DNA of 64,000 nucleotides, from positions 1,487 to 65,486 of the forward strand of contig CAYGLL010000003.1 in assembly GCA_964350935.1 (NCBI GenBank). The letters run 5' to 3'. Shown piece after piece: positions 1-64,000 of this stretch. The stretch is from an uncultured Candidatus Saccharibacteria bacterium. GTDB lineage: Bacteria > Patescibacteriota > Minisyncoccia > Phycocordibacterales > CAYGLL01. The notes below the pieces were generated by a model. It saw nothing but the letters and a program-made list of their open reading frames with translations, had not been told where the DNA came from and searched no databases. Position numbers and translations under genes: made by a program. Positions within the stretch are counted from its first letter, which is position 1; the number at the start of each line of letters is the position of its first letter.

Positions 1-250
1 ATTTCAAAATTTTTTCGGAAAGTTTCAAGGGAATATTTCATTCTCCCGCATTCATCCCCGCAGTATAGCTTCCGGGATGAATGCGAGAGAGTGGGAAGGG
101 GGTCGGGGAAACGGGAGTTTCCCCGTGGCGGAATGCAGTGAGCGAAGCGAGCGCTGAAAACCGAGGGGTTTTCAGAATAAATCCGCTCGCCTAATGCCTC
201 GTCAGCTTGCTGCGCTGATTGGACGAGCGGGGTTTATTGAACCATGTGTC

Positions 251-279
251 TTGCACCCTGTCGACTGATACGCTATACT
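251..279 (+). promoter_or_regulatory. candidate sigma70 promoter for rpmH (TTGCAC-17bp-TATACT)
   Basis: TTGCAC at 251-256, a 17-bp spacer and TATACT at 274-279, ending about 10 bp upstream of the rpmH start. Confidence 0.5.
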
Positions 280-289
280 CCGAGAACAT

Positions 290-424
290 ATGTCATTCAC
301 CTATAAGCCTAAAAAGAAGAAGCGGGCACGTACGCACGGGTTTCTGTCACGCTCAAAGTCTCCCGGAGGAAAAAATGTGATTGCTCGCCGCCGCCGCCGC
401 GGACGCAAAAAGATCGCTCTCTAG
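290..424 (+). CDS. rpmH: 50S ribosomal protein L34
   Basis: Hand translation gives [44 protein letters not shown], 44 aa and basic, typical of L34. It lies directly upstream of rnpA. The ORF is below the track cut-off. Confidence 0.85.
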
Positions 425-427
425 AGC

Positions 428-770
428 CATGCTTCCGAAAACGCGACGCGTATCGCGACTCCTTAAAGAACGCACCGAGGGTGTGAGAGCCCGCGTTTTT
501 TCAAATAGTGATTTTCGTATCACCGTCTACCCTTTTTCCGGGCCGAGTGTGTTTTCCTGTGCGGTAGCTAAAAAAATCCTCCCCCGCGCTGTTGATCGTA
601 ATCGAACGCGCCGCCGCCTCTATACTATTGTGCAGGAGCTGTTACCGAGTATTAAAAACGGGAACCTCTGTATGGTCCAAGTGCGGACACGGGAAGTTGG
701 AGGATTAGACCAGGTTCGTCTAAAAGAAAGTCTCATGAGTCTCCTCATGAAGGCAGCTGTTATGGACTAA
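428..770 (+). CDS. rnpA: RNase P protein component
   Basis: The ORF 381-770 has an internal start MLPKTRRV at 428. It is a basic protein containing NSDFRITVYPF..RAVDRNRTRRRL, immediately after rpmH and before yidC. Confidence 0.75.
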
Positions 771-813
771 GTGTAAAGTTGTCTTTAACCGCCGCATCGT
801 CTAGAATGTGTGA

Positions 814-1539
814 ATGTTGGCGCTTTACCATACTATTGTCTACCAGCCCCTCTATAACGGGCTTATTTTTTTGCTCAGTATTTCTCCGGTCATCGATACC
901 GGCATAGCCGTCATTATTTTAACGATTGTGGTAAAAATAGTGCTTTTCCCGCTGTCGAAAAAATTCATCGCCACGCAAATGGTTATGAAAGAGGTCCAGC
1001 CCCTGATTGATTCTATAAAAGCGAAGTATAAAGACCGTCAGGAACAAGCGCGAAAAATCATGGATGTCTATAAAGACAAAAAGGTCAATCCTTTTTCAGG
1101 TTTTCTCCTGATTTTAGTGCAAATCCCCATTCTCTTCGCACTCTACAGTGTTTTCAACAGTGGCCTTCCTGCCATTAAACTTGAGGATCTCTACTCGTTT
1201 ATCAGCGCCCCGAGCGAGGTGAGCATGATGTTCCTCGGTTGGTTTGATGTTTCTGAACACAAAAATATTATTTTGGCGCTTCTCGTTGCTCTCACCCAGT
1301 TTTTTCAGGCACGCTTTATGATTGCCGGACAAAAACCTGCTGCAGGCGGGGCTCCCTCGGCTGCCACAGACTTTGCACGTAGTATGAATGTTCAGATGCA
1401 GTACGTTCTTCCGATTTTTATTGGTGTCATTTCCTACAACCTCTCAGGCGCGCTTGCCATTTACTGGATTACGAGTAATCTATTCGCCATAGGGCAGGAA
1501 ATTTATATGAAACGCTTGCGAAAACTGAGAGCACAATGA
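814..1539 (+). CDS. yidC: YidC/Oxa1-family membrane protein insertase (short form)
   Basis: 241-aa multi-TM protein with the conserved rpmH-rnpA-yidC-jag gene order. Confidence 0.8.
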   Translation: MLALYHTIVYQPLYNGLIFLLSISPVIDTGIAVIILTIVVKIVLFPLSKKFIATQMVMKEVQPLIDSIKAKYKDRQEQARKIMDVYKDKKVNPFSGFLLILVQIPILFALYSVFNSGLPAIKLEDLYSFISAPSEVSMMFLGWFDVSEHKNIILALLVALTQFFQARFMIAGQKPAAGGAPSAATDFARSMNVQMQYVLPIFIGVISYNLSGALAIYWITSNLFAIGQEIYMKRLRKLRAQ

Positions 1540-2006
1540 ACGAAGAAATAAAAAAAATGATCGAAACCCTCCTCACCCACATGGGTGTTTCTTTCACTGA
1601 AATTGAAATTCGGTCAGCTGAAGGTCCCGAGTCTCTCACTTTTGTTATCAGAACAAATGAGTCCGGAATTCTTATCGGAAAGCAGGGTGAACATTTTACC
1701 TCACTCAAGCATGTGGTGAAAAAAATGGTTCAGAAGAAGGTGGGGTCGGAAGATTTCAAGTTCTCAGTCGACGTGAATGATTATCAGACACGCATGCTGA
1801 ATGATCTCAAAACCAAAATCAAGATTATGGGTGATCGGGCGCTTTCATTTAAGGTCAATATCGAGCTTGAACCGATGAGTTCGTACGAGCGTATGATTGT
1901 TCATGCTTACTTTAGCGAAAACCCCGAGCTTTCAACCGAGTCGGTGGGAGAGGGTCGCAATCGTCACGTGGTCATCCGTTACACCCCAGATAAACTGAAA
2001 GCGTAG
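1536..2006 (+). CDS. jag: Jag/KhpB-like RNA-binding protein (KH + R3H)
   Basis: C-terminal R3H-like segment YERMIVHAYFSENPEL..RHVVIRY, and the start overlaps the yidC stop. Confidence 0.7.
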   Translation: MNEEIKKMIETLLTHMGVSFTEIEIRSAEGPESLTFVIRTNESGILIGKQGEHFTSLKHVVKKMVQKKVGSEDFKFSVDVNDYQTRMLNDLKTKIKIMGDRALSFKVNIELEPMSSYERMIVHAYFSENPELSTESVGEGRNRHVVIRYTPDKLKA

Positions 2007-2040
2007 AGCGTCTAAGGAGAACATAGTTTACGAAGTTACG

Positions 2041-3339
2041 TTATTCCAGATCGTACACCCAGGCGGTCTGGTCGTTTTTATTTATGAACGCAAGATAGTT
2101 TTCAGCGGCATTGAGTTTAAGATCTACGGCATCAAAGGTTGTTTTTCCGAACGTCTCCAGGTCGGCGATGAGTTCTACCGCGCCTGTTTTACTATCGATT
2201 TTTACCAGCGTATCGTTAAAATTTATACCACCTTGGTACCACAGATCAGGATACTCTGCCGGAAAAAGATCCTTCGGCACCGCACAAAAGACAGCCGCTT
2301 CGATTCGGGACCAGGCGCACTTTTCAGGAAAGGTTTTAACATCAAGTTCAAATGACCCGCCAGTTTTTACATTATAGAGTGAGGTGACGATCTCACCATT
2401 ACTACTTCCTGAATAGAGTACGGTGTCCCCCGCCGGGTTGAGACTTGCCGTTAAACCACGGATGTTTCCGATAAGTTGCTGGAAAAGCGCTGTTTTGGTG
2501 TTGAGAGAGTAGAAGTAGCCATTCGTGTGCGCGGTCGCTTTGGTTTGGAGTGTCACTGTTGTTTCGTTTGGCCAGAGCGCGATCCATTCATCCGACGGAG
2601 AATCAAAGAGTGTTGTTTTTTTTGTGCCATCAGGATTTATCATGACGCCACTTGCACCGTTCCCGTGTGATACTAAATAGAAGAGCTTGTCGCCTTTAGG
2701 TGATGAGGTGATCGAGGTCACGTTTTGAGGAAGGAAGGTCGCTTCAAATTCGTGTGTGTCACTTTCGGCAACGGTTGAGGCGCCGATTCGACTTCCTGTG
2801 GTTGTGGTCATATCCATTGCCACCAGTTTTCCGTAAAAACCTTCAATTGTCGTACCATCGTCTTTCAGATATCGTACTGCAACACCTCTGCCCTGCTCTG
2901 CCCAGACGCCATCATAAACAACAGAACGAATGTCAGTGTTTAAGAGACGTTCCTGACGCTGATCGTCAGGTGATACCTCGTAAATGCGGGGAAGTGTTTT
3001 TCGTTCGATATAGCGGATTTTTGAAATATTTTCCCGATCGACGAACGTGATTCCCGCCACAGGTTCAACAGAAATTTTTTTCAACTTATTAGTTGATGTG
3101 GGGAGTTGTTGGTTCGGTGAAACACCAGGTGGTGGATTTTGTCCGGGGTTTGGGTTTGGAGAGCTAGGTGGCGGATTGTTGGGGAATGGAAAAAGATTTT
3201 GAGGTGTTCCTGATGGGGTTGGACTAATCTCAGGGTCTGTGCCGGTTTCGTTGTTGAGATAGAGATAGAAACCAACAAAAGCTCCGCCCAAGAGGAGAAT
3301 AAAGAGAACGATAATGATGGTGGTAAGTTTTCGTGACAT
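2041..3339 (-). CDS. secreted/membrane-anchored hypothetical protein with Pro-rich linker and beta-propeller-like domain
   Basis: N-terminal TM helix, a PPPSSPNPNPGQNPPPG linker and a 300-aa beta-rich C-terminus. It is the last gene of the minus-strand operon. Confidence 0.4.
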   Translation of the reverse strand: MSRKLTTIIIVLFILLLGGAFVGFYLYLNNETGTDPEISPTPSGTPQNLFPFPNNPPPSSPNPNPGQNPPPGVSPNQQLPTSTNKLKKISVEPVAGITFVDRENISKIRYIERKTLPRIYEVSPDDQRQERLLNTDIRSVVYDGVWAEQGRGVAVRYLKDDGTTIEGFYGKLVAMDMTTTTGSRIGASTVAESDTHEFEATFLPQNVTSITSSPKGDKLFYLVSHGNGASGVMINPDGTKKTTLFDSPSDEWIALWPNETTVTLQTKATAHTNGYFYSLNTKTALFQQLIGNIRGLTASLNPAGDTVLYSGSSNGEIVTSLYNVKTGGSFELDVKTFPEKCAWSRIEAAVFCAVPKDLFPAEYPDLWYQGGINFNDTLVKIDSKTGAVELIADLETFGKTTFDAVDLKLNAAENYLAFINKNDQTAWVYDLE

Positions 3340-3345
3340 AAATCT

Positions 3346-4029
3346 TTATCGAGGGGGTGGTGGTGCCGGTGGATTTCCCGACCAGTGGCAGCATACCTGG
3401 CCGGAAGTTATTCTGTGTCCTGGGGCTGGGTTCGGATTTTGTGTGCAGGCGTATCCTGGAGTAGAAATTGAGCTTACGAGAGTATAGTCGGGTCTTATTT
3501 CGCAACCAACGCTTGCAGACCGTTTGACATAAAGTTGGTTTCGTTCGCCGGCCGGTGGTGGCGGAGCAACGTTTCCTACTGGAGCGCCCGGTGTTATCAA
3601 CTGGAGATTAGTTACAAGGTCGGGGTTTAGGGTGTAGAGAATGAGATAGGAGAGAAAAGCAAGAAGAAGACCACCCAACGCATTCCAGATTCTCTTTTTT
3701 GCAGCTTCTTTACTGGTGATTGCTTCACTCACCATATATTCAATACCAGCATACGTTATGACAATAACGGCGAGGATTCCCGCAATCGCGATACCACCTT
3801 TGTAAGCTCCGGGGAGATAACGCTCGAGACGTGTATAGCAGTTAGTGCTGCGAGTTTGAGCGTTGGCCGCGCTACACGCTCCGTCAGTGGTTCCGGGAAT
3901 AGGTGCCATAGGAATGTAGTCTTCGAACGGTGGAATAATTTGTGCGTCTAGAGTGAGCGGTATGACGGAAGCCCAGAGAGTGATGGCGAGACAGGCTATT
4001 TTTGGCAGTAGTATAAAAATTTTTTTCAT
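3346..4029 (-). CDS. candidate VirB2/TrbC-like pilin (signal peptide + two hydrophobic helices, Cys/Pro-rich tail)
   Basis: Signal peptide MKKIFILLPKIACLAITLWASV followed by two TM segments (GGIAIAGILAVIVITYAG and GGLLLAFLSYLILYTL). It sits three genes below the VirB4-family ATPase. Confidence 0.35.
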   Translation of the reverse strand: MKKIFILLPKIACLAITLWASVIPLTLDAQIIPPFEDYIPMAPIPGTTDGACSAANAQTRSTNCYTRLERYLPGAYKGGIAIAGILAVIVITYAGIEYMVSEAITSKEAAKKRIWNALGGLLLAFLSYLILYTLNPDLVTNLQLITPGAPVGNVAPPPPAGERNQLYVKRSASVGCEIRPDYTLVSSISTPGYACTQNPNPAPGHRITSGQVCCHWSGNPPAPPPPR

Positions 4030-4037
4030 AACATTTG

Positions 4038-5042
4038 TTAACGAAGAGTGCCAAAACTAATATCAACTTTTGTTGAGGATGTATCGTAGGGTCTCAAGCT
4101 GTTTTTCGCAGATACACTGAGGCCGGTAACTTTTTTAACATCTTTATTTTTACGCATAAGCAGTGATTGTTTGTTCTCGTTTTCGGAAAGATTCTTACCG
4201 TCGATCTGCCAGGTATACCCTACTGAACTTAAAGGTTGCGAAAAAAAATAAGGGGTGGCTGCAACCATAAGATCGTTGCCCTCAGCAAGATATCCTCCAG
4301 CAAGAAAATGATTAGTCATGGTTCCGTAGAGTGGACTTTCCGGGTACAAAACAAGCTTAGGCGAGAGTGGTTCAAGATTCAGGAGTCCGCGCGCGGTCAT
4401 AGTCCCGTCAACCGACGAAACTTCAACGGTAATTCGTAATGCTGAGAATCGGCTTTCATCTTCGAGACGGAACGAATCTTTACCAAAACCCGATTGCTGG
4501 TCCATAACTTTAGTCCCCACTTTCCATTTATAGACCAGGTTCTTACTCGGGATTGCTTTTCCGTTTTGACCCACAAAATGAGGAAGAGCAAAGATGGTTG
4601 CAGAACTCTGGTTGGTGAAGAGCGCCTTGCCTTTGTAAAAGGGCGGTGTATAGGTATTTGCACGCCATGAAATTTCAACACCGGCCGGACGCAGGAACAC
4701 CGTTTTAGTAACATTGGTGCCGTCGGGAGCTTTAATAACAGCGCTCACTTCAAGCGCACTCCCCAATGCCCCGGTTCGGAAGCTTATCTTTTTTTCACCC
4801 ACACCACTCTTAGTGAGTTTCCCGTTCACATACCACGAGATCGTCGCAAAATTGAGATTGGTCGAGAACGTTTTTACTTCGGCGATCACTGTTTCGTTGG
4901 GACGGGGCGGGTCGGGACTAAATTGAATCTCATAAAAACTGTCCAAGAATGAAGATTGTTGCGCGTTAAGAGTTGCTGGAATAAGGATAAGCAGTAGCGC
5001 AGATACTACCCATACACACCTTGTAAAGACGGATTGTTTCAT
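4038..5042 (-). CDS. secreted hypothetical protein
   Basis: Cleavable-looking signal peptide followed by a beta-rich sequence, inside the T4SS-like operon. Confidence 0.4.
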   Translation of the reverse strand: MKQSVFTRCVWVVSALLLILIPATLNAQQSSFLDSFYEIQFSPDPPRPNETVIAEVKTFSTNLNFATISWYVNGKLTKSGVGEKKISFRTGALGSALEVSAVIKAPDGTNVTKTVFLRPAGVEISWRANTYTPPFYKGKALFTNQSSATIFALPHFVGQNGKAIPSKNLVYKWKVGTKVMDQQSGFGKDSFRLEDESRFSALRITVEVSSVDGTMTARGLLNLEPLSPKLVLYPESPLYGTMTNHFLAGGYLAEGNDLMVAATPYFFSQPLSSVGYTWQIDGKNLSENENKQSLLMRKNKDVKKVTGLSVSAKNSLRPYDTSSTKVDISFGTLR

Positions 5043-5094
5043 ACGTAAATAGTAGACCTATTTTACCATGCTCACCAAACTCACCTTACGCCAA

Positions 5095-6915
5095 TTATCC
5101 ACCGGCAGCCTCGTGTTCTGCTTTGGCTTTCTTAATCGAAAGAACCTGCGAAGGGTCTGAGGTGATGATTTGGTCTTCAGTGTAGGAGGCAATGATTTTG
5201 ATTGCTACGTGTTTGAGACCGACGAAGAACATGCCCTCCCCTACATCTGATTCAAGAAGCAGATATTTCTCTTCGTCGGTGAGATTAAATACTTGCTGCA
5301 GGCGATCAATCGAAGTCGGTGATTGTTTAAGGAGAATTTGGATTGAAGAGTTGGTGAGAATGGGAAGGCCGTAGGGGGATTTCAAAAAGTCATCAACGTC
5401 CTGGGTGATGGTTGCAAGGCCTAAGTAGTACTTGCGGCCGCGCTTCGCGAGTCCTAGAAGGAACGAGGCAGTATCATCGGAACGCATCATCCACCATGCC
5501 TCGTCGATAACCATCAGGCGCTTGCGTAAGTTTTTACGGATCGCGACCCAGATATAGTGTGTGACGATGTACATCGCAACCGGCTTCAGTTCGTCTTCCA
5601 TGTCGCGGAGCGAGAAGACAATGAACTTCGCGTTGATATCAACGTTTGAAGGCTGGTTCAGGAATCCTGACCATGTGCCGCGGGTATATTTTGAAAGTTT
5701 CTGAACCAGGACCTCAGCTCCTTCCATACCGGCCAAAACAAGTTCGAAGTCCGACATGAGGGGTGGTTCGGCATTGGTAAAATCACCGTCAGGTGTGATG
5801 TCTTTGAGTGCGTAGGTTTCTGTGATGGCACGGTCGATGATCGCATCCTCAGCAGGTGAAAGACCCCCGAGCATGATGCGGAAGAGGCCGACCAGCGTGA
5901 CGATGTTTGAACGCAACACATCTGAAGGGGACTCATCTTCGCGGATCATAGGAAGATCAAAAGGGTTGATGTGGTGTTCGGAGGTCAGTGAGATGTTGAA
6001 GTAGCGTCCTCCGACCGCCTCAGCCATGTATTCGTACTCGCGTTCAGGGTCGATAACAATAACTTCAGTATCGAACATGAGCGTGCGTAAAATTTCGAGT
6101 TTAGTCGTGTAGGATTTACCGGAACCAGATTTGGCAAAGGTGATCGAGTTGTAGTTCTCAAGACCGAATCGATCAAAGAGCACCAGTGATGAATTGTGAC
6201 GATTTATCCCGTAGAGAATTCCCTTGTCTGAGGTAAGGTCAAAGGAAACAAAGGGAAAGACACTCGACAATGGCGATGAGTTGAGTTTGGAGTGAACACC
6301 GAGTTCATCTGAGCAAATCGGTAGTGTTGAGCGAAAACCCTGCTCCTGCTGGAAGAGTGCCGGTTTGATATAGATGAGTTTCGATTCGAGGAGTGATTTT
6401 ACTTCGGACTCGATTTTATCAAGCTCTGCCTCATTATCTCCATAGATGGTGATGTAGAGTCCGACATCAAAGATCTTTTCCTGAGCCTGCTGGAGATCAT
6501 CGCGGAGTTTTTCAAGGTCCTGGTAGGCGGTATCGAGCATTGGGTCGCGCACCAACCCTTTTTCTTCTCGCATGTGAATCTGGCTTGAAACCTCGGCAAC
6601 TTTTTTCTGAAACTGTCGGAGTATTTGTGAGGTTTCAATAGGGTGAACAAAAATAGCGATATCAAATACTTTGTCGAGGTTGATGATTGGTGAAAACCAG
6701 CCTTCAGAAAGGAAGCGCGGGTATGACATAACAAAGAAGGTGCGGGCGATTTTTTCAGCGATGTGAAATTCGCGCGGAAGGATTTTGAGGGCTGAAGGAG
6801 CAATAATGTCTTTAAGTTCCAGGACGCCGGCCTCGTAAATTTCCTGCGGCAAAATTGCCGTGATCTGCGGCTTTTTCGACTGCGGTTTGAGGCCTAATTT
6901 TTCAAGTAATCCCAT
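5095..6915 (-). CDS. VirB4/TrbE/CagE-family conjugation-type ATPase, C-terminal two-thirds
   Basis: Walker A FAKSGSGKSYTT and Walker B VIDEAWWMM, typical VirB4 motifs. There is no N-terminal domain and the ORF starts right after the IR element. Confidence 0.8.
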   Translation of the reverse strand: MGLLEKLGLKPQSKKPQITAILPQEIYEAGVLELKDIIAPSALKILPREFHIAEKIARTFFVMSYPRFLSEGWFSPIINLDKVFDIAIFVHPIETSQILRQFQKKVAEVSSQIHMREEKGLVRDPMLDTAYQDLEKLRDDLQQAQEKIFDVGLYITIYGDNEAELDKIESEVKSLLESKLIYIKPALFQQEQGFRSTLPICSDELGVHSKLNSSPLSSVFPFVSFDLTSDKGILYGINRHNSSLVLFDRFGLENYNSITFAKSGSGKSYTTKLEILRTLMFDTEVIVIDPEREYEYMAEAVGGRYFNISLTSEHHINPFDLPMIREDESPSDVLRSNIVTLVGLFRIMLGGLSPAEDAIIDRAITETYALKDITPDGDFTNAEPPLMSDFELVLAGMEGAEVLVQKLSKYTRGTWSGFLNQPSNVDINAKFIVFSLRDMEDELKPVAMYIVTHYIWVAIRKNLRKRLMVIDEAWWMMRSDDTASFLLGLAKRGRKYYLGLATITQDVDDFLKSPYGLPILTNSSIQILLKQSPTSIDRLQQVFNLTDEEKYLLLESDVGEGMFFVGLKHVAIKIIASYTEDQIITSDPSQVLSIKKAKAEHEAAGG

Positions 6916-6924
6916 TTTATATAT

Positions 6925-7015
6925 GAATTATGAAGCAGGAATTATGAATTAAGAAAAGAGATTTCTTTTTGGTCAGATTCTTTTTCATTATTCTTAATTC
7001 GTTATTCATAATTCT
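6925..7015. mobile_element. MITE-like inverted-repeat element (GAATTATGAA...TTCATAATTC ends) splitting VirB4
   Basis: Left arm gaattatgaagcaggaattatgaattaagaa and right arm ttcttaattcgttattcataattc are reverse complements. The 103-bp block sits exactly between the VirB4 N- and C-terminal ORFs. Confidence 0.45.
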
Positions 7016-7018
7016 TTT

Positions 7019-7663
7019 TTAGTTTAGTTGAATCGGTTTCTCAATATCGCCGGGATTGAATATTTTGTAGTAGAGCTCGATGATCTCTTCGGTCCCCAGT
7101 TGTACGACCCTGATACCGCAGCGGATCAATCCCTGTTCAATAATGGAGAGGCGCTGTTCAAGTTGTGCCCGATTTTCTTCGAAATTTTCTTCTTTATCCC
7201 GCACCAGCTCGTCTTTAGTGCGGCTTCCGCCCATGCCCGGGATCCCACCAAGACCCTTTTTTCCACCCATCGCGGTTGGTGAGAAGGGCACCACAACGAA
7301 AAACGTTTTAGTCATGATACTTGTGCTTTCGGTGAATGTTTTTACGAATTCAATGTATTCGCGCGTCTGAATTTTCATCAGCTCATCCTCCTGATTCTTG
7401 TAGCGATCTTCGAGAAGCGCAAGGTATGGCCGAATATCCAGGCGTCGTGACTGAACGAATATTTGAATCGAAAAATCAAGCGAGTTTAAAAAGTTTTGAA
7501 ACTGAATAATGATTGCCTGCTGATTTTCTTCTGACTTGAGCGCAAAGTTCAGGGACGAGGTCATGGCAATACCGCGCAGCCCCCCGTCTTTCAGGATAAC
7601 TACACCATCACGTATCTCTTTGATGGGAACGAATTCCTGTGCAGCTTTTGATTTGATGGCCAT
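7019..7663 (-). CDS. VirB4-family ATPase, N-terminal domain fragment
   Basis: MAIKSKAAQEFVPIKEIRDGVVILKDGGLRGIAMTSSLNFALKSEENQQAIIIQF... matches the N-terminal domain pattern of Gram-positive VirB4 homologues. The track's TTG start at 7723 reads through the repeat, so the start is taken at MAIKSK. Confidence 0.6.
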   Translation of the reverse strand: MAIKSKAAQEFVPIKEIRDGVVILKDGGLRGIAMTSSLNFALKSEENQQAIIIQFQNFLNSLDFSIQIFVQSRRLDIRPYLALLEDRYKNQEDELMKIQTREYIEFVKTFTESTSIMTKTFFVVVPFSPTAMGGKKGLGGIPGMGGSRTKDELVRDKEENFEENRAQLEQRLSIIEQGLIRCGIRVVQLGTEEIIELYYKIFNPGDIEKPIQLN

Positions 7664-7679
7664 AAATAAGTGGAAGGAA

Positions 7680-7830
7680 GAATTATGAATTATGAAGTAT
7701 GAGGGAAGGTATACAGTATACAACGCGATGAGCTAAAAGATGCGATCCAGTTTCTTTCTCTCGGCTGTAAAATACATTCTTTTTTCTTAATTCTGTATTC
7801 ATAATTCTTAATTCATTACTCGCAATTCAT
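7680..7830. mobile_element. second copy of the inverted-repeat element (no cargo)
   Basis: gaattatgaattatgaag at 7680 and cttaattctgtattcataattcttaattcat at 7786-7830 are inverted copies of the locus A arms. Confidence 0.4.
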
Positions 7831-8275
7831 CCCTCCGCCCGTGGCGCACATCCTCGTCTTCAGTAACGGGATTCAGACTCTCTTTGATGTCGAGACTCCA
7901 GGTGAGGTCTTTGAGTTTTGAAGCAGAAAGCTTTGGTACATAGATCGGTTGCTGTTTCTTTTCCTCTTCAGCAGCTTCGGTAACCAGTTTTGGTTTAGGA
8001 TCAATTTTTTTCCAAGTATAGAGGCGGTCCCCGATGTAATATTTGAAGGCAGATTCCATAACATTAATGAATGCGCGGCCGTGTACTTTGTAGAATGCGA
8101 GTGCGAGTGAAACACCAACAACAGGAATGATAAAGATAATTCCCCACCACTTAAGGAATGACCAGATGACGAAGGCAAGGCCACCTCCGCCAATCAGAAA
8201 GACGAACTGTTTGAAGGTGAACGGTCCGAAGATTTTGTCTTCGACGCCTGTAAATTGTGGGACTTGAAAACGCAT
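7808..8275 (-). CDS. PrgI/VirB3-like small membrane protein
   Basis: N-terminal FTGVEDKIFGPFTFKQFVFLIGGG followed by two TM helices, adjacent to the VirB4 N-terminal ORF. Confidence 0.5.
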   Translation of the reverse strand: MRFQVPQFTGVEDKIFGPFTFKQFVFLIGGGGLAFVIWSFLKWWGIIFIIPVVGVSLALAFYKVHGRAFINVMESAFKYYIGDRLYTWKKIDPKPKLVTEAAEEEKKQQPIYVPKLSASKLKDLTWSLDIKESLNPVTEDEDVRHGRRDELRVMN

Positions 8276-8285
8276 GACAACGAAA

Positions 8286-8716
8286 GAATTATGAAGTGTG
8301 AATTACGAATTACGAATAAACTCTTTTGATTTTTTAATTAAACCGTTACAAAGCTTGCTCACCGTGATTGTGTGTTGTTCGGTTTCCATACATTCTTCAG
8401 AAGTTACATATCCAAGGTCTTTTGCGATAATTAATTGATTTTGTATCTCGGTAAGAGATCCGAGCGATATGTAATAGAATTTTACCTTTTCTTTAAATGA
8501 CTCTCTACTAAATCCTTCAGCGATGTTTGAAGTTATCGAGACGACCGCCCTTCTCATCTGGTTTACGAGCCCGAACTGCTCATCCTTAGGAAATTTTTTT
8601 GTTAGTTGGTAGATGGCAATAACGAGTACATGCCCTTCTTTCCACACATTCAAATCGGTAAATGACGATATTTTTTTCTGTCCGATTTCATTATTCATAA
8701 TTCTAAATTCATTCTT
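8286..8716. mobile_element. inverted-repeat element copy carrying a four-helix-bundle protein gene
   Basis: gaattatgaagtgtgaattacgaattacgaataa (8286-8320) and cattattcataattctaaattcattcttcg (8688-8716) flank ORF 8303-8698. The cargo start codon lies inside the GAATTATGAA motif. Confidence 0.45.
8303..8698 (-). CDS. four-helix-bundle protein (23S rRNA intervening-sequence protein family)
   Basis: DLNVWKEGHVLVIAIYQLTKKFPKDEQFGLVNQMRRAVVSITSNIAEGFSRES...LGSLTEIQNQLIIAKDLGY is the typical signature of this family. Confidence 0.75.
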   Translation of the reverse strand: MNNEIGQKKISSFTDLNVWKEGHVLVIAIYQLTKKFPKDEQFGLVNQMRRAVVSITSNIAEGFSRESFKEKVKFYYISLGSLTEIQNQLIIAKDLGYVTSEECMETEQHTITVSKLCNGLIKKSKEFIRNS

Positions 8717-8717
8717 C

Positions 8718-8740
8718 GTTGAGTAGTTTTGCTACTCAAC
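8718..8740 (-). terminator. perfect 9-bp hairpin overlapping the stop of ORF 8732-9781
   Basis: gttgagtag-ttttg-ctactcaac. Confidence 0.35.
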
Positions 8741-9781
8741 TGGTTCTCTGTACGGATCGGTTGAATATTTCTTTTCTTCACGCAGAGCAGCGGTGGTCGA
8801 AGTAAGTTTTTGCTCGACGATACCTTTTTCGGTTGGTGTTAGCGGTTTGCCCGGAGTTCCAAAGGGGGTGATGCTCGGTTGCCAGACTGGGCGTTGCGGT
8901 GGCGCAGGTCTTGCCGGCGGCGGGGGTGGTGGAGTTAAGGATGTTATGGGTTTTTCAACAGTACGTTGAGGTGGTTGAGGGGGCAGTGCTTGCAGTGCAG
9001 GAGGTGTGGGGGTTGAAGCCGGAGGAGTGAATACGGGAGGTTTCGGCGCCGGAGCTTCCATACGGGGTTTGGTCGGAATTACAGCTGCAAGAGGTGGCTT
9101 CGTCTGAACCTGAGGTGCGGGTGGAGTTTTTTCGGGAGTGTTTTGAGGAGGCCGCTGAAACTGTTGCCACATCGTTCCGGAATTGTTCGAAGAAACAGTG
9201 CCTGAAGGAAGGTTCGGAGGAGCGCTCGCGGGAGGTTTTGGTGCTGGAGGCGTAAAAGCAGTTTTCTGCGGTGGGAGTGAAAATCGTTTAGGCGCAGTAA
9301 ATGGAGAAGGTGGAGCTTGAGGAGGCGCAGTGGGCGGCGGCATAGCTTTAGATGGCGGTATGAACCCGTTTGGCATTAGGGGGTTGCTACGCGGAGAAGG
9401 TGGCGGCGCAAATGTTCGTCGGTTGAGAATAACTTCAGGTGGGGCAGCGTCTGCAGTTTCTTGAGGATGAACCTGTTTCAGTGCCTCACGTATCTCAAGA
9501 AAAACCTTTTGGTTTACCTCAGTCGCAATAAGATTTGCTTTGTCCGTTGGAATGCCAAGCGACTTGTGGACATTCTCAACAAATGAGTTTGGTCGCTCAA
9601 GGCCGATCATCACAAACATTGCCTCATTAGAGAGATTAGTCTGTTGTTCTTCGGAGAGAAGGAATTTTTCGGCGATGGTCGCGACTTTGCTTGGGTAATC
9701 AGAGGAAAGAATGACATTTTGAATGTCTTTGGGAAGCGCCTCAAATCGTTCCAGTATTTCTTTTTTAGTTTCTTCGTCCAT
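8732..9781 (-). CDS. hypothetical protein with ~110-aa N-terminal domain and long proline-rich low-complexity tail
   Basis: About 200 aa of PPxP repeats, possibly a cell-envelope-spanning linker, within the T4SS-like operon. Confidence 0.4.
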   Translation of the reverse strand: MDEETKKEILERFEALPKDIQNVILSSDYPSKVATIAEKFLLSEEQQTNLSNEAMFVMIGLERPNSFVENVHKSLGIPTDKANLIATEVNQKVFLEIREALKQVHPQETADAAPPEVILNRRTFAPPPSPRSNPLMPNGFIPPSKAMPPPTAPPQAPPSPFTAPKRFSLPPQKTAFTPPAPKPPASAPPNLPSGTVSSNNSGTMWQQFQRPPQNTPEKTPPAPQVQTKPPLAAVIPTKPRMEAPAPKPPVFTPPASTPTPPALQALPPQPPQRTVEKPITSLTPPPPPPARPAPPQRPVWQPSITPFGTPGKPLTPTEKGIVEQKLTSTTAALREEKKYSTDPYREPVE

Positions 9782-9787
9782 TAGTTT

Positions 9788-12337
9788 TTATTTTTTATCC
9801 CCTCCTTCTTTTTTGTCTTTTTTATCCTTCTTTTTTCCCTCCCCCTCATCATCTTCGTCAGGCTCCTTAAAGTCCTCACCGTATTTTTTCTTATGCCACT
9901 TTTTGAACATTTTCTCGAAGTCCTTACTCATACCCACTTCATCGTCATCTTCGTCATCGTCCGCTTTTTTCCCAGCTGACTTTCTGATTTTTTCGGCAAT
10001 TTTCCTGTTACCTTCTGTATCGCGGAAGCGATTACGCCAGAAAGAATCAGTTCTGCTTTTTTCCTCGAACGACTTAATGACGGATTCTTTCTGACCCTCG
10101 GCCGTTCTTAAGGTCGTTTTGGTCAGATCGTCATAGTTGCTTTCAGTGACCCCTTTCTTGTTTAAGTATTCCTGCACATCTTTGTAATCTTCAAGTTCTT
10201 TTTCTCCGTCCTTCAGCTGTTCTTTGTTTTTATCGAGCCACTCTTTTGATTTTTGTATGCGCTCGTTCGATTGTTGTATACGTGCCTCCGCCTCGCGTTT
10301 TATCTGTGTATCGCCTACTTGGTTTTTTGATATTTCCTCGTCTGCTTCAATTTGCTTTTTATCTACGTCTATTTGGTTTTGTACCACAGCTCCTTCTTTC
10401 ACGAGGGCTTCAAGGTCAGTCGTAGCTTTCTTGAAGGATTGAACAAAGTTTTTCTCAATTTCCTGAGTAACGGTTTCAGTGTTTTTCTTAATCTCATTAT
10501 TAATGCGCTCAATCGCTTTACCAAAGTTTGTTACTTTATTTTCTGCCTCACTCATTTCGCGATCAGTGTTTTGAATCTTTGTCTCTGCAGCAGCCATCTT
10601 TTGTTGGGCCTCATCATGTTGGGTCTGTGATGTTGCAGTCGTAATGGCTTTTGCGGCATCATCTTTGTCCTTCATTGCCTGCGCTCTTTGCTTAGTCAGA
10701 CTCTCTACCATTGCTTTTGCTTCACCAAGTTGTGTGGTCGTTGTCTTCTTCTCGTCCTCGAGTGGTTTATTACGCACGCTCGCGGTTTCGGTAATCATTT
10801 TGTTGCGAGCTTCCACAACTGTTTCACGCGTATCTTTTTCATCCTTTGCTTTCTTTGCGACAATATCACCAAACTTTTGTTCCTTTTTAACGCGGTCTTC
10901 CTGACGTTTATTAAACGACGTGGTTACAATACCTTCAGCTCCAAACATAGAGAGCGGACTCTTTTTACCCAACCCGGCTTTATCAGCAAGTTTCTGGAAG
11001 CCTTTATTCTCTCTGATATCAAAGCCGGCCTTTGAAACGCGGTCAGTTCCGGTGATAGTGCGTTTCGCAGCCCAGCGTCCAATAGCAGTCTTTCCAAGCA
11101 GTCCTTCTCCGCCCGCGATGCTATGAATTTTGCCACCAAGTGCTCCTTGTCCGGAAACCACTCCTGAAGCAACACGGCCGAGCGCCACTCTTCCAGCCGC
11201 CGCGGCTCCTCCCGTTGCAACTCCTAATGCGACCGTTCCCACAGCAGCCGCAACCGCCGCTCCGATTTTTTGCGCGAGCGAACCGAACTCGCCACCTAAC
11301 TCTTTTGTTTTTCTGACGACGAAAACGAGAAGACCGATCGCAATGATGTAGTTGAGGTAAAATGTTGGGTCGAGATCGCCGCCAGGAATAACTGAACTTC
11401 CCACAATGCTGGCGAAACCATCAATGACAGTAACGGCCAAGTAGTAGAGAACCATAAAGACCGGAGCAACGAGTGTTTGATCCCAGAGCTGTTTCCACCA
11501 CCAGTTTGATGCGCCTTTCGCGCCCGGAATAACATTCCCCACAAAACCAATCGGGGAAAGCATGAGAACAAAGGTGAGGCCGATAATTCTTCCCACAAAT
11601 ACTAAAACCACTGAGCAGAAAACATAGATGGCAACGCCAATGAGGAGCGCGCGCGCAATACTAATGAGGTATTTGGAGGTGCCGCTTAAGTTGTCTTCCG
11701 GTCGTTGGCCGGCAGTTGCCTGTGGGGCTACGCTGCCAGTTGCACGTGTTGGGTCGTATGTTCGAACAACGTCGGTTCTTTTAATGAAGTCTTCACTGAG
11801 CGATCGTGTGCCTCTACTCGTTATGGCACTGTAAAATCCATGTGCAACGATGTTTCCTGCATCAATAATAACTTTCGTAAAAAAGAGACTGAAGTTGATG
11901 AGGAGGATCGCGATGACCACCTTGGGGAGGTATGTTTTTGCCTGGTAGGAGCCTTCCTGAAGAATGGTTGAGATCGCGACGTAGATGAGAATAAAAATGA
12001 AGCTCATATTGATGAGATCGCGAACAATTTTCCACCCCACATTGATGCCCGCGATGCTGTTTAAAACAGCCGAGTTGAGGTTCAGTTTAATGACCGCATC
12101 GAGCACCAAACCGATGATGCCGAGAATGATGCCCATGACTGGCAAGATTATAAATTCAAAAAGAGCGTTATATACCTCACCCACGCAGTCGGCCAGACTA
12201 AAGTTAAAGAGTGAAATACAGGCCGCGCTCGCTTGTTGCGGAACAAAAATCACCACCAGAAGAACGCAGAGTGAAAGAATCGCGAACAGTTTCCGGTATT
12301 TTGGTGTCACTCTTTTTTTTCTAAAAAAGTTTATCAT
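9788..12337 (-). CDS. VirB6/TrbL-like polytopic membrane protein with long charged coiled-coil C-terminus
   Basis: Signal peptide, then at least six TM helices over ~350 aa. A K/E/D-rich coiled-coil/low-complexity tail follows (EKELEDYKD...KKDKKDKKEGGDKK). Confidence 0.45.
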   Translation of the reverse strand: MINFFRKKRVTPKYRKLFAILSLCVLLVVIFVPQQASAACISLFNFSLADCVGEVYNALFEFIILPVMGIILGIIGLVLDAVIKLNLNSAVLNSIAGINVGWKIVRDLINMSFIFILIYVAISTILQEGSYQAKTYLPKVVIAILLINFSLFFTKVIIDAGNIVAHGFYSAITSRGTRSLSEDFIKRTDVVRTYDPTRATGSVAPQATAGQRPEDNLSGTSKYLISIARALLIGVAIYVFCSVVLVFVGRIIGLTFVLMLSPIGFVGNVIPGAKGASNWWWKQLWDQTLVAPVFMVLYYLAVTVIDGFASIVGSSVIPGGDLDPTFYLNYIIAIGLLVFVVRKTKELGGEFGSLAQKIGAAVAAAVGTVALGVATGGAAAAGRVALGRVASGVVSGQGALGGKIHSIAGGEGLLGKTAIGRWAAKRTITGTDRVSKAGFDIRENKGFQKLADKAGLGKKSPLSMFGAEGIVTTSFNKRQEDRVKKEQKFGDIVAKKAKDEKDTRETVVEARNKMITETASVRNKPLEDEKKTTTTQLGEAKAMVESLTKQRAQAMKDKDDAAKAITTATSQTQHDEAQQKMAAAETKIQNTDREMSEAENKVTNFGKAIERINNEIKKNTETVTQEIEKNFVQSFKKATTDLEALVKEGAVVQNQIDVDKKQIEADEEISKNQVGDTQIKREAEARIQQSNERIQKSKEWLDKNKEQLKDGEKELEDYKDVQEYLNKKGVTESNYDDLTKTTLRTAEGQKESVIKSFEEKSRTDSFWRNRFRDTEGNRKIAEKIRKSAGKKADDDEDDDEVGMSKDFEKMFKKWHKKKYGEDFKEPDEDDEGEGKKKDKKDKKEGGDKK

Positions 12338-14343
12338 GGCACAACAAGTGTTCCCTGGTTAATGACGGTACCGTTAATTACACCGCCTCTGATCACGTCT
12401 GCTTCACCCGTGGTGAAGCCTGAAGAGATAAGCCCGCCGGTTGAAACGATGCCACCTATGAGCGGGATTACGTCAGCAACTGTCCCGCCGTCGTAGGTAC
12501 AGAAGCAGTTGTTGTCGAAATAATTGTTTGCCACTGTCCAACTTGCGAGTGAAGTACCGCTCAAAAGTGTTCCCCCGGTTATTACCGTACCCCCATTGAT
12601 TTGCCCTGTTTCAATGTGAATGACATTTATGGTTGTTCCGGCGCGATAGACAACTGGCGCAGTACTTCCATTGTCAGTATAGGTGGTGTTTGGCGCGAGG
12701 TGGGCGCTTGGCGGATACACCAGTGTTCCGCTTAGCTGTCCGCCGACAAGATTGATCGGGGTTATATTTCCAATAATCTGTGCACCGGTTATTTCTGCGC
12801 CGATAATTGAACCCACAGTCTGACTTACCGAGCCGCGGGTATCAACACCGTTTGCCCATGCTCCGGTAGTAAGACCGAGCGCATCATCGGCGGTAATAAT
12901 TCCACTCGAACTTCGGATCGGTGATGTTGCACTAAACATAATGCCGTCAACGGTTTGTGTGGCAATGTTGATCGTACGAACCGCTGTTGCACATCCGGCG
13001 GGATGACAAAGATACACGGTGCCGGCACGGGCGATCATTGAACCAGTGCTTTGTACTATGGCAGATGATGCTGCGCGTATACGAAGCCCCGTTCCTACAG
13101 GGGTAAACCTCATGTTAGTAACATTGACGTTTCTCAAGGTTCCATTGATGTCAGCCCCGACCAAGTGAAGGCCGAATGCTGTTGTTGAGGTTGCGGGGCC
13201 GCCACCAATTGGTGTCGATGTGCCAATCACGGGTGGTGTAGGGGTTGCGATAATGAAATCCGGAAGAGGTGGTGGCGGATCAATGTCAGGGCCGGTAAGA
13301 GTGCCGCCGGCGCGAGTGCCAATGATAGTATCGTCAAAAGCAGCCTGTGCCGAATTACGCGTGTTTCCAGTTGTCGCTCCAGCCAACCCGTTAAGCGCGG
13401 TGCTCAAGAGCTGATTCATAAGTGCGCCGATGATTTCGTTGATTTCGTCAGCAACTTCAAGGCGGCGCTTACCACTATCTAAGCTGTCGTTGATTTGAGT
13501 TTCTACAACAGATCCAGGAGTAACCGTTTCTGAGTAGTACGCTGTTGAGCAGTCACTCGTTTCGTTGCCGGACGTGTCATAACATTTTTCTTGTGAGAGA
13601 AACCCCCTTCCCCAACTTAACTGCTTGTCTTTGAGTATTGTTTTGTTTGCAATACGGAGTCCCGCTTCCGCTTGAGCAATAGTGAACGCACCATACATAT
13701 TGTTTTGCGGTCTGCCGGTCATTGATATCCAACTATCCCATCCGTTTGCACTCGTACGATTGAAAACGTCTTGAGTGTTTTGGATTACCCGTGAGAGCGT
13801 ACAGCCGTTGCGTTGTTTGAAACGACCCGTCGCTAAGTTGAGTTCAAGTGCAAGGGCAAAATTAATATCAAACTGATTACACAAAAATCCAAAATCAGAA
13901 CTCGCAATAAATGCACCGATCTCATGATCGGCAAGGTCGGTAAAGAATGCTCCCGGGTCCTGGATAAATCCCGGTCCGCCCTGAAAACCACCCTGGATCC
14001 ATTGCACGATGCTGTCTCCAATGTAGGAAATAAGCGTGTTCAGGACGGCAAAAGCGATACCGTCGAGAATATTTTCTTTGGTTTCCAAAGACTGAGAAAC
14101 ACGCGCCATGAGTGTAGTATTTTGTTGCACGACGCGCATGGTGTTTACCGCCTGCTGAAGTCCCTGCTGAGTGATGCGTTGTAACTGAAGATCGTTCACA
14201 GGAACTGTTGCTCCTTGTGCAGATGCGGTCGAAATTTCAAGAAAGGGTGTTGCTATCAGAGCAAGAATACCCACGATACTAAAAAAAGTTCTCGATGTGA
14301 GAAAAAAATTGAAGAAAGCAAAAGTGACGTGGCTTTTCCTCAT
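12334..14343 (-). CDS. large secreted Gly/Thr-rich hypothetical protein (beta-helix-like repeats)
   Basis: Signal peptide, and a C-terminal half with GGT/ING repeats. It overlaps the start of the VirB6-like gene by 4 bp. Confidence 0.4.
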   Translation of the reverse strand: MRKSHVTFAFFNFFLTSRTFFSIVGILALIATPFLEISTASAQGATVPVNDLQLQRITQQGLQQAVNTMRVVQQNTTLMARVSQSLETKENILDGIAFAVLNTLISYIGDSIVQWIQGGFQGGPGFIQDPGAFFTDLADHEIGAFIASSDFGFLCNQFDINFALALELNLATGRFKQRNGCTLSRVIQNTQDVFNRTSANGWDSWISMTGRPQNNMYGAFTIAQAEAGLRIANKTILKDKQLSWGRGFLSQEKCYDTSGNETSDCSTAYYSETVTPGSVVETQINDSLDSGKRRLEVADEINEIIGALMNQLLSTALNGLAGATTGNTRNSAQAAFDDTIIGTRAGGTLTGPDIDPPPPLPDFIIATPTPPVIGTSTPIGGGPATSTTAFGLHLVGADINGTLRNVNVTNMRFTPVGTGLRIRAASSAIVQSTGSMIARAGTVYLCHPAGCATAVRTINIATQTVDGIMFSATSPIRSSSGIITADDALGLTTGAWANGVDTRGSVSQTVGSIIGAEITGAQIIGNITPINLVGGQLSGTLVYPPSAHLAPNTTYTDNGSTAPVVYRAGTTINVIHIETGQINGGTVITGGTLLSGTSLASWTVANNYFDNNCFCTYDGGTVADVIPLIGGIVSTGGLISSGFTTGEADVIRGGVINGTVINQGTLVVP

Positions 14344-14457
14344 ATATCAAGCATATTTTAACACACGAGGTGTGCTAAACCCTTGTTAAAACTGTGAATT
14401 GGCGCGCTAAAATTACGGGCAACGCAGAATGATTTTGCCCTCGGATAGACATCACTT

Positions 14458-15480
14458 CTACTGCTTAATAGTCGGCGGTGTCGGATACAGGAGCGGATAG
14501 GCCGCTTCATCTTTTTCAAACACAATGCGATGACCTTCGAAGTATAAGACGAGTCCGTCGAATGCAGTAGTTAGCTGATCGATTGCCAGTTTGTACTGCC
14601 CGATTCCTACAATAGTCACCACAGGGTCGTCATAGATTTTTGTGAAGGTTTCAATGACGCTTCCTACACGACTTAGGGCATTAATCAGTTTGAGGTGAGC
14701 TTGGGCGGCACTTTGAGGGACCTTGAGTTTAAGTGAGTCGGCAACTATTTTTTGGTACGCAGCCGCCATGGTGGCTAACTGGGAGGGTATTTCAGGATTT
14801 TTAGTGTCCACAGCATCGGCGAGAAGTATTATTTCGTGTTGAATGTTGGGCGGCGAATCATTTTGGTGAATTTCACCCAATTTGTTGCCAAAAGCCTTCA
14901 AACTGGTGATTGACTCATCTGGCATCGTTAAAATATCGCTTAATGAATAGACTTTTGCGTTAAGTTCACCTTGTTCGGTATTGACAACCTCCTTTATTAT
15001 AGTTTCAGTTTCTTCCGATGAGAGCTTTTTGCCTGAATTTTTAGCATCAAGAAGCTCGGTGTATGACTTACGAGCAAGTTTTTGCGTTGCAGTAAGGCCG
15101 TTTTCTTGGTCTACCAGTGCGTCTGCCTTAAGTGTGTCATCGGGGCCCTTAATTCGAGGATCACGATTTTGAGCCGTTTCTTCGCCGTCGAGCGTTCCAT
15201 CCCCGTCAGTATCTGGGTTTTTAAGCTCGGTTTTCCAGAGTTTTTCCTCCCAATCCTTAAGACCGTCGTCATCTGAGTCAATTTCAGTCACCTTTTTTAT
15301 GAGAGGGTTTTCGGCAAAAGTCTCGTTTTCCGAGCTTTTATTTGAAGCAGAGTATTCAATGTTGTCACCACTGTCTCGCTGAAAGAAATACGCACCCAAA
15401 ATGATGGAAACGCAGATGATAAGGAGTGCGATATTTTTTTTACTGAGAGTTTTCATAGCAAATTCACAGAACACCATCAT
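14458..15480 (-). CDS. membrane-anchored protein with thrombospondin-type-3-like Ca-binding repeats
   Basis: DSDDDGLKDWEE and DTDGDGTLDGEE DxDxDG-type motifs, with an N-terminal TM helix. Confidence 0.35.
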   Translation of the reverse strand: MMVFCEFAMKTLSKKNIALLIICVSIILGAYFFQRDSGDNIEYSASNKSSENETFAENPLIKKVTEIDSDDDGLKDWEEKLWKTELKNPDTDGDGTLDGEETAQNRDPRIKGPDDTLKADALVDQENGLTATQKLARKSYTELLDAKNSGKKLSSEETETIIKEVVNTEQGELNAKVYSLSDILTMPDESITSLKAFGNKLGEIHQNDSPPNIQHEIILLADAVDTKNPEIPSQLATMAAAYQKIVADSLKLKVPQSAAQAHLKLINALSRVGSVIETFTKIYDDPVVTIVGIGQYKLAIDQLTTAFDGLVLYFEGHRIVFEKDEAAYPLLYPTPPTIKQ

Positions 15481-15492
15481 CGTAGCACAATC

Positions 15493-16821
15493 TTGCGTGG
15501 TATAGTGATTGGTATGAAGAAACGTCTCTATAGTAGATTTTTTTTACCCGGCGCTCTTGTTGTGTTGGTCACTTTGGTTTCGAGCAGTGTGTCGGCACAA
15601 ATTTTTGTGACCGATGATTTTTCGCAACAAACCACGATCTCCCCTTCTGTTTCAGTGCCGCTCTGTTCATTTATGCGCTCACTTTTTATCGGAGTGACCT
15701 CGACCGAAGTTCTCTGCCTTCAACAGTATCTAAATAGTGCAGGTTTTACTGTTGCACTAAGCGGCGCGGGTTCACCAGGAAATGAGAGCATGTATTTTGG
15801 AGCTAAAACAAAACGAGCCCTGGTCAGCTGGCAGACGGCGCATAACGTCCCGGGGACGGGATTGTTCGGACCGCTTTCGCGGGCTGAGTATGCAAAAGCT
15901 ATCGTCGGATTTTCTCCAACACCCCGAGTGGCACCGAGTCCGATTGTCGTTGTTAATCCGTCACCTGTTGCACCAAGCCCGACCCCCACGCCCCTCACCC
16001 CGGTCATCACGAATGTGTACCCGACAGAAGTTAAGAGTGGCGCAACGGTAATCATCACGGGAAAAAATTTTACGTTAACCGGAAACTCAGTGGTGCTCGG
16101 TGACGGACCGCTCGCGCGCCGGTTTGACAATCTCTTTTCCCCGGACGGAAAAACTATTTCATTCACCTATCTTTCTCCTGAAGTGAAAACAATGACCGAG
16201 GCAGAGATACGGGCTCTGCCCCCGAGCGTGGTCGCTCAGATAGAAAATCCGCTTAAAGCTGTCGGAAAAACAATTGCGGACGCTCTTGTTCCGTACAAAG
16301 GAATGCAGACTGAAGCAGAAGTTGATGCATTTCTTCGTCAGAACAGTCACTCGTTGAATGAGCTCTACCATTTTTTTTGGGTAACGGTTCAAAATCAGAA
16401 TGGCGAAGGAATTTCACAAGGCCCCTTACTGCGCGGTATGCGCAGGCTTGCGTTCGAGATGGCGCGGGAAAAAGCTTTTCCTCTCGCACTCTCTACTGTT
16501 GGAAAAGAATTTAAAAAACTGGTGAATAAACTCTTGCCTACCGCTCATGCGCAGTATGGCGGCGGTTATACGAGTGGTGTTGTCATGCAGTGTACCTGCG
16601 CTTCGGGATCTCTCACTTTTCAGACTGATATTAATGGCAGCGGCACCGGGCTCTATTATTTTGCTCCCGGCTTTCAGCCAAGTGTGGGAACAGGGCTCGT
16701 GGCTGGGCCGTGGCTTGGCGGCTATCTTTCGGGAGCGGGAATTTGCATTATCGGCGCAACGCCATACTGTGTTGAATTAACTGCGAATCTTCCGCTTGTT
16801 CCTATTGGTTTTGGAAGTTAG
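15493..16821 (+). CDS. secreted protein with peptidoglycan-binding-like and IPT/TIG-like domains
   Basis: LQQYLNSAGF...GAKTKRALVSWQTAHNVPGTG resembles a PG_binding_1 domain, and VITNVYPTEVKSGATVIITGKNF resembles IPT/TIG. Confidence 0.4.
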   Translation: MRGIVIGMKKRLYSRFFLPGALVVLVTLVSSSVSAQIFVTDDFSQQTTISPSVSVPLCSFMRSLFIGVTSTEVLCLQQYLNSAGFTVALSGAGSPGNESMYFGAKTKRALVSWQTAHNVPGTGLFGPLSRAEYAKAIVGFSPTPRVAPSPIVVVNPSPVAPSPTPTPLTPVITNVYPTEVKSGATVIITGKNFTLTGNSVVLGDGPLARRFDNLFSPDGKTISFTYLSPEVKTMTEAEIRALPPSVVAQIENPLKAVGKTIADALVPYKGMQTEAEVDAFLRQNSHSLNELYHFFWVTVQNQNGEGISQGPLLRGMRRLAFEMAREKAFPLALSTVGKEFKKLVNKLLPTAHAQYGGGYTSGVVMQCTCASGSLTFQTDINGSGTGLYYFAPGFQPSVGTGLVAGPWLGGYLSGAGICIIGATPYCVELTANLPLVPIGFGS

Positions 16822-17680
16822 TTTCTCCGAGACGCATCGCGAGCGTTTTCCAGTGTTCAACTGAAAGATCTTCTGCACGTATATCATGCGGAATGTTTAG
16901 TTCTGAAAATAATTTTTCAAGCGCAGGTTTTTCTCCCGGGAGGTTATTCAAAAGTTTTTTCCGCTTGCTGCCAAAACCTTGTTTGAGGATTTCAAAAAAT
17001 TTCTTTTCGTCAAGTTCTGCGAAAAATGTTTTAGAAATGTTGGTGATAGCGAGAATTGCCGAGTCAACATTGGGCGCCGGGACAAACGCACCACGCGGAA
17101 CTTTTTGAGTGAGTGTTGGCGTGCCGTACGCTTTAATCGAAATTGAAAGAATGCTTTGCTTTCCCTCACGTGCAACAATGCGGTCCGCAACCTCTTTTTG
17201 AGTAAGCACAACAATTGTTGTTGGTTGATGCTCGGATTCAAGAAATTTTTTAAAAATCGCACCGGTAATGTAGTAAGGGATATTAGCTATAAGCTTGTAG
17301 CTGTTAGCTGTTAGCTTTAGTGAATCGAGATTAACTTTAAGAATGTCGGCGTGTACGAGTTGAAGTTGACCCGAAGCAATTTCCTTGGAAAATTTTTCAC
17401 TGAGAATAGGAATGAGGCGGTCATCTTTTTCAACTGCAATTACTTGCGCATTTCGTGAAAGTAATTCACGTGTGAGTGTTCCTTCTCCGGGGCCGATCTC
17501 GAGAACAATTTCACCCGCGCGAATATCCCCCGCGTCAACAATTTTTTTCAAAATTCCGGGTGAACGTAAAAAATTCTGCCCGAGTGATTTCCTTGCCTGT
17601 ACGAAAAATTTTTCTTCGCTGCGATTGGAAGAAGTACTACGCTTCGTGTAAAAATTTTTCGTTTCGGGTTTCTGAAACAT
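16802..17680 (-). CDS. rsmA: 16S rRNA (adenine1518/1519-N6)-dimethyltransferase
   Basis: GQNFL..GEIVLEIGPGEGTLTREL motif. The track ORF has an about 49-aa upstream extension, so the start is taken at MFQKPE. Confidence 0.75.
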   Translation of the reverse strand: MFQKPETKNFYTKRSTSSNRSEEKFFVQARKSLGQNFLRSPGILKKIVDAGDIRAGEIVLEIGPGEGTLTRELLSRNAQVIAVEKDDRLIPILSEKFSKEIASGQLQLVHADILKVNLDSLKLTANSYKLIANIPYYITGAIFKKFLESEHQPTTIVVLTQKEVADRIVAREGKQSILSISIKAYGTPTLTQKVPRGAFVPAPNVDSAILAITNISKTFFAELDEKKFFEILKQGFGSKRKKLLNNLPGEKPALEKLFSELNIPHDIRAEDLSVEHWKTLAMRLGETNFQNQ

Positions 17681-17707
17681 CAGTTGATAGTACTTGATTT
17701 GTTTTTT

Positions 17708-17745
17708 ATGTAAAGAAAATGGCCGGCACGCAAGGCGTGCCGGCC
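17708..17745 (-). terminator. rho-independent terminator (11-bp GC stem) after ORF 17751-18266
   Basis: ggccggcacgc-aag-gcgtgccggcc, followed by ATTTTCTTT on the minus strand. Confidence 0.55.
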
Positions 17746-17750
17746 ACCAG

Positions 17751-18266
17751 TCACTTTTTTCCGTCTCGGATTCTCCAGCCACCAGAAGTTTTGACCATCG
17801 GTTCGCGCATTCCATTGAGCGCGGCAAACCTATCCCAGTCTATTCCGTGCACACTTTCGAGCCACACTCGTTCGACGCCTTTTTCCACGAGGTCAATCAC
17901 GTTGTTTGCCCAGCCGGCTGGGACGTAGAATTCTCGTCCAAACTGCTCTGCAGACGGAAACCCCTGTGAGTCGATCCAGGCTTTGGAATGGTTAATGCAG
18001 GTTACTGAGGGAGCTTCGCAACGGTGTGCACCATTAAGGGCGGCGAAATGGTTAAGTAATGACAGGGGGTGTGCGAAGTCCCTCTTCTTGCTTAATTCAG
18101 GTGCCCCCGGCAACTCAACGATGCACTCGAGTAGTTCCCAGATATCAACCCAGCCCCACTTTTCGAGCCTGTCCCGGTCAGTTGTGGGATGAGCTGTTGT
18201 GAATAAAATATTTTCCAGGCTGAGCCGGTAGATGCACGGACGTGCGACTGTTCGTAGTATTTTCAT
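17751..18266 (-). CDS. hypothetical protein (no recognisable domain), slightly GC-elevated
   Basis: 171-aa ORF with its own terminator between rsmA and uvrD. Confidence 0.35.
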   Translation of the reverse strand: MKILRTVARPCIYRLSLENILFTTAHPTTDRDRLEKWGWVDIWELLECIVELPGAPELSKKRDFAHPLSLLNHFAALNGAHRCEAPSVTCINHSKAWIDSQGFPSAEQFGREFYVPAGWANNVIDLVEKGVERVWLESVHGIDWDRFAALNGMREPMVKTSGGWRIRDGKK

Positions 18267-18390
18267 GCGTTTCTCCTTACTGCCTAGTGGCAGCTGTGTA
18301 GGATTTTGGTAGCCGATCTTGTGAAAGACCTGTTAAGCTCCGGTGACTACAGTAACATTTTTTACCTCTATAGTCAATAGTCTGAAATGG

Positions 18391-20331
18391 CTACAAATAT
18401 ATGGTTTTGAGTGAATTTGAACCGTCATCTGCCATGAGGAGATGGTCGGGAATGTCGGAGAGGAAGTCAGAGGGCAGGTTTACCTGGCGGGAACCGAAAA
18501 TAGTGCGCACGGACGAGTACGAGAGAAACAGTTTTTTCTTGGCGCGCGTCAACGCCACGTAAAAAAGTCGGCGTTCTTCCTCCTCATCGCGCTCTTCCCC
18601 GCCACCCATTCCCTCGTGTGGAAAAAGTCCGGTCTCAAGTCCGGTGATAAACACATTTTCAAACTCAAGCCCCTTTGAAGCGTGCACCGTCATGAGTTTA
18701 ACTTTCACGCTCTTGTCTTCAATTTCATCCTGATCGCTTGCAAGCGCCGCGTCTTCTAAAAATTTGGTAATCCCCGTTTCAGGATCAAAGAGGTCGTAGC
18801 GCAGGGCCAGAGTTGCGAGTTCGCGGATGTTTTCCAATCGTTCAACATCTTCCTCATGTCCTTCTTTGTATATTTTTTCCATGCCGGTTTCACGAACGAC
18901 AAATTTAACCGTTTCAGATGTTTTGTGTGAAAGCGCGAATTCACGAATTTCAACGAGAAGACTATTAAATCGTACGACTTTTTCTCCGACCGCACCCGGA
19001 AGTGGTTTTCCCTCAAACATTTTAAGAAGCGTCACTTTTCCAATCCCGCGCGGAGGAACATTCACGATACGTTTAACGTCGGAGAGGCTTTGAGGGTTGA
19101 GTGCTGCACGAATAAACGAGAGCACATCTTTTACTTCCTTACGTTCGAAAAAACGTGTACCGATAATTTGGTACGGAATTTCTTCTGAGAGAAAGGCTTC
19201 TTCGAGTGCGCGCGATTGGAAATTGGCGCGAAAGAGAACGGCGATCTCGTCGGGTGACGTTCCGGAGGTGAGAAGTCGCTTTGCCGTGCGCGCGACGTAG
19301 AGCGCCTCATCAGCCTCGTCATATGCACTGTAGAGCGAGATCTGTTCTCCCTCGGAGTTGTTGGTGAAGAGTGTTTTGTCCTTGCGCTTAAGGTTTTTCT
19401 TAATGATATCGTTTGCTGCCTCAAGAATCGTTTTGGTTGAGCGGTAATTTTGTTCAAGAAGAACCGTTGTTGCGTCAGGAAAATCTTCTTCGAAATCTAA
19501 AATGTTGTCGATGCGCGCGCCGCGCCAGCTGTAAATCATCTGGTCAGCATCCCCGACGACGCAAATATTTTTATTTTTCTCCGAAAGCAGCCGCGCAATC
19601 TTGTACTGAACCTTGTTAGTGTCCTGATACTCATCGATGTGAATATGCGACCAGACGTTATGATATTTTTCTTTTATTTCCGGTCGAGAAGCGAGCAGGT
19701 TCGCTGTTTTTAGGAGAAGATCATCAAAGTCGAGCGCACCTTCGTCCGCGAGTATCTTTTCATACTCTTTCCATACCTTACCCACCAACCGCTTCCAGAA
19801 ATCTGATGAGTTTTCATTTAGGAAGTCCATGAAGGTCTTTCCTTCACCCTTTTCGCGCGAGATTGCACCCAGGATTTTCCCCGATTCGTACTGCTTGGGA
19901 TCATAACCCGCCTTTTGGAGCGCTTCTTTGATCGAACGCTTTGAATCACTGCGGTCAAAAATGGAAAACCGGGCCGGGAGGCCCAGAAGTCGGGCGTTTT
20001 CCTTTAAAATGTGAACCCCGAGTGAATGAAACGTACTCACGAAAGGAATCCCCTCAAGTGAAACGGGACGATTGAGTTCACGGCTCTCTTTTAGAAGTTT
20101 GAATACGCGGTCCCGCATCTCAGCTGCTGCTTTGTTGGTAAAGGTAATCGCGAGGATCTTTTTCGGGTCGATCCCACTTCGGACCAGATGGAGAATTCGG
20201 TAACTTATCGTCTTGGTTTTTCCTGCACCTGCTCCGGCAACAACCAAAATCGGTCCGGAGGTGTGAGTTGCAGCTTTTCTCTGCTCCGGGTTGAGGGTTT
20301 CGAGGTAATGTTCTTCAAACATCGTCGACAC
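18391..20331 (-). CDS. pcrA: UvrD/PcrA-family ATP-dependent DNA helicase
   Basis: LVVAGAGAGKTKT Walker A and UvrD motifs throughout the 646 aa. Confidence 0.85.
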   Translation of the reverse strand: MSTMFEEHYLETLNPEQRKAATHTSGPILVVAGAGAGKTKTISYRILHLVRSGIDPKKILAITFTNKAAAEMRDRVFKLLKESRELNRPVSLEGIPFVSTFHSLGVHILKENARLLGLPARFSIFDRSDSKRSIKEALQKAGYDPKQYESGKILGAISREKGEGKTFMDFLNENSSDFWKRLVGKVWKEYEKILADEGALDFDDLLLKTANLLASRPEIKEKYHNVWSHIHIDEYQDTNKVQYKIARLLSEKNKNICVVGDADQMIYSWRGARIDNILDFEEDFPDATTVLLEQNYRSTKTILEAANDIIKKNLKRKDKTLFTNNSEGEQISLYSAYDEADEALYVARTAKRLLTSGTSPDEIAVLFRANFQSRALEEAFLSEEIPYQIIGTRFFERKEVKDVLSFIRAALNPQSLSDVKRIVNVPPRGIGKVTLLKMFEGKPLPGAVGEKVVRFNSLLVEIREFALSHKTSETVKFVVRETGMEKIYKEGHEEDVERLENIRELATLALRYDLFDPETGITKFLEDAALASDQDEIEDKSVKVKLMTVHASKGLEFENVFITGLETGLFPHEGMGGGEERDEEEERRLFYVALTRAKKKLFLSYSSVRTIFGSRQVNLPSDFLSDIPDHLLMADDGSNSLKTIYL

Positions 20332-20480
20332 ACTATACCATCTAGTTAGGTAAAAAATAAGCTGAAAAAACCTATAGTTATAGCCACAGGAAAGCTATCC
20401 ACACCCCTAAATATAGTCAAGTTGACTTTTACCCCCCAGAAACTATAGTAGATAGGTGGCAGGCTACGTCCGAACGATTT

Positions 20481-21614
20481 ATGGCTCTATTGAGCCACTT
20501 TTCAGAAAAGACCGATTTACCAGCTAACTATAGGCTTATTTCGACTAATGGCGGTTTACAAGATCCGAACAAGGCCAGGGTAGGTGTCTTGGATCATAAT
20601 AAGTCTCGTTTATTTGGGCTTCACACAAAGCTTATTTTTTCGCTTATTGGAATGACGCTCCCCCTTACAGCTTCCGCAGGTTTCTTCTCGTTTGTGACTG
20701 ATTTCCTGAGTCCTAAACAAGAAGATGTCGTCGAGCAACCAAAGAATTCTCAGAACATGGTGCTCTTAAAATCGGTCGCTACCCCTGACCTTCAGAGTGC
20801 TCGTGGCGGCGGTGACATTGTTGTTGTCGGCGGAAATGCTCTTCTTCCAGAAACCGGCCCCTCAGGAACCCTCGCTGATATTGAAGAAAGTCACGGGACG
20901 ACTATCAGTGTGTATGTTGTTCGCCCCGGTGACACACTCTCGGCAATTTCAAAGATGTTCGGCGTAACAGTTTCGACTATCGTTGGCGCTAACAATATTC
21001 AGCGCGGCATTATTCAACCGGGCCAGAAGCTCGTCATTCTTCCTATTTCAGGGCTTGAATACACGGTTAAATCAGGTGACACGATCGCTTCAATTGCCAA
21101 GAAATACAAGGCAGATGCAAGCGAAATCGTCCAGTACAATGGTTTGGGCGAAGGAATTGCACTCAAGGTTGGCGAAAACATCTTTATTCCTGATGCTGAG
21201 ATTCCTCCCACACCGGCGACTCCAAACGGAAGAACGGCTCCGCTTCGCGGTGCGGGTGGTCCTGAATATGCCGGCTATTACATGCGGCCGGTTATTGGCG
21301 GAGTGCGGACCCAAGGTTTGCATGGCTATAACGGTATTGATCTCGGCGCTCCTATCGGAACACCGGTTTACGCATCGGCATCGGGCGATGTCATCATCGC
21401 AAAGAGTTCAGGCTACAACGGTGGTTATGGTCAGTATGTTGTCATCAATCATGCGAACGGTACACAGACACTCTACGGACACCTGAGTGCTGTCTATGTT
21501 GGCGTTGGTTACCATGTTGCGCAAGGCCAGCTCATCGGTTCTGTTGGTAACACAGGTAAATCAACCGGCCCACACCTGCATTTTGAGGTTCGCGGCGCAC
21601 GAAACCCTTTCTAA
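20481..21614 (+). CDS. LysM-domain M23-family peptidase
   Basis: Two LysM repeats (YVVRPGDTLSAISKMFGV and YTVKSGDTIASIAKKYKA). The C-terminal M23 motifs are HGYNGIDLGAPIGTPVYA and GNTGKSTGPHLHFEV. The true start is probably downstream, at an internal signal peptide. Confidence 0.75.
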   Translation: MALLSHFSEKTDLPANYRLISTNGGLQDPNKARVGVLDHNKSRLFGLHTKLIFSLIGMTLPLTASAGFFSFVTDFLSPKQEDVVEQPKNSQNMVLLKSVATPDLQSARGGGDIVVVGGNALLPETGPSGTLADIEESHGTTISVYVVRPGDTLSAISKMFGVTVSTIVGANNIQRGIIQPGQKLVILPISGLEYTVKSGDTIASIAKKYKADASEIVQYNGLGEGIALKVGENIFIPDAEIPPTPATPNGRTAPLRGAGGPEYAGYYMRPVIGGVRTQGLHGYNGIDLGAPIGTPVYASASGDVIIAKSSGYNGGYGQYVVINHANGTQTLYGHLSAVYVGVGYHVAQGQLIGSVGNTGKSTGPHLHFEVRGARNPF

Positions 21615-21680
21615 AGAAATAGCATAAAATAGCATCAAAAAACCCCCTCTAAGATAAGGGTTTTTTTGACGTTCAAATAG

Positions 21681-21709
21681 TTGACTTTTACTTATAAATA
21701 TGCTATTAT
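21681..21709 (+). promoter_or_regulatory. candidate sigma70 promoter (TTGACT-17-TATTAT) for ORF 21788
   Basis: Consensus-like hexamers with 17-bp spacing. Confidence 0.4.
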
Positions 21710-21787
21710 TAATCTAGAAATCACCAATGTCTCTAGCCGTGTGGCTGGATACAGAAGTGGTATAGAAAACACCTGCACTTCAAAACT

Positions 21788-22240
21788 ATGACAATCACCT
21801 GGACTATGTTACTCACTGCTGTGACCCTCTTCTTCTCGCTCTTCGGCGCCTGGGCGGTCGGCCGCCTTCACGATCGGTCCGAAAGCAAGCGGGTTCTCGC
21901 CCTTGCGTGGGCAAAGCTCGTTCTCGGGCTTCTCATCACGGTATATCTCGGCTTCAGCCAGATGCACAAGGCGGTGCCCGCCGATCAGCTCGCCGTCAAC
22001 AAGACCTATTGGGTGGCATCTGAGTTTCGGCACGCAAAGGATGGCGATCCGTTCAAACTTGAGAACTATGCCGTTATCACTGACGGCGAACACTTCCAGA
22101 CTATTCGCCTCGCACTTCATCCTGGCACGACCAACGACTTCGGTCTCAAAGTCGTGAAGACGCCGAATCTCGACGGTGGCCTGGACAGTGTGTACCTCAC
22201 CAAGTTCAGCCGGATGCCCGGCACATCAAGCTTCCAGTAA
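21788..22240 (+). CDS. hypothetical membrane protein
   Basis: 150 aa with two N-terminal TM helices, followed by a strong terminator. Confidence 0.4.
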   Translation: MTITWTMLLTAVTLFFSLFGAWAVGRLHDRSESKRVLALAWAKLVLGLLITVYLGFSQMHKAVPADQLAVNKTYWVASEFRHAKDGDPFKLENYAVITDGEHFQTIRLALHPGTTNDFGLKVVKTPNLDGGLDSVYLTKFSRMPGTSSFQ

Positions 22241-22259
22241 ACCCTCATCGGTTTACGGA

Positions 22260-22320
22260 CCCCGCTTCTTACCAGGAGCGGGGTTTTTCTATAAAAAATC
22301 CCGCACGAGTGGTGCGGGAT
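22260..22320. terminator. pair of convergent rho-independent terminators
   Basis: ccccgcttcttaccaggagcgggg+TTTTT on the plus strand and atcccgcacgagtggtgcgggat (T-run on the minus strand) between convergent genes. Confidence 0.6.
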
Positions 22321-22329
22321 AGAGAGACG

Positions 22330-22611
22330 TTAACTGAGCCTGATCACCTGTTCTTTTCCGGTTTGGTCTTTGATGATGAGCGTGCTGCCTTCTTCGGTCA
22401 CACATTCGGTCGCCAGGTCGTAGAGGGCTAGGGCGTGTCGGATCGTATCGACTTCAGACGCGTGGCCCTGCCTCGCAGTAACTTTTTGAATCGCTCCAAA
22501 AGTTTTTTTGTTGACGGTGAGAATTATGCCGCCGCTGTCTTTTTGTTCGCAGGGGAAGAATTGAGCAATGCCCTTCAGGGTTTTTTGCAGGGCTTTCAGT
22601 AATTTGTTCAT
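22330..22611 (-). CDS. hypothetical small protein
   Basis: 93-aa ORF with its own terminator and no recognised domain. Confidence 0.35.
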   Translation of the reverse strand: MNKLLKALQKTLKGIAQFFPCEQKDSGGIILTVNKKTFGAIQKVTARQGHASEVDTIRHALALYDLATECVTEEGSTLIIKDQTGKEQVIRLS

Positions 22612-22733
22612 ACAAGTTTTGGAATGTGCTGTTGGTTCTGTCCGGAGGGAATATTAGCCTATGCGGGCAGCAAGTCAATCCATTTTGTTGCAAACAGTTT
22701 TAAGGTGTGATGAGATAGTTTGTAGTTAGATCT

Positions 22734-23369
22734 ATGAAAACAAAACCTAAACGGAGAGGTCCGAAGGTGGACTGCTCTGATGATGATTTAGTTCTACGTG
22801 CTCGACGTGGAAATGCGAAAGCTTTTACTGCTCTCTACGAAAAACACCGTGCGAGAATGAGAGGAGCCGCGTACAGCATGTGTCGTGATGACACAGACGC
22901 GGAAGATATCTGCCAGATGGCGTGGGCACGGGCGTGGAAGAAGATCAGAAAATTTCGCAACGACAGTTCGTTCTCGACCTGGATGACAGTCATTGTGCGT
23001 CGTGTGTTTATCGACATGAGGAGAAAGAAGAAGCGAGAAGATCTCGAGTCTCTGGAATTTCTTCAGGAAAATGGAACTCATTTAGATCCAACGCACAAGG
23101 TTGTTGACCCCGCCTTTTTACCGGACAAGGTGATGCAGAATGAGGACACGGCGCATTTTGTGCGAAGCATGGTGGGTCTGATGAAAGAACCACACCGCAC
23201 GGTGATGCAACTGTTCTTTTTTGAAGGACTTCAGCACGACGAGATTGCCCGAGTGATGGGGATTCCCTTAGGCACGTCACTTTCCCGATTAGGTTACGGT
23301 AAGAAAATGCTTAAGGTGATTATCGAGAGAAAACTAAATGGCGAACTACGTACAGCACTCTCTTCATAA
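22734..23369 (+). CDS. sigma-70 family (ECF-type) RNA polymerase sigma factor
   Basis: Region 2 (DICQMAWARAWKKIRKFRNDSSFSTWMTVIVRR) and region 4 (LQHDEIARVMGIPLGTSLSRL). Confidence 0.75.
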   Translation: MKTKPKRRGPKVDCSDDDLVLRARRGNAKAFTALYEKHRARMRGAAYSMCRDDTDAEDICQMAWARAWKKIRKFRNDSSFSTWMTVIVRRVFIDMRRKKKREDLESLEFLQENGTHLDPTHKVVDPAFLPDKVMQNEDTAHFVRSMVGLMKEPHRTVMQLFFFEGLQHDEIARVMGIPLGTSLSRLGYGKKMLKVIIERKLNGELRTALSS

Positions 23370-23447
23370 CTCGTTTCGGATCTAGGTCCGCGCGAGTTTT
23401 TTATTAAGAAAAACCGCCCCGAAATCTGGGACGGTGTGTTTGAGTGA

Positions 23448-24032
23448 CTATTCGATCCTTCTGCCCGATTCCTTAATGCTCAGGGACAGAAGACGAAAAC
23501 CAATTACGGTTATGTTTTCTCGGCGACAAAATGCGCGTGAGCGCTTCTTGAGTATCTCGATCATGTCTGCTGTCGGCTCTTCGCCGAAGAATATCGCAAC
23601 GCTTTGAAATGCAGGGTGCTCAGTGAATGGTCTTTGTGCTTTCTCCTCCCATTCTTGCTTGTGCTGTTGATTACTCTCTTCTGCTGCGTAGGATTTTTTT
23701 CGGGATTGTGCCAAGCACTCCTCTTTGTAGTGTTCCTGAGCCTCAGTACCGTTTTCCCCTAGTCGGAAATGTCCTCCCATTCCGTTGTTAAACCATCCCG
23801 GGGTGGACCATATTTCGACAGGACGCCGACAGCCGTGCTCGTCAGGTGGCTGTAAGATTTTTTCTTCAAACGGATTTGGCCCAGGGTTTTCTTCAGCAAA
23901 CTGAGAGGCCTCTTCCGAACCAATAGTGCATTCTCCTACAATTCCCGTGCTGTAGGCGCAGAGCTGTCTCTCGAAGTTGCCGGCGTATTGTTCGGTGTCG
24001 ACGACGAAAGCGAACGGTGGAATTTCAAACAT
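23448..24032 (-). CDS. hypothetical protein
   Basis: 194-aa ORF convergent with the sigma factor gene, no recognised domain. Confidence 0.3.
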   Translation of the reverse strand: MFEIPPFAFVVDTEQYAGNFERQLCAYSTGIVGECTIGSEEASQFAEENPGPNPFEEKILQPPDEHGCRRPVEIWSTPGWFNNGMGGHFRLGENGTEAQEHYKEECLAQSRKKSYAAEESNQQHKQEWEEKAQRPFTEHPAFQSVAIFFGEEPTADMIEILKKRSRAFCRRENITVIGFRLLSLSIKESGRRIE

Positions 24033-24147
24033 GCTAATTTCCTTTCCGGGTGTATTGTTTGTGTCTTTGGAAACTCTATACTACGGTAGTTTTTTTGCAA
24101 AGATTGCCGAACGGCAAATTCCTCCTTTAAACGAAAACCCAAATATT

Positions 24148-24951
24148 TTATTCTGGAATTGATTGCCACATGATCTCGAACATCTCACGATGCATTTGAA
24201 TAATGCTTTTGTTTTCAATAACAATGGCGAAAAAGGGCGGGTGGAGCTGGTGGATGATTATGCGTTTAGGAATAATCACGAGGTTTGTTGTTAGAAGTGT
24301 TTTATCAGGGAGCATTTTTATTTCTACTCCGTATAGCCCTCTTTCTCGTTTGAGTTTTTGTGAAAGATCTGAATTTTGAAACAACGCCCGAATTTTAAAG
24401 TTCATCTTTGCTCGTCGACGAATGAAATCTTCAAAATATTCTGGGTCGAGTGCCATCCACGGCTCCATGTGAGAAAGTACCAAATAATCTTTAAAGGGTT
24501 CGGCGTCTTTGAGCAATCCTTCGTAGACCGATTTGATCCCCTCAAGCCCTTCATAGTATTTAATGAAACTCTCCCCTCCCTTTAGGTTGTAGAGCGCCAT
24601 AAATTCTCCAAGATTTTTTCTGAAATCCTCTTTGCGTCGCTCGAGAAGTGATTCAATTTTTTCAGGATTCTCGGCCTCAAAGTATTTTTTTAAACCTCGA
24701 AGTTCAATTTTCATCAAACCTTTCTGTTTTAAGGTTTCGAGGATTGAATAAACAGTTGTTCGCTTCAATTCTGCAGCGCGCGAGATCGAAAGCACCGTGC
24801 TTGGACCTAAAGATAGAGCAGAAAAGTAGACAGACGCCTCGTTTTCAGAAAGCCCGGTATCGGTAAGTAGCGAGGTAATTTTGTTGTTTTTCATATAAAC
24901 GTCGGAAAATCCGACAACAGTAATACTATGTAATATAAGGATATTTGTCAA
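24148..24951 (-). CDS. TrmB-family transcriptional regulator (paralog 1 of 4)
   Basis: N-terminal wHTH LSENEASVYFSALSLGPSTVLSISRAAELKRTTVYSILETLKQKGL plus the TrmB C-terminal domain. The start is likely at the internal MKNNK. Confidence 0.65.
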   Translation of the reverse strand: MTNILILHSITVVGFSDVYMKNNKITSLLTDTGLSENEASVYFSALSLGPSTVLSISRAAELKRTTVYSILETLKQKGLMKIELRGLKKYFEAENPEKIESLLERRKEDFRKNLGEFMALYNLKGGESFIKYYEGLEGIKSVYEGLLKDAEPFKDYLVLSHMEPWMALDPEYFEDFIRRRAKMNFKIRALFQNSDLSQKLKRERGLYGVEIKMLPDKTLLTTNLVIIPKRIIIHQLHPPFFAIVIENKSIIQMHREMFEIMWQSIPE

Positions 24952-25055
24952 TAAATATGGTATCTGGTCGACAAAATAGACATAACTTTACAAATATGTA
25001 AAAATATTGCATAGAAACACCAGTCCTACCGCTGGGCTGAAACACTACCTGCTCC

Positions 25056-25340
25056 ATGAAAACTAAATCGATCTATCTGTTCACTGATTCAAAGTCATTC
25101 GAAGCCGCCATTCGGGCACGAGCGGAAAAACATGATTTGTTGATAGTTTCCGATCCAGTCGCTGCGACCTTCGTAGTGACGGACTCCCCATACTTTGCTA
25201 GGAAAGAACTGTTAAAGTTTGGCAAGCCCATTTTCTGTGTCAAATGGCATGAGGAGAAACCTCCGGTCATTCTGATCAAGAGCAGTGACACAGATTTTGC
25301 CTTCGAGACATTTTTTTCATTGGTTTCAGACGGGAGATAA
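25056..25340 (+). CDS. hypothetical small protein (paralog of 25614-25886)
   Basis: Shares DSKSFE..KP.F..IK.SS.D with the downstream paralog. Confidence 0.4.
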   Translation: MKTKSIYLFTDSKSFEAAIRARAEKHDLLIVSDPVAATFVVTDSPYFARKELLKFGKPIFCVKWHEEKPPVILIKSSDTDFAFETFFSLVSDGR

Positions 25341-25360
25341 AAACACTCGAAAGGAAAATT

Positions 25361-25588
25361 ATGACAGCAAAAATCATTGCGTATGTGTTGTCGACCTTGG
25401 GATTAAGCAGCTTCGGGGTCTCAATGTCCTGGACTATGGCCGGAGCTTTCAGATGGGATCAGTTAATTCCAAAAAGGCTCAGAGAAAGAGGGGATGCACC
25501 AGAGTTATTGATGTGTGTCGTGTGCACTATCGCATTTATCCTGACGCTCATTGGAATACTGTCTTTGCAGGATTTGGCCAAAAATTAA
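25361..25588 (+). CDS. small two-TM membrane protein
   Basis: 75 aa with RBS aggaaaattATG, lying between the two paralogs. Confidence 0.4.
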   Translation: MTAKIIAYVLSTLGLSSFGVSMSWTMAGAFRWDQLIPKRLRERGDAPELLMCVVCTIAFILTLIGILSLQDLAKN

Positions 25589-25613
25589 CCTCAACACCAG
25601 AAAGGAAACAAAA

Positions 25614-25886
25614 ATGAAAAAAATCTACGTCCACACAGATTCGAAGTCTTTTGAGGAATTGGCAAGAGTGTTGGTGATTGAAGCAAAATTGGCGATAGCG
25701 GCAAATTTGCAGGAGGCGGATATCATCATCACAAATGAAGCGTTAGTACCAGAAAGTCTGGAAAAATTAAACAAGCCATTCTTTTACTTTGGTTACGCTG
25801 ACCCGACAGAGCCTTTTATCAAGGTATCGTCGAGAGATGTAAGCCATCGGAAGACTCTCGAGATATTTCTGAGCACCCTCCGTTAA
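25614..25886 (+). CDS. hypothetical small protein (paralog of 25056-25340)
   Basis: Start taken at MKKIYVHTDSKSFE with RBS aggaaacaaaaATG. The track ORF has an upstream extension. Confidence 0.4.
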   Translation: MKKIYVHTDSKSFEELARVLVIEAKLAIAANLQEADIIITNEALVPESLEKLNKPFFYFGYADPTEPFIKVSSRDVSHRKTLEIFLSTLR

Positions 25887-25971
25887 GGTGTGTGGACAGA
25901 AAATCCCAAAGTTCAAACCTCTGTTGAAAACACAAACTCGTTCTGGGCTAGCGTCTAGGACGAGTTTTTTG

Positions 25972-27525
25972 TTACACAGTTAATTTCCTCGGACGATACT
26001 GAAGCGCTTCGAGGATATGAGAAGTCTCAATATTTTGTTTTTGGTCGAGGTCGGCAATGGTGCGGGCGAGTTTAATGACGCGATGGTAACTGCGAGGCGA
26101 TAGGTCGAGTTTACGCGCGCTTTCATTTAAGAGGTTTCTAACATTATCGGAGAGTATGGCATGTGCGGCAAGTTCACGGACACTCATTTCAGCATTCGTA
26201 CTAATGTTTTTTTCGTTATTTTTGAACCGTAGTTTTTGAATTTCGCGCGCCAAAGATATTTTTTCACGAGCAGCAGCGCTTTCATTGCGCGTTACGATTT
26301 CTTCAGAAAGTTTCTCGTGTGAAATGGAAGAAACCTCGGTCCAGAGATCAATGCGATCGATAATTGGCCCGGACATTTTGCGTCGATAGCGTTCAATGGC
26401 GCCGGGAAGACAAATACATGTTTTCTTGGCGACGCCATAATTGCCACACGGACACGGGTTCATCGCGGCAACTAAAATAAATTGTGCGGGAAAACGCGCA
26501 GTTCCTTTGGCCCGCGCAACGGAGATCACGCGCTCTTCTAAGGGTTCGCGTAAAGATTCGAGAACCCGCCGATCGAACTCCGGAAACTCATCGAGAAAAA
26601 GAATTCCGCGGTGCGCGAGCGTTATTTCTCCCGGCCGAAGAGATTGTCCTCCGCCAACAACGGCGACGTGAGAGGCTGTGTGATGCGGCGCGCGAAAGGG
26701 AGCATTGGTTACGAGTTTCCCGCCAAGATTTCCTGCAACCGAATGAATTCCCGTCACCTCCAGCACTTCGTCGAATGAAAGCTGCGGCAAAATCCCGGCC
26801 AAGGCTTTGGCGAGCATTGTTTTTCCGGTTCCCGGCGGTCCCCAGAAAGCGACGTTGTGTCCTCCAGATGCGGCAATAATGAGTGCACGCTTGGCGTTTT
26901 CCTGGCCGTGAATATCTGAGAGATCAATTTCCGCAGGACGACTTTCTCGCGGAATCTCTGTTTTTGGTTGCGGCGTTATTTCAAGAATGTTCCCCGTCGT
27001 ATCTTTTTTAAATGTGAGGTGGTCCACAATTTCTTCAAGATCAGCAACCGGATAAACGGTAATGCCTGAAATGAGAGCGGCTTCTGAGGCATTATCTTTC
27101 GGTACGTATACTTTTTCGATGCCGCTTTCCGCCGCTTTTCGTACGAGAGGCAGCACTCCTTTGACGGGGCGTACGACACCATCAAGAGAAAGTTCACCCA
27201 AAAATAGTTTTTTGTCGGGGTTAAATTTAATGTCGCCTGCTGCGAGGAGGTAGCCAAGTGCGATAGCGAGATCGAAGTTGGAACCCTCTTTTTTGACCTC
27301 AGCCGGAGCTAGTGAGATGGTGATTTTTTGATTGCGTTGTTTCGGGGACTTAAAGTTTGAGTTTTTGATGGCGGCTGACACACGATCGCGTGCTTCTTCA
27401 ACAGCTTTGTCAGGAAGGCCTACAATTGAAAAAGCGTGTAACCCCTTAGCGAGGTCCACCTCAACATCGATGAGGTGAGCCTCGAGGAAAACGGTCTGCG
27501 CACTTTGTACCTTCGCGAAACTCAT
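25972..27525 (-). CDS. comM: YifB/ComM-family Mg-chelatase-like AAA ATPase
   Basis: N-terminal Lon-like/ChlI domain followed by AAA+ motifs (GPPGTGKTMLAKA). Confidence 0.8.
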   Translation of the reverse strand: MSFAKVQSAQTVFLEAHLIDVEVDLAKGLHAFSIVGLPDKAVEEARDRVSAAIKNSNFKSPKQRNQKITISLAPAEVKKEGSNFDLAIALGYLLAAGDIKFNPDKKLFLGELSLDGVVRPVKGVLPLVRKAAESGIEKVYVPKDNASEAALISGITVYPVADLEEIVDHLTFKKDTTGNILEITPQPKTEIPRESRPAEIDLSDIHGQENAKRALIIAASGGHNVAFWGPPGTGKTMLAKALAGILPQLSFDEVLEVTGIHSVAGNLGGKLVTNAPFRAPHHTASHVAVVGGGQSLRPGEITLAHRGILFLDEFPEFDRRVLESLREPLEERVISVARAKGTARFPAQFILVAAMNPCPCGNYGVAKKTCICLPGAIERYRRKMSGPIIDRIDLWTEVSSISHEKLSEEIVTRNESAAAREKISLAREIQKLRFKNNEKNISTNAEMSVRELAAHAILSDNVRNLLNESARKLDLSPRSYHRVIKLARTIADLDQKQNIETSHILEALQYRPRKLTV

Positions 27526-27628
27526 ATAAATGTTGCTATAGTATAACAACTAAATTAGTTAATGCAAAGAGGTAGCTGAAACAAGAGAAAAACACCGCTC
27601 CACACTCGGAGCGGTGTTTTTCATAAAC

Positions 27629-27985
27629 TTACTTCATGTGTTGTTTGCAGGTCGATGCGGCAGGGTTCGCGTTCAGTCTCTCTTCCTCAATCGGAGAGTT
27701 GCAGACGCTACAGCTTCCGAATGTCCCCTTCTCGATTCGGACAAGCCCGTCTTTGAGTTCGTTGAAGCGGATCTCAAGTTGCTTCAGGATCGCCGTGTGA
27801 TCTTCAAATTCTTCGATTGAGTCAGCGACCTCATTTTCATCTGCTTTATCAACGTCCATTACCGCAGGTGTCGCCTCCCAGTCTGAAGGATTTTTCGGAT
27901 TTTGCCGCCCGACGCTTTTTAATTCCTCCTCAACTTTCTCAAGTTCAGTCTGAATTTTCCCTTTGTATTTATTGGTGTCTACCAT
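27629..27985 (-). CDS. DksA/TraR-family C4 zinc-finger protein
   Basis: C-terminal CSVCNSPIEEERL..C motif. Confidence 0.65.
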   Translation of the reverse strand: MVDTNKYKGKIQTELEKVEEELKSVGRQNPKNPSDWEATPAVMDVDKADENEVADSIEEFEDHTAILKQLEIRFNELKDGLVRIEKGTFGSCSVCNSPIEEERLNANPAASTCKQHMK

Positions 27986-28027
27986 AGCCCTATTGTACCA
28001 AATCGTTTTGAGAAAGCGACCGCGAGG

Positions 28028-28906
28028 TTAGCGCTTGAGCTTAAATGCATTCACGCGCTTGGTAATTTCTTCTACGGTGTACTCGTTTGTCGTGATGAGA
28101 ATGGTTTCGTGATCAATAAAGCTGTAGACAATCAGGAGTTTGTCGTCGGCGGTTTTAAGCACGCGAACATCTTTGTTTTTAATGAGACCTGATTTGAACG
28201 GTTTATTTTCTGCGGTAGTAAGTGCCCGGCCGTTTAAGAGCGGCATAAATTTCTGCGCGAGATTGCTTTCCCACGCAAACATTCCGGTAACGGCGCTTTC
28301 ATAGAGATCAGTTTTGAGAATGATGAATGCGTGATTGCCGTCAAACGAGTGAACGCCGACCGTAAAGTTACTGAGAAGCGCCTGTGAAAGTCCCGAAGGA
28401 AGATCAGTTTCCATAATGCGTAAAAATCGTTTGGCTCCCATATAGAGATCGGTACTTTCTTTAAGGTAGAGAACTTTTACCGTTGAAATTGAAACAGGTG
28501 CTGCGATTTCCTTTTGTAGTGTATCAATTAACGACGAACGAGTTACTCCGGGAAGGAGAATATCTTTTTCAGTATCAGCGAGTATCAGAGGGTCGGGACG
28601 TTGTACGGTAAGTATTTCCTCAATCACCTGGTTGTTGCGATGCACAATGTAGGTGATGCCGCTCGCACTTATGATAAGCACGGCGATGATAACGATCGCC
28701 CAGATTTTTTTACGTGAGAGTCTTTTAGCACTTCCTCCAAATCCGCCACCTTGAGCATCACGTGCTCGTTCTGCCATTGCAATGCGCGTCAAAGAAACGT
28801 TATCTTTTTTGATTGCTTCCTGAATATCAGCTTCATAGGTGCGAAGTCCCTGTACCTTTTGAGGCTGTTTTTTCTGTTCCGGTGAAGAATTTAAATCTCC
28901 TTCCAT
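28028..28906 (-). CDS. membrane-anchored hypothetical protein
   Basis: Single TM helix at about residue 70 and a 200-aa extracytoplasmic domain. Confidence 0.35.
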   Translation of the reverse strand: MEGDLNSSPEQKKQPQKVQGLRTYEADIQEAIKKDNVSLTRIAMAERARDAQGGGFGGSAKRLSRKKIWAIVIIAVLIISASGITYIVHRNNQVIEEILTVQRPDPLILADTEKDILLPGVTRSSLIDTLQKEIAAPVSISTVKVLYLKESTDLYMGAKRFLRIMETDLPSGLSQALLSNFTVGVHSFDGNHAFIILKTDLYESAVTGMFAWESNLAQKFMPLLNGRALTTAENKPFKSGLIKNKDVRVLKTADDKLLIVYSFIDHETILITTNEYTVEEITKRVNAFKLKR

Positions 28907-28917
28907 ATGTTTATTAA

Positions 28918-31065
28918 TTACGTTAGTGACGGAGGCGTTGATCCAGTTGCGGTGCCTTTCATTTTTCCGTCGGCAAAGGTAGGATCAGCTCGTTTGATTG
29001 AAAGATTGATACGTTTCTTTTCATCAATCTCTTTAACTACAACGGGAACCTTGTCACCTTCTTTCAAAACATCGGTAACGCGGTTGACGCGCGCAGGCGA
29101 AATTTCTGAGATGTGAACAAGTCCTTCTGCGTTGTGACCGATCTTAACGAATGCGCCAAAGTCCAAAATTCGTGTAACAACACCGTCAAATCGCTCACCT
29201 GTTTTGTACTCGCGGGTCATATCTTCGATCCATTTCTTTGCATTTTCTACACCTGGTGACATGCCAGTGATAAATACCGTCCCGTCGTCTTCGATGTCGA
29301 TATCGGCTCCTGTTGTGTCGATGATCTCATTAATGGTTTTGCCGCCGGTGCCGATGACGAGGCCGATCTGATCTTCCTTGATCTTGATGGTAAGGATGCG
29401 TGGCGCGCGTAGAGAAAGTTCGGTGCGCGGCGTTGCAATTTCTTTGGTGATAAATCCCAAAATTTTCAAACGAGCAGCTTTTGCCTTTTCAAATGCCTCA
29501 ACAAGAATGGAGAGCGGAATGCCGTCAACTTTAACGTCCATTTGTACGGCCGTGATTCCCTTCTCGGTGCCGGCAACTTTGAAATCCATATCGCCGTGGT
29601 GATCTTCAGGTCCCTGAATGTCGGTCAGCACGCGATGTTTTTTTCCTTCCATCATGAGGCCTGAAGCAATACCGGCAACAGGAGCAGAAATGGGAACGCC
29701 AGCGTCCATAAGTGAAAGCGTTCCCCCGCAAACCGAGCCCATTGAGGTTGAGCCGTTTGAGGCAACTGCTTCAGAAACGATGCGGATCGTGTACGGGAAT
29801 TTTTCTTTGGGCGGCAACACGGCAAGGAGCGCTTTTTCTGCAAGTGCTCCGTGGCCGATCATGCGGCGGTTTAATCCACCCATGCGGCCTGTTTCGCCCA
29901 CAGAAAATGGCGGAAAGTTGTAGTGGTGCATAAAGCGCTTGTTCTCTTCCCCTTCCATACCGTCAATGATTTGTGCGTCACGCGGACTTCCGAGTGTGAG
30001 AGCCGAAAGAATGTGTGTTCCTCCACGATAGAAAATACCTGAACCGTGGAGTACGGGTGAAAATCCGCCAGCTTTAACGAAGATAGGTCTAAGGTCGTCC
30101 ATACCGCGTCCGTCAGGGCGCTCGTTGTCCTCCAGGATTCCGCGGTGAAGTTCTATATCGAAAGCTTCGTCAATATAGCTTTTAGCAACCGCATGTTCTT
30201 CCTCAGGAAGTTCTTTTTTAAAAAGTTCACTCCATGCATCTTTCAACGCCTCGATCGATTTTTTACCCGGTTCTTTTGAGAAGACTGCCTTTGAAATTTT
30301 TGGCGCGATTTCTTTTTTGAACAGTGCGATGAGTGCTGCGGAAGGCTCCGGTTTTGCGACAACTTTTTTCTTTTTGCCGAGCTCGGCGACAATTCCTTCC
30401 TGGAATTTTTGAAATGCATCAATTTCTTTAGATGCGGCCGCGAGAGCGGCATTAATCGTTTCTTCGTTCGTTTCGAATGCGCCGACCTCGATCATGTTGA
30501 TGTTCCCGTCTTTGCCGCAGGCAACCATGTCAAACTCGCGCGTTTCTGATTCACGAAATGCATAGGCCGGATTAATGACAAACTCAGCGCTGTCTTTTGA
30601 TTTGCCGATGCGCACTGCGCCCACAGGTCCGTTCCAGGGAATGTCTGACGTTGCGAGGGCGAGCGAGGCTGCATTTACTGCCAAGATATCCGGATCGTCT
30701 TCATCAACCGAAAGAACGGTGATGACCACCTGAACGTCGTGGCGAATGTATTGAGGAAAAAGGGGGCGAATGGTGCGATCAACAACGCGTCCGGAGAGAA
30801 TTGCTTCGTCTGAAGGGCGGCCCTCGCGGCGCACAAAACGGCTTCCGAGAATTTTTCCGGTTGCATAAAAGCGCTCTTCGTAATCAACGGTGAGAGGAAA
30901 GAAGTCGGTTCCCTCGCGCGCATTTTTTGACATCACTGCAGTCGCGAGAACCACCGTGTTTCCATAGCGAAGCATAACCGAGCCATTGGCCTGGTCTGCG
31001 AGGTCGCTAAAGGTTGCTGTTAATTTTTTTCCGGCAATTTCCGTCGAGTATTCTTTTATTTGCAT
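28918..31065 (-). CDS. pnp: polynucleotide phosphorylase
   Basis: Two RNase PH domains followed by KH (IGLVIGTGGKTINEI) and S1 (GERFDGVVTRILDFGAFVKI) domains. Confidence 0.9.
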   Translation of the reverse strand: MQIKEYSTEIAGKKLTATFSDLADQANGSVMLRYGNTVVLATAVMSKNAREGTDFFPLTVDYEERFYATGKILGSRFVRREGRPSDEAILSGRVVDRTIRPLFPQYIRHDVQVVITVLSVDEDDPDILAVNAASLALATSDIPWNGPVGAVRIGKSKDSAEFVINPAYAFRESETREFDMVACGKDGNINMIEVGAFETNEETINAALAAASKEIDAFQKFQEGIVAELGKKKKVVAKPEPSAALIALFKKEIAPKISKAVFSKEPGKKSIEALKDAWSELFKKELPEEEHAVAKSYIDEAFDIELHRGILEDNERPDGRGMDDLRPIFVKAGGFSPVLHGSGIFYRGGTHILSALTLGSPRDAQIIDGMEGEENKRFMHHYNFPPFSVGETGRMGGLNRRMIGHGALAEKALLAVLPPKEKFPYTIRIVSEAVASNGSTSMGSVCGGTLSLMDAGVPISAPVAGIASGLMMEGKKHRVLTDIQGPEDHHGDMDFKVAGTEKGITAVQMDVKVDGIPLSILVEAFEKAKAARLKILGFITKEIATPRTELSLRAPRILTIKIKEDQIGLVIGTGGKTINEIIDTTGADIDIEDDGTVFITGMSPGVENAKKWIEDMTREYKTGERFDGVVTRILDFGAFVKIGHNAEGLVHISEISPARVNRVTDVLKEGDKVPVVVKEIDEKKRINLSIKRADPTFADGKMKGTATGSTPPSLT

Positions 31066-31241
31066 GGTGCCACATACGTGGCCTGCGGATTTCAGACTTG
31101 AAATTGAATTTCAAACCTGCCTATCCGACGGCCACACTACTAATAAGTGTTTCCACGCTAGCATAAAAAACATCGATTGACAAAAAGTGCCTCGCGCGTA
31201 GTTTTAATCCAAACAGTTCTACAACAACCAAAGGAAAAATT

Positions 31242-31619
31242 ATGCCTGTTATTCGTTTCATCGGTCTTCCCTCACTCAGCGGAGAGCAAGAAGCCGAACT
31301 GATTGAACTCTGTCACAGGGCCGTTCGCGGCGTACCCAATCTTGAATTAACGGAAAACCTCGAGAAGCATGTTTCGGTTTTGATTTCGAACGACCGCTTA
31401 CCGGGACGGCAACGCCCAGTCATCTTTGTCGAGGTTTTTGGACTTTTACGCAAACCACGTCGCCAAAACAACGACCGTCAACTTCTATGTGATCAACTCA
31501 TTCAATTTTTTGAGACCTTTGCATCACTTCACCTCTCGCATATTGGTGAGACGCTCGTCGAGTGCAATGTCGAGCCATTTATCGAGAGTTCACACAGAGC
31601 CGAAGTTTTCGGGTCATAA
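31242..31619 (+). CDS. hypothetical protein (possible tautomerase-like, Pro-1)
   Basis: Begins MPVIRF and is ~125 aa; the assignment is speculative. A strong terminator follows at 31633-31660. Confidence 0.3.
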   Translation: MPVIRFIGLPSLSGEQEAELIELCHRAVRGVPNLELTENLEKHVSVLISNDRLPGRQRPVIFVEVFGLLRKPRRQNNDRQLLCDQLIQFFETFASLHLSHIGETLVECNVEPFIESSHRAEVFGS

Positions 31620-31632
31620 TTTTGAACGCGAA

Positions 31633-31660
31633 CGCCGAGGCAACCCCTCGGCGTTTTTTT
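31633..31660 (+). terminator. rho-independent terminator
   Basis: cgccgaggcaacccctcggcg+TTTTTTT. Confidence 0.65.
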
Positions 31661-31705
31661 GTCTCAAAAAAAGGAAGACCCGCCAACGGTAAACGTGTGG
31701 CGGGT

Positions 31706-32286
31706 CTATTTTCTGTTGTAGTATTCTTCCAACGTGCTAAACGAGATTCCTCGTTCGGGATATTCCACGACCCACTCTCGGGCGTCACTCGTACCTGCAG
31801 GACGAACATGAAGGGCATCTCCCATCGACAGAATGATTAGCGAGTCACTCCACTTCACGGAAAACTGAGATGTCCTGTTTGTTCCCCGTGCGGTTGTGAT
31901 GATCTGCGGGTCTCCGTCGAGCTTCGAAACAAATCCTTTTTTCGGAGACTGTATTTGAGAGAGCGTGTGAACACGTACCAGTACCGGTGCGAGTTCGTGT
32001 GATCTCTCAAGAAGCTGATCATCAGGTGATCGGGTGATGCGAATACCGGCCCCTCGTTCAATCTCACAGGCTACCACGTAGTTGTTGAGAATGGGGGGTG
32101 GGTCTTCCGTAGAAAACGGAATCCATGTTTTTTTCTTCCCCGGGCATCCCAGGGAAAACCCGAAATGTGGTCCCGATTGGGAAACAGCAATACCGTCGAT
32201 AAGGCGAAGGCTCCCTACACCCTCAGAACTTCGCAGTTCATGAGGGGTCTCTTCATGTTGGAAGAACACAGTATATGTTCTCATTA
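31706..32286 (-). CDS. hypothetical protein
   Basis: Start chosen at MRTYTVFFQHEE. The track ORF has a 94-aa N-terminal extension that looks unlikely to be real. Confidence 0.3.
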
Positions 32287-32372
32287 GTTTTAACCTTTCT
32301 TTGAAGAGCGTTACTCCATGTAAGAGTACACAAAGATAGTATTTTGTCAAAATTTGATCGCTCAATGTTTGT

Positions 32373-32412
32373 AAATAAAAAAAGGCGCCGTGCACAACCT
32401 GTGCACGGCGCT
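32373..32412 (-). terminator. rho-independent terminator after GC-rich gene
   Basis: ggcgccgtgcacaacctgtgcacggcgcc with a T7 run on the minus strand. Confidence 0.6.
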
Positions 32413-32438
32413 TGAGAAGGCATGAGCCTTCGAGGAAC

Positions 32439-33626
32439 TTATGGCTGTTTGACACCGACAGTCTCAGCGGCCGGAGTGCAACCTTCCGCAACAACCTCGA
32501 GTGTGAGTTTGTCGAGCGCGACCGCAGTCGTGCCCGGCCGACGCGTGTTGCGTTTCGGCGGAGCAACGGACTTGTTTCCGGCAGGCTTTTCGGCCTGCTT
32601 GCGGGCCGGTTGAACGGTGTCAGTCACCGGACTTGCAGTCGCGGTCGTTTCCGCAGGCGCATCTGGCGTGGCGGTAACCGTGATGAGCACGGGGCCCTCG
32701 GCGTGGCCGGCGGGAACAAAGGTCCCCTCCGGCTTACCAGGAACCCAGAGCATTTCACCAGCGACAGGAGCCGTGGGCGGGAGAGCGGCGATCTGCTTTC
32801 TCGACGCTTTCGGAAACTCACGCTTCACGCGCGGGTCAGCGACCTCAACGTAGATGGCATCCTTTCCGGACCCGATGCGCTTCTCGAAGGCGAAGTCCTC
32901 GCCGACGAAGCTCGTGGATCGCTCCAGGAGTTCACCGAGGTGTCCGTAGAACGCCTGCACACGCTTGCGCCCTTTGCCAGTTTCGCTTGTCGGCCCCTCA
33001 AACTGCCAGACGCGGTACACGTCGTTCGTGACTCCCGGAGGGAAACTCCGGGGGTCGGCGCACAGAGAGCGACTGCCGTCCGCGTTGCGACGTTCCCACT
33101 TGGTTTCGGCCGTGAGGACGATTGCTCCCGCACCAGTGGTATGGAACGGAGCCAATGGGTCGCCTTTGGCGAGCCGAGGGTACTCGGCGTTGAAGTCAGC
33201 GAGCGTCCCCTCGAAGTAGGGCTGGTCTGCCTGCGCTGCGCCGTTTGAGGTGCAGTTCACATGTGTCGCGAAGTAGTACGGACGACCCGCGATTTCCTTC
33301 ACCGCGTCGGAGTAGTGAAACCCGACGCCGACGAGGAAGGTTAGGAATCCCCCCTCAGGGCGACGTGAGAGTTCCGGTTGAATGAGCACGACCTGCGTGC
33401 CCTGCTCGAACCTGAAGTCTCCGAGTTCACCGGCGGTTTCGGGGAGTTCCCGTCCGGCAACGATCTTATAGACGTTGCCGAGCGAGAAGTGAACCCCGCG
33501 CTGACCACTTTCATGGTCGGCGACGCTGATGAAGCCGAACTTCTTCTCCCGGTTGACGTAGGTCACGTAACCGACGATGACTTCGACGTTGCCGCGTTTG
33601 GTTTTGAGTACGAGTTTGCTGTTCAT
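32439..33626 (-). CDS. hypothetical protein with N-terminal cold-shock-domain-like fold; strongly GC-rich (foreign-looking)
   Basis: 395 aa with N-terminal GYVTYVNREKKFGFISV resembling a CSD. The DNA is about 60%+ GC against a ~45% background. Confidence 0.45.
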   Translation of the reverse strand: MNSKLVLKTKRGNVEVIVGYVTYVNREKKFGFISVADHESGQRGVHFSLGNVYKIVAGRELPETAGELGDFRFEQGTQVVLIQPELSRRPEGGFLTFLVGVGFHYSDAVKEIAGRPYYFATHVNCTSNGAAQADQPYFEGTLADFNAEYPRLAKGDPLAPFHTTGAGAIVLTAETKWERRNADGSRSLCADPRSFPPGVTNDVYRVWQFEGPTSETGKGRKRVQAFYGHLGELLERSTSFVGEDFAFEKRIGSGKDAIYVEVADPRVKREFPKASRKQIAALPPTAPVAGEMLWVPGKPEGTFVPAGHAEGPVLITVTATPDAPAETTATASPVTDTVQPARKQAEKPAGNKSVAPPKRNTRRPGTTAVALDKLTLEVVAEGCTPAAETVGVKQP

Positions 33627-33774
33627 TTCGATGTGCCTTTCAGTGCTAGTTTTCTCTGAGGTGGCGATAGCCTTATCCAGGTAGAGTTACCCGAGACCTT
33701 AGTGAAAACGTATCTGGTGCAATCTTATCATAAATAAACCATATTGTCAATAGTCGTAGGATGGAGTTTTCGGC

Positions 33775-33807
33775 ATACAAAAACCCCTCAAAATGGGGGT
33801 TTTTTGG
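33775..33807 (-). terminator. bidirectional rho-independent terminator
   Basis: aaaaacccctcaaaatgggggtttttt. Confidence 0.55.
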
Positions 33808-33826
33808 CTCTATTTTGATATTGATA

Positions 33827-34372
33827 TTAGCCGCGCTGAGCTCGTTGTCGTTGACTACCGCGCACCTGCCCCATCAGGTATTTACGCTGATTTTCGTCGA
33901 GATCGATAAAGTCGTCTGCAGCCTCAATAAGCTTTGCTGACGTCGATTTTCCAAATGAAACAACCTCAACCTGGCATCCTTCGTTTGTTTTCAAATACTC
34001 AACCAAAGGCACGAAATCGCCATCTCCTGAAAGAAGAATGACAGCATCAAGCTTGGGCGCAAGTTTAACGGCATCAATCGCAAGTCCCACATCCCAGTCA
34101 GCTTTTTTTGCTCCGCTTCCGAAAATTTGAAGATCTTTAACCTTTGTTTCGATACCCATTTTACCCAGGGCCTCAAAAAATGCCTGTTCTTCGCCGGATT
34201 CTGTTGAAATGACATAGGCGACCGCACGAATGAGTGATCGCTCGGCAACCGCATCTTTGACGATCTGACCGAAATTTACTTTGGTATGATAAAGGTTTTT
34301 GGCGCTATGGTAAAGGTTTTGCGTATCAATGAATACACCAACACGCTGTTCTTTGTGTTTAATAATTGACAT
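33827..34372 (-). CDS. NYN-domain (LabA-like) protein
   Basis: VGVFIDTQNLYHSAK...ILLSGDGDFVPLVEYLK. Confidence 0.7.
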   Translation of the reverse strand: MSIIKHKEQRVGVFIDTQNLYHSAKNLYHTKVNFGQIVKDAVAERSLIRAVAYVISTESGEEQAFFEALGKMGIETKVKDLQIFGSGAKKADWDVGLAIDAVKLAPKLDAVILLSGDGDFVPLVEYLKTNEGCQVEVVSFGKSTSAKLIEAADDFIDLDENQRKYLMGQVRGSQRQRAQRG

Positions 34373-34518
34373 ATGATTATTGTACTACAGTAGTTAACAA
34401 AACAATCCCGCATTCGCAGGGTTGTTTTTAAAATTATTTCGGTTAGCGAGAAGCGAAGTGGGAAATTCTGATTTTCTACTTCGTTCGAGCGAAGACGAAA
34501 CAAAGGGTTTAATACCCT

Positions 34519-34785
34519 TTATTTGCGTAAATCGAGTTTTTTGAGGAGAGAGTTGTAGCGTCGTTTGTTTTTCTTCTCCAAATATCTCATGTGTGACTGG
34601 CGATTTGCGACGAGCGACAAAAGTCCGCGTCGTGAATGCTTGTCTTTCTGATGTTTTTTGAGGTGGCCGGTTAACTCTTGAATGCGGCGCGTTAAAATTG
34701 AGATCTGAACCTCAGGTGAGCCGGTGTCTTTGTCATGCATGCCGGCCTCCTTAATTATTTTCTGCTTTTTTGTTTTTTTCAGCAT
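34519..34785 (-). CDS. rpsO: 30S ribosomal protein S15
   Basis: GSPEVQISILTRRIQELTGHLKKHQKDKHSRRGLL..RYLEKK. Confidence 0.85.
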   Translation of the reverse strand: MLKKTKKQKIIKEAGMHDKDTGSPEVQISILTRRIQELTGHLKKHQKDKHSRRGLLSLVANRQSHMRYLEKKNKRRYNSLLKKLDLRK

Positions 34786-34911
34786 GTTTCAACAGTCTAA
34801 CACGAAAGGTGAATTATTGCAATACTTTCAGTAGTTTATGAATAAAAAATGAGGTGACGTTACTAAGAGTGAGAGTGAATATGTGAAAATAATCTTATTT
34901 AGAGCCATTTT

Positions 34912-35871
34912 TTGGAAGTTGTCTCAATTTCCAATATGTCGCACAATATTTGTATGGAGATTGTTAACTACAAACGTGAGTTCCTCGAATATCTTGAGCT
35001 TGAAAAAGGGCGGAGCCTTAAAACAATTGAAAATTATGATCGATATCTCTCACATTTTATTGAACAAAGTAAGGTTCGCTTTGCGAGTGACATAACCGAC
35101 AGCTGTGTAAAACAGTTTCGTCTCGAGTTGAACCGTCAGCTTGTCCCCCACTCATCTGCGCACAGCCGCCAAACGCTTAAAAAGAAAACTCAAAACTATT
35201 ACCTCATCGCGCTACGTGTTTTCCTCAAGTATCTTATACGTCAGGGGGTTAAAACGTTATCACCGGATCGAATTGAGCTTGCACGTTTAGGTGAGCGATC
35301 CCTTGACCTCATTTCAGGAACCGAACTTTCACGTCTGTTGGCCGCGCCTTCTGGCGATGAGCTTAAGGACGTAAGAGATAAGGCTATACTGGAGCTTCTC
35401 TTTTCAACCGGACTACGTGTTTCTGAGGTTGCTTCATTGCCGCGCGATATTGATATCTCTCACGACGAACTTTCGGTGCGCGGAAAGGGTGAAAAGGTGC
35501 GCGTCGTCTTTATTTCTCCGACCGCAAAGGAGGCAGTGAAAAAATATCTTCAGAAACGAAAAGATATGAACGATATGTTGTTCGTAAATATTAAAAAAGG
35601 ATCGGGTGAAGAAATGAGCGCACCTCTCACCTCGCGTTCGATTGAACGTATTGTAAAATTTTACGCGATTAAAGCCGGTATCTCAAAAAAAGTTACGCCG
35701 CACGTCATTCGCCACAGTTTTGCTACCGATCTTTTGCGCAACGGCGCAGATCTACGCTCGGTGCAGATGCTTCTTGGTCACTCAAATATTTCGACAACTC
35801 AAATTTATACGCATATCACTGACAAACAACTAAAAGAAATTCACAAAAAATTTCACAATCGTGGAAGTTAG
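34912..35871 (+). CDS. xerD: tyrosine site-specific recombinase XerC/XerD family
   Basis: C-terminal HVIRHSFATDLLRNGADLRSVQMLLGHSNISTTQIYTH carrying the catalytic R-H-R-Y motifs. Confidence 0.8.
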   Translation: MEVVSISNMSHNICMEIVNYKREFLEYLELEKGRSLKTIENYDRYLSHFIEQSKVRFASDITDSCVKQFRLELNRQLVPHSSAHSRQTLKKKTQNYYLIALRVFLKYLIRQGVKTLSPDRIELARLGERSLDLISGTELSRLLAAPSGDELKDVRDKAILELLFSTGLRVSEVASLPRDIDISHDELSVRGKGEKVRVVFISPTAKEAVKKYLQKRKDMNDMLFVNIKKGSGEEMSAPLTSRSIERIVKFYAIKAGISKKVTPHVIRHSFATDLLRNGADLRSVQMLLGHSNISTTQIYTHITDKQLKEIHKKFHNRGS

Positions 35872-35934
35872 TTTCGAGAGAGCGCTGGGGAGGTCTTTTT
35901 AACGGCCAGGAACAAGTGTCTTTAAAGGACAAAC

Positions 35935-35943
35935 TTATCCACA
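35935..35943 (+). promoter_or_regulatory. perfect DnaA box TTATCCACA flanked by AAAGGACA/TGTCCTTT repeats
   Basis: An exact match to the consensus 9-mer. Four AAAGGACA or TGTCCTTT copies lie within 35922-35985, including the 10-bp inverted repeat atgtccttta...taaaggacat. Confidence 0.4.
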
Positions 35944-36233
35944 TTATGTCCTTTACGACATGCTTGTAAAGGACATATAATAATCCTCGGATACATAAAA
36001 CAGTTCTTTGATAAAAGACGTGGCCCTTTCCACTACGTTTTCTCCTACGCAAATCGGAGATTCATTCTAAAACTTTCATTCCACCCTTCCTTCACTCTTT
36101 TGGTTGGATGAGTTACAAAAGAATCCCAACGATTTGCAAGAACCGCTTTTTGCAAAATCTCTCTGCAAGAGCGGTTTTTCTTTTCTTGTCTACACTGTGA
36201 ATTTAGATAGACACGTGCTTTCACGTGAAAGTA

Positions 36234-37757
36234 CTATTCCACGAAATGTTTCTTTCGAATACTTTTTATTTTTTCCTCCTCTTCTTTATCTTTCTTTTCT
36301 TTCCCCTTTTTTCCCATTGTTTCAAGTTCTTTCTCCGACATGTTCATGAGTTCGATAGATTTTTTTTCAAGATATTCGGGTGTATTTTTTTTGGGATCAT
36401 CAAGGACTTCTTCCAGTAAAGCGTGCAAAACGTGCCCTATTTTTGGTCCAGGGTTCGTTTGAGCCACTTCCATTATCCTTTTTCCGTCTATTTTTAGCAT
36501 TGAAACCGATATGGGGTCGCTCATAACCTCTTCAATAAGAGATTTGTATTTTCTTAGTCTGTAGGGGTTCTCTTTTGGGCGCCCGGTACCGATACGATCA
36601 CAGTTTCGAACGTTCATAAGGTCCCAGATCCTATCTTTGCCGACATTAGCAACGATTCTACGAACCGCTGAGAGGGATATTTGTTCGGTGTCTGAGAAAA
36701 ACATGTGCCAGCGGACTAGTTTCGCAACTTCCTCAATTGTTTTCACGGGAAACTTCAGATCTTTAAGAGTTTCACGTGTAATCCGCTCTCCTATAACTTC
36801 GTGGCCGTGGAAAGTCCAATCTTTCTTTTCTTCAGACCAGCGCCGGCTTTTAGGTTTACCGATATCGTGAAAAAGAGCCGCTAAACGAATTTCAAAGGAA
36901 AACTTTTTATCAGCCGCATGTTGGAGAGACTTAAGCAAGTGCTCCCAAACGTCGTATTTGTGGGTCTTATTTTGTGTTACACCAACAGATTCGGCTAGTT
37001 CTTTCGAAATATAGGTAAGAATCCCCAATTTCTGGCTTAAAACAAGTCCTCGAGAAGGTTGCTCAGACATGATTACACGTGAAAACTCATCGCGAACACG
37101 TTCTTTGGCTATGTTTTTCAACAGATTAGCATTGGCCCTGATTCCTTCGACTGTTTTACTGTTGAGTTCGAAATCGAGCTCTGTAGAAAGCCTTATAGCG
37201 CGGAGCATCCGAAGCGCATCCTCGTTGAAGCGGTCGTGGGGTTCCCCGACCGTCGTCAGGATGCGTTCTTTAAGGTCACGGATTCCCCCATAGAGGTCTA
37301 TAATATGTCCTTTATAAGAATTGTCCTTTATAACCTCAATATCGATGGCGATGGCGTTTATCGTAAAATCACGACGCTTGAGATCCTCCTCAACGCTTTC
37401 ACTAAACTTAACTGTGTCAGGACGTCGATTGTCCGAATATTCAGTTTCGGTGCGAAATGTAGTTACTTCGACGATTTGAAGAGATGGGTCATCCGTTTCA
37501 TTTTTTACGCCAACTGTTCCAAATTTATTTTCGTAAAATGACTCAGTTTTAAACAAATCGAGTATTTGGTCTGGCGTTGCGTTTGTTGTTACGTCCCAGT
37601 CTTTAGGTTTTCTCTCTATAATGAGATCTCGTGTACAGCCACCCACCAAATAAGCCTTATATTTAGCCTTTTTTAAACTTTCAACGACACGAGAAACTTC
37701 TTGCGGGATAGTAAATTTTTTCTCAAAAGGCTCGTTCATTTCCTGATTTTCGCACAT
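36234..37757 (-). CDS. cca: CCA-adding tRNA nucleotidyltransferase with C-terminal HD domain
   Basis: GGCTRDLII...DWDVTT polymerase-beta-type head and a C-terminal HD domain (HDIGK). The track's N-terminal extension is antisense to tRNA-Arg, so the start is set at MCENQEMNEP. Confidence 0.75.
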   Translation of the reverse strand: MCENQEMNEPFEKKFTIPQEVSRVVESLKKAKYKAYLVGGCTRDLIIERKPKDWDVTTNATPDQILDLFKTESFYENKFGTVGVKNETDDPSLQIVEVTTFRTETEYSDNRRPDTVKFSESVEEDLKRRDFTINAIAIDIEVIKDNSYKGHIIDLYGGIRDLKERILTTVGEPHDRFNEDALRMLRAIRLSTELDFELNSKTVEGIRANANLLKNIAKERVRDEFSRVIMSEQPSRGLVLSQKLGILTYISKELAESVGVTQNKTHKYDVWEHLLKSLQHAADKKFSFEIRLAALFHDIGKPKSRRWSEEKKDWTFHGHEVIGERITRETLKDLKFPVKTIEEVAKLVRWHMFFSDTEQISLSAVRRIVANVGKDRIWDLMNVRNCDRIGTGRPKENPYRLRKYKSLIEEVMSDPISVSMLKIDGKRIMEVAQTNPGPKIGHVLHALLEEVLDDPKKNTPEYLEKKSIELMNMSEKELETMGKKGKEKKDKEEEEKIKSIRKKHFVE

Positions 37758-37796
37758 TTTTCTCAATTCACACAATCTAATGTATGATGATTTTAT

Positions 37797-37869
37797 GCGT
37801 TCGTAGCTCAATGGATAGAGCACTTGCCTTCGAAGCAAGGGGTTGCAGGTTCGAGTCCTGCCGAGCGCG
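37797..37869 (+). tRNA. tRNA-Arg (anticodon TCG), no encoded CCA
   Basis: Hand-folded cloverleaf: acceptor GCGTTCG/CGAGCGC, anticodon loop CTTCGAA and T-loop TTCGAGT. Confidence 0.7.
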
Positions 37870-38080
37870 CAGCGATCGAGCAAGGCGATTTATCGCCTTG
37901 CGAGCAGGACTCGAAAAGGCTGAGTATATTTCTGGAAAATTCTTATTTTTCTGGAATTCGAAGCCTGTACCGGTCCTGTAGGGACCGGGTCCCAACCACT
38001 GATCTCGTAGAGATCGAGTTTTTCTTGATAGCCTGTAGTTTTTTGCCCAAACGCCTTGTTGTGCTAGAATTTCGAAGTTC

Positions 38081-38151
38081 GCGGGTATGGTTTAGTGGTA
38101 GAACACGTCCTTGCCAAGGATGAGATGGGAGTTCGATTCTCCCTACCCGCA
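38081..38151 (+). tRNA. tRNA-Gly (anticodon GCC), no encoded CCA
   Basis: Acceptor GCGGGTA/TACCCGC, anticodon loop TTGCCAA and T-loop TTCGATT. Confidence 0.7.
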
Positions 38152-38362
38152 CACGAACGAAGTGAGTTGGCGGTAGAGCACGCAACCTTCGTTGCGTGCG
38201 TGGAGAATCGAACGCCGGAGCGTTGCCGAGCCAGCAGGTGAGGCCGCGAGGCGGTGGCTAGGCCGAGGAGTGCGGCGGCACGACGAGAGCCGATGCCGGT
38301 TCTCCTGTCCGCAGGGATTGATCCCTCTCCGCACAAAATAAATTCCAGCTCGCGTCCAGATG

Positions 38363-38391
38363 TTTACAAATCTGTGGATAAATGTGGGGAT
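38363..38391 (+). promoter_or_regulatory. cluster of three DnaA boxes (TGTGGATAA x2 perfect, TGTGGGGAT degenerate) at ~10-bp phasing, followed by AT-rich stretch
   Basis: TGTGGATAA at 38363-38371 and 38383-38391 is the exact reverse complement of TTATCCACA, and an AT-rich stretch follows from 38400 to 38500. Confidence 0.45.
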
Positions 38392-38508
38392 ATGTGGATA
38401 AAGGACAAAGTCTCTTAGTCTTATATATGTCTTATAAATGGCTCTACTGAGCCTTAAGATGTCCAAAATGCTACATATCTAAAAAGTTACACGTGAAACA
38501 CGTTTTAT

Positions 38509-38925
38509 ATGAAAGAGGAGGACATAACATTACAAGTCGGGGTTAAAATTTTGCTTAAAAATAGTAAAGGTGAGTTCTTGGTTCTTCTTAGATCCCGAAT
38601 AAAATACGGAAATTTTGGAGATATGTGGGATATTCCAGGTGGCAGAATAATCCCCGGAACTGACTTAATCGAAAATCTTAGACGGGAAATTAAGGAGGAA
38701 ACAGGTCTAAATTACACGGGAATACCGGTTTTAGTGGCCGCTCAGGATGTTTTGAGACATAAAGACAAGCATGTAGTTCGTTTAACGTATATAGGTGAGT
38801 TAGACGGAGTGCCTGTTTTAGACGACGAAAATACTGAATATAAGTGGCTAACTCTCCCAGAAATGAAGAAAATGAATGATTTAGACCAGTATGTGCGGGA
38901 ACTACTCAAACGCGATTTTATTTAG
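38509..38925 (+). CDS. NUDIX hydrolase
   Basis: Nudix box GGRIIPGTDLIENLRREIKEETGL. Confidence 0.75.
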   Translation: MKEEDITLQVGVKILLKNSKGEFLVLLRSRIKYGNFGDMWDIPGGRIIPGTDLIENLRREIKEETGLNYTGIPVLVAAQDVLRHKDKHVVRLTYIGELDGVPVLDDENTEYKWLTLPEMKKMNDLDQYVRELLKRDFI

Positions 38926-38934
38926 GCTCATCCT

Positions 38935-39330
38935 ATGGAAAAATGGAGTGAAAAGCGACAATTTGGTAATAAGGGTGAGGAAATAGCCACAAAATTCCTT
39001 ATTTCAAACGGTTTTGAGATTAAAGAAAGGAACTTTTTGCGAAAATATGGCGAAATAGACATTGTTGCACGTTCAAAAGACAACGTTTTTCATTTTATTG
39101 AGGTAAAAAGTGTTTCCCGTGAAAGCACTGACGGTGATAAGAAGGATGAATTTAGGCCGGAAGACAATATTACTCCGGAAAAAATACGAAGTTTGTCGCG
39201 AGTTATTCAGGTATATATCGAAGAAAAAAAGCTCGACGACTTTGACTGGGTGTTTTCGATAATAACGGTAAAGATTGATGAGAAAAATAAGGTTGCACGA
39301 GTAAAATTCATCGAAGATATTGTCCTTTAG
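38935..39330 (+). CDS. yraN: YraN/UPF0102-family endonuclease-like protein
   Basis: GNKGEEIATKFLISNGFEIKERNFLRKYGEIDIVA..FIEVK. Confidence 0.65.
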   Translation: MEKWSEKRQFGNKGEEIATKFLISNGFEIKERNFLRKYGEIDIVARSKDNVFHFIEVKSVSRESTDGDKKDEFRPEDNITPEKIRSLSRVIQVYIEEKKLDDFDWVFSIITVKIDEKNKVARVKFIEDIVL

Positions 39331-39373
39331 TGCGTTCTTGATTTCTGTGTTAAACTCAACTTTCGGGTAATTA

Positions 39374-39444
39374 CGGGGCGTAGTGCAACGGTAGCATACT
39401 TGATTTGGGATCAAGCGGTCCGAGTTCAAATCTCGGCGCCCCGA
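39374..39444 (+). tRNA. tRNA-Pro (anticodon TGG), no encoded CCA
   Basis: Acceptor CGGGGCG/CGCCCCG, anticodon loop TTTGGGA and T-loop TTCAAAT. Confidence 0.65.
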
Positions 39445-39665
39445 CACGAACGAAGTGAAGTGACGGCGAGAAAAGCGCCTGCGCGCTTTTCGGCCGAGAT
39501 TTGAAAAGGTTCTCCCATATCGAACGCCGGCTTGTGCGGCGTGAGATGGGAAACCTGTACTGAAGCTGTAAGCTTCAAATCTATTTGTATAATGTTAATA
39601 AACTAGGGGATTTCTTGTGGATTTGATGTTGAAAGATGTTTGTGTTATCAAATATCTACACGACA

Positions 39666-39986
39666 ATGTCAACAACTTTTAAGAAAAATACTGAAGACTT
39701 TGTGTGCGAGAAGTGTGGTTTTTCAGTGGTAGGTGACGGATACACTAACCATTGTCCAAAATGTTTGTGGAGCAAGCACGTCGACGTAAATCCGGGGGAT
39801 AGGGCAGAGGTGTGTAAAGGAATGATGGAACCTCGTGACGTTGTGTTTGAGCGCGGGGGATACGTTCTTGTTCATCGCTGCGTGAAGTGTGGCTATGAAA
39901 AAAGAAATAAGGTTGATGAGCGTGATGATTTTGATAAAGCAATTGAAATTGCAAAAAAGAACTCGCGGAAGTATATGGATATGTAG
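39666..39986 (+). CDS. RNHCP-domain zinc-ribbon protein
   Basis: FVCEKCGF..GYTNHCPKCLWSKH...HRCVKCGYEK. Start taken at MSTTFKKN. Confidence 0.5.
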   Translation: MSTTFKKNTEDFVCEKCGFSVVGDGYTNHCPKCLWSKHVDVNPGDRAEVCKGMMEPRDVVFERGGYVLVHRCVKCGYEKRNKVDERDDFDKAIEIAKKNSRKYMDM

Positions 39987-40199
39987 GCCCGCTCCAACTG
40001 TTTTTACAAAACACGCATATCCGTCTACTGACGGATTGCTATGCTTGGCTCGTCAGCCTGCGCAATGTTTTGTAAATGCCAGTTCTCGCTTTGGTGGCTA
40101 GTGGTATACTTCGTATTCTAACTTCGGATACAAATTGCTCTGCGAAGAGCAATTTGTTACGATACAGCGCACTGTGAGGTGTATTTTGAAATAAGAAAT

Positions 40200-40270
40200 G
40201 CGGGACTAGTTTAATGGTAGAATAGAAGTTTTCCAAACTTTTGGTGGGAGTTCGATTCTCCCGTCCCGCA
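40200..40270 (+). tRNA. tRNA-Gly (anticodon TCC), no encoded CCA
   Basis: Acceptor GCGGGAC/GTCCCGC, anticodon loop TTTCCAA and T-loop TTCGATT. Confidence 0.65.
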
Positions 40271-40430
40271 CAGCAATGAGCGCAGCGAATATGCTGTGCG
40301 AGGACAGCAAGCACCTACGTGCTTGCGTGGGAGAATCGAAAAGCTTCTCCCATATTTTCGAGTCATTCTTATGCTGAGAAAATGGGAAAGCTGCACTGCT
40401 CCTGTAGGGAGCGATTTCGTCCCGCACAGA

Positions 40431-41198
40431 TTAATTTGTCACAGGAGTTGAGATTTTCCAGATTTCCTCAAACTGAACCTTGATTAGTTGTGCAAAATCT
40501 TTACTTTGGACCACGAAACCAAAACCTTCTTTTTCTGATGAAAGAAATGCCACTTTGTCTTCGTACATCCAGTAACCCATATCCCAGGTCATACTTTCGG
40601 GAGCGATTCGTAAATCTCGCAAGTGTTCTTCACCGGACCCTAAATAAGGAAATTTTTTCGTATCTAAAACACGATCTTTTGGCCAAATGACCCTTAAAAA
40701 TATGTTTCTCTTAATTCTTTTTTCGTTTAAATCTTTCAGATATTCATCTCCAAGTATTTTCATCATCTCACTCATCGGCCACATGAGAATTGTCTCTATG
40801 TTTCGATTCATCATTATGTGGTTGATCACCTGCTTCACGCCTTCTTTTCCGGAATAGAATTTAATTCGAGGCTCGATAGAATCAGTTTTACGTAAAAGAT
40901 CCGAAAGAGATTTTTTAAATTCACTTTTTTCATTTTCAAGTGCTTTGATTTTGTCGTTCAAGAGTTCCTCAATGTTCCTAACATTATCAATTGAGAATAT
41001 TTTCTTACCGTCTTCACTTCGCTGCGTTACTAAACCATGCTGAATTAGAATTTTAAGGTGATCGTAGACTGATGAGCGGGGGATAGAAACTCTTTCGGCA
41101 AGTTTTCGCGCGTTAGTCGGCCCCTTACTTACAAGTTCATTAAAAACTTGCTGGGCAATTGGTGATAGATCGAGTTCCTCAAAGATTTTCTTAAACAT
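40431..41198 (-). CDS. TrmB-family transcriptional regulator (paralog 2 of 4)
   Basis: N-terminal wHTH NARKLAERVSIPRSSVYDHLKILIQHGLV and a TrmB-like C-terminus. Confidence 0.6.
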   Translation of the reverse strand: MFKKIFEELDLSPIAQQVFNELVSKGPTNARKLAERVSIPRSSVYDHLKILIQHGLVTQRSEDGKKIFSIDNVRNIEELLNDKIKALENEKSEFKKSLSDLLRKTDSIEPRIKFYSGKEGVKQVINHIMMNRNIETILMWPMSEMMKILGDEYLKDLNEKRIKRNIFLRVIWPKDRVLDTKKFPYLGSGEEHLRDLRIAPESMTWDMGYWMYEDKVAFLSSEKEGFGFVVQSKDFAQLIKVQFEEIWKISTPVTN

Positions 41199-41324
41199 CC
41201 TTCTATTATAAGGCTTTATAGTTATTTGTCGAAATTCGACGACAGATAGACATATTTGACAAAGTTTGATAAAGTATGTAAAGAAAAATCAGAGTATTAG
41301 GAATTCAACCGAATTCCCTCTGGT

Positions 41325-41624
41325 TTGAAAAGTTGTTTGAAAGTTCAACTTATGAAAGAAATTCTTCACAATGTCCTTATCCTCTGTCACGTCGTAACCA
41401 TTATTGGGGCATTGGGTTTCCCCTTCATCTCCCTCACAGTGTGTGGGGTAATGGCTATTCGTGAGAGCTTGGAGGATCTTGATTATTACGGTATCGACGG
41501 TTTTATCAAGGAAAAGTGGTGCAACAGACATGATCGGCTGCTCAGTTCGTTTGCTCTATGTATCTTTCCGATTTGCACACTAGTTACTTTGGGATGGATG
41601 GCGGTAAAACTGTTTGGCCCATAA
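41325..41624 (+). CDS. small membrane protein
   Basis: 99 aa with two or three TM helices, divergent from the TrmB-like gene. Confidence 0.35.
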   Translation: MKSCLKVQLMKEILHNVLILCHVVTIIGALGFPFISLTVCGVMAIRESLEDLDYYGIDGFIKEKWCNRHDRLLSSFALCIFPICTLVTLGWMAVKLFGP

Positions 41625-41877
41625 AAAGAAAGGAAAAATTATGTACGTGATACCAACTGTGCTACTCATCTGCATCATAGAACTATTCATTCTGCCCAAA
41701 ATCAAATGTGTTGGGCGGTATTGGCAGGTCCAGGCTGAACACAAAGCGAAGTTAGGAGAGGAGGAGCGCTACAACTACCCCGATCCAGACCGAATGACCA
41801 ACCAGTGGCTTGCCGGTTCAGCTCTTCTCTACCTCGGACTCTTGGCTCTGGGAATTAGTCTTAGTTTCATCCATTGA
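41614..41877 (+). CDS. small membrane protein
   Basis: 87 aa with TM helices at both ends, overlapping the upstream ORF by 11 bp. Confidence 0.35.
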   Translation: MAHKKKGKIMYVIPTVLLICIIELFILPKIKCVGRYWQVQAEHKAKLGEEERYNYPDPDRMTNQWLAGSALLYLGLLALGISLSFIH

Positions 41878-41902
41878 GCCATGTGTTTTAGCTCTTCATA
41901 AC

Positions 41903-41970
41903 AACCTGATCGCAGGATCAGGTTGTTTTTCTATTTGCAAAAAGAAATATTTTTTGAATTTACCTCGGAC
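41903..41970. repeat. ~70-bp repeat copy 1 (terminator hairpin + conserved tail), shared with 43526-43595
   Basis: aacctgatcgcaggatcaggtt+TTTTT, then ctatttgcaaaaagaaatattttttgaattt, almost identical to the copy at 43526. Confidence 0.6.
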
Positions 41971-41984
41971 AGTCTGCTTTGCAC

Positions 41985-42800
41985 TTACTTCTCCTTACTT
42001 ATACTCCAGATTGTATCGAACCAGCCTTTCATGGTGTTGCTGAAGTCGACACTTTCAAACAGTGTTCCGAATATTTCATGTGCCATGGTGATAATTGCTA
42101 CGCGCGAGTCATAGATCATAATCATAGAGTCAAAATTGATTGATTTCGGGGGAATGCGCACTTCGCGGTTGTTTGTCGGGTCGGCCTCATATTTTTTGTT
42201 AAATCCTTCAAGCGATTCTGCATACAGGATTTTATTTTTTATTCCCCACTTAGACCGGTCTTTAATGTAGTTAGTCACATATTCTTTCCCGAATCGTTCA
42301 TAGATACCTTCGTACACAGCTGTCCGAACAAGTTTTTCTTTTGAGGTAAGACTGTCCCGGTATAATTTTTTTACACCTTCAGTTCCTTCAAAATATTGAA
42401 CGCGCGGCTGAACAATAGGGCCTTTATATTTTTTTTTTCCTAGCGATTCGCTTAATTTTTTAACATCAGCCTCTAATTTTTTGAGATCCGACAATTTTTC
42501 AGAATGAAGGGATAAAAGTTTTTCAGGCCCCGCAAACATTATTTTTCGGCCATACTCTGCTCCCAGATTCCAGCACAAACCCTTTTCTTCGAGTGATTCA
42601 ATGACGTTATAGGCGTTAGATCGGGTAAGTCCGGTGAGTTTGGCGAGAGCACTCACTACGAGTGGTGGGGAAGTGATTCCCTGAAGATATACACGTTGTT
42701 CGATTTCTGTAACCCCTAGTCTACTTAGTATTAAGGCTGTATTATTCTGTTGTCCAAATTCTGTGGGCATATATACATTATCATATATCAATGATATCCT
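41985..42800 (-). CDS. TrmB-family transcriptional regulator (paralog 3 of 4)
   Basis: wHTH LVVSALAKLTGLTRSNAYNVIESLEEKGL. The start is set at MPTEFGQ, because the track's longer ORF would overlap the divergent gene. Confidence 0.55.
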   Translation of the reverse strand, partial: RISLIYDNVYMPTEFGQQNNTALILSRLGVTEIEQRVYLQGITSPPLVVSALAKLTGLTRSNAYNVIESLEEKGLCWNLGAEYGRKIMFAGPEKLLSLHSEKLSDLKKLEADVKKLSESLGKKKYKGPIVQPRVQYFEGTEGVKKLYRDSLTSKEKLVRTAVYEGIYERFGKEYVTNYIKDRSKWGIKNKILYAESLEGFNKKYEADPTNNREVRIPPKSINFDSMIMIYDSRVAIITMAHEIFGTLFESVDFSNTMKGWFDTIWSISKEK

Positions 42801-42818
42801 TTTGTCAATTGGGCTAAT

Positions 42819-43514
42819 GTGGCTCAAGTGAACATTGAAAAGGCGCTTATGAAGAAAACAGAACTTACGAAACTCATTTTGGAAAAACTTGGTGGTGAAA
42901 GTGAAGCCCGGAAGTTTCTCCTTGGCGAAAAGCGGTTGGTTGATGCAGATGTATATCAACGAATATTACATATGGAGAATGTTGTGGTTGGTGACCAGCA
43001 AGTAGCAGACTCGATACCATACAGACCACTGTGCATTCTAAAAACAGGACCTCGGTTTTTTGGGAATCGTCGGCTACAGCTTCTGTGTGCAAAAGTGGTG
43101 GGATTGGAAGTTGAACCGGAGCTCGGAGCGTGGTGGTTACGAACACGCCGTTCCATAACGACCAAAAGTAATATTGAGTTGGAGTTGGTTACGGTTACAC
43201 CAAAAAGCCTCGGTGTTACCCAGTATCATAATGGGGGTTACAAAAAGATATACGAAAAAGCATGGGAATTAGGTCTCTCTGTATGTCCTTTCGATCTAGC
43301 ATTCGACATTGCGATGCTCCAAAAGCAAAGAAAATTGGAGGGGGACTATATAATCGGTAAAAAGTCCCCACCCTCCGGTGAGATTGCAGGAGTTTTTACT
43401 CGGGGTAGGAAGAAGCCTTTTGTGAAAATCGTGTATCTCGAATCAAGTTTATGTGATCCTGAGGAAAAATGGATCTTTGTTTGGCGAAAGGCACTTTACA
43501 GCGAGAATGTGTAA
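42819..43514 (+). CDS. hypothetical protein
   Basis: 231-aa ORF divergent from the TrmB-like paralog; the start is uncertain. Confidence 0.35.
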   Translation: MAQVNIEKALMKKTELTKLILEKLGGESEARKFLLGEKRLVDADVYQRILHMENVVVGDQQVADSIPYRPLCILKTGPRFFGNRRLQLLCAKVVGLEVEPELGAWWLRTRRSITTKSNIELELVTVTPKSLGVTQYHNGGYKKIYEKAWELGLSVCPFDLAFDIAMLQKQRKLEGDYIIGKKSPPSGEIAGVFTRGRKKPFVKIVYLESSLCDPEEKWIFVWRKALYSENV

Positions 43515-43525
43515 TAATTCGTAAA

Positions 43526-43595
43526 CGGCCTGATCGCAAGATCAGGCCGTTTTTCTACTTACAAAAAGAAATATTTTTTGAATTTGCTGCGAAAC
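43526..43595. repeat. ~70-bp repeat copy 2
   Basis: cggcctgatcgcaagatcaggccg+TTTTT, then ctacttacaaaaagaaatattttttgaattt. Confidence 0.6.
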
Positions 43596-44392
43596 ATGTC
43601 GGCTTTGCGTTTGTTGCGCGTAACAGAAAACCGGTTTTTACCTTTTTGTGAAAGGATTTTTTCGAGTTCTTGTTTTTCAGCTTCTCCAAAATCCTTACTC
43701 TTTTGGTAAAAGGATTCAATATCACCGCATACTTTTTTATCGAGCCAGACCTCGATCACAAAATCACCAATAATGTTCACGTAGTAATTATTTTTTTCAA
43801 ACAATCCTTTTTCGAGCATTTCGTAGTGTGTAGTGGTCGTTCCTAAAAATGTTTTGGCAAGTTTATCAAGCGGAGTACGATTGGCACACAATATAGCTAG
43901 TTTTTGTCTCCGACCAGCAATTTTTTTAAAAAGCCCTGTCTCGTTTTCAGTTCGCGCGAGTAAAAACCATTCGTGAGGGTTGTAAATAAGCACGGGGAGT
44001 TGCGGGGAGGAGGTTTCAACGAGCGTAATAAAAACGTGCGACCAAAATGCGTCAGTAAGCACTGGATTTTTGAAGTAGTACTGAATTTTTTCTCCTTGGT
44101 GCAGATTGAGAAAGGTGTTGTTAGGAGAATCGGTATTTCTGATTGCGTGTTCGGCTTTTCTAAAAAATTCCTCCATTGAAGAAATCCAGACACCGCTCAA
44201 ACTGATATTTTTTTTGTGAACCACGACCACCTCGGTTTTTTTAAGTTTTCGGATCGTCTGATAAACACCCTGTTTGGTGGTTTTTGGCCGCTTGTTTTTG
44301 ATTATTTCAATGAGTTTAACGATTGGGAGCGGGCCACTTTGAAGGTGTACAAAAATATAGTCTTCAGTTGAGATCGGGGATAGGAGATTCAT
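43559..44392 (-). CDS. divergent TrmB-like/wHTH regulator (paralog 4 of 4)
   Basis: N-terminal HTH-like IVKLIEIIKNKRPKTTKQGVYQTIRKLKK. The C-terminus, FYLQKEIFFEF in the other frame, lies inside the shared repeat. Confidence 0.4.
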   Translation of the reverse strand: MNLLSPISTEDYIFVHLQSGPLPIVKLIEIIKNKRPKTTKQGVYQTIRKLKKTEVVVVHKKNISLSGVWISSMEEFFRKAEHAIRNTDSPNNTFLNLHQGEKIQYYFKNPVLTDAFWSHVFITLVETSSPQLPVLIYNPHEWFLLARTENETGLFKKIAGRRQKLAILCANRTPLDKLAKTFLGTTTTHYEMLEKGLFEKNNYYVNIIGDFVIEVWLDKKVCGDIESFYQKSKDFGEAEKQELEKILSQKGKNRFSVTRNKRKADMFRSKFKKYFFL

Positions 44393-44540
44393 AGAGATAC
44401 CCTAGCAGAGGAGTACCTAAAAGTAAACAAATTATTTACTTTTTATTATAAAAATAAGGATATTTTGACATAAACTACTAAATATTGTATAGTTGCAGCA
44501 GAAGAAAGCTATTGTTGCTTTCAGAACTTTGAAAGGAAAC

Positions 44541-44822
44541 ATGAAAAAAATCTTGTTAAGTGTCCTCTACTTGTCAACACTGGTTTGTTTGGTAGGAGTT
44601 GCCTGGAAATTCTGCGGTCCGATCAAACACACCAAAGAAATTGTGAACGTTGTTTATCGGGGTTACCGAACAAGTTTTGAAGTTCACCGAGTTCGAGTAA
44701 ACGAATTTACCGGAGCGTTTTGGATGTTCGGCATTTACGTCATTCCTTTTTTAGCTTTTGCAGGTATCAGCCTAATAGGTTTGAGTGATATCGGAGCTTC
44801 AAAAAAGGAAAATGAGGGCTGA
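44541..44822 (+). CDS. small membrane protein
   Basis: Start at MKKILLSVLYLSTLV. It has two TM helices. Confidence 0.35.
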   Translation: MKKILLSVLYLSTLVCLVGVAWKFCGPIKHTKEIVNVVYRGYRTSFEVHRVRVNEFTGAFWMFGIYVIPFLAFAGISLIGLSDIGASKKENEG

Positions 44823-45013
44823 ATTGAGATCTCATGTCACATGCGCCGCTAACAAAACGCACCAACCCGAGCACTATTTCGGCGGAATAGTGCTCACTGT
44901 CTCGGAATGTGTGTTCCGACTGATGAGTCCGAGCCTAAACCGCTAAGCGGTCGGCCAAGCAGGACGAAACAGGGAAGTAGTTCCTTGAAAACAACAAAAA
45001 ACCTACAAAATCT

Positions 45014-45631
45014 ATGAACTGCACAAACATGAACCCGGTAATTCTGATTGAAGAAATCAAGAAGGTGGAAGCGGTAGTTACACCAATTCCGATCGATAAA
45101 GACGCAAACATCCGCGTCTTACTTGAAGAGTGGTCCAAGCGCCACCCAGTCATTCGGGACGTAATTGATGGAAAGACAACTGTCATGGAGTACCTGACAC
45201 CGTTTGCGGAAGACTTGAGCGGCCTCAGCCTCTTCAAGCGGTTGAAACTCAACCACAAACACGATCTGCGGGTGCTTAATTTCACTGACGAAGCACTTTC
45301 AGTGAAGGGGTATGAGGGGGGAAGTAGCGGAAGGGGAGGAGGGCACTATGTCTCAATAACCGAAGGACCAGATGGCTTACCGTATGTCGGAGGAACTTTT
45401 TGGTTTCTTATGACAATCGCACTTCTGGTTTTAAGCTTAGGTTTCTTCTCTGAACCAGCTCGAGGTTGGCCTGCAGGAATGTTTTGCTTCGCTTTGTCTT
45501 GTTTCTGCGGCCTTGCCACCTATTCCACATGGTTTTATGGACCGTTCGAGTTCACACGAGAACTTGTTCCGGTTCTGAAGGATAGGGCAGAATACCTCGA
45601 CGAAATCATCAGGCGCTCTTACCCGCGCTGA
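45014..45631 (+). CDS. hypothetical membrane protein
   Basis: 205 aa with a Gly-rich segment SSGRGGGH followed by two TM helices. Confidence 0.35.
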   Translation: MNCTNMNPVILIEEIKKVEAVVTPIPIDKDANIRVLLEEWSKRHPVIRDVIDGKTTVMEYLTPFAEDLSGLSLFKRLKLNHKHDLRVLNFTDEALSVKGYEGGSSGRGGGHYVSITEGPDGLPYVGGTFWFLMTIALLVLSLGFFSEPARGWPAGMFCFALSCFCGLATYSTWFYGPFEFTRELVPVLKDRAEYLDEIIRRSYPR

Positions 45632-45663
45632 TTCGGTAGGTTTCTCAACAAGAAAGGTGAAAT

Positions 45664-45936
45664 ATGAAAAAAATTACTGCACCGATTCTGGCATGGGCAA
45701 GGAGAAAAGGGGCACAAATCGATGAGTTCTTCGCAAAGAAATCAGAAGATCAGCTTACAAAATACGCAATTGTCACCCTCGTTAGTTTGGTGGCTCTTGA
45801 TCTCGGGTTGTTGATTTTGCAGATCAAACTCAATTCCCCGGGCTGGTTGGTCTGTGTTCAGGGTTTCTTTTGGCTCGTCACTGTATTATTTAGGGCGGGG
45901 TTCTTTGCAGTCAGTTCGACGGGACGTGATCTTTGA
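45664..45936 (+). CDS. small membrane protein
   Basis: 90 aa with two TM helices and a terminator at 45945-45977. Confidence 0.35.
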   Translation: MKKITAPILAWARRKGAQIDEFFAKKSEDQLTKYAIVTLVSLVALDLGLLILQIKLNSPGWLVCVQGFFWLVTVLFRAGFFAVSSTGRDL

Positions 45937-45944
45937 AATCCACA

Positions 45945-46037
45945 ACCGCTCTCACAGAAATGTGGGAGCGGTTTTTCTATACCCAACGAAAAAACCGCTG
46001 GCCTAAAACCTTACGGTTCGGCTGAAAGCGGTTTTTT
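45945..46037. terminator. two successive terminator hairpins between convergent genes
   Basis: accgctctcacagaaatgtgggagcggt+TTTTT, then aaaaaaccgct...agcggttttttcg. Confidence 0.55.
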
Positions 46038-46074
46038 CGTTCTCCGGAGAAACGGAGTAAATAAATCGAGCGAT

Positions 46075-46347
46075 TTATTTTACAGCGTCCTTCAACGCTT
46101 TTGCTGCGCGGAACTTCGGCACTTTCATTGCGGCGACCTGAATGGTCTCACCGGTGCGTGGGTTTCGTGCCTGGCGAGCGGCGCGGGTCTTTACTGAAAA
46201 GATGCCCAAACCTGCGATTGATACTTCCTCACCCTTTTTGAGAGTGCTGATGATCGTATCAATCATCTTGTCTACTGCCTGCTCTGCCTGAACCTTCGTG
46301 CCGCCCAACAATACGTGGACAGCCTCTACGATACCTTGCTTGTTCAT
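46075..46347 (-). CDS. hup: HU-family DNA-binding protein
   Basis: GLGIFSVKTRAARQARNPRTGETIQVAAMKVPKFRAAKALKDAV. Confidence 0.85.
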   Translation of the reverse strand: MNKQGIVEAVHVLLGGTKVQAEQAVDKMIDTIISTLKKGEEVSIAGLGIFSVKTRAARQARNPRTGETIQVAAMKVPKFRAAKALKDAVK

Positions 46348-46439
46348 GTGTTTATTATTTAAACGACCTTAGTAAATTGTCGACAATACAACGGAATAAT
46401 TATATAAGAGGCCATTTTTTATGCAATCAATAGATAAAG

Positions 46440-46468
46440 TTGACAATATATATACAATATGGTACAAT
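46440..46468 (+). promoter_or_regulatory. consensus sigma70 promoter TTGACA-17-TACAAT
   Basis: A perfect -35 hexamer, a 17-bp spacer and a near-consensus -10 hexamer. Confidence 0.55.
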
Positions 46469-46474
46469 ATACCC

Positions 46475-46711
46475 CGAATACGGATCGACGGGAAACGCTC
46501 AAAACGAAAGGAACTGAAATATGCACAGTGGCTCGTTTCAAAAAGGGTCCCGCGGTGGATCCAGTCGAAAACAGAAACCGCCTAATCTTGTCGTGCTTTA
46601 TCGGCGCGCCAAGAAAAAGGAGTCACGGGAAGGGTGGCCGCCGGGTGCGAGGGCGCGCCGGGACTAACACTCTTCCAATAAGGCGGCGAACCCTCGGTTC
46701 GCCGCCTTTTC
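46475..46711 (+). ncRNA. promoter-to-terminator bounded ~235-nt GC-rich structured transcript (candidate sRNA / riboswitch-like leader; also contains a 48-aa basic ORF 46521-46667)
   Basis: Bounded by a strong promoter and the terminator aggcggcgaaccctcggttcgccgcct+TTTT. A 9-bp GC stem cggcgcgcc...ggcgcgccg is present. The RBS aaaggaa sits 8 nt before the ATG of MHSGSFQKGSRGGSSRKQKPPNLVVLYRRAKKKESREGWPPGARARRD. Confidence 0.35.
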
Positions 46712-46810
46712 TCTTAAAGACAAATCGATGTCCTTGAGAAAAGTATTGATAGCTCATAGAGAATGGTGTAGGGTGGGGAAAGACTGAAATCAATTCTGAA
46801 CGCCATTGTT

Positions 46811-47044
46811 ATGAAGAAAGAATTCACACCGGAAGAACGTCAGCAGCGGGCTGAGTATTATGCAAAGCGAATCGCCCGTTATCTCATTGTAATGATTCTC
46901 GCACTTATAGCACTTCTCTTTTTATGGCTCATCAGCAAATGGACGAGTGAGCCTAAGGAAGAAAGGGAACCTCGTCGTCCACAAAACTACGCTTTCTGCC
47001 CCGCACCGCGCGGGGCTTTTTCTTTATCAGCGTATAAATATTGA
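46811..47044 (+). CDS. small membrane protein
   Basis: 77 aa with one TM helix. Confidence 0.35.
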   Translation: MKKEFTPEERQQRAEYYAKRIARYLIVMILALIALLFLWLISKWTSEPKEEREPRRPQNYAFCPAPRGAFSLSAYKY

Positions 47045-47084
47045 CAAAACTAGAAATATATGTAAATTTCCCTTTAGGAATACT

Positions 47085-47435
47085 ATGAACCGCTACTCAA
47101 TTCTCGCGCTCTTTTCAGTATTTGTGATTCTCGTCAGTTTCTTTCTTGGTTTTGAACCAATTTCTCGCATGGTTGGAATGGGCATTGTTTTCTACGCTGG
47201 GTACAAGCTGGAGATAATCGAGATTCCCTTGTTTGTCTCAGGGATCACCGGACTAATTCTTGCGTTTGTTTGTAAGGATTTTACACCCTGGGCTTATCCG
47301 GAACCGCCATTTATTGGAGGAAAGGGGAGTTGGGCACTTTGGTTTGCGCTTCTGCTCATTTCAATTTTTGCTCTTGTCTGGGGTATATGTGAAGCGTTCA
47401 AAAACGAACAGGTGCGTGTCGAAACGACTGACTGA
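47085..47435 (+). CDS. small membrane protein
   Basis: Start at MNRYSILALFSV. It has three TM helices. Confidence 0.35.
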   Translation: MNRYSILALFSVFVILVSFFLGFEPISRMVGMGIVFYAGYKLEIIEIPLFVSGITGLILAFVCKDFTPWAYPEPPFIGGKGSWALWFALLLISIFALVWGICEAFKNEQVRVETTD

Positions 47436-47475
47436 ACATTTAGGGCCTTCTTGATAAGGCACAACAAAAACCACT

Positions 47476-47512
47476 GCAGATTGCTCTGCAGTGGTTTTTT
47501 TCTTTGTATTTT
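47476..47512. terminator. bidirectional rho-independent terminator
   Basis: aaaaaccactgcagattgctctgcagtggttttttt. Confidence 0.65.
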
Positions 47513-47519
47513 CCACTTA

Positions 47520-49049
47520 CTATCTCGCGGTTTCGATTGCGCGCATTTCACGAATGACCGTCACGCGAATTTCGCCAGGATATTTGAGTTCCTGTTCAAT
47601 TTTGAGAGCGATGTTGCGTGAAAGGTTTTTAGCCTCGAGATCTGACATTTCTTCCGGCTTAACAAAGACGCGGATTTCGCGGCCGGCCTGAAGAGCGTAT
47701 GACTTCTCGATTCCAGGGAAACCATTGGCAATCGCTTCGAGATCCTGAAGACGTTTGAGATAGTTTTCAATTGAATCACGTCGTGCGCCGGGACGTCCGC
47801 CGGAAATTGCGTCGGCAACCTGAACAATGATTGATTCGGGTGTTTCGTACGGATATTCCTCGTGGTGTGCCTGCATTGCTTTAACGATTGCTTCGTCTGC
47901 GCCGAACTTCTGGAGAATTCTGCGACCAATCTCAACGTGTGTTCCCTGAACTTCGTGGTCGACAGCTTTTCCAATGTCGTGGACAAGAGCTCCGGCTTTC
48001 GCAACTGCTACGTTTGCGCCGAGTTCCTGTGCGATCATGCCCGCGATGTGAGCCATTTCAATTGAGTGCTGCAAAACGTTCTGACCGTAACTCGTACGGA
48101 AGTAGAGGCGGCCCAAGATTGAAAGAATACGGGTGTCGAGATTCAAAACACCAACTTCATACGCAGCCTGCTGGCCTTTCTCCTTTATGATTTTGTTGAT
48201 GTCCTGAGTTGCCTTTTCAACCTCCTTCTCGATTTTTGCTGGCTGAATACGGCCGTCAACGATAAGATTTTCAAGAGCCATGCGGGCGATTTGGCGGCGG
48301 ACAGGGTCAAACGAAGAGAGGGTAATCGTGCCGGGAGTGTCGTCCACAATAACTTCAACGCCGGTTGCGCGTTCAAACGCTTTGATGTTACGGCCTTCTT
48401 TACCGATGATTTTCCCTTTGATCTCATCATTAGGGATGTTGACGCTTGAGGTAAAGATATCTGATGAAACTGAGTTGCCGAGGCGGTGAACAGCCGACGT
48501 AATGATTTCTTTGGCGCGCGCCTCAAGTTTTTCCTCACCCGTTTGTTCAAGTTTCTGCATGCGCACCAGAAGATCGTTCTCAGCATTTTTCTCAATCGCT
48601 TTCAGGAGTTCGTTTTTCGCTTCCTCGCGAGAAAGTCCGGCAACGCGTTCAAGCTCGCCCTGTTTTTTTAATTCCATTGCGTCGACCTTGTCTTTCTTTT
48701 CTTTGATTTCGGTAATTTTGCCTTTGAGTGCAACAACTTCTTTATCGAGCTCCGACTGGCGTTTTTCAACGATGTCCTCTTTATTGATAACGCGCTCCTC
48801 TGCTTTCTTAAGTTTCTCTTCCTTTTCTCGCATTTCCGACCGGACTTCCTTCAAGGTTTCGGATGCTTTATTCTCGGCTTCGATTAATATTTTTTTTGAC
48901 TTCTCCTGTGCCTGAAGTTCCATTTGTTTCAACTCAAGCTCCATCGAGCCTTTTTTGCCAAGCGAAATGATCAGACGCAGATAATAGCCGAGGGCGATGC
49001 CGATTGCCCCGGCGATACTCCCATACATTATGACTAATTTAAGTGACAT
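47520..49049 (-). CDS. rny: ribonuclease Y
   Basis: N-terminal TM helix, coiled coil, KH domain and HD domain (HSIEMAHIAGMIAQELG...LVHDIGK). Confidence 0.85.
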   Translation of the reverse strand: MSLKLVIMYGSIAGAIGIALGYYLRLIISLGKKGSMELELKQMELQAQEKSKKILIEAENKASETLKEVRSEMREKEEKLKKAEERVINKEDIVEKRQSELDKEVVALKGKITEIKEKKDKVDAMELKKQGELERVAGLSREEAKNELLKAIEKNAENDLLVRMQKLEQTGEEKLEARAKEIITSAVHRLGNSVSSDIFTSSVNIPNDEIKGKIIGKEGRNIKAFERATGVEVIVDDTPGTITLSSFDPVRRQIARMALENLIVDGRIQPAKIEKEVEKATQDINKIIKEKGQQAAYEVGVLNLDTRILSILGRLYFRTSYGQNVLQHSIEMAHIAGMIAQELGANVAVAKAGALVHDIGKAVDHEVQGTHVEIGRRILQKFGADEAIVKAMQAHHEEYPYETPESIIVQVADAISGGRPGARRDSIENYLKRLQDLEAIANGFPGIEKSYALQAGREIRVFVKPEEMSDLEAKNLSRNIALKIEQELKYPGEIRVTVIREMRAIETAR

Positions 49050-49349
49050 ATGCGGTTTGCGTCCCGCTTTTTATCTCGTGTGTACCAAAATTAGGCCTTC
49101 AAGGCTTTCATCAAAAGATATCTTTACAAGTGAATTAAAACTTTCGATCATGGAAGTGTTTCGGTGTTGTAACGATAACGGACGGGATAAAAAACAGAAC
49201 GGTAATTACAAGTGCTAATATCCACATCATAGTTGACTTTTGCTTTTTTGTCTACATTAAGGCTTGGTCCGCTTTTTGGCGGACACCACTAAACTTTTTA
49301 AGTGAAAATCCTCTTTTATAGAACATTGCGGAGTCGAGTCTGCGAGACG

Positions 49350-49384
49350 AGCATAGGAAAACCCTACATCATCTTGTAGGGTTT
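49350..49384 (-). terminator. terminator after clpP
   Basis: aaaccctacaagatgatgtagggtttt on the minus strand. Confidence 0.5.
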
Positions 49385-49418
49385 ATCCGCGTTCTATAAA
49401 AGGGGGTTTGAGCGACCC

Positions 49419-50009
49419 CTACTTCTTGTTTTTGAGAATTTCGTCGACGATACCGTATTTAAGTGCTTCTTCCGCACCCATGAAGAAGTCACGGTCAACA
49501 TCTCTTTCGATTTTTTCGAGCGTTTGGCCGCTGTTCTCTGCCAGAATGCCATTAAGTTGCCGTTTCAGCTTCAAAATCTGCTTTGCCGAAATCTCGATAT
49601 CTGATGCCTGACCTTCAACACCACCCAACGGCTGGTGGATCATGACTTCAGAGTGGGGGAGAATGAAGCGCTTACCCTTAGTTCCGGCCGAGAGGAGAAT
49701 CGAGGCCATCGAGGCGGCAATACCGACACAGATCGTTGAAACCTCATTCTTAATGTGTTTCATCGTGTCATAAATCGCCATGCCAGCATACACGCTTCCG
49801 CCGCCTGAGTTGATATAGAGCATAATGTCTTTCTTTGCGTCTTCGGATTGAAGAAAGAGGAACTGCGCAATGATGATATTTGCCGTATGCTCGTCGATGG
49901 GGCCGCCGAGAAAGATAATACGCTCTTTAAGGAGGCGCGAGTAAATATCATAAGCGCGCTCGCCGAACTGAGACTTTTCAATGACGGTTGGAATGAGAAT
50001 TGATGACAT
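49419..50009 (-). CDS. clpP: ATP-dependent Clp protease proteolytic subunit
   Basis: Catalytic Ser motif GIAASMAS and His in MIHQP, with a typical ClpP length. Confidence 0.9.
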
Positions 50010-50205
50010 ATGTTAGTAAATAGTTAGTAGTAAGTAGAAAGTAGTGTGCAGAAACAGGGAAAGTATATCAGCGCTTCTAAAAATTGACAAATAATAAAAT
50101 TAAGGTAATTTGGTTTTGAATCGCTCTTTGTAATTACATTGCCGAGAATTTCGATTCAAGGTTTGAGTCACCTAAACAAAGTCTCAAGTACACCTGTATA
50201 TCCGT

Positions 50206-50880
50206 ATGAAACCAGAACTACCGTTACATCGAATTGACATAACAGCGTTGGCGGAGAGGATTGATGAGTCTGAGACGACAGTGAAGCTGGCTCTCAAAGG
50301 AGGTGACCGAGACTCCTTTTGTGGTCTTGGTCAGATTCGCAGTGTCAAAGATGCTGAACGTTTTTTTAAGAGAACCGAAAATCCAGTGCGACGGGCGGAG
50401 ATCGCTTTACGAGGTATCGGATTTTGCAAGTCACTCGAAGAGCTTGAGGGTTTTGAGGCCTTTGTTCAGGTGAATGAGTTCGCCAACCCTAACCCCGTTC
50501 AAAGTACGAGTCTCGATTTCAGAGCGGCCTATACAACCAGATTCCGAGCACTGTGGCCCGATGCGGAAGCTCGTGTCAGAACATTCACGGACGGATGGAA
50601 ACTCTATGAGTCCGTCGATCCCGAAGTGTTTCCTGACCTTGCGCGAAATGCGCTCTTGCTCACCGTACGGCTGGGGAATGATCCTGAAGAAATTGTCAGA
50701 CTTGTTCGTGTCGAGGTTCTTGAGGGGGAGGATGGCAGGATTCTCCTTGGTCGGGCATATGATCTTGCAACGCCTGAACAGGTTGTTGAAATGCTCAAAC
50801 AGGGCGACATAGAACAACGGCACGGTATGCTTTTTAATGATGCTGTCTGTTTCGTCTCTACACTCTTCGAGAAGGAATAA
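50206..50880 (+). CDS. hypothetical protein (GC-elevated)
   Basis: 224-aa ORF with the strong terminator cccgccgaacacaatcggcggg+T6. The overlapping minus-strand ORF 50431-51216 is rejected. Confidence 0.4.
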   Translation: MKPELPLHRIDITALAERIDESETTVKLALKGGDRDSFCGLGQIRSVKDAERFFKRTENPVRRAEIALRGIGFCKSLEELEGFEAFVQVNEFANPNPVQSTSLDFRAAYTTRFRALWPDAEARVRTFTDGWKLYESVDPEVFPDLARNALLLTVRLGNDPEEIVRLVRVEVLEGEDGRILLGRAYDLATPEQVVEMLKQGDIEQRHGMLFNDAVCFVSTLFEKE

Positions 50881-51054
50881 TTTTGTTTCAAACCCGCCGA
50901 ACACAATCGGCGGGTTTTTTGTTTGACAGCATATTTTTTTGGAGTAAGGTAACCTCGAACGGTTCTTTGCAAATGGTTTGCGAAGATAAACAAAAAACTG
51001 GCGAGTCTTGCGCATCGCGCAGGAAGAGCCCAAAAAAAAGAAAGGAACGAGCGT

Positions 51055-51999
51055 ATGAAAAAAACAGCGCGAGTTACTACGGAAAAAATGAGTAGGGCAC
51101 AGCGGGATGAGATACGGCAGAAGAATCGGAAGTTTCCGTTCGATACGAGAACGAGGAAGTTGGTTCACGCAGACGCGAGTGGTCTCTGGGCGACATTGGA
51201 GATGTTCGCATCTCATGGTTTAACCGAGCGACACATGAATCGGTTGCGGAAAGAGAAAGCACTTCTCGCTGCGGTTGGTGATTTCATTCTTCTTGACGGT
51301 TTCGCGCCTGTTTCGGGTTACGAGGCCGCGGCCGTGAACATTCTTGGTGCTGAGAATGTGATTCTTGCGCCGTCATTCTTTCTTCATCTTGGAGGTCTCG
51401 AACGGAGACACGCACAACCGATATCCTACCATTCGCACTCATCGAGATCCGCTCTTGATAGTGAAGATATGGCGGAGTTTCAAAAAATGCTTCGCGGTTG
51501 TGGGAGAGAGAATGCTCTGGGGACTGCACGCTGGGTCATGTGTTATCTTCATGGTACCGATACTGTTACTGCAAACAGGGTGTGGGGCACACTCCCCATT
51601 TTTACCGAAGGTCTCGATCCCAACTCTTGCGGTTCCTGGTTTTCGGTTCCGATAACACAGGAAGGGTATTATCTTCTTGATTTTGGAGTCGAGAAGTTTG
51701 TTGGCCGGGACGATTCCGCGCGCCACACTCTTTTACTTGAAACCAAAACAGAAGAGGCCTCGGACGAAGTTGTCCTCCTCGCACTCGCACTCGGACTTCT
51801 TTCAAAGCATCGACATTTGATGCCGCCAGGAAGTTACCATCATGGTAACCATCGGCACAACGGCAACTATCCATTCATTGGTGTTACTGAAGATGGTTTT
51901 ATCGACGTTCGCACCGATGTGCCCGATCACCTCATGCAGTTTTTAGGCAAAGGGGGGCCGGGAATGGTTCGCTCATTCTATCTCGGAGATCTTTCATGA
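51055..51999 (+). CDS. hypothetical protein (GC-elevated)
   Basis: 314-aa ORF with the strong terminator gccccgttcgcgcatgcgcgaacggggc+T6. Confidence 0.4.
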   Translation: MKKTARVTTEKMSRAQRDEIRQKNRKFPFDTRTRKLVHADASGLWATLEMFASHGLTERHMNRLRKEKALLAAVGDFILLDGFAPVSGYEAAAVNILGAENVILAPSFFLHLGGLERRHAQPISYHSHSSRSALDSEDMAEFQKMLRGCGRENALGTARWVMCYLHGTDTVTANRVWGTLPIFTEGLDPNSCGSWFSVPITQEGYYLLDFGVEKFVGRDDSARHTLLLETKTEEASDEVVLLALALGLLSKHRHLMPPGSYHHGNHRHNGNYPFIGVTEDGFIDVRTDVPDHLMQFLGKGGPGMVRSFYLGDLS

Positions 52000-52129
52000 C
52001 AACTTGCCCCGTTCGCGCATGCGCGAACGGGGCTTTTTTCATGTAAAAGCGGAGCTATTGACAAAATAGCAATTTCAGTATAGTCTATTTTTTGAACCAG
52101 AACCTTCAACAACCACAGCTAAGGAAACT

Positions 52130-52348
52130 ATGGACATCTACAACCGGTATCTTATGAGGCCTTCGGGTGAACGAAAACATCAGGCGCAAACAGCGCCCGA
52201 ATCCGCAACTTTCGCGGTCATGGATCTTCTCCGGTCAGAGGAAAAACTGCCGGCCGGATGGGATCAAATGGGTGAGACGGAGAGAAACAAACTGATGGAG
52301 AAAATGTGTGATTACATCAGTCGATCCATTGAGGATTTCCGACCGTGA
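52130..52348 (+). CDS. small hypothetical protein
   Basis: 72-aa ORF with the terminator gcggacgagaccactctcgtccgc+T. Confidence 0.3.
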   Translation: MDIYNRYLMRPSGERKHQAQTAPESATFAVMDLLRSEEKLPAGWDQMGETERNKLMEKMCDYISRSIEDFRP

Positions 52349-52416
52349 GCTTTTGAAGCGGACGAGACCACTCTCGTCCGCTTTTTTATTTTTTTAAAAT
52401 AAGTACACTAGACTCT

Positions 52417-53127
52417 ATGCGACTCCATAACTTTTTTATTGAGCACCCAATCGGTAATGCGACGAGTATTTCGGTTGAAGATACCGACCTCATTCATCAG
52501 TGGTTAAAAGTTTTTCGTATGAAGACGGGAGATCGCGTCGTACTTTTAGACAACAGCGGTAGTGAGTATGAGTGTGAGATAACAATGCTTTCCCATGACT
52601 CAGCTCGGTGCACTGTTGTTGAGAAACGACAGAATAAAAATATTTTATCAAAAGATGTCTGGCTGTTTCAATCGCTCGTGAAAAAAGATACGTTCGAGTG
52701 GGTTGCCGAAAAAGCAACCGAGCTTGGTGTTACACACATTGTGCCGATTGTTTCAGAACGTAGCGAAAAAAAGGATATCAATGTCGATCGATTGAAAAAA
52801 ATTATCAGGGAAGCTTCCGAGCAGTCTTTTCGGGGGACTCTTCCGATTCTCCACCCGGTACAAAATCTTGAAGTGACTCTTTCAGACGTTACTGCGGCGA
52901 GCGAAATAAAACGGATCGCTCTCCATACGGCAGGCCCCGCATTTTTACATGAAAGCATGAAATCCAATAAGCTCGCCTTTTTTATCGGGCCTGAGGGTGG
53001 CTGGACCGAGAGTGAGATCAACCTTTTTTCAACTCACGAGGTGCCCGTGTACTCACTCGGCGCTCAGGTGTTGCGATCGGAAACTGCTGCGATCGCTGCG
53101 CTCTCGCTTGCACTTTTGAGTTCGTAG
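52417..53127 (+). CDS. rsmE: 16S rRNA (uracil1498-N3)-methyltransferase RsmE
   Basis: 236 aa with an N-terminal PUA-like domain and a C-terminal SPOUT fold (FFIGPEGGWTESE). Confidence 0.65.
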   Translation: MRLHNFFIEHPIGNATSISVEDTDLIHQWLKVFRMKTGDRVVLLDNSGSEYECEITMLSHDSARCTVVEKRQNKNILSKDVWLFQSLVKKDTFEWVAEKATELGVTHIVPIVSERSEKKDINVDRLKKIIREASEQSFRGTLPILHPVQNLEVTLSDVTAASEIKRIALHTAGPAFLHESMKSNKLAFFIGPEGGWTESEINLFSTHEVPVYSLGAQVLRSETAAIAALSLALLSS

Positions 53128-53202
53128 AACAGATAGAGGAGAGACCATGCTCTGGTATTGACGCTCGCGCTTTGAAGAGTAGGCTGGTTAAGGAGATGTT
53201 CT

Positions 53203-53691
53203 ATGACTAACACTGAGCGTATTATCCGTGGACATTTTTTTGATACCGAGGACGACAGAGAGTATTTCAGGGTGTACGAGCGATACCGCAGACTTTTCTT
53301 TACTGTTCAGAGGGAAAACGGGCGGCGCAAACGTTTCTTTGAATTTCGTTTGGCGAAAGCAAATTTCAGTCGCGAAGAGGCACGGCGTTATTTTGAAGTG
53401 ACGCGGTTTGGGCGCATTCCTTTATTTGAACCCCAGGTATCCCGTGGCTACTGGCTCCTCCGATGGCTTCAGATTCTTCAGGTTGTTTTTCGCGACAGCA
53501 CGGTTCCCGTGGGAGACCACGAGAGTCTTGTTGTCGGCGAGGCCTATGAATTTTTCTGCGGTGAAAAAGAGTACGAACGAGCCGCAGTGGTGCTGCGTCT
53601 TTCACGGGAGTGCAAAGTTCCGTTTCGACGATCAGTAGTACTCGCGCGTCATGATGCGTATATCGAAACTCTCACAACAAAAGTCGCGTAG
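53203..53691 (+). CDS. hypothetical protein
   Basis: 162-aa ORF with a terminator at 53682-53720. Confidence 0.3.
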   Translation: MTNTERIIRGHFFDTEDDREYFRVYERYRRLFFTVQRENGRRKRFFEFRLAKANFSREEARRYFEVTRFGRIPLFEPQVSRGYWLLRWLQILQVVFRDSTVPVGDHESLVVGEAYEFFCGEKEYERAAVVLRLSRECKVPFRRSVVLARHDAYIETLTTKVA

Positions 53692-53735
53692 CTTTTTGCT
53701 CGCGACTTTTTCTTTTTTATAGCTGAGAGACAGGA

Positions 53736-54797
53736 TTACTTTTTCTGTGACTCCAGAAACCCAAACACTTTTTCATTCATGAGGACCAGGGTTACGTAGT
53801 CTTCTACGCGATCGCGCGCGGCATCTTTATGTTCTTTCATAACCTGGTCAGTTTCATTTTTGATTTCTTCGGCGGTCGGAGAAATTTTTTCTTCGCCAGC
53901 AATTGCACTCAGAATCAATTGAAGCGATGCACGTTTTTTTGCATCGGGAATCCACTCGGTCCGCAGCTCGTCCGGAGTTTTTTTTATGTGTTTGATGTAG
54001 TCTTCGACTTTAAGGCCCATGCGCTCGATGTCCATTTTGAAGCGAACATCGATTTTTTCGAGTTCATGTTCGATCAGTAGTTTGGGCGGCGTGATCGATG
54101 TTTCTTTTAAGATTTTATCGGTGAGCGCAATGCGGCGTTTGTCTTTTGCCTGAGTTTCTTTTTCCCGTACCAACCCCGCCTTTATTTTTTCTTTGAAATC
54201 TGCGACATCTTTAAAATTTCCAATGAGTTTGACGAACTCATCAGTGACAGGCGGGAGCTTAAGATCTTTATCGTTCTCAACATGCTCGTGAGGTTCACCG
54301 GTGGTGTGTTTGTGTTCGTGCTCCGCGCGCGCAATGTGGCGACGTATGTCATCAATCGCATCGGTAATTTCCTTTTCAGTTATTTCAGTCGGCGATTCTT
54401 TTTTTGAAAAAATATCTGCAGCAATTTTTTTGTAGTCGGGAAGTTTGATCTCCGGCAAGACCGAGGTCGTTGCCTTGAAGCCGAGCGCATTTCCCGGAGC
54501 GAGTTTGGTAATTTGGATTGACGGATAGCCAATCGCTTTTATTTTTTCCTCGGTCACAATTTTTCCGTACACTTCGGCAACAGCGTCTTTCGCCGCTTCC
54601 TGCAGCAGACTCGCTTCACCGACGTGTTTCACCACGACATCGTCAGGCGCAAACCCCGGACGAAAACCTTTGATCTCGATGGTCTTTTTTAAATTTTGAA
54701 GCGTTTTCGATCGATAGGGAAGAAACGCGTCCCAGGGAAGTTCGGCCTCGATCTCAATCTGTGAATCCTCGATATTTTTTTTGGTGTGAGTATGCAT
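53736..54797 (-). CDS. tig: trigger factor (short form)
   Basis: N-terminal ribosome-binding domain with a GFRPG motif (IKGFRPGFAPDDVVVKHVG). Start at MHTHTKK. Confidence 0.65.
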   Translation of the reverse strand: MHTHTKKNIEDSQIEIEAELPWDAFLPYRSKTLQNLKKTIEIKGFRPGFAPDDVVVKHVGEASLLQEAAKDAVAEVYGKIVTEEKIKAIGYPSIQITKLAPGNALGFKATTSVLPEIKLPDYKKIAADIFSKKESPTEITEKEITDAIDDIRRHIARAEHEHKHTTGEPHEHVENDKDLKLPPVTDEFVKLIGNFKDVADFKEKIKAGLVREKETQAKDKRRIALTDKILKETSITPPKLLIEHELEKIDVRFKMDIERMGLKVEDYIKHIKKTPDELRTEWIPDAKKRASLQLILSAIAGEEKISPTAEEIKNETDQVMKEHKDAARDRVEDYVTLVLMNEKVFGFLESQKK

Positions 54798-54882
54798 GGG
54801 AGTTGAGTTTACTCTAATCTTTTGGAGTCGGCAAGAGAAAAAAAGTACGCGTTTCCGCAAGGCCGTTTTTAGAAAAATATTC

Positions 54883-55077
54883 TTAGTTGGTGGTGGCGGG
54901 AGAAGGGGTCGGGTCGACTGCTTTTTGAATTGATTTTCCGTAAATTAAAAATCCCCCGACAAGGAGTATGGCGAGAATGATGACGATCCCAACAATGGGA
55001 CCAAGCGATCCTTTTTCAGAATTAATTTCGGAAGGGGTTTCTTCCGATGAGATGTTTGGTGTTTTGGGATTTTCCAT
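54883..55077 (-). CDS. small membrane protein
   Basis: 64 aa with one TM helix. Confidence 0.3.
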   Translation of the reverse strand: MENPKTPNISSEETPSEINSEKGSLGPIVGIVIILAILLVGGFLIYGKSIQKAVDPTPSPATTN

Positions 55078-55166
55078 GGTTTAAGGTGAGCTAAGTATAT
55101 AGGCAAACGCCGCGATCGAAAAGTTTCGATCGCGGCGATAATGCGTTCTAATGGTGTTCGCCCGAA

Positions 55167-57164
55167 TTAAAGGAATGGAACGAGGAGAAGGGCAATGATA
55201 TTGATGATCTTGATGACAGGATTGATGGCTGGCCCCGCAGTGTCCTTATAAGGATCTCCAACCGTATCGCCAGTGACTGCGGCCTTGTGAGCTTCAGATC
55301 CTTTGCCGCCGTGGTTTCCTTCCTCAATATGCTTCTTGGCATTGTCCCACGCTGCGCCGCCTGAAGTCATTGAGATAGCGACGAAGATTCCGGTGACGAT
55401 TGAACCGACGAGAAGTCCGCCCAAGGCTTCCTTTCCAAGACCGAACGCAACAACAACAGGAATTACGACCGGAAGAAGTGCAGGGACGATCATTTCTTTA
55501 ATAGCCGCGCGCGTGACGATATCGACGCAGCGGGCGTAATCAGGAATGCCAGTACCAGCCATAATTCCTGGAATTTCTTTGAACTGTCGGCGAACTTCGA
55601 TCACTACGCTTCCTGCTGCCTTGCTGACCGCCTTCATTGAGATTGCAGCGAAGAGAAACGGAATGAGACCGCCCAAGAGAAGTCCCGCGACAACATTCGG
55701 GTCGCTCAAATCAAAGACTCCAGTAGAGCCGGCTTTTTTCAAATCCTCAACGTATGAAGCGAAGAGAACGACCGCGGCCAATCCTGCTGAACCAATTGCG
55801 TAGCCCTTGGTGACCGCCTTTGTGGTGTTACCGACAGCGTCCAATGCATCTGTGACCTCGCGGACATTCTTTGGAAGACCTGACATTTCCGCAATACCGC
55901 CGGCGTTGTCGGTAATGGGGCCGAAGGCGTCGATCGCGACGATAATGCCAGTCATTGAGAGCATGCTCATGGTTGCAAGCGCGACACCGTAGAGGCCGGC
56001 ATAGTGGTACGATGCCAAGATACTTCCGACGATCACAATGACCGGGAGCGCGGTTGCCTCCATACCGACTGAAAGACCGGTAATGATGTTTGTGCCGTGT
56101 CCAGTTTCAGATGATTTCGAAATTGAGCGGACCGGACGGAAGCTCTTTGAAGTGTAGTACTCAGTGATGAGGACGATAAGTGCGGTTGCAACGATACCGA
56201 CGATCATGGGGGCAAAAAGTTCCTTGAAACCGAGTGCGGTGCCTGTGCTCTCGGTCAAGATATTTTGGAATTTGTTTGCGAGGACAGCAAAGCCAACCAA
56301 CGCCAAGATGCTTGACGCGGCGAGACCTTTATAGAGTGCGCCCATGATCGAGCCTGACTTTCCAAGTCGGACAAAGAATATACCGATGAGTGAGGCGATA
56401 ATTGAGATGCCGCCGATGGCGAGGGGAAGCGTGATAGCTTCAGCCGCATTTGGGAAAATAAGACTGCCCAAGATCATTGCAGCAATTGCTGAAACAGCGT
56501 AGGTTTCGAAAAGGTCAGCGGCCATACCAGCACAGTCACCGACATTGTCACCGACGTTGTCGGCAATAACAGCTGGGTTGCGCGGATCGTCTTCCGGAAT
56601 TCCTGCTTCAACTTTTCCGACGAGGTCAGCACCGACGTCAGCACCTTTAGTAAAGATGCCCCCGCCCAAACGAGCGAAGACTGAGATCAAACTCCCTCCG
56701 AAGGCCAAACCAATGAGTGCTGAAACATCTTTTGTGACGAAGAAGAAGAGCGCAACCGAGAGAAGTGCGAGCCCGACAACTAAGAGTCCGGTGACCGCGC
56801 CGCCCTCGAATGCAACGGCGAGCGCTTCGCGCAAACCTTTCTTGGCCGCTTCCGCGGTCTTTACGTTAGCACGAACAGAAACGTTCATGCCGATGTAGCC
56901 GGCGACTGCTGAAGCAATAGCGCCGATCAAGAATCCAACCATTGTCGTTGAATTCAAGAAGTAGCCGATCAAGGCTGCAATGACGAGGGCCACAACTGCT
57001 ACCGTTTTGTACTGACGGTTGAGATAAGCCTTGGCGCCAGTCTGAATAGCGCTCGCAATTTTCTGCATTTTCTCGTCGCCGTTTGGCTTGCTGCCGATGC
57101 GACTAATAATAAAACCTGCTCCGACAATCGCTAACCCTGCTGAAACGAGTGAAAAAATCTCCAT
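55167..57164 (-). CDS. hppA: membrane-bound proton/sodium-translocating pyrophosphatase
   Basis: 665 aa with about 16 TM helices and the motifs [18 protein letters not shown] and [19 protein letters not shown]. Confidence 0.9.
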
Positions 57165-57242
57165 ACAAATTAGTAATAATACCTAGTAATAAAGCCGCAA
57201 AATAGAATATACTCCTTTTAACAACCGTGTTATTTTACACCG

Positions 57243-58442
57243 TTATTCCTTTTCATCAACTACCTCAACAGTAGCTTTCGGAGGTGCCTCAGATGGGGTT
57301 CCTCCGTCAAGTTCTGCCTCTGCCGAGTTTTCTCCTGCCGTTGATCGAATGTCGATTTTCCAGCCGGTAAGTTTAGCTGCGAGACGAACGTTCTGGCCGC
57401 CTTTTCCGATAGCGAGCGACTGCTGGTCTTCGCTTACTTCAACGATCGCGCGTTTTTCTTCAGCATTTACCGTTACGCTCACCACCTTTGCCGGTGAGAG
57501 TGCGTCTTCGATGAAGCGCTTTTGGTCACCTGACCATTCTATAATATCAATTTTTTCGCCGCCGAGTTCGCTCATGACTGTTGAAACGCGGACGCCGCGC
57601 TGGCCGACGAGTGATCCGACCGGATCGATGTGGGTGTCGTTTGATGAAACGGCGATTTTTGAACGTGAGCCCGCTTCACGTGCGATTGCCTTTATTTCAA
57701 CGACGCTCGTTGCAATTTCAGGCGCTTCCTGTTCAAAAAGTTTTGCGAGAAAACGCGGGTGTGATCGTGAGACGCGCAAGAATATGCCGCGCGGAGATTC
57801 TTCTACGTTGTAGAGATAGGCGCGCAGGCGTTCCCCCTGGCGGAATCGTTCGCCCGGGATCTGCTCTTCGTAGGGAAGAATTGCCGTTGCGCGTCCCATA
57901 TCAATAAAGATATTTCCGCGTTCAATGCGCTGCACAGTTCCTGAAATAACTTCACCCTCGCGTGCGCCATATTCATTCAAGACAGAAACTTTTTCAGCCT
58001 CGCGGACTTTTTGAATAATCACTTGCTTTGCGGTCTGAGCTGCAATACGTCCGTAGTCATCTTTTGTCTCGAGGGGGAAGACGATTTCGTCGTCGATCGC
58101 AGCATCTTTTTTTATTTTTTTAGCGTCGTCAAGAAGAATGTGGTGCTCGGCGTTGAAACGAACTTTGTGTTCAGTGTCTACAGCCATTTCTTCAGGTGTG
58201 AGTTCCGGTTCGTCTTCAAAACGAACGAGCGTACCATCAACAACGATTTTAACTTGGTAGAAATCAGTTTTCCCGGAGTTGAGGTCGAATTTTGCCCGCA
58301 CGATCTGACCTTTTTTTCCGTACTCTTTTTTGTAGGCGGTCGCAAGAGCAGACTCAATTGCTTCAAGAATTTTTTCACGGGGAATACCGCGTTCTTCTTC
58401 GAGTTGATCTAATACCGAATTAATTACTTTGAGGTCGAACAT
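57243..58442 (-). CDS. nusA: transcription termination/antitermination factor NusA
   Basis: N-terminal domain followed by S1 and two KH domains. Start at MFDLKV. Confidence 0.85.
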   Translation of the reverse strand: MFDLKVINSVLDQLEEERGIPREKILEAIESALATAYKKEYGKKGQIVRAKFDLNSGKTDFYQVKIVVDGTLVRFEDEPELTPEEMAVDTEHKVRFNAEHHILLDDAKKIKKDAAIDDEIVFPLETKDDYGRIAAQTAKQVIIQKVREAEKVSVLNEYGAREGEVISGTVQRIERGNIFIDMGRATAILPYEEQIPGERFRQGERLRAYLYNVEESPRGIFLRVSRSHPRFLAKLFEQEAPEIATSVVEIKAIAREAGSRSKIAVSSNDTHIDPVGSLVGQRGVRVSTVMSELGGEKIDIIEWSGDQKRFIEDALSPAKVVSVTVNAEEKRAIVEVSEDQQSLAIGKGGQNVRLAAKLTGWKIDIRSTAGENSAEAELDGGTPSEAPPKATVEVVDEKE

Positions 58443-58864
58443 GAATGATTTTCTTGTGAGCGAAGAGAGCTTGAAAATCTTCACCCTGTGGAATAATGCT
58501 TTGTGCATTCAAATCCGGAGGATTTTTATTCCACGGGGTTTAAAAATTATAGTCGCTTTGCTCCTTAATTTTTTAATAAAAGCCGTATTCAACCCTTATA
58601 TTAGCTCCTCGGCTCAGCAATAAGAAATATGACATATAATTGGTTCGTTCGGTCAAAATGCTTAATCAGAATTAATCATTTCTCCCTCACTGCCAATTAT
58701 AATAATTTCTCATTGCTTCGCTCTACGTTGCTAATAAAAAGGTTCGCCTCCGAGGCGAACTTAACTTTGTTACCTTACTACAATCACTCCCTCATGTCAA
58801 ACTCAACTTCCTCCGACTCATAGGCTGTTTATAGAGTCTCTTTTTCCACACTAAATCCACACAC

Positions 58865-60208
58865 TTGTCCCCAGTAGTGGGGTACAATGGTAGTATGTCC
58901 GTTTCTCGATTTGTACATCCAAAAAAAGTCTTTCTTGTTGCGGCAGGTATCGTTTGTTCAATTCTTTTTATATCAGGGGTTTTTGCATTTCTCACGTTCG
59001 ACAAACAGCCCGTTTTTGCAGCAGTAGGAGACGTTGAGCTTGCGGGGTGGGCGTGGTCGCCTACGATTGGCTGGATTAGTTTTAAAAATGCGAGTGGTCC
59101 AACGTATGGAGTTGTACGTAACGGAGCTTTTTTAAGAGGCTATGCATGGGCAAATCCGGCTGACACTGCTCCTGCAGTTGATATTCCTAATATCGGTGCT
59201 ATTCGTTTTGATCCGCCAGGACCTTATCCATCGGTACCATCATCAGGAACCATTGCGGGTCCGGCTCAGTTTGGCGGGAGCGGAAATAACCTCCTCGGTG
59301 GTTGGGCGCGCGCCTGTGCCGTCTTTGTAAGCGCCTGTGATGGCGCGCTTCGGCCCGACAGTGAACGCGGCGGTTGGGACGGTTGGATCAGTTTAAGGGG
59401 GCTTGCAGGTGGAGGTTACGGTGTTGCACTCGTCGGAACTCATTTTGAAGGATATGCCTGGGGCGGCGATGTTGTCGGGCCGATTAGTTTTAATCCGCAT
59501 TGTGGCGACACAACCGGCAATCAAACCGGTCCCGGTACCTGTGGCGCGGGAGTCATGCTCGCTACTGGCTATACTATGGCAATTAATCCCTCCGCGCAGG
59601 CCATCACACCGGGGGGAACAGCTGCAGCTTCAATTGTATTAAGCTCGGTCGGAGGATTTAGCGGAAGCGTGACAATTTCTGCTGTGAGTGTGCTTCCACC
59701 GGGCGCGCAGATAACATTTGGCGCTGGGGGAAATAGCTGCGTAGTTCCGTGCACGTTGAGTTTTACAATGGGAAATTTCCCGGCAGGAAGTGCGACCTAT
59801 ACTATTACGTTGCGGGGAAGTTCGTCATCGCTTCCGGATCAGGACAGAACTTTTTCAGTTTTTGTAGCAAATCCCGATCCACGTGTTGATATTAAGGTAA
59901 ACGGTTCTGATGGCCCGGTTGTGGTAAATCCCGGACAACGAGTCGCACTTCGATGGACCTCAACGTATTCAATTAACTTAACTCCAACAGGGTGCCGACT
60001 TTTTGAAACAGTAGGAACTGCAGCTGAGCAGGAAATTCCGGGACCTTTTGATGTAACCACCAACACGACTCATTCGTTTACGGCGACCGCGGCGAGTTAC
60101 CGATTCCGTATAACCTGTACCTATAGTGGTAATACGCCGCCACAGCTTGGGACAGCGGGTGATTTAATTACCATTAATCGCCGGCCGGGAGGGTTTGAGG
60201 AATTTTAA
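58865..60208 (+). CDS. secreted/membrane-anchored Gly-rich hypothetical protein (GC-elevated) with repeated GYAW...IGxISF motifs
   Basis: N-terminal TM anchor, and three copies of an aromatic motif (AGWAWSPTIGWISF, RGYAWANP..IGAIRF, EGYAWGGDVVGPISF). Confidence 0.4.
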   Translation: MSPVVGYNGSMSVSRFVHPKKVFLVAAGIVCSILFISGVFAFLTFDKQPVFAAVGDVELAGWAWSPTIGWISFKNASGPTYGVVRNGAFLRGYAWANPADTAPAVDIPNIGAIRFDPPGPYPSVPSSGTIAGPAQFGGSGNNLLGGWARACAVFVSACDGALRPDSERGGWDGWISLRGLAGGGYGVALVGTHFEGYAWGGDVVGPISFNPHCGDTTGNQTGPGTCGAGVMLATGYTMAINPSAQAITPGGTAAASIVLSSVGGFSGSVTISAVSVLPPGAQITFGAGGNSCVVPCTLSFTMGNFPAGSATYTITLRGSSSSLPDQDRTFSVFVANPDPRVDIKVNGSDGPVVVNPGQRVALRWTSTYSINLTPTGCRLFETVGTAAEQEIPGPFDVTTNTTHSFTATAASYRFRITCTYSGNTPPQLGTAGDLITINRRPGGFEEF

Positions 60209-60211
60209 TCT

Positions 60212-60565
60212 ATGCCACCTTTAGAACAACCTAAGAGAAATCACCACGCGCTGCTCTTAACAGCTGTTCTTGCCCTGGTTCTAATTTTGGTCGTCGTGCT
60301 TATATATATATCGGTAAAAAAAATGGGGCCCGCTCCTTCTCCTTCAACTACAGTGCCCGTGTCACCAACACCAGTTAATAACGCGTATCTACTCCCGCCA
60401 CCTCTTACTCCTGAGCAGGCGAAAGATATCAGCGCAGGACTTGAGAGCGTCTCCCCGATGACCGCAGATGAAAGAAAAAAGATGGAAAGTATTCTCAAAA
60501 ATTCTGAGACCCCGCCACTCACCAAAGAACAACAGGAAGAAATGCTTCGATCATCAAATCATTAG
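60212..60565 (+). CDS. small membrane protein
   Basis: 117 aa with one TM helix and a Pro-rich extracellular part. Confidence 0.35.
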   Translation: MPPLEQPKRNHHALLLTAVLALVLILVVVLIYISVKKMGPAPSPSTTVPVSPTPVNNAYLLPPPLTPEQAKDISAGLESVSPMTADERKKMESILKNSETPPLTKEQQEEMLRSSNH

Positions 60566-60582
60566 TCATTAATCAATCAACC

Positions 60583-61374
60583 ATGAAAAAAATTCTCAGC
60601 GCCGTCGCTCATCTCTCGCTCGCTCTTGTGGTTGTGGGCGGATTAAGTTATGTAGAAGCCGCCTGGCAACCACCGACGGCCGCTCCGGTGCAAGATGCAG
60701 TTATTAACCCTCCATTAAATACGGGAAGTGCAAATCAGGTTAAAACCGGTTCAATTGGCGCTTCTTCCATTGTTACCGCTTACAGTATTAATGTGGGTGC
60801 CCCGGGCACTGTCGGAAGCCCAAGTATGACGAATTCGCTTCTCCTTGCTCCACAGAGTGACAATCAGAATTTTTATATTGAACTCTTTGATAATACTCAT
60901 GGTACTGGTGGTAATCAGCGACTCCATTTTACAGCTGGCAATGCTAACCCTACCCTTATGACCATGGATTTCAATACCGCAAGTCCGAAGATAGTTACGT
61001 ACGTCGACAACTATATGCAGTACGGTAAATTGGCAGTCGGCGGACCCTCTGCTCCCGGCCCGGCAAGTGAAAAGGTGGAAGTGGCCGGAAGGGTAAAAGC
61101 TGATGACTACTGTTTACGTTCTGACCCCTCGAAATGTTTGAGCAATGCACTTGTTCCAACGGCTGAAGTTACGGTGACTAATAGCGTCGAGTACACAACA
61201 AGAACACTTCCGCTTCCGGCAGCTAGAATTTGTTTTCTAACAGCAAATAAGATTTCGGGGAGTTCGAGCACCAATGCTAATTGCTGGATTACAGGTTCCG
61301 GTACGACGTGGCAAATAAATGCACGCGGTGGCAATGGTGAAACCATATCGTGTTCCGCGCGCTGTATAGAGTAA
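60583..61374 (+). CDS. secreted cysteine-rich protein (tandem paralog A)
   Basis: Signal peptide MKKILSAVAHLSLALVVVGGLSYVEA and six Cys near the C-terminus. It is ~60% identical in the N-terminal half to the next gene. Confidence 0.45.
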   Translation: MKKILSAVAHLSLALVVVGGLSYVEAAWQPPTAAPVQDAVINPPLNTGSANQVKTGSIGASSIVTAYSINVGAPGTVGSPSMTNSLLLAPQSDNQNFYIELFDNTHGTGGNQRLHFTAGNANPTLMTMDFNTASPKIVTYVDNYMQYGKLAVGGPSAPGPASEKVEVAGRVKADDYCLRSDPSKCLSNALVPTAEVTVTNSVEYTTRTLPLPAARICFLTANKISGSSSTNANCWITGSGTTWQINARGGNGETISCSARCIE

Positions 61375-61404
61375 ATGTGACTAGAAAAAATAATTTAATT
61401 ACCA

Positions 61405-62189
61405 TGAAAAAAATTTTTAGTGCCATCACCCATCTCTCACTTGCCGTTCTTGTTGTCGGGGGATTAAGTTATGTAGAAGCCGCCTGGCAAGCACCGGTGA
61501 GCGCTCCGGTACAGGACGCTGTCATTGATCCTCCGCTCAATACCGGAGGTGTGAATCAGGTAAAGACCGGTTCAATCGGAGCATCATCTGTCACGGCGGC
61601 GTACGGTATGAATGTCGGCATCCCTGGAACTGTTGCTGCACCCGGATCCGCAGCGTCACTTAATATATGGCCGGATACTGATTCCAGCGCATTCCGTAAT
61701 AACCGGATTGTATTTTGGGGATCGAATAAACAGAATAATGGAGGTGCGGTATTTATGTTTTCAAGCCAGAACACTTTGGTTCCCACCATGATCATTGATG
61801 CAAGTATTAATGGTGCGGCCGGGAAAGTGGGCATTGGTACAGGTCTTCCGACCGCAACGAGCGAAAGATTAGAGGTTGCAGGAAAAGTTAGGGCAGATGA
61901 TTTTTGTCTTAACGCCCCTCAATCTTCGCAATGTCTGAGCAAGAAGAGTTCCTTTGATACGTATACACCCGTAACATGTTCAGTAGGAAGTGGCGACAGA
62001 ATCTGTAGTACTGGATTTAGTTTCACCACGCATATTTGTCTTCTCTCCTATGCTTACCAAGCTTGTGATTATGCGGGTGAAGGTGTTTTCGTTGATCCAG
62101 CAGACAACATGTGGAAAATAAGTCTTCACGGCGCAAGTTGTAAAAGTACCGGAGGACTTTCTGCGACGGCAATGTGTTTCAGCCGTTAG
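61405..62189 (+). CDS. secreted cysteine-rich protein (tandem paralog B)
   Basis: Start at MKKIFSAITHLSLAVLVVGGLSYVEA, with the same architecture as paralog A. Confidence 0.45.
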
Positions 62190-62304
62190 GGCACTATGAA
62201 GTTTCGGTTGTCCTCTTTTGTTGGTAGTAGATTACCGCGAGGATTTACTTTGTCGCGTAGAGGATATTGCTATAATGATTGTCATAATTTCAACCGGGAC
62301 TGTA

Positions 62305-63999
62305 TATGTACATCGAACCAAAAAAATTAAAAACCTTTATTGCTGATTCGGGTCTTGTCTCCGGGAAGGACTTGGATCTCGCTGAAGAAGAGACCGAGCG
62401 AACCGGTAAGGAAATTGACGTTGTCCTCGTTTCCCAGGGCAAGGTGAGTGACGAAGATATGTCGCGCATGAAGGCGTATGTGCTCGGTATACCCTTTGTA
62501 AATCTCAAAGGGCAAAAAGTTGATCTCAACGTTCTTTCGGTTATTCCCGAACCGATCGCACGCAATCACAATATTATTGCGTTTAAAAAAACACTCGATA
62601 CTCTCGAAGTGGCGATGCTCGATACCGATGATTTCGCGGCAATTGATTTTATTAAAAAGAAAACAGGTCTGAAGATTGTGCCCCGACTCACATCGGCCGA
62701 TTCGATCAGGAGCGTCTTGTTGCTGTACCAAAAAAGTTTGAAGGCGGAGTTCGGTGACATTATTGAAAAAGAATCGTCGGCAATTACGACGATGAAAGAT
62801 GACGACGGCGATGAGAATGTTTCCGAGAGTGATCTGAAAAAACTCGCCGAAGACCTTCCGGTGGTACGCATTGTTGACACACTCTTGAAGCATGCTATCT
62901 TGCAGAACGCTTCTGATATTCACATCGAACCGATGGATAAGGAGGTTGTGGTGCGCTATCGCATTGACGGAATCCTCCACGATACGATGGTACTGCCCAA
63001 GCGCATCGCCCCTTCAATTGTTGCGCGCATCAAAGTGCTCTCGAATTTACGTCTCGATGAAAAGCGATTGCCGCAGGACGGACGATTTAAGGTTGAAACG
63101 GACGCGGACAAGGTGTCCTTTCGTGTGTCAGTTCTCCCGATTTATTTTGGCGAGAAGATTGTTATGCGACTCCTGCGCGAGAATGTTTCGGGGTTTACGC
63201 TCGAGGTAATTGGTTTTCATGGCACTGGTCTTGAGCTCCTGCATAAAGCAACCAAGCAGAAAACGGGCATGATCCTCACCACCGGGCCCACGGGAAGCGG
63301 AAAATCAACGACACTTTATACGGTGCTTGATATTTTGAATACGCCCGACGTAAACATTTCAACAATCGAAGATCCGGTTGAGTATCAGATGCGGCGTATT
63401 AACCAAACCCAGGTTAAACCTGAGATTGGTTTCAACTTTGCGTCGGGACTGCGTTCCTTGATGCGTCAGGATCCTGACATTATTATGGTGGGTGAAATTC
63501 GCGACAGTGAGACCGTGTCACTTGCGGTGAATGCGTCCCTAACCGGTCACCTCGTACTTTCGACACTTCATACCAACTCTGCTGCGGGCGCTATCCCGCG
63601 CATGCTTGATATGAAAGTGGAACCATTTCTTCTTGTTTCAACCGTGAATGTGGTGATTGGTCAGCGTTTGGTGCGCCGTCTCTGTGGAAATAAATCCCGT
63701 TATACGCTTTCGAAGGCAGAGCTTGAGTCGCTTGGTAAAAAGGCAAATCTTGATTTGGTGTTGAAGGCGCTTAAAGAAGAAAAGGTGATTAAAGCCTCGG
63801 ATACCTGGAGCACTGTTTCGTTTTACAAACCGGAAAAGTCAGAAGATTGCGCAGATGGATATAGTGGTCGCATCGGTCTTTACGAAGTGTTGCGCATGTC
63901 GCCCACAATAAAAGAGTTGGTGCTGAAGAATGCTTCAGGCGATGATCTTGAGATGCAGGCCCGGAAAGAGGGAATGATGACGATGATTGAGGACGGTAT
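62305..63999 (+). CDS. pilB: type IV pilus assembly / type II secretion ATPase PilB/GspE family (3' partial, runs off window)
   Basis: Hand-read ORF from ATG 62305: GSPII_E N-terminal domain, Walker A TGPTGSGKSTTLY, Asp box and Walker B. It is absent from the ORF track because no stop occurs within the window. Confidence 0.8.
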
Positions 64000-64000
64000 T

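What the first reader, a model, noticed from the sequence alone, without database searches (positions are those of the whole stretch)
31242..34372. GC-rich foreign-looking insertion separating rpsO from pnp
rpsO (34519-34785) and pnp (28918-31065) are normally adjacent, in the order rpsO-pnp. Here they are about 3.4 kb apart on the same strand. The intervening DNA carries the following, each unit with its own strong terminator:
- an NYN-domain gene
- a 395-aa gene of visibly high GC (32439-33626, about 60%+ against a ~45% background) with a cold-shock-domain-like N-terminus
- a 193-aa hypothetical gene
- a divergent MP-initiated 125-aa ORF

The composition shift and the operon disruption indicate horizontally acquired DNA of unknown function.
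Basis: seen in the sequence. Interest (0 to 1): 0.6.

Follow-up and report, generated by a model that had tools for sequence, protein, structure and literature searches.

The report
GC-rich cold-shock-like gene beside pnp
The GC-rich stretch between rpsO and pnp is a single gene of a small, uncharacterised family found in candidate-phyla (Patescibacteria) bacteria; its GC excess looks like the codon bias of a very highly expressed native gene, not the mark of a foreign donor, and it carries a previously undescribed structured RNA leader.

Summary
Gene A (32439-33626, minus strand) has 61.8% GC and GC3 0.71, against 46% and 0.47 for the window, and it is the strongest composition outlier there.

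- **NYN gene:** it is ancestral. The order rpsO-NYN-pnp holds in 73 of 80 Paceibacteria relatives.
- **Variable part:** only the NYN-pnp gap varies, and 24 of 73 relatives carry unrelated cargo there.
- **This window's cargo:** a conserved two-gene module, A (395 aa) plus B (192 aa), and an orphan 125-aa ORF.

The A+B pair recurs in five lineages with different flanks, one of them also NYN-A-B.

A has three parts:
- a divergent cold-shock/OB-like N-terminus;
- two copies of a novel beta domain;
- a disordered tail.

A is richer in GC3 than its host in 8 of 8 contexts, while its co-inherited partner B is not. Its codon shifts follow those of rpsO in this clade. Every A gene has a near-consensus promoter.

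Six A genes share a leader with four helices supported by compensatory changes; a seventh fits by eye but was not found by the model. Rfam has no match.

Best reading: a native, probably very highly expressed nucleic-acid-binding protein with a regulatory leader, sitting in an insertion hotspot. Expression has not been measured.

The parts
34912..35871 (+). Tyrosine recombinase (Xer-like), divergent from rpsO. It is a conserved neighbour and not part of the insert.
   Evidence: Pfam Phage_integrase 1.9e-42. It is found at the same position in most of the 80 relatives.
34519..34785 (-). rpsO (ribosomal protein S15)
   Evidence: Pfam Ribosomal_S15 4.1e-31.
33827..34372 (-). NYN-domain (LabA-like) gene. 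It is ancestral between rpsO and pnp in this clade.
   Evidence: Pfam NYN 1.9e-36. It lies between rpsO and pnp in 73 of 80 Paceibacteria loci at 53-83% identity.
33779..33806 (-). Terminator-like hairpin after NYN (AAAAAACCCCCATTTTGAGGGGTTTTTG)
   Evidence: Read in the sequence. The scan lists the same hairpin, on the + strand, at 33785-33799.
33722..33750 (-). Promoter of gene A: TTGACA, 17 nt, TAAGAT, with TG before the second hexamer
   Evidence: Best promoter-like site of the region, 10 of 12 matches plus TG. Seven of the eight A homologues have TTGACA-17/18-(TG)nTATAAT-type sites; the L087 contig is too short to show one.
33627..33721 (-). 5' leader of gene A (about 95 nt). The conserved structured RNA motif lies at 33650-33707.
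   Evidence: Covariance model R1 scores 67.6 bits. The four-helix structure has 18 pairs, 90.7% of cells paired and 9 pairs with compensatory changes; 0 of 500 shuffles reach this. Single-sequence folds give the same architecture. Rfam has no match.
32439..33626 (-). Gene A, 395 aa, the GC-rich gene. Its domains are a divergent CSD/OB-like N-terminus, two tandem copies of a novel beta domain that each end in a D-P-R motif, and a disordered Pro/Ala/Thr/Lys-rich tail with a conserved C-terminal peptide.
   Evidence: GC 0.618 and GC3 0.71. The family has 60 members. The AF2 model has pLDDT above 90 for residues 1-270. The internal repeat scores hhalign 97.5%, E = 9e-12.
32385..32411 (-). Intrinsic terminator of A (12-bp stem with 9 G-C pairs, then a T run)
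32322..32350 (-). Promoter-like site of gene B (TTGACAAAAT...), directly after A's terminator
   Evidence: Read in the sequence. Four of the five A-B loci have TTGACAA at the same relative position; L089 has TTTACAA. The -10 element is weak in the window.
31706..32284 (-). Gene B, 192 aa, the conserved partner of A. Its biochemical function is unknown.
   Evidence: A homologue lies downstream of A in L002, L088, L089 and L093 at 24-38% identity. No Pfam, PHROG, PADLOC, NCBIfam or PDB match.
31630..31705 (.). Two back-to-back terminator hairpins, serving B (minus strand) and orf125 (plus strand)
   Evidence: 31630-31656, + strand. Inverted repeat I2 at 31665-31718. Sequence.
31242..31619 (+). 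orf125, an orphan ORF that begins Met-Pro, convergent with B and divergent from pnp. It is not a conserved partner of A-B.
   Evidence: ORF list. No family match apart from a weak PHROG hit, E = 0.016. No homologue in the 80 related loci. Called as a gene in the ENA contig L084.
28918..31065 (-). pnp (polynucleotide phosphorylase)
   Evidence: The 715-aa product carries RNase_PH, KH_1 and S1 domains. It is 50-69% identical to the PNPase of 80 Patescibacteria genomes.

Best explanation
The 3.4 kb between rpsO and pnp has two layers.

1. **The NYN ribonuclease-domain gene is ancestral.** rpsO-NYN-pnp is the normal order in this Patescibacteria (Paceibacteria) clade.
2. **The 2.76 kb between NYN and pnp is lineage-specific cargo.** The site holds different genes in different relatives. 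Here the cargo is a conserved two-gene module, A plus B, and an orphan ORF.

Gene A makes a 395-aa protein with three parts:
- a divergent cold-shock/OB-like nucleic-acid-binding N-terminus that keeps the RNP1 (KKFGFI) and RNP2 (VHF) aromatic residues;
- two copies of a novel beta domain;
- a disordered basic tail.

A is transcribed on its own, from a near-consensus promoter to a strong terminator. Its leader of about 95 nt folds into a conserved four-helix structure.

Its high GC is not a donor signature. It is a strong, actively maintained preference for G- and C-ending codons, of the kind seen more mildly in rpsO and HU of these genomes. That preference, inferred rather than measured, points to very high expression.

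Also inferred:
- A is an abundant RNA (or single-stranded DNA) binding protein.
- The leader controls its synthesis after transcription, possibly by binding A itself, as in cspA.
- B, made from its own promoter, acts with A.
- The position next to NYN and PNPase is most likely an accident of the hotspot.
For: **Synteny**
- rpsO-NYN-pnp holds in 73 of 80 relatives. The NYN-pnp gap is under 700 bp in 49 of 73 loci and 1.0-4.2 kb in 24.
- The cargo in those larger gaps is unrelated from one lineage to the next: FabH-like, LexA, DUF475/TerC, LpxC-like, TrmB, PIF1 and Bro-N proteins.

**The A-B pair is a unit**
- It occurs in five lineages with different flanks: the window, L002 (next to alr), L088 (NYN-A-B), L089 (PK-478-A-B-B') and L093 (AK-A-B-PDDEXK).

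**The GC excess is a trait of the family**
- A's GC3 exceeds its host's by 0.13 to 0.34 in 8 of 8 contexts. B's does not.

**The codon bias follows the host and tracks expression**
- C is used at NNY codons 86% of the time in A. The window's mean is 47%, sd 12%. The next highest gene is HU, at 73%.
- For Leu, A uses CTC 83% and CTG 9%. The host uses CTC 37% and CTG 9%.
- In 71 relatives, rpsO has higher GC3 than its neighbours (+0.049, p = 5e-8) and a higher C-bias (+0.11, p = 2.5e-7).
- A's codon shifts correlate with the rpsO shifts: r = 0.57 for the family and r = 0.51 for the window gene.

**Transcription signals**
- Consensus-type promoters lie upstream of seven of the eight A homologues; the L087 contig is too short to show one.
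- A terminator follows A in each of the five A-B loci, and in four of the five a TTGACAA promoter box for B comes right after it; L089 has TTTACAA.

**Leader RNA**
- Six sequences support four helices: 90.7% of cells paired, 9 pairs with compensatory changes, 0 of 500 shuffles as good, and slid controls at 57% or less.
- Separate single-sequence folds give the same architecture.
- The model finds nothing else in 1.5 Mb of related DNA.

**Cold-shock-like N-terminus:**

**No mobile or viral link:**
Against: - Expression was not measured. The argument from codon bias and promoter strength is indirect.
- A's bias is far stronger than that of rpsO or HU. G-ending codons rise as well as C-ending ones, which a general GC pressure would also produce.
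- The p-values of the codon correlation are inflated, because the two codons of a two-fold family mirror each other. Within the GC-ending and AT-ending classes the correlation is weaker (r = 0.31-0.47).
- The cold-shock assignment is below Pfam's threshold for the window protein. Only 1 of 44 family members reaches E of 0.01 or better.
- The two novel domains have no structural match, and B could not be modelled, so the biochemical function is a guess.
- The leader rests on six sequences. A seventh (L089) fits by eye and by its own fold but was not found by the model. The more distant A genes (L086, L096) lack it.
- The composition outlier is extreme (z = 5.6), which on its face favours foreign origin.
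Confidence: 0.55

Rival explanations
1. Recent horizontal acquisition from a GC-rich donor. The GC and codon usage of gene A would reflect the donor genome and would not yet have drifted to the host's composition.
For: - A is the strongest GC, GC3 and tetranucleotide outlier in 64 kb.
- It lies in a gap that varies among relatives.
- The family is rare and patchily distributed.
- Both G- and C-ending codons are enriched.
Against: - B is co-inherited with A and equally diverged (37-38% against 30-38% identity), yet has host-like GC3.
- A homologues that are only 30-40% identical remain richer in GC3 than their hosts in 8 of 8 contexts. Those hosts range from GC3 0.33 to 0.56, so the excess persists over long times.
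- A relative, L088 (NYN 87% identical), already has NYN-A-B with A only 30% identical. The insertion is therefore old.
- Leu is CTC 83% and CTG 9%, as in the host. That is atypical of high-GC genomes (own knowledge).
- All four named family members are Patescibacteria.
- There is no integrase, att repeat or tRNA at the borders, and no phage or plasmid homologue.
Confidence: 0.15
2. A non-selective or non-translational GC pressure acts on gene A. One candidate is GC-biased gene conversion at a recombination-prone locus. Another is selection for a GC-rich, stable or structured mRNA, independent of expression level.
For: - Both G- and C-ending codons are enriched, and the excess is much larger than in rpsO or HU.
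- A evolves fast relative to its neighbours: 30% identity where NYN is 87%.
- The module changes its genomic location.
- In L089 an adjacent unrelated 478-aa gene is also GC3-rich, at 0.77.
Against: - B, 150 nt downstream of A in every locus, is not affected. A regional process would have to stop at the terminator.
- The codon shifts correlate with those of rpsO even within the GC-ending and AT-ending classes for the family (r = 0.37 and 0.47).
- Consensus promoters point to high expression.
Confidence: 0.15
3. A-B is a mobile two-gene cassette of the defence or toxin-antitoxin kind. It would hop between variable sites, and its rapid divergence would reflect an arms race.
For: - The module is a compact gene pair with a variable location and a patchy distribution.
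- It diverges fast.
- Its neighbours in other genomes include a PD-(D/E)XK nuclease, a PIF1 helicase and an NTase/HEPN-like pair.
Against: - No PADLOC or PHROG match for A or B.
- Each gene has its own promoter and terminator, rather than forming one operon.
- A strong constitutive-type promoter and extreme codon optimisation are unusual for such cassettes (own knowledge).
- No mobility gene or repeat was found.
Confidence: 0.08
4. Assembly artefact: a GC-rich fragment from another organism was joined into the contig.
For: - In separate ENA assemblies, contigs break in or near gene A.
  - L001 covers only 32387-33737.
  - L083 ends at 33138.
  - L084 starts near 33065.
Against: - L083 spans xer-rpsO-NYN and 489 nt into A.
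- L084 spans the last 627 nt of A, then B, orf125, pnp and beyond.
- Both are 100% identical to the window.
- The A-B adjacency is conserved in four other lineages, and NYN-A-B in L088.
Confidence: 0.02

Closest known systems
CspA-family cold-shock proteins and the cspA mRNA leader of Escherichia coli (own knowledge of the family; Pfam PF00313, Rfam cspA thermoregulator)
   Same: - The N-terminal beta-barrel has RNP1-like (KKFGFI) and RNP2-like (VHF) motifs.
- The family profile matches CspB/CspA chains, and the fold search matches a CSD protein.
- The gene is monocistronic with a very strong promoter, a long structured 5' leader and strong codon bias.
   Different: - A is 395 aa, against about 70 aa for Csp proteins.
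- It adds two copies of a novel domain and a disordered tail of about 115 residues.
- It scores below Pfam's CSD threshold (14.3 against 27 bits).
- The leader has no Rfam match and a different architecture.
- A has a conserved partner gene, B.
- Cold induction is untested.
Eukaryotic cold-shock-domain proteins with long disordered extensions (CRHSP-24/CARHSP1, YB-1)
   Same: The best structural match of the model is CRHSP-24 (3aqq: probability 1.0, TM-score 0.57 on the target, 86 columns). The layout of a CSD followed by a long basic disordered tail is similar.
   Different: Only the OB/CSD core matches (17% identity). The two beta domains in the middle have no counterpart. There is no evolutionary link beyond the shared fold.
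Horizontally acquired genomic islands recognised by anomalous GC
   Same: - The composition is an outlier.
- The location is a site that varies among relatives.
- The distribution is patchy.
   Different: - No integrase, tRNA or direct repeats lie at the borders.
- The anomaly is confined to one gene.
- The partner gene is host-like.
- The anomaly persists across deeply diverged homologues.
The rpsO-pnp operon of E. coli and other bacteria (own knowledge)
   Same: rpsO lies upstream of pnp on the same strand.
   Different: - In this clade a NYN-domain gene lies between them as a rule.
- Each gene here is followed by its own terminator-like hairpin.
- The NYN-pnp spacer is an insertion hotspot.

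Membership tests
Cold-shock domain (Pfam PF00313 CSD) | Sequence match to the CSD profile above the curated threshold (27 bits) | tested here: not met
   The window protein scores 14.3 bits, E = 0.039. NCBIfam CspC gives E = 0.017. Only 1 of 44 family members matches at E of 0.01 or better; that best match is 3.1e-5.
Cold-shock domain (Pfam PF00313 CSD) | Five-stranded OB-type beta-barrel with RNP1 (K-G-F-G-F-I) and RNP2 (V-F-V-H-F) aromatic motifs | tested here: inconclusive
   - The family profile matches 37 Csp/Y-box chains of the PDB, best E = 1.1e-4, over RNP1 and RNP2.
- Foldseek gives CRHSP-24 at probability 1.0 but E = 0.04, followed by OB-fold proteins.
- KKFGFI and GVHF are present in the window protein.
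- The model has pLDDT above 90 in this part.
Cold-shock domain (Pfam PF00313 CSD) | Binding of single-stranded RNA or DNA | not testable with these tools
   This needs purified protein.
Horizontally acquired genomic island | Composition different from the host's | tested here: met
   Gene A has GC 0.618 against 0.463 for the window. Its tetranucleotide distance is z = 5.6. This applies to gene A only.
Horizontally acquired genomic island | Mobility signatures: integrase or transposase belonging to the island, flanking direct repeats, a tRNA or other attachment site | tested here: not met
   - No convincing flanking repeats.
- The nearest tRNA is 3.4 kb away, beyond cca.
- The Xer-like recombinase is a conserved neighbour in relatives that lack the insert.
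Horizontally acquired genomic island | Absent from the same site in close relatives | tested here: inconclusive
   It is absent from the NYN-pnp gap of all 73 species representatives examined. It is present as NYN-A-B in L088, the closest relative found, whose NYN is 87% identical.
Horizontally acquired genomic island | Composition explained by a donor (codon usage unlike the host's; all co-transferred genes share it) | tested here: not met
   B is host-like. A keeps the host's CTC-over-CTG preference. A's excess is seen in 8 of 8 hosts and correlates with the rpsO shifts.
NYN domain (Pfam PF01936), for the gene 33827-34372 | Profile match above threshold | tested here: met
   126.2 bits against a cutoff of 24.2, full length.
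Known RNA families (Rfam 15), including the cspA thermoregulator | Covariance-model match in the leader of A | tested here: not met
   There is no match in the leader at E of 1 or better within 30900-35000. Two chance-level hits lie elsewhere in that stretch.
Known anti-phage defence systems (PADLOC) and phage protein families (PHROGs) | Profile match of A or B | tested here: not met
   No match for A, B or their homologues. Only the NYN gene matches a LabA-like NYN model.

The most novel reading that the evidence does not exclude
A and B would define a Patescibacteria-specific system not yet described. A would be a very abundant multi-domain RNA-binding protein: a cold-shock-like barrel, two copies of a new fold and a disordered tail. 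Its synthesis would be governed by a new class of structured 5' leader, a four-helix motif with the conserved linker GGAUAAG, perhaps through binding of A itself or through temperature. B would be its obligate partner. In cells with tiny genomes and few known RNA chaperones, this could be a major organiser of RNA metabolism. That would also explain why its gene is the most codon-optimised in the region.
Probability: 0.3. Interest if true: 0.65.

Novelty: new variant of a known kind. Interest (0 to 1): 0.5.

Why it matters
- **For annotation practice.** A sharp GC and tetranucleotide outlier is usually read as foreign DNA. Here comparison with homologues shows the opposite: the outlier is a family trait that travels with the gene and fits expression-linked codon bias. 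This is a useful caution for island-finding in small, poorly known genomes.
- **For Patescibacteria biology.** These organisms are uncultured or hard to culture, and most of their abundant proteins are unknown.
  - A probably highly expressed nucleic-acid-binding protein with two new domains, a conserved partner and a conserved structured leader is a concrete target for expression and binding studies.
  - The clade-wide rpsO-NYN-pnp arrangement points to a NYN ribonuclease working with PNPase.
- **For RNA motif discovery.** The leader is a candidate new cis-regulatory RNA that is absent from Rfam.

Tried and rejected
- **Word-indexed protein searches.** They gave almost nothing: A had one homologue, B only itself, and the 44-sequence profile returned two proteins.
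- **First structure prediction.** With two sequences it failed, pLDDT 30. With 44 sequences it worked.
- **Gene B.** Its profile finds nothing in the PDB.
- **Viral contigs, phage records and plasmids.** No A or B homologue was found.
- **Polymorphic insertion.** The 1351-bp ENA contig that covers just gene A suggested a polymorphic insertion at first. I dropped this because other contigs from the sister sample cross both junctions and break inside the gene instead.
- **Cassette replacement.** The contrast between NYN at 87% identity and A at 30% identity (window against L088) suggested that the cassette had been replaced. I dropped this because other fast-evolving neighbours, such as orf292, are also only 21-37% identical among relatives.
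- **orf125 as a tautomerase-like protein.** The idea came from its Met-Pro start, but no profile or PDB search supports it.
- **The 223-aa gene upstream of A in L002.** It is not related to B or to orf125.
- **Model R1 and the L089 leader.** The model did not recover this leader.

Full report
**1. Checking the observation**

- rpsO, 34519-34785;
- a NYN-domain gene, 33827-34372;
- a 395-aa ORF, 32439-33626;
- a 192/193-aa ORF, 31706-32284;
- a 125-aa ORF that starts Met-Pro, on the other strand, 31242-31619;
- pnp, 28918-31065.

The composition shift is real but narrower than described. I call the 395-aa gene A.

| Measure | Gene A | Comparison |
|---|---|---|
| GC | 61.8% | window 46.3% |
| GC at codon positions 1/2/3 | 0.66/0.49/0.71 | pnp 0.59/0.41/0.49 |
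| GC of best 1-kb window | 0.633, the highest of the window | sd of 1-kb windows 0.038 |
| GC3 | 0.71 | 65 non-overlapping ORFs: mean 0.471, sd 0.070 |
| Tetranucleotide distance | rank 1 of 210, z = +5.6 | |

NYN (45%), the 192-aa gene B (50%) and orf125 (48%) are ordinary.

**2. It is not an assembly artefact**

- Contigs from separate ENA assemblies are 100% identical to the window.
- L083 runs from the recombinase through rpsO and NYN and 489 nt into A.
- L084 runs from the last 627 nt of A through B, orf125, pnp and beyond.
- L001 covers A alone.

**3. What is ancestral and what is inserted**

PNPase places the organism in the Patescibacteria, class Paceibacteria. The best matches are 50-69% identical.
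- In 73 of 80 species representatives the order is cca ... xer(-) rpsO NYN pnp orf292 dksA comM.
- The NYN gene between rpsO and pnp, and the tyrosine recombinase next to rpsO, are therefore clade-wide features. They are not part of an insertion.
- What varies is the spacer between NYN and pnp. It is under 700 bp in 49 loci and 1.0-4.2 kb in 24.
- The larger spacers hold unrelated cargo: a FabH-like enzyme, LexA, a DUF475/TerC membrane protein, an LpxC-like protein, TrmB, a PIF1 helicase and a Bro-N protein.
- None of these cargoes contains a homologue of A or B, and none is GC-rich relative to its genome.

The window's 2.76-kb spacer is thus one more filling of a hotspot. No direct repeats, mobility genes or tRNA mark its borders.

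**4. The cargo is a conserved two-gene module**

A is very rare. A word-indexed search of 5.8 billion clusters found one homologue. An exhaustive HMMER search of 1.8 billion representatives found 60 at E of 0.001 or better and 17 at 1e-10 or better. The four members that carry organism names are all Patescibacteria (Taylorbacteria, Parcubacteria, 'Patescibacteria group', and the MAG that also gave L006).

A homologue of B follows A in five independent contexts:

| Locus | Context |
|---|---|
| window | NYN, A, B, orf125, pnp |
| L002 | alr, 223-aa gene, A, B |
| L088 | NYN, A, B |
| L089 | pyruvate kinase, 478-aa gene, A, B, a B paralogue, Mur ligases |
| L093 | aspartokinase, A, B, PD-(D/E)XK nuclease |

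- In L088 the NYN protein is 87% identical to the window's, but A is 30% and B 37% identical. The module has therefore been at this site for a long time in at least one subclade.
- In a related MAG the A homologue lies elsewhere, next to a ROK kinase, while that MAG's NYN-pnp gap is empty. The module changes place over evolutionary time.

**5. What A and B are**

Neither A nor B matches any model in Pfam, NCBIfam, PHROGs or PADLOC above threshold.

A's domain layout:
- *N-terminus.* It shows a weak cold-shock signal (Pfam CSD 14.3 bits against a cutoff of 27). The 44-sequence family profile strengthens this by matching 37 Csp and Y-box chains of the PDB, best E = 1.1e-4, across the RNP1 and RNP2 motifs. 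The window protein has KKFGFI and GVHF.
- *Model.* With the family alignment, AlphaFold2 gives a confident model: pLDDT above 90 for residues 1-270 and a disordered tail from about residue 280.
- *Fold search.* Foldseek against the PDB finds only CSD/OB folds for the N-terminus (CRHSP-24 at probability 1.0, then Rpb7 and RPA). It finds nothing for the rest, and nothing among viral models.
- *Internal repeat.* Residues about 117-195 and 203-268 are two copies of one novel domain, each ending in W/Y-x-E/x-V/C-x-D-P-R (hhalign 97.5%, E = 9e-12).
- *Tail.* It ends in a peptide conserved across the family (K-S-V-A-P/M-P-K ... L-x-x-L-x-L).

B has no detectable relatives of known function and could not be modelled.

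**6. Why A is GC-rich**

Five results argue against a donor signature.
1. The excess recurs. A's GC3 exceeds its host's in 8 of 8 contexts, by 0.13 to 0.34. The hosts' GC3 ranges from 0.33 to 0.56, and the A proteins are only 30-40% identical.
2. B is co-inherited, equally diverged and 150 nt away, yet has host-like GC3 in every case.
3. A exaggerates the host's own preferences.
   - Leu is CTC 83% and CTG 9% in A, against CTC 37% and CTG 9% in the host.
   - Arg and Gly codon choice are essentially the host's.
   - C is chosen at NNY codons 86% of the time, against a mean of 47% (sd 12%).
   - The next highest gene in the window is HU (73%), a classic abundant protein.
4. Expression-linked bias in this clade points the same way. 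In 71 relatives, rpsO has higher GC3 than its neighbours (+0.049, 58 of 71, p = 5e-8) and a higher C-bias (+0.11, p = 2.5e-7).
5. Across 59 codons, the shift of A relative to its host correlates with the shift of rpsO relative to its neighbours. The correlation is r = 0.57 for the family and r = 0.51 for the window gene. It stays positive within the GC-ending and AT-ending classes.

The p-values of the last test are inflated by mirrored two-fold codons. A's bias is also much stronger than that of rpsO. A further GC pressure, such as biased gene conversion or selection on the mRNA, therefore cannot be excluded.

**7. Transcription signals and a conserved leader**

- The best promoter-like site in the region is TTGACA-17-TAAGAT, with an upstream TG, at 33750-33722, about 95 nt before A's start codon.
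- A 12-bp terminator follows A's stop codon.
- Seven of the eight A homologues carry TTGACA-17/18-(TG)nTATAAT-type promoters; the L087 contig is too short to show one. In four of the five A-B loci a TTGACAA box follows A's terminator, ahead of B; L089 has TTTACAA.

The leaders of six A genes align, and a seventh fits by eye. The structure has four helices:
- an outer helix (UUUC/GAAA, which becomes UCUC/GAGA in L088 and CUCA/UGAG in L093);
- a second helix, AGGY/RCCU;
- a 7-bp hairpin;
- a small second hairpin;
- an invariant-like linker GGAUAAG between the two hairpins.

On the six-sequence alignment, 18 pairs are 90.7% paired and 9 pairs show compensatory changes. None of 500 shuffles reaches this, and sliding the partners drops pairing to 57% or less. 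Single-sequence folds of five leaders, including L089, give the same architecture independently.

A covariance model finds only these six leaders in 1.5 Mb of related DNA. It misses L089. Rfam has no match. With so few sequences this is a candidate motif, not an established one.

**8. Interpretation**

*Shown:*
- the gene order and its conservation;
- the hotspot;
- the A-B pairing;
- the family-wide GC3 excess and its direction;
- the consensus promoters;
- covariation in the leader.

*Inferred:*
- A is very highly expressed.
- A binds RNA or single-stranded DNA through its cold-shock-like barrel.
- The leader regulates A after transcription, by analogy with cspA (own knowledge).
- B works with A.
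- The position between a NYN ribonuclease and PNPase is suggestive, but it is probably an accident of the hotspot, since the module sits next to unrelated genes elsewhere.

**9. Comparison with known systems, and verdict**

The closest known kind is the cold-shock protein gene with a long structured leader. A fails Pfam's CSD threshold, is more than five times longer, adds two new domains and a partner gene, and has an unrelated leader. It resembles a genomic island only in composition and in location at a variable site. The defining mobility features were tested and not met, and the composition is better explained otherwise.

I rate interest as moderate. The 'island' itself is ordinary. The gene family, its persistent codon bias and its leader RNA are new and testable.

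Noticed in passing
window 33827-34785; loci L003-L082: rpsO-NYN-pnp is the conserved order in 73 of 80 Paceibacteria genomes. A NYN (LabA-like) ribonuclease-domain gene is thus a fixed neighbour of S15 and PNPase in this clade, which suggests a functional link in RNA turnover.
   Followed up: partly
NYN-pnp spacer in L004-L081 (for example L017 7528-10000, L028 6762-9295, L049 7003-10000, L079 5298-7331): The spacer is an insertion hotspot. In 24 of 73 genomes it holds 1.0-4.2 kb of unrelated cargo: LexA, DUF475/TerC, LpxC-like, TrmB, PIF1 helicase, Bro-N and FabH-like proteins. No mechanism for the insertions was identified.
   Followed up: partly
window 21788-22240 (+): A second GC3-rich ORF: 150 aa, GC3 0.72, C-bias 0.69, CTC 65% of Leu. 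Its N-terminus looks hydrophobic, and it has no Pfam match. It may be another highly expressed small protein.
   Followed up: partly
window 43200-44700: The second strongest tetranucleotide outlier of the window (z = 3.3-3.6). Here the correlation with the window's profile stays high (0.82), and the ORFs are AT-rich at GC about 0.39.
   Followed up: no
L089 8248-9684 and 11795-12595: In L089 the A-B pair has two extra neighbours. Upstream lies another GC3-rich gene (478 aa, GC3 0.77, Pro/Ala-rich tail, no Pfam match). Downstream lies a B paralogue (266 aa, hhalign 94.9%). The module may be larger in some genomes.
   Followed up: partly
window 32387-33737 (L001), 33138 (end of L083), about 33065 (start of L084): Two sister ENA assemblies both break in or next to gene A. 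Possible causes are low coverage of GC-rich DNA and strain variation within A.
   Followed up: no
L096 8001-11054; L049 7156-8862: A distant A-family member (P0015, without B and without the leader motif) lies directly upstream of a PIF1 helicase. A PIF1 helicase is also one of the cargoes in the NYN-pnp gap of another genome. This may be coincidence.
   Followed up: no
window 37797-37870 and 36234-37883: The mechanical 549-aa 'cca' ORF starts inside tRNA-Arg(TCG) on the opposite strand. Its first residues (GRTRTCNPLLRRQVLYPLSYE) are a translated tRNA. The true start of the CCA-adding enzyme gene must lie further downstream.
   Followed up: no
window 5095-6915 and 55167-57164: A TraG/VirB4-like P-loop ATPase and a membrane H+-pyrophosphatase. 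Both are among the genes with above-average C-bias.
   Followed up: no

What the first reader, a model, noticed from the sequence alone, without database searches (positions are those of the whole stretch)
37870..40430. tRNA cluster with a conserved 14-nt motif and GC-rich structured trailers immediately 3' of the tRNAs
tRNA-Gly(GCC) and tRNA-Pro(TGG) are each followed at +1 by CACGAACGAAGTGA. After this come 110-190 nt of GC-rich sequence, unusual for this genome, that folds into several perfect hairpins. Examples are GCACGCAAC-CTTC-GTTGCGTGC, GAAAAGCGC-CTGC-GCGCTTTTC and TGAAGCT-GTA-AGCTTCA.

The trailers of tRNA-Arg and tRNA-Gly(TCC) share other sub-motifs: TCCTGTAGGGA, GAGAATCGAA and TTCTCCCATA. 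None of the tRNAs encodes CCA, and the CCA-adding enzyme gene sits directly next to tRNA-Arg.

These trailers could be processing signals, small RNAs co-transcribed with the tRNAs, or footprints of integrative elements that used the tRNA 3' ends as attachment sites.
Basis: seen in the sequence. Interest (0 to 1): 0.55.

Follow-up and report, generated by a model that had tools for sequence, protein, structure and literature searches.

The report
Small tRNA-matching elements behind tRNA genes
Each of the four tRNA genes is followed by a small structured non-coding element that carries an antisense copy and a second direct copy of its own tRNA's 3' end; the same elements lie behind about 30 kinds of tRNA in Patescibacteria (CPR) genomes and environmental contigs, behave like mobile DNA, and match nothing found in Rfam or the searched literature.

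Summary
The four trailers are not loose hairpins. They are four copies of one modular architecture: tRNA, a linker, an antisense copy of the tRNA's acceptor 3' strand, a hairpin (H1), an antisense copy of the T-loop plus 3' T-stem (12/12 nt in all four), a structured core, and a second direct copy of the tRNA 3' end.

Three cores (Arg, Pro, Gly-TCC) fit a covariance model of a three-way-junction RNA built only from metagenomic sequences (E about 1e-7). The Gly-GCC core fits a second family (E 3e-7).

In metagenome contigs the three-way-junction family follows about 30 tRNA species, always on the tRNA's strand, and its antisense segment matches whichever tRNA lies upstream. Helices covary strongly.

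Several features point to a mobile, tRNA-gene-specific, non-coding insertion element:
- patchy occupancy at orthologous sites;
- tandem and nested copies;
- 94-98% identical cores behind different tRNAs.

Its antisense segment pairs with the duplicated target. The catalyst is unknown, and so is whether the active form is RNA or single-stranded DNA. Rfam 15 and six literature searches found no counterpart. The adjacent CCA-adding enzyme gene is ordinary synteny.

The parts
37797..37869 (+). tRNA-Arg(TCG), intact, no CCA; promoter-like site at 37760-37788
37871..37880 (+). Arg element: short linker, possibly a degenerate antisense of the acceptor 3' strand (GCGATCG against the ideal GCGCGCTCG)
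   Evidence: sequence reading; weak
37881..37900 (+). Arg element: hairpin H1 (CAAGGCGA-UUUA-UCGCCUUG)
37904..37915 (+). Arg element: IR-T, GCAGGACTCGAA, the exact reverse complement of the tRNA-Arg T-loop plus 3' T-stem
37916..37987 (+). Arg element: class-2 core. P2 is GGCU/AGCC, P3 hairpin 37929-37959, junction GUAC 37967-37970, P4 hairpin 37971-37987 with a UGUAG loop
   Evidence: covariance model R1 match 37904-37998, E 4.9e-7
37988..37993 (+). Arg element: short remnant (GGTCCC) able to pair with IR-T; the second tRNA 3' copy is nearly gone
   Evidence: alignment
38000..38024 (+). Terminator-like hairpin plus T-run after the Arg element, so the tRNA and element may form one transcription unit
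38081..38151 (+). tRNA-Gly(GCC), intact, no CCA; promoter-like site at 38043-38070
38152..38165 (+). Gly-GCC element: left-end linker motif CACGAACGAAGTGA (recurrent GAACGAAGTGA type)
38169..38176 (+). Gly-GCC element: IR-acc GGCGGTAG, antisense of the acceptor 3' strand with one deletion
   Evidence: (MFE closes it onto 38327-38334)
38178..38199 (+). Gly-GCC element: hairpin H1 (GCACGCAAC-CUUC-GUUGCGUGC)
38202..38213 (+). Gly-GCC element: IR-T GGAGAATCGAAC, the exact reverse complement of tRNA positions 53-64
38214..38305 (+). Gly-GCC element: class-1 core (GCCGGAGCG ... CGCGAGGCGGTGGC ...), closed by TTCTCC at 38300-38305, a copy of the T-loop/T-stem 3' side
   Evidence: class-1 profile hit 38202-38305, E 3.4e-7, the only hit in the window
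38313..38335 (+). Gly-GCC element: extra small hairpin 38313-38326, then a second copy of the tRNA end, CTCCGCACA (CCGCACA identical)
39374..39444 (+). tRNA-Pro(TGG), intact, no CCA
39445..39458 (+). Pro element: the same left-end linker motif, CACGAACGAAGTGA
39464..39496 (+). Pro element: hairpin H1 (GAAAAGCGC-CUGC-GCGCUUUUC), extended by CGGC/GCCG
39494..39505 (+). Pro element: IR-T CCGAGATTTGAA, the exact reverse complement of the tRNA-Pro T-loop plus 3' T-stem
39508..39577 (+). Pro element: class-2 core. P2 is GGUUCUCCCAU/AUGGGAAACC, P3 39520-39545, junction UGUAC, P4 39561-39577 with a UGUAA loop
   Evidence: R1 match 39494-39588, E 2.4e-7
39574..39582 (+). Pro element: TTCAAATCT, a second copy of the T-loop segment (9/9) that can pair with IR-T
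40200..40270 (+). tRNA-Gly(TCC), intact, no CCA
40272..40305 (+). Gly-TCC element: linker hairpin, then IR-acc GTGCGAGGAC (40296-40305), the antisense of GTCCCGCAC with one extra A
40308..40325 (+). Gly-TCC element: hairpin H1 (CAAGCAC-CUAC-GUGCUUG)
40329..40340 (+). Gly-TCC element: IR-T GGGAGAATCGAA, the exact reverse complement of the T-loop plus 3' T-stem
40343..40412 (+). Gly-TCC element: class-2 core. P2 is GCUUCUCCCAU/UGGGAAAGC, P3 40355-40382, junction UGCAC, P4 40398-40412 with a UGUAG loop
   Evidence: R1 match 40329-40424, E 7.7e-7
40413..40428 (+). Gly-TCC element: second copy of the tRNA 3' end, GATTTCGTCCCGCACA (last 10 nt identical to 40263-40272). It pairs with IR-T and IR-acc to close the fold
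   Evidence: MFE shows the closure

Best explanation
The four trailers are four members of an apparently uncatalogued group of small (about 110-190 nt) non-coding insertion elements that live specifically at the 3' flank of tRNA genes in Patescibacteria.

A unit reads, on the tRNA's strand:
- a linker (either a GAACGAAGUGA-type end or a terminator-like palindrome);
- a two-part antisense copy (X') of tRNA positions about 54-74, split by a 22-29-nt hairpin (H1) exactly at the acceptor/T-stem boundary;
- one of several structured cores (class 2, a three-way junction with a UGUAR pentaloop hairpin, in Arg, Pro and Gly-TCC; class 1 in Gly-GCC);
- a second direct copy (#2) of the tRNA's T-loop-to-3'-end segment.

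Shown here: the architecture, its statistical link to the upstream tRNA, the strand, the helices and the patchy distribution.

Inferred: the unit is, or recently was, mobile. It recognises its target by base pairing between X' and the tRNA 3' segment while single-stranded (ssDNA or RNA). It inserts just after the tRNA's 3' end, and its own right end reproduces the target. The tRNA therefore stays intact, and the site is regenerated for further tandem insertions. In the integrated copy X' pairs with #2, closing the core in a tRNA-minihelix-like stem and keeping the spare 3' end from interfering with tRNA folding.

The enzyme must act in trans. It is not identified.
For: Architecture in the window:
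- 12/12 antisense segments in all four trailers.
- The closing helix appears in the MFE folds of the Gly-TCC and Gly-GCC elements.

Association with tRNAs in related genomes:
- 44 of 181 tRNAs in 80 related loci plus the window carry the antisense 12-mer (2 or fewer mismatches) downstream. None of 180 upstream controls does.

Metagenome scan for the class-2 core:
- 86 of 122 matches lie less than 250 nt downstream of a same-strand tRNA, covering about 30 tRNA species.
- The 7 antisense bases not fixed by the search pattern match the element's own tRNA exactly in 36 cases and with one mismatch in 24. Against other tRNA species, 0.4% match exactly.
- The acceptor antisense 9-mer is exact in 25 of 82 and within 2 mismatches in 52 of 82; the control gives about 10% within 2. 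The gap to IR-T is 22-29 nt and folds as a hairpin in 49 of 52.

Structure:
- 87.5% of cells pair, against 72.6% in shuffles (0/500 reach it).
- P2 is 98.9% paired and P4 98.2%, with many double changes. Slid controls reach at most 52%.
- In P2, G.U outnumbers A.C 23 to 3, which places the fold on the tRNA-sense strand.

Membership of the window copies:
- Model R1, built without any window sequence, finds exactly the Arg, Pro and Gly-TCC trailers at E 2e-7 to 8e-7. The next hit has E 0.2.
- A class-1 profile hits the window only at 38202-38305, E 3.4e-7.
- 33 of 35 full-length class-1 hits follow the same tRNA and antisense rule.

Signs of mobility:
- Orthologous tRNAs are mostly empty, and the occupied ones carry different classes. 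For Gly-GCC: 40 none, 10 class 1, 6 class 2, 4 class 3.
- Cores 94-98% identical sit behind His vs Ser, Leu vs Arg and Ser vs Gly tRNAs from different metagenomes, while their flanks match the local tRNA.
- Tandem arrays, including mixed classes, and a class-2-like module nested inside another element in L010.
- Partial deletions in L028 and L073.
- No open reading frame fits inside, and no recombinase gene tracks the elements.
Against: - No transposase, integrase or reverse transcriptase was linked to the elements, so mobility is inferred from distribution only.
- No precise empty-versus-filled pair of near-identical genomes was available. Only identical contigs were found.
- The antisense segment and hairpin H1 differ between elements with near-identical cores. 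The core may therefore move or recombine separately from the flanks, and a simple 'whole unit with a fixed guide' model does not explain how X' and #2 come to match each new tRNA.
- Strand asymmetry rests mainly on one wobble column in P2. P1 and P3 show none.
- The tRNA-like topology, with H1 exactly where the D and anticodon arms leave a tRNA, hints at an RNA-level function. A purely selfish DNA model does not need that.
- Some orthologous elements persist across species (L019, L028, L061).
Confidence: 0.55

Rival explanations
1. Host-used, co-transcribed tRNA-like RNAs. X' (with H1) pairs with #2 to form an acceptor-like and T-like helix stack. RNase P, RNase Z and the CCA-adding enzyme then cut the unit out of the tRNA precursor as a stable small RNA. 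Its core (class 1, 2 or 3) carries the real, still unknown, function. The tRNA-matching stems would be a natural 'tRNA scaffold'.
For: - Always on the tRNA's strand and directly downstream.
- Strong covariation and invariant unpaired bases.
- H1 sits exactly at the acceptor/T-stem junction with a tight length range.
- In the window the linkers lack terminators, and a terminator-like site follows the Arg element.
- Some elements are retained across related species.
Against: - At least 31 of 86 elements have a terminator-like hairpin plus T-run between the tRNA and X', and no room for a promoter.
- Most orthologous tRNAs have no element, and occupied sites carry different core classes.
- Tandem, nested and truncated copies exist.
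- There is no T-loop, and the Rfam tRNA model scores nothing in the trailers even at E up to 10.
- X' contains the complement of the T-loop, which a tRNA-like paralogue would not.
Confidence: 0.25
2. Decayed scars (att-site remnants) of ordinary integrase-carrying prophages or integrative elements that once sat in these tRNA genes.
For: Direct repeats of the tRNA segment from the T-loop to the 3' end flank the inserts, as at classical tRNA attachment sites (own knowledge: Campbell-type integration; Williams 2002).
Against: - The same about 95-nt fold recurs with covariation in more than 120 contigs.
- Each copy has an antisense segment.
- No integrase is inside or associated. The nearby Xer-like gene is syntenic regardless of elements.
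- The two patterns scanned had no genuine match in IMG/VR viral contigs.
Confidence: 0.07
3. Introns or insertions in the T-loop of the tRNA gene. The downstream copy #2 would be the true 3' exon, and everything between would be removed by splicing.
For: - #2 begins within the T-loop.
- About 20 class-2 copies have a good #2 but no recognisable tRNA upstream.
- Archaeal tRNA introns occur at T-loop positions and are mobile (own knowledge).
Against: - In the window, and in 86 metagenomic cases, the upstream tRNA is complete and scores normally, so no splicing is needed.
- #2 is often degenerate while the first copy is perfect.
- The Rfam group I and II intron models do not match.
Confidence: 0.04
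4. Ordinary 3' processing or termination signals, with chance similarity between trailers.
For: Hairpin-rich sequence directly after tRNAs. One terminator-like site lies at 38000-38024.
Against: Statistics of the antisense rule, family-level matches and absence from most orthologous tRNAs.
Confidence: 0.02

Closest known systems
Integrative elements that use tRNA genes as attachment sites (Campbell-type, tyrosine integrases; own knowledge)
   Same: The insert sits at a tRNA gene. The tRNA stays intact. A direct repeat of the T-loop-to-3'-end segment marks the far end. The regenerated site allows tandem copies.
   Different: The units are 110-190 nt with no integrase and no coding capacity. Each contains an antisense copy of the site and a conserved covarying core. 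The two patterns scanned had no genuine match in viral contigs.
Folded single-stranded attachment sites: CTX phage attP(+) hairpin used by XerCD, and integron attC sites (own knowledge)
   Same: An inverted and a direct copy of the target are separated by a spacer of about 60-120 nt. Together they can fold on one specific strand into a duplex that mimics the chromosomal target. The structure is conserved more than the sequence, and function is strand-specific.
   Different: Here the target is a tRNA 3' end, not dif or attI. The mimic differs for every tRNA. The spacer is itself a conserved three-way junction. No recombinase is implicated, and the local Xer gene shows no association.
IS200/IS605-family elements and their non-coding derivatives (PATEs, REPINs), which choose targets by DNA-DNA base pairing with an internal guide (own knowledge)
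   Same: Non-coding, hairpin-rich and strand- and orientation-specific. Insertion is just 3' of a recognised sequence. The right end resembles the target. Pairing with an internal segment could read both the target and the right end.
   Different: The known guides are 4-5 nt and the same in every copy. Here the complementary stretch is about 21 nt, split by a hairpin, and differs at each tRNA. No TnpA or RAYT gene was sought or found.
Guide pairing in retroelements: group II intron EBS/IBS and the retroviral primer-binding site (own knowledge)
   Same: An internal segment is complementary to the flanking target (EBS/IBS) or to the 3' 18 nt of a tRNA (PBS). The Watson-Crick complement of the tRNA 3' strand is kept even where the tRNA's own stem has a G.U pair.
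   Different: No intron ribozyme domains were found (Rfam negative) and no reverse transcriptase. H1 interrupts the complementary stretch. The second copies show no CCA signature.
tRNA-like processing elements: plant mitochondrial t-elements, MALAT1 mascRNA, herpesvirus tRNA-miRNA units (own knowledge; papers listed)
   Same: Acceptor-like and T-like helices lie next to or within a longer transcript and could recruit RNase P and RNase Z.
   Different: No T-loop. The helix is built from an antisense copy of the neighbouring tRNA. The distribution is patchy and mobile-like.
Mobile tRNA introns of Thermoproteales archaea, and the rRNA insertions of CPR bacteria (own knowledge)
   Same: Small non-coding inserts that spread among RNA genes, including T-loop positions. 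CPR genomes are already known for insertions in rRNA genes.
   Different: The tRNA here is not interrupted. No bulge-helix-bulge motif or splicing endonuclease was shown. These inserts lie after the gene.

Membership tests
Class-2 tRNA-flank element (three-way junction with UGUAR hairpin; defined here) | Full-length match to covariance model R1, built from 44 metagenomic copies | tested here: met
   Arg 37904-37998 E 4.9e-7; Pro 39494-39588 E 2.4e-7; Gly-TCC 40329-40424 E 7.7e-7; next hit E 0.2. The Gly-GCC trailer does not match.
Class-2 tRNA-flank element | Lies less than 250 nt downstream of a tRNA on the same strand, with a 12-nt antisense of that tRNA's T-loop plus 3' T-stem | tested here: met
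   12/12 in all three. The rule holds in 86 metagenomic copies.
Class-2 tRNA-flank element | A second direct copy of the tRNA 3' end follows hairpin P4 | tested here: inconclusive
   Gly-TCC has 10 nt exact plus degenerate T-loop bases. Pro has 9 nt of the T-loop only. Arg has only about 4-6 nt left.
Class-1 tRNA-flank element (CGGAGC ... GCGAGGCGG ... core) | Match to a sequence profile of 13 copies from other genomes, with the same tRNA and antisense context | tested here: met
   Single window hit at 38202-38305, E 3.4e-7. IR-T is exact as GGAGAATCGAAC and scores 11/12 in the register used.
Any Rfam 15 family (tRNA-like, riboswitch, ribozyme, intron, sRNA) | Covariance-model match at or near the gathering score | tested here: not met
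   Only the four tRNAs score. Nothing meaningful hits the trailers even at E up to 10. Loci with class 1, 2 and 3 also give nothing.
Integrase-mediated integrative element / prophage at a tRNA att site | Direct repeats of the tRNA 3' segment at both ends | tested here: met
Integrase-mediated integrative element / prophage at a tRNA att site | An integrase gene and cargo lie between the repeats | tested here: not met
   The inserts are 137-183 nt. The only ORFs there are spurious ones overlapping the tRNAs. The Xer-like gene 2 kb away is syntenic in 61/81 loci regardless of elements.
MITE / IS-derived miniature element | Element-specific terminal inverted repeats and a fixed-length target-site duplication | tested here: not met
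   The inverted and direct repeats are copies of the local tRNA, differ at each site and vary in length.
Group I / group II intron or archaeal-type tRNA intron | Interrupts the gene; ribozyme domains or a bulge-helix-bulge motif are present | tested here: not met
   The tRNAs are complete. No intron model matches in the region. The bulge-helix-bulge motif was not specifically tested.
tRNA-like structure / t-element | Acceptor stem plus T-arm with a T-loop, recognisable as tRNA-like | tested here: inconclusive
   Acceptor-like and T-stem-like helices form between X' and #2. The T-loop is replaced by the core, and the tRNA model does not score. Enzyme recognition is not testable here.
IS200/IS605-type guide-directed ssDNA element (PATE/REPIN-like) | Mobilised by a Y1 HUH transposase that reads subterminal hairpins | not testable with these tools
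   Whole genomes of the hosts were not available for phylogenetic profiling.

The most novel reading that the evidence does not exclude
These are a new kind of guide-directed mobile element. A protein-less unit of about 150 nt specifies its own insertion site through a bipartite antisense guide of about 21 nt against the T-loop-to-3'-end of a tRNA gene. It folds, as RNA or ssDNA, into a tRNA-minihelix-like mimic of that target, and an unidentified host or helper enzyme inserts it so that the target is regenerated. The guide can be re-set to any tRNA; about 30 species were seen.
Probability: 0.2. Interest if true: 0.95.

Novelty: categorically new. Interest (0 to 1): 0.8.

Why it matters
- It would add at least two, probably three, well-supported structured non-coding families to a phylum (Patescibacteria/CPR) whose RNA biology is almost unexplored. 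It would also explain much 'GC-rich junk' after CPR tRNA genes.
- The rule that each element carries the Watson-Crick antisense of whichever tRNA it follows is a rare natural case of locus-matched complementarity. That complementarity is either a programmable targeting principle or a built-in device for neutralising a duplicated tRNA end. The second bears on how small genomes tolerate insertions at essential genes.
- For annotation: these units should not be called tRNA pseudogenes, terminators or prophage scars.

Tried and rejected
- Rfam searches of the window (gathering and E up to 10) and of 13 related loci found nothing but tRNAs and one unrelated group I intron.
- Six literature searches found nothing relevant.
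- Reading by eye for C/D-box, H/ACA, hammerhead, twister, pistol or hatchet cores showed that the conserved bases do not fit any of them.
- A gene on the minus strand is unlikely. P2 has 23 G.U against 3 A.C in plus sense, and the Arg element lies between two + strand tRNAs.
- Origin as a degenerate second tRNA copy is rejected. X' includes the complement of the T-loop, and it follows the Watson-Crick complement of the 3' T-stem strand rather than the tRNA's own 5' strand where these differ (L116, L126, L139, L162).
- No retro-origin signature was found. Second copies carry CCA where the gene lacks it in 3 cases, and the reverse holds in 4.
- 'Empty' X'-X hairpins without a core do not occur. 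The gap is always at least 58 nt.
- Phage origin is not supported. Two scans of viral contigs gave one match, which is coding sequence without the fold.
- No link to the CCA-adding enzyme or the Xer-like recombinase appears. Both are syntenic irrespective of elements.
- The search for close relatives of the window organism returned only identical contigs.
- About 20 class-2 copies without a detectable upstream tRNA remain unexplained. Some are second units of tandem arrays.


Full report
**Observation.** ARAGORN and Rfam agree on four intact + strand tRNAs: Arg-TCG, Gly-GCC, Pro-TGG and Gly-TCC. None encodes CCA. The 14-mer CACGAACGAAGTGA occurs exactly twice in 64 kb, each time starting one base after the discriminator of tRNA-Gly(GCC) and tRNA-Pro. 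The quoted hairpins are real. The neighbouring gene is a CCA-adding enzyme by Pfam.

Some details need correcting. GAGAATCGAA is shared by the two Gly trailers, and TTCTCCCATA by the Pro and Gly-TCC trailers; only TCCTGTAGGGA is shared by Arg and Gly-TCC. Only the Gly-GCC trailer is strongly GC-rich, at 0.66. The others are 0.48-0.53 against 0.42 locally.

**What the motifs are.** GAGAATCGAA is the reverse complement of the tRNA-Gly T-loop and T-stem. Every trailer holds, 33-57 nt after the tRNA, a 12-mer that is the exact reverse complement of the T-loop plus 3' T-stem of its own tRNA:
- Arg: GCAGGACTCGAA
- Gly-GCC: GGAGAATCGAAC
- Pro: CCGAGATTTGAA
- Gly-TCC: GGGAGAATCGAA

A GC-rich hairpin (H1) comes before this segment. 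Upstream of H1 lies a more degenerate antisense of the acceptor 3' strand (Gly-TCC GTGCGAGGAC, Gly-GCC GGCGGTAG). A structured core follows the 12-mer. Each trailer then ends with a partial second copy of the tRNA 3' end: Gly-TCC GTCCCGCACA (10/10), Gly-GCC CCGCACA, Pro TTCAAATCT. MFE folds of the Gly-TCC and Gly-GCC elements pair the antisense segments with this second copy, which closes the core.

**Organism and relatives.** A protein-guided scan with the CCA-adding enzyme returned 80 syntenic loci, all from Patescibacteria MAGs of the Parcubacteria/Paceibacteria type, at about 60% identity. In these loci plus the window, 44 of 181 tRNAs carry the antisense 12-mer (2 or fewer mismatches) within 170 nt downstream. 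None of 180 upstream controls does. Reading the trailers shows one architecture with at least three core classes.

At orthologous tRNAs most genomes have no element, and the occupied sites carry different classes. For Gly-GCC the counts are 40 none, 10 class 1, 6 class 2 and 4 class 3. Truncated copies exist in L028 and L073.

**The class-2 family.** Of 122 matches, 86 lie less than 250 nt downstream of a same-strand tRNA, covering about 30 tRNA species.

The antisense rule holds across them:
- The seven antisense bases not fixed by the pattern equal the complement of the element's own tRNA exactly in 36 cases and with one mismatch in 24. Only 0.4% match exactly against other tRNA species.
- The acceptor antisense 9-mer is exact in 25 of 82 and within two mismatches in 52 of 82. 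The control gives about 10% within two.
- The spacer between the two antisense parts is 22-29 nt and folds as a hairpin in 49 of 52.
- The second tRNA copy begins in the T-loop and usually ends one or two bases after the discriminator.

On an alignment of 44 copies, my three-way-junction model has four helices: P1 (antisense with second copy), P2, P3 and P4. It gives 87.5% paired cells against 72.6% in shuffles (0/500 reach it). P2 is 98.9% paired and P4 98.2%, with many double substitutions, and slid controls collapse. In P2, G.U outnumbers A.C 23 to 3, which places the fold on the tRNA-sense strand.

**Membership of the window copies.** A covariance model built only from the metagenomic sequences finds exactly the Arg, Pro and Gly-TCC trailers at E 2e-7 to 8e-7; the next hit has E 0.2. 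It also gives 21 hits in the related loci. A profile of 13 class-1 elements from other genomes hits the window once, on the Gly-GCC trailer (E 3.4e-7). Of 35 full-length class-1 hits, 33 follow the same tRNA and antisense rule.

GAACGAAGTGA lies 2-3 nt after 11 tRNA genes of six amino-acid specificities; nine of these are in other organisms.

**Signs of mobility.**
- Occupancy is patchy, and different classes occupy the same orthologous site.
- Cores 94-98% identical sit behind His vs Ser, Leu vs Arg, Arg vs Leu, Ser vs Leu and Ser vs Gly tRNAs on contigs from different metagenomes. The linker, both antisense parts, H1 and the second copy differ and match the local tRNA.
- Tandem arrays occur, including mixed class-2/class-1 arrays.
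- A class-2-like module is nested inside another element in L010.
- A strict terminator-like hairpin plus T-run lies between the tRNA and the element in 31 of 86 cases, but after the element in only 8. This argues against obligatory co-transcription. In this window, however, the linkers have no terminator and one follows the Arg element.

**Interpretation.** I commit to a mobile, tRNA-gene-specific, non-coding insertion element (confidence 0.55). Its antisense segment pairs with the tRNA 3' segment, and its right end reproduces the target. The tRNA therefore survives, and the site is regenerated. This step is inferred, not shown.

How the antisense and second copy come to match each new tRNA is unresolved. 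So are the catalyst and whether the active form is RNA or ssDNA. The closest working analogies are folded single-strand attachment sites (CTX phage, integron attC), guide-based IS200/IS605 transposition, and EBS/IBS or primer-binding-site pairing. All of these are from my own knowledge, and each fails at least one defining feature (see the membership table).

The main rival (0.25) is a host-used tRNA-like RNA released by RNase P and RNase Z. The exact placement of H1 at the acceptor/T-stem junction favours it.

**Negative results.**
- No Rfam family matches.
- Nothing relevant turned up in six literature searches.
- No genuine viral-contig match was found.
- The Xer-like recombinase and the CCA-adding enzyme gene show no association with the elements.
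- There is no CCA signature of retro-origin.
- No core-less scaffolds exist.
- No informative close relatives of the window organism were found.

**Verdict.** It is an apparently undescribed, widespread class of tRNA-matched structured elements in CPR bacteria. All four tRNAs of this window are occupied, although most orthologous tRNAs in related species are empty.

Noticed in passing
window 38373-38381 and 38393-38401 (also 35935-35943 on the minus strand); same position in many of L001-L080: Two perfect DnaA-box-like 9-mers (TGTGGATAA) lie 20 nt apart just downstream of the Gly-GCC element. A very similar block (ACTGTGGATAACTCTGTGGA..TGT.TATAAAAGACA) follows tRNA-Gly(GCC) in most related genomes. 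It could be a replication origin or a DnaA-controlled promoter.
   Followed up: partly
L041, downstream of tRNA-Gly(GCC) at about 2217-2440: A class-3 element whose two hairpin loops each contain the same extra insert of about 40 nt (GCGACCTAATTTT...AAAATGGAAGTACTC). This suggests a further layer of loop-targeting mini-insertions.
   Followed up: no
L094, L102, L131, L138, L161 (second tRNA copy after class-2 cores): A recurrent 13-nt mini-hairpin (AAGTGTACTCACG, loop UACU) is inserted inside the T-loop part of the second tRNA copy. Its loop resembles the conserved GUACUG junction of the class-2 core.
   Followed up: no
L002, L010, L023, L024, L035, L051, L072, L079: A third core class (GGGTCGGRAA..hairpin..GTGGAGGAAGG..GGGAAAACC..GGTTTCCCAG) has the same tRNA antisense and second-copy flanks. 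It often lacks H1 and contains a purine-rich GGAGGAAGG stretch.
   Followed up: partly
L127, L163, L183, upstream of class-2 units: Class-2 units without a detectable tRNA are preceded by a shared unknown sequence (...CAGTTTCAAGCCACCACGCGCTCCGCGCGTG...). No Rfam hit, tRNA or tmRNA was found there. It may be another, unrecognised RNA gene or a heavily interrupted tRNA.
   Followed up: partly
L173 2018-2267: A group I intron (Rfam RF00028, 73 bits) lies on a contig that also carries a class-2 element.
   Followed up: no
window 32000-34000: A GC-rich block (0.54-0.56, against 0.46 for the window) holds a 395-aa ORF on the minus strand (32439-33626) of unknown function.
   Followed up: no
window 37797-40430, compared with L001-L080: All four tRNAs of this cluster carry an element here. 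In related species each of these tRNAs is empty in most genomes: 33-53 show no element against 6-20 occupied, depending on the tRNA.
   Followed up: yes
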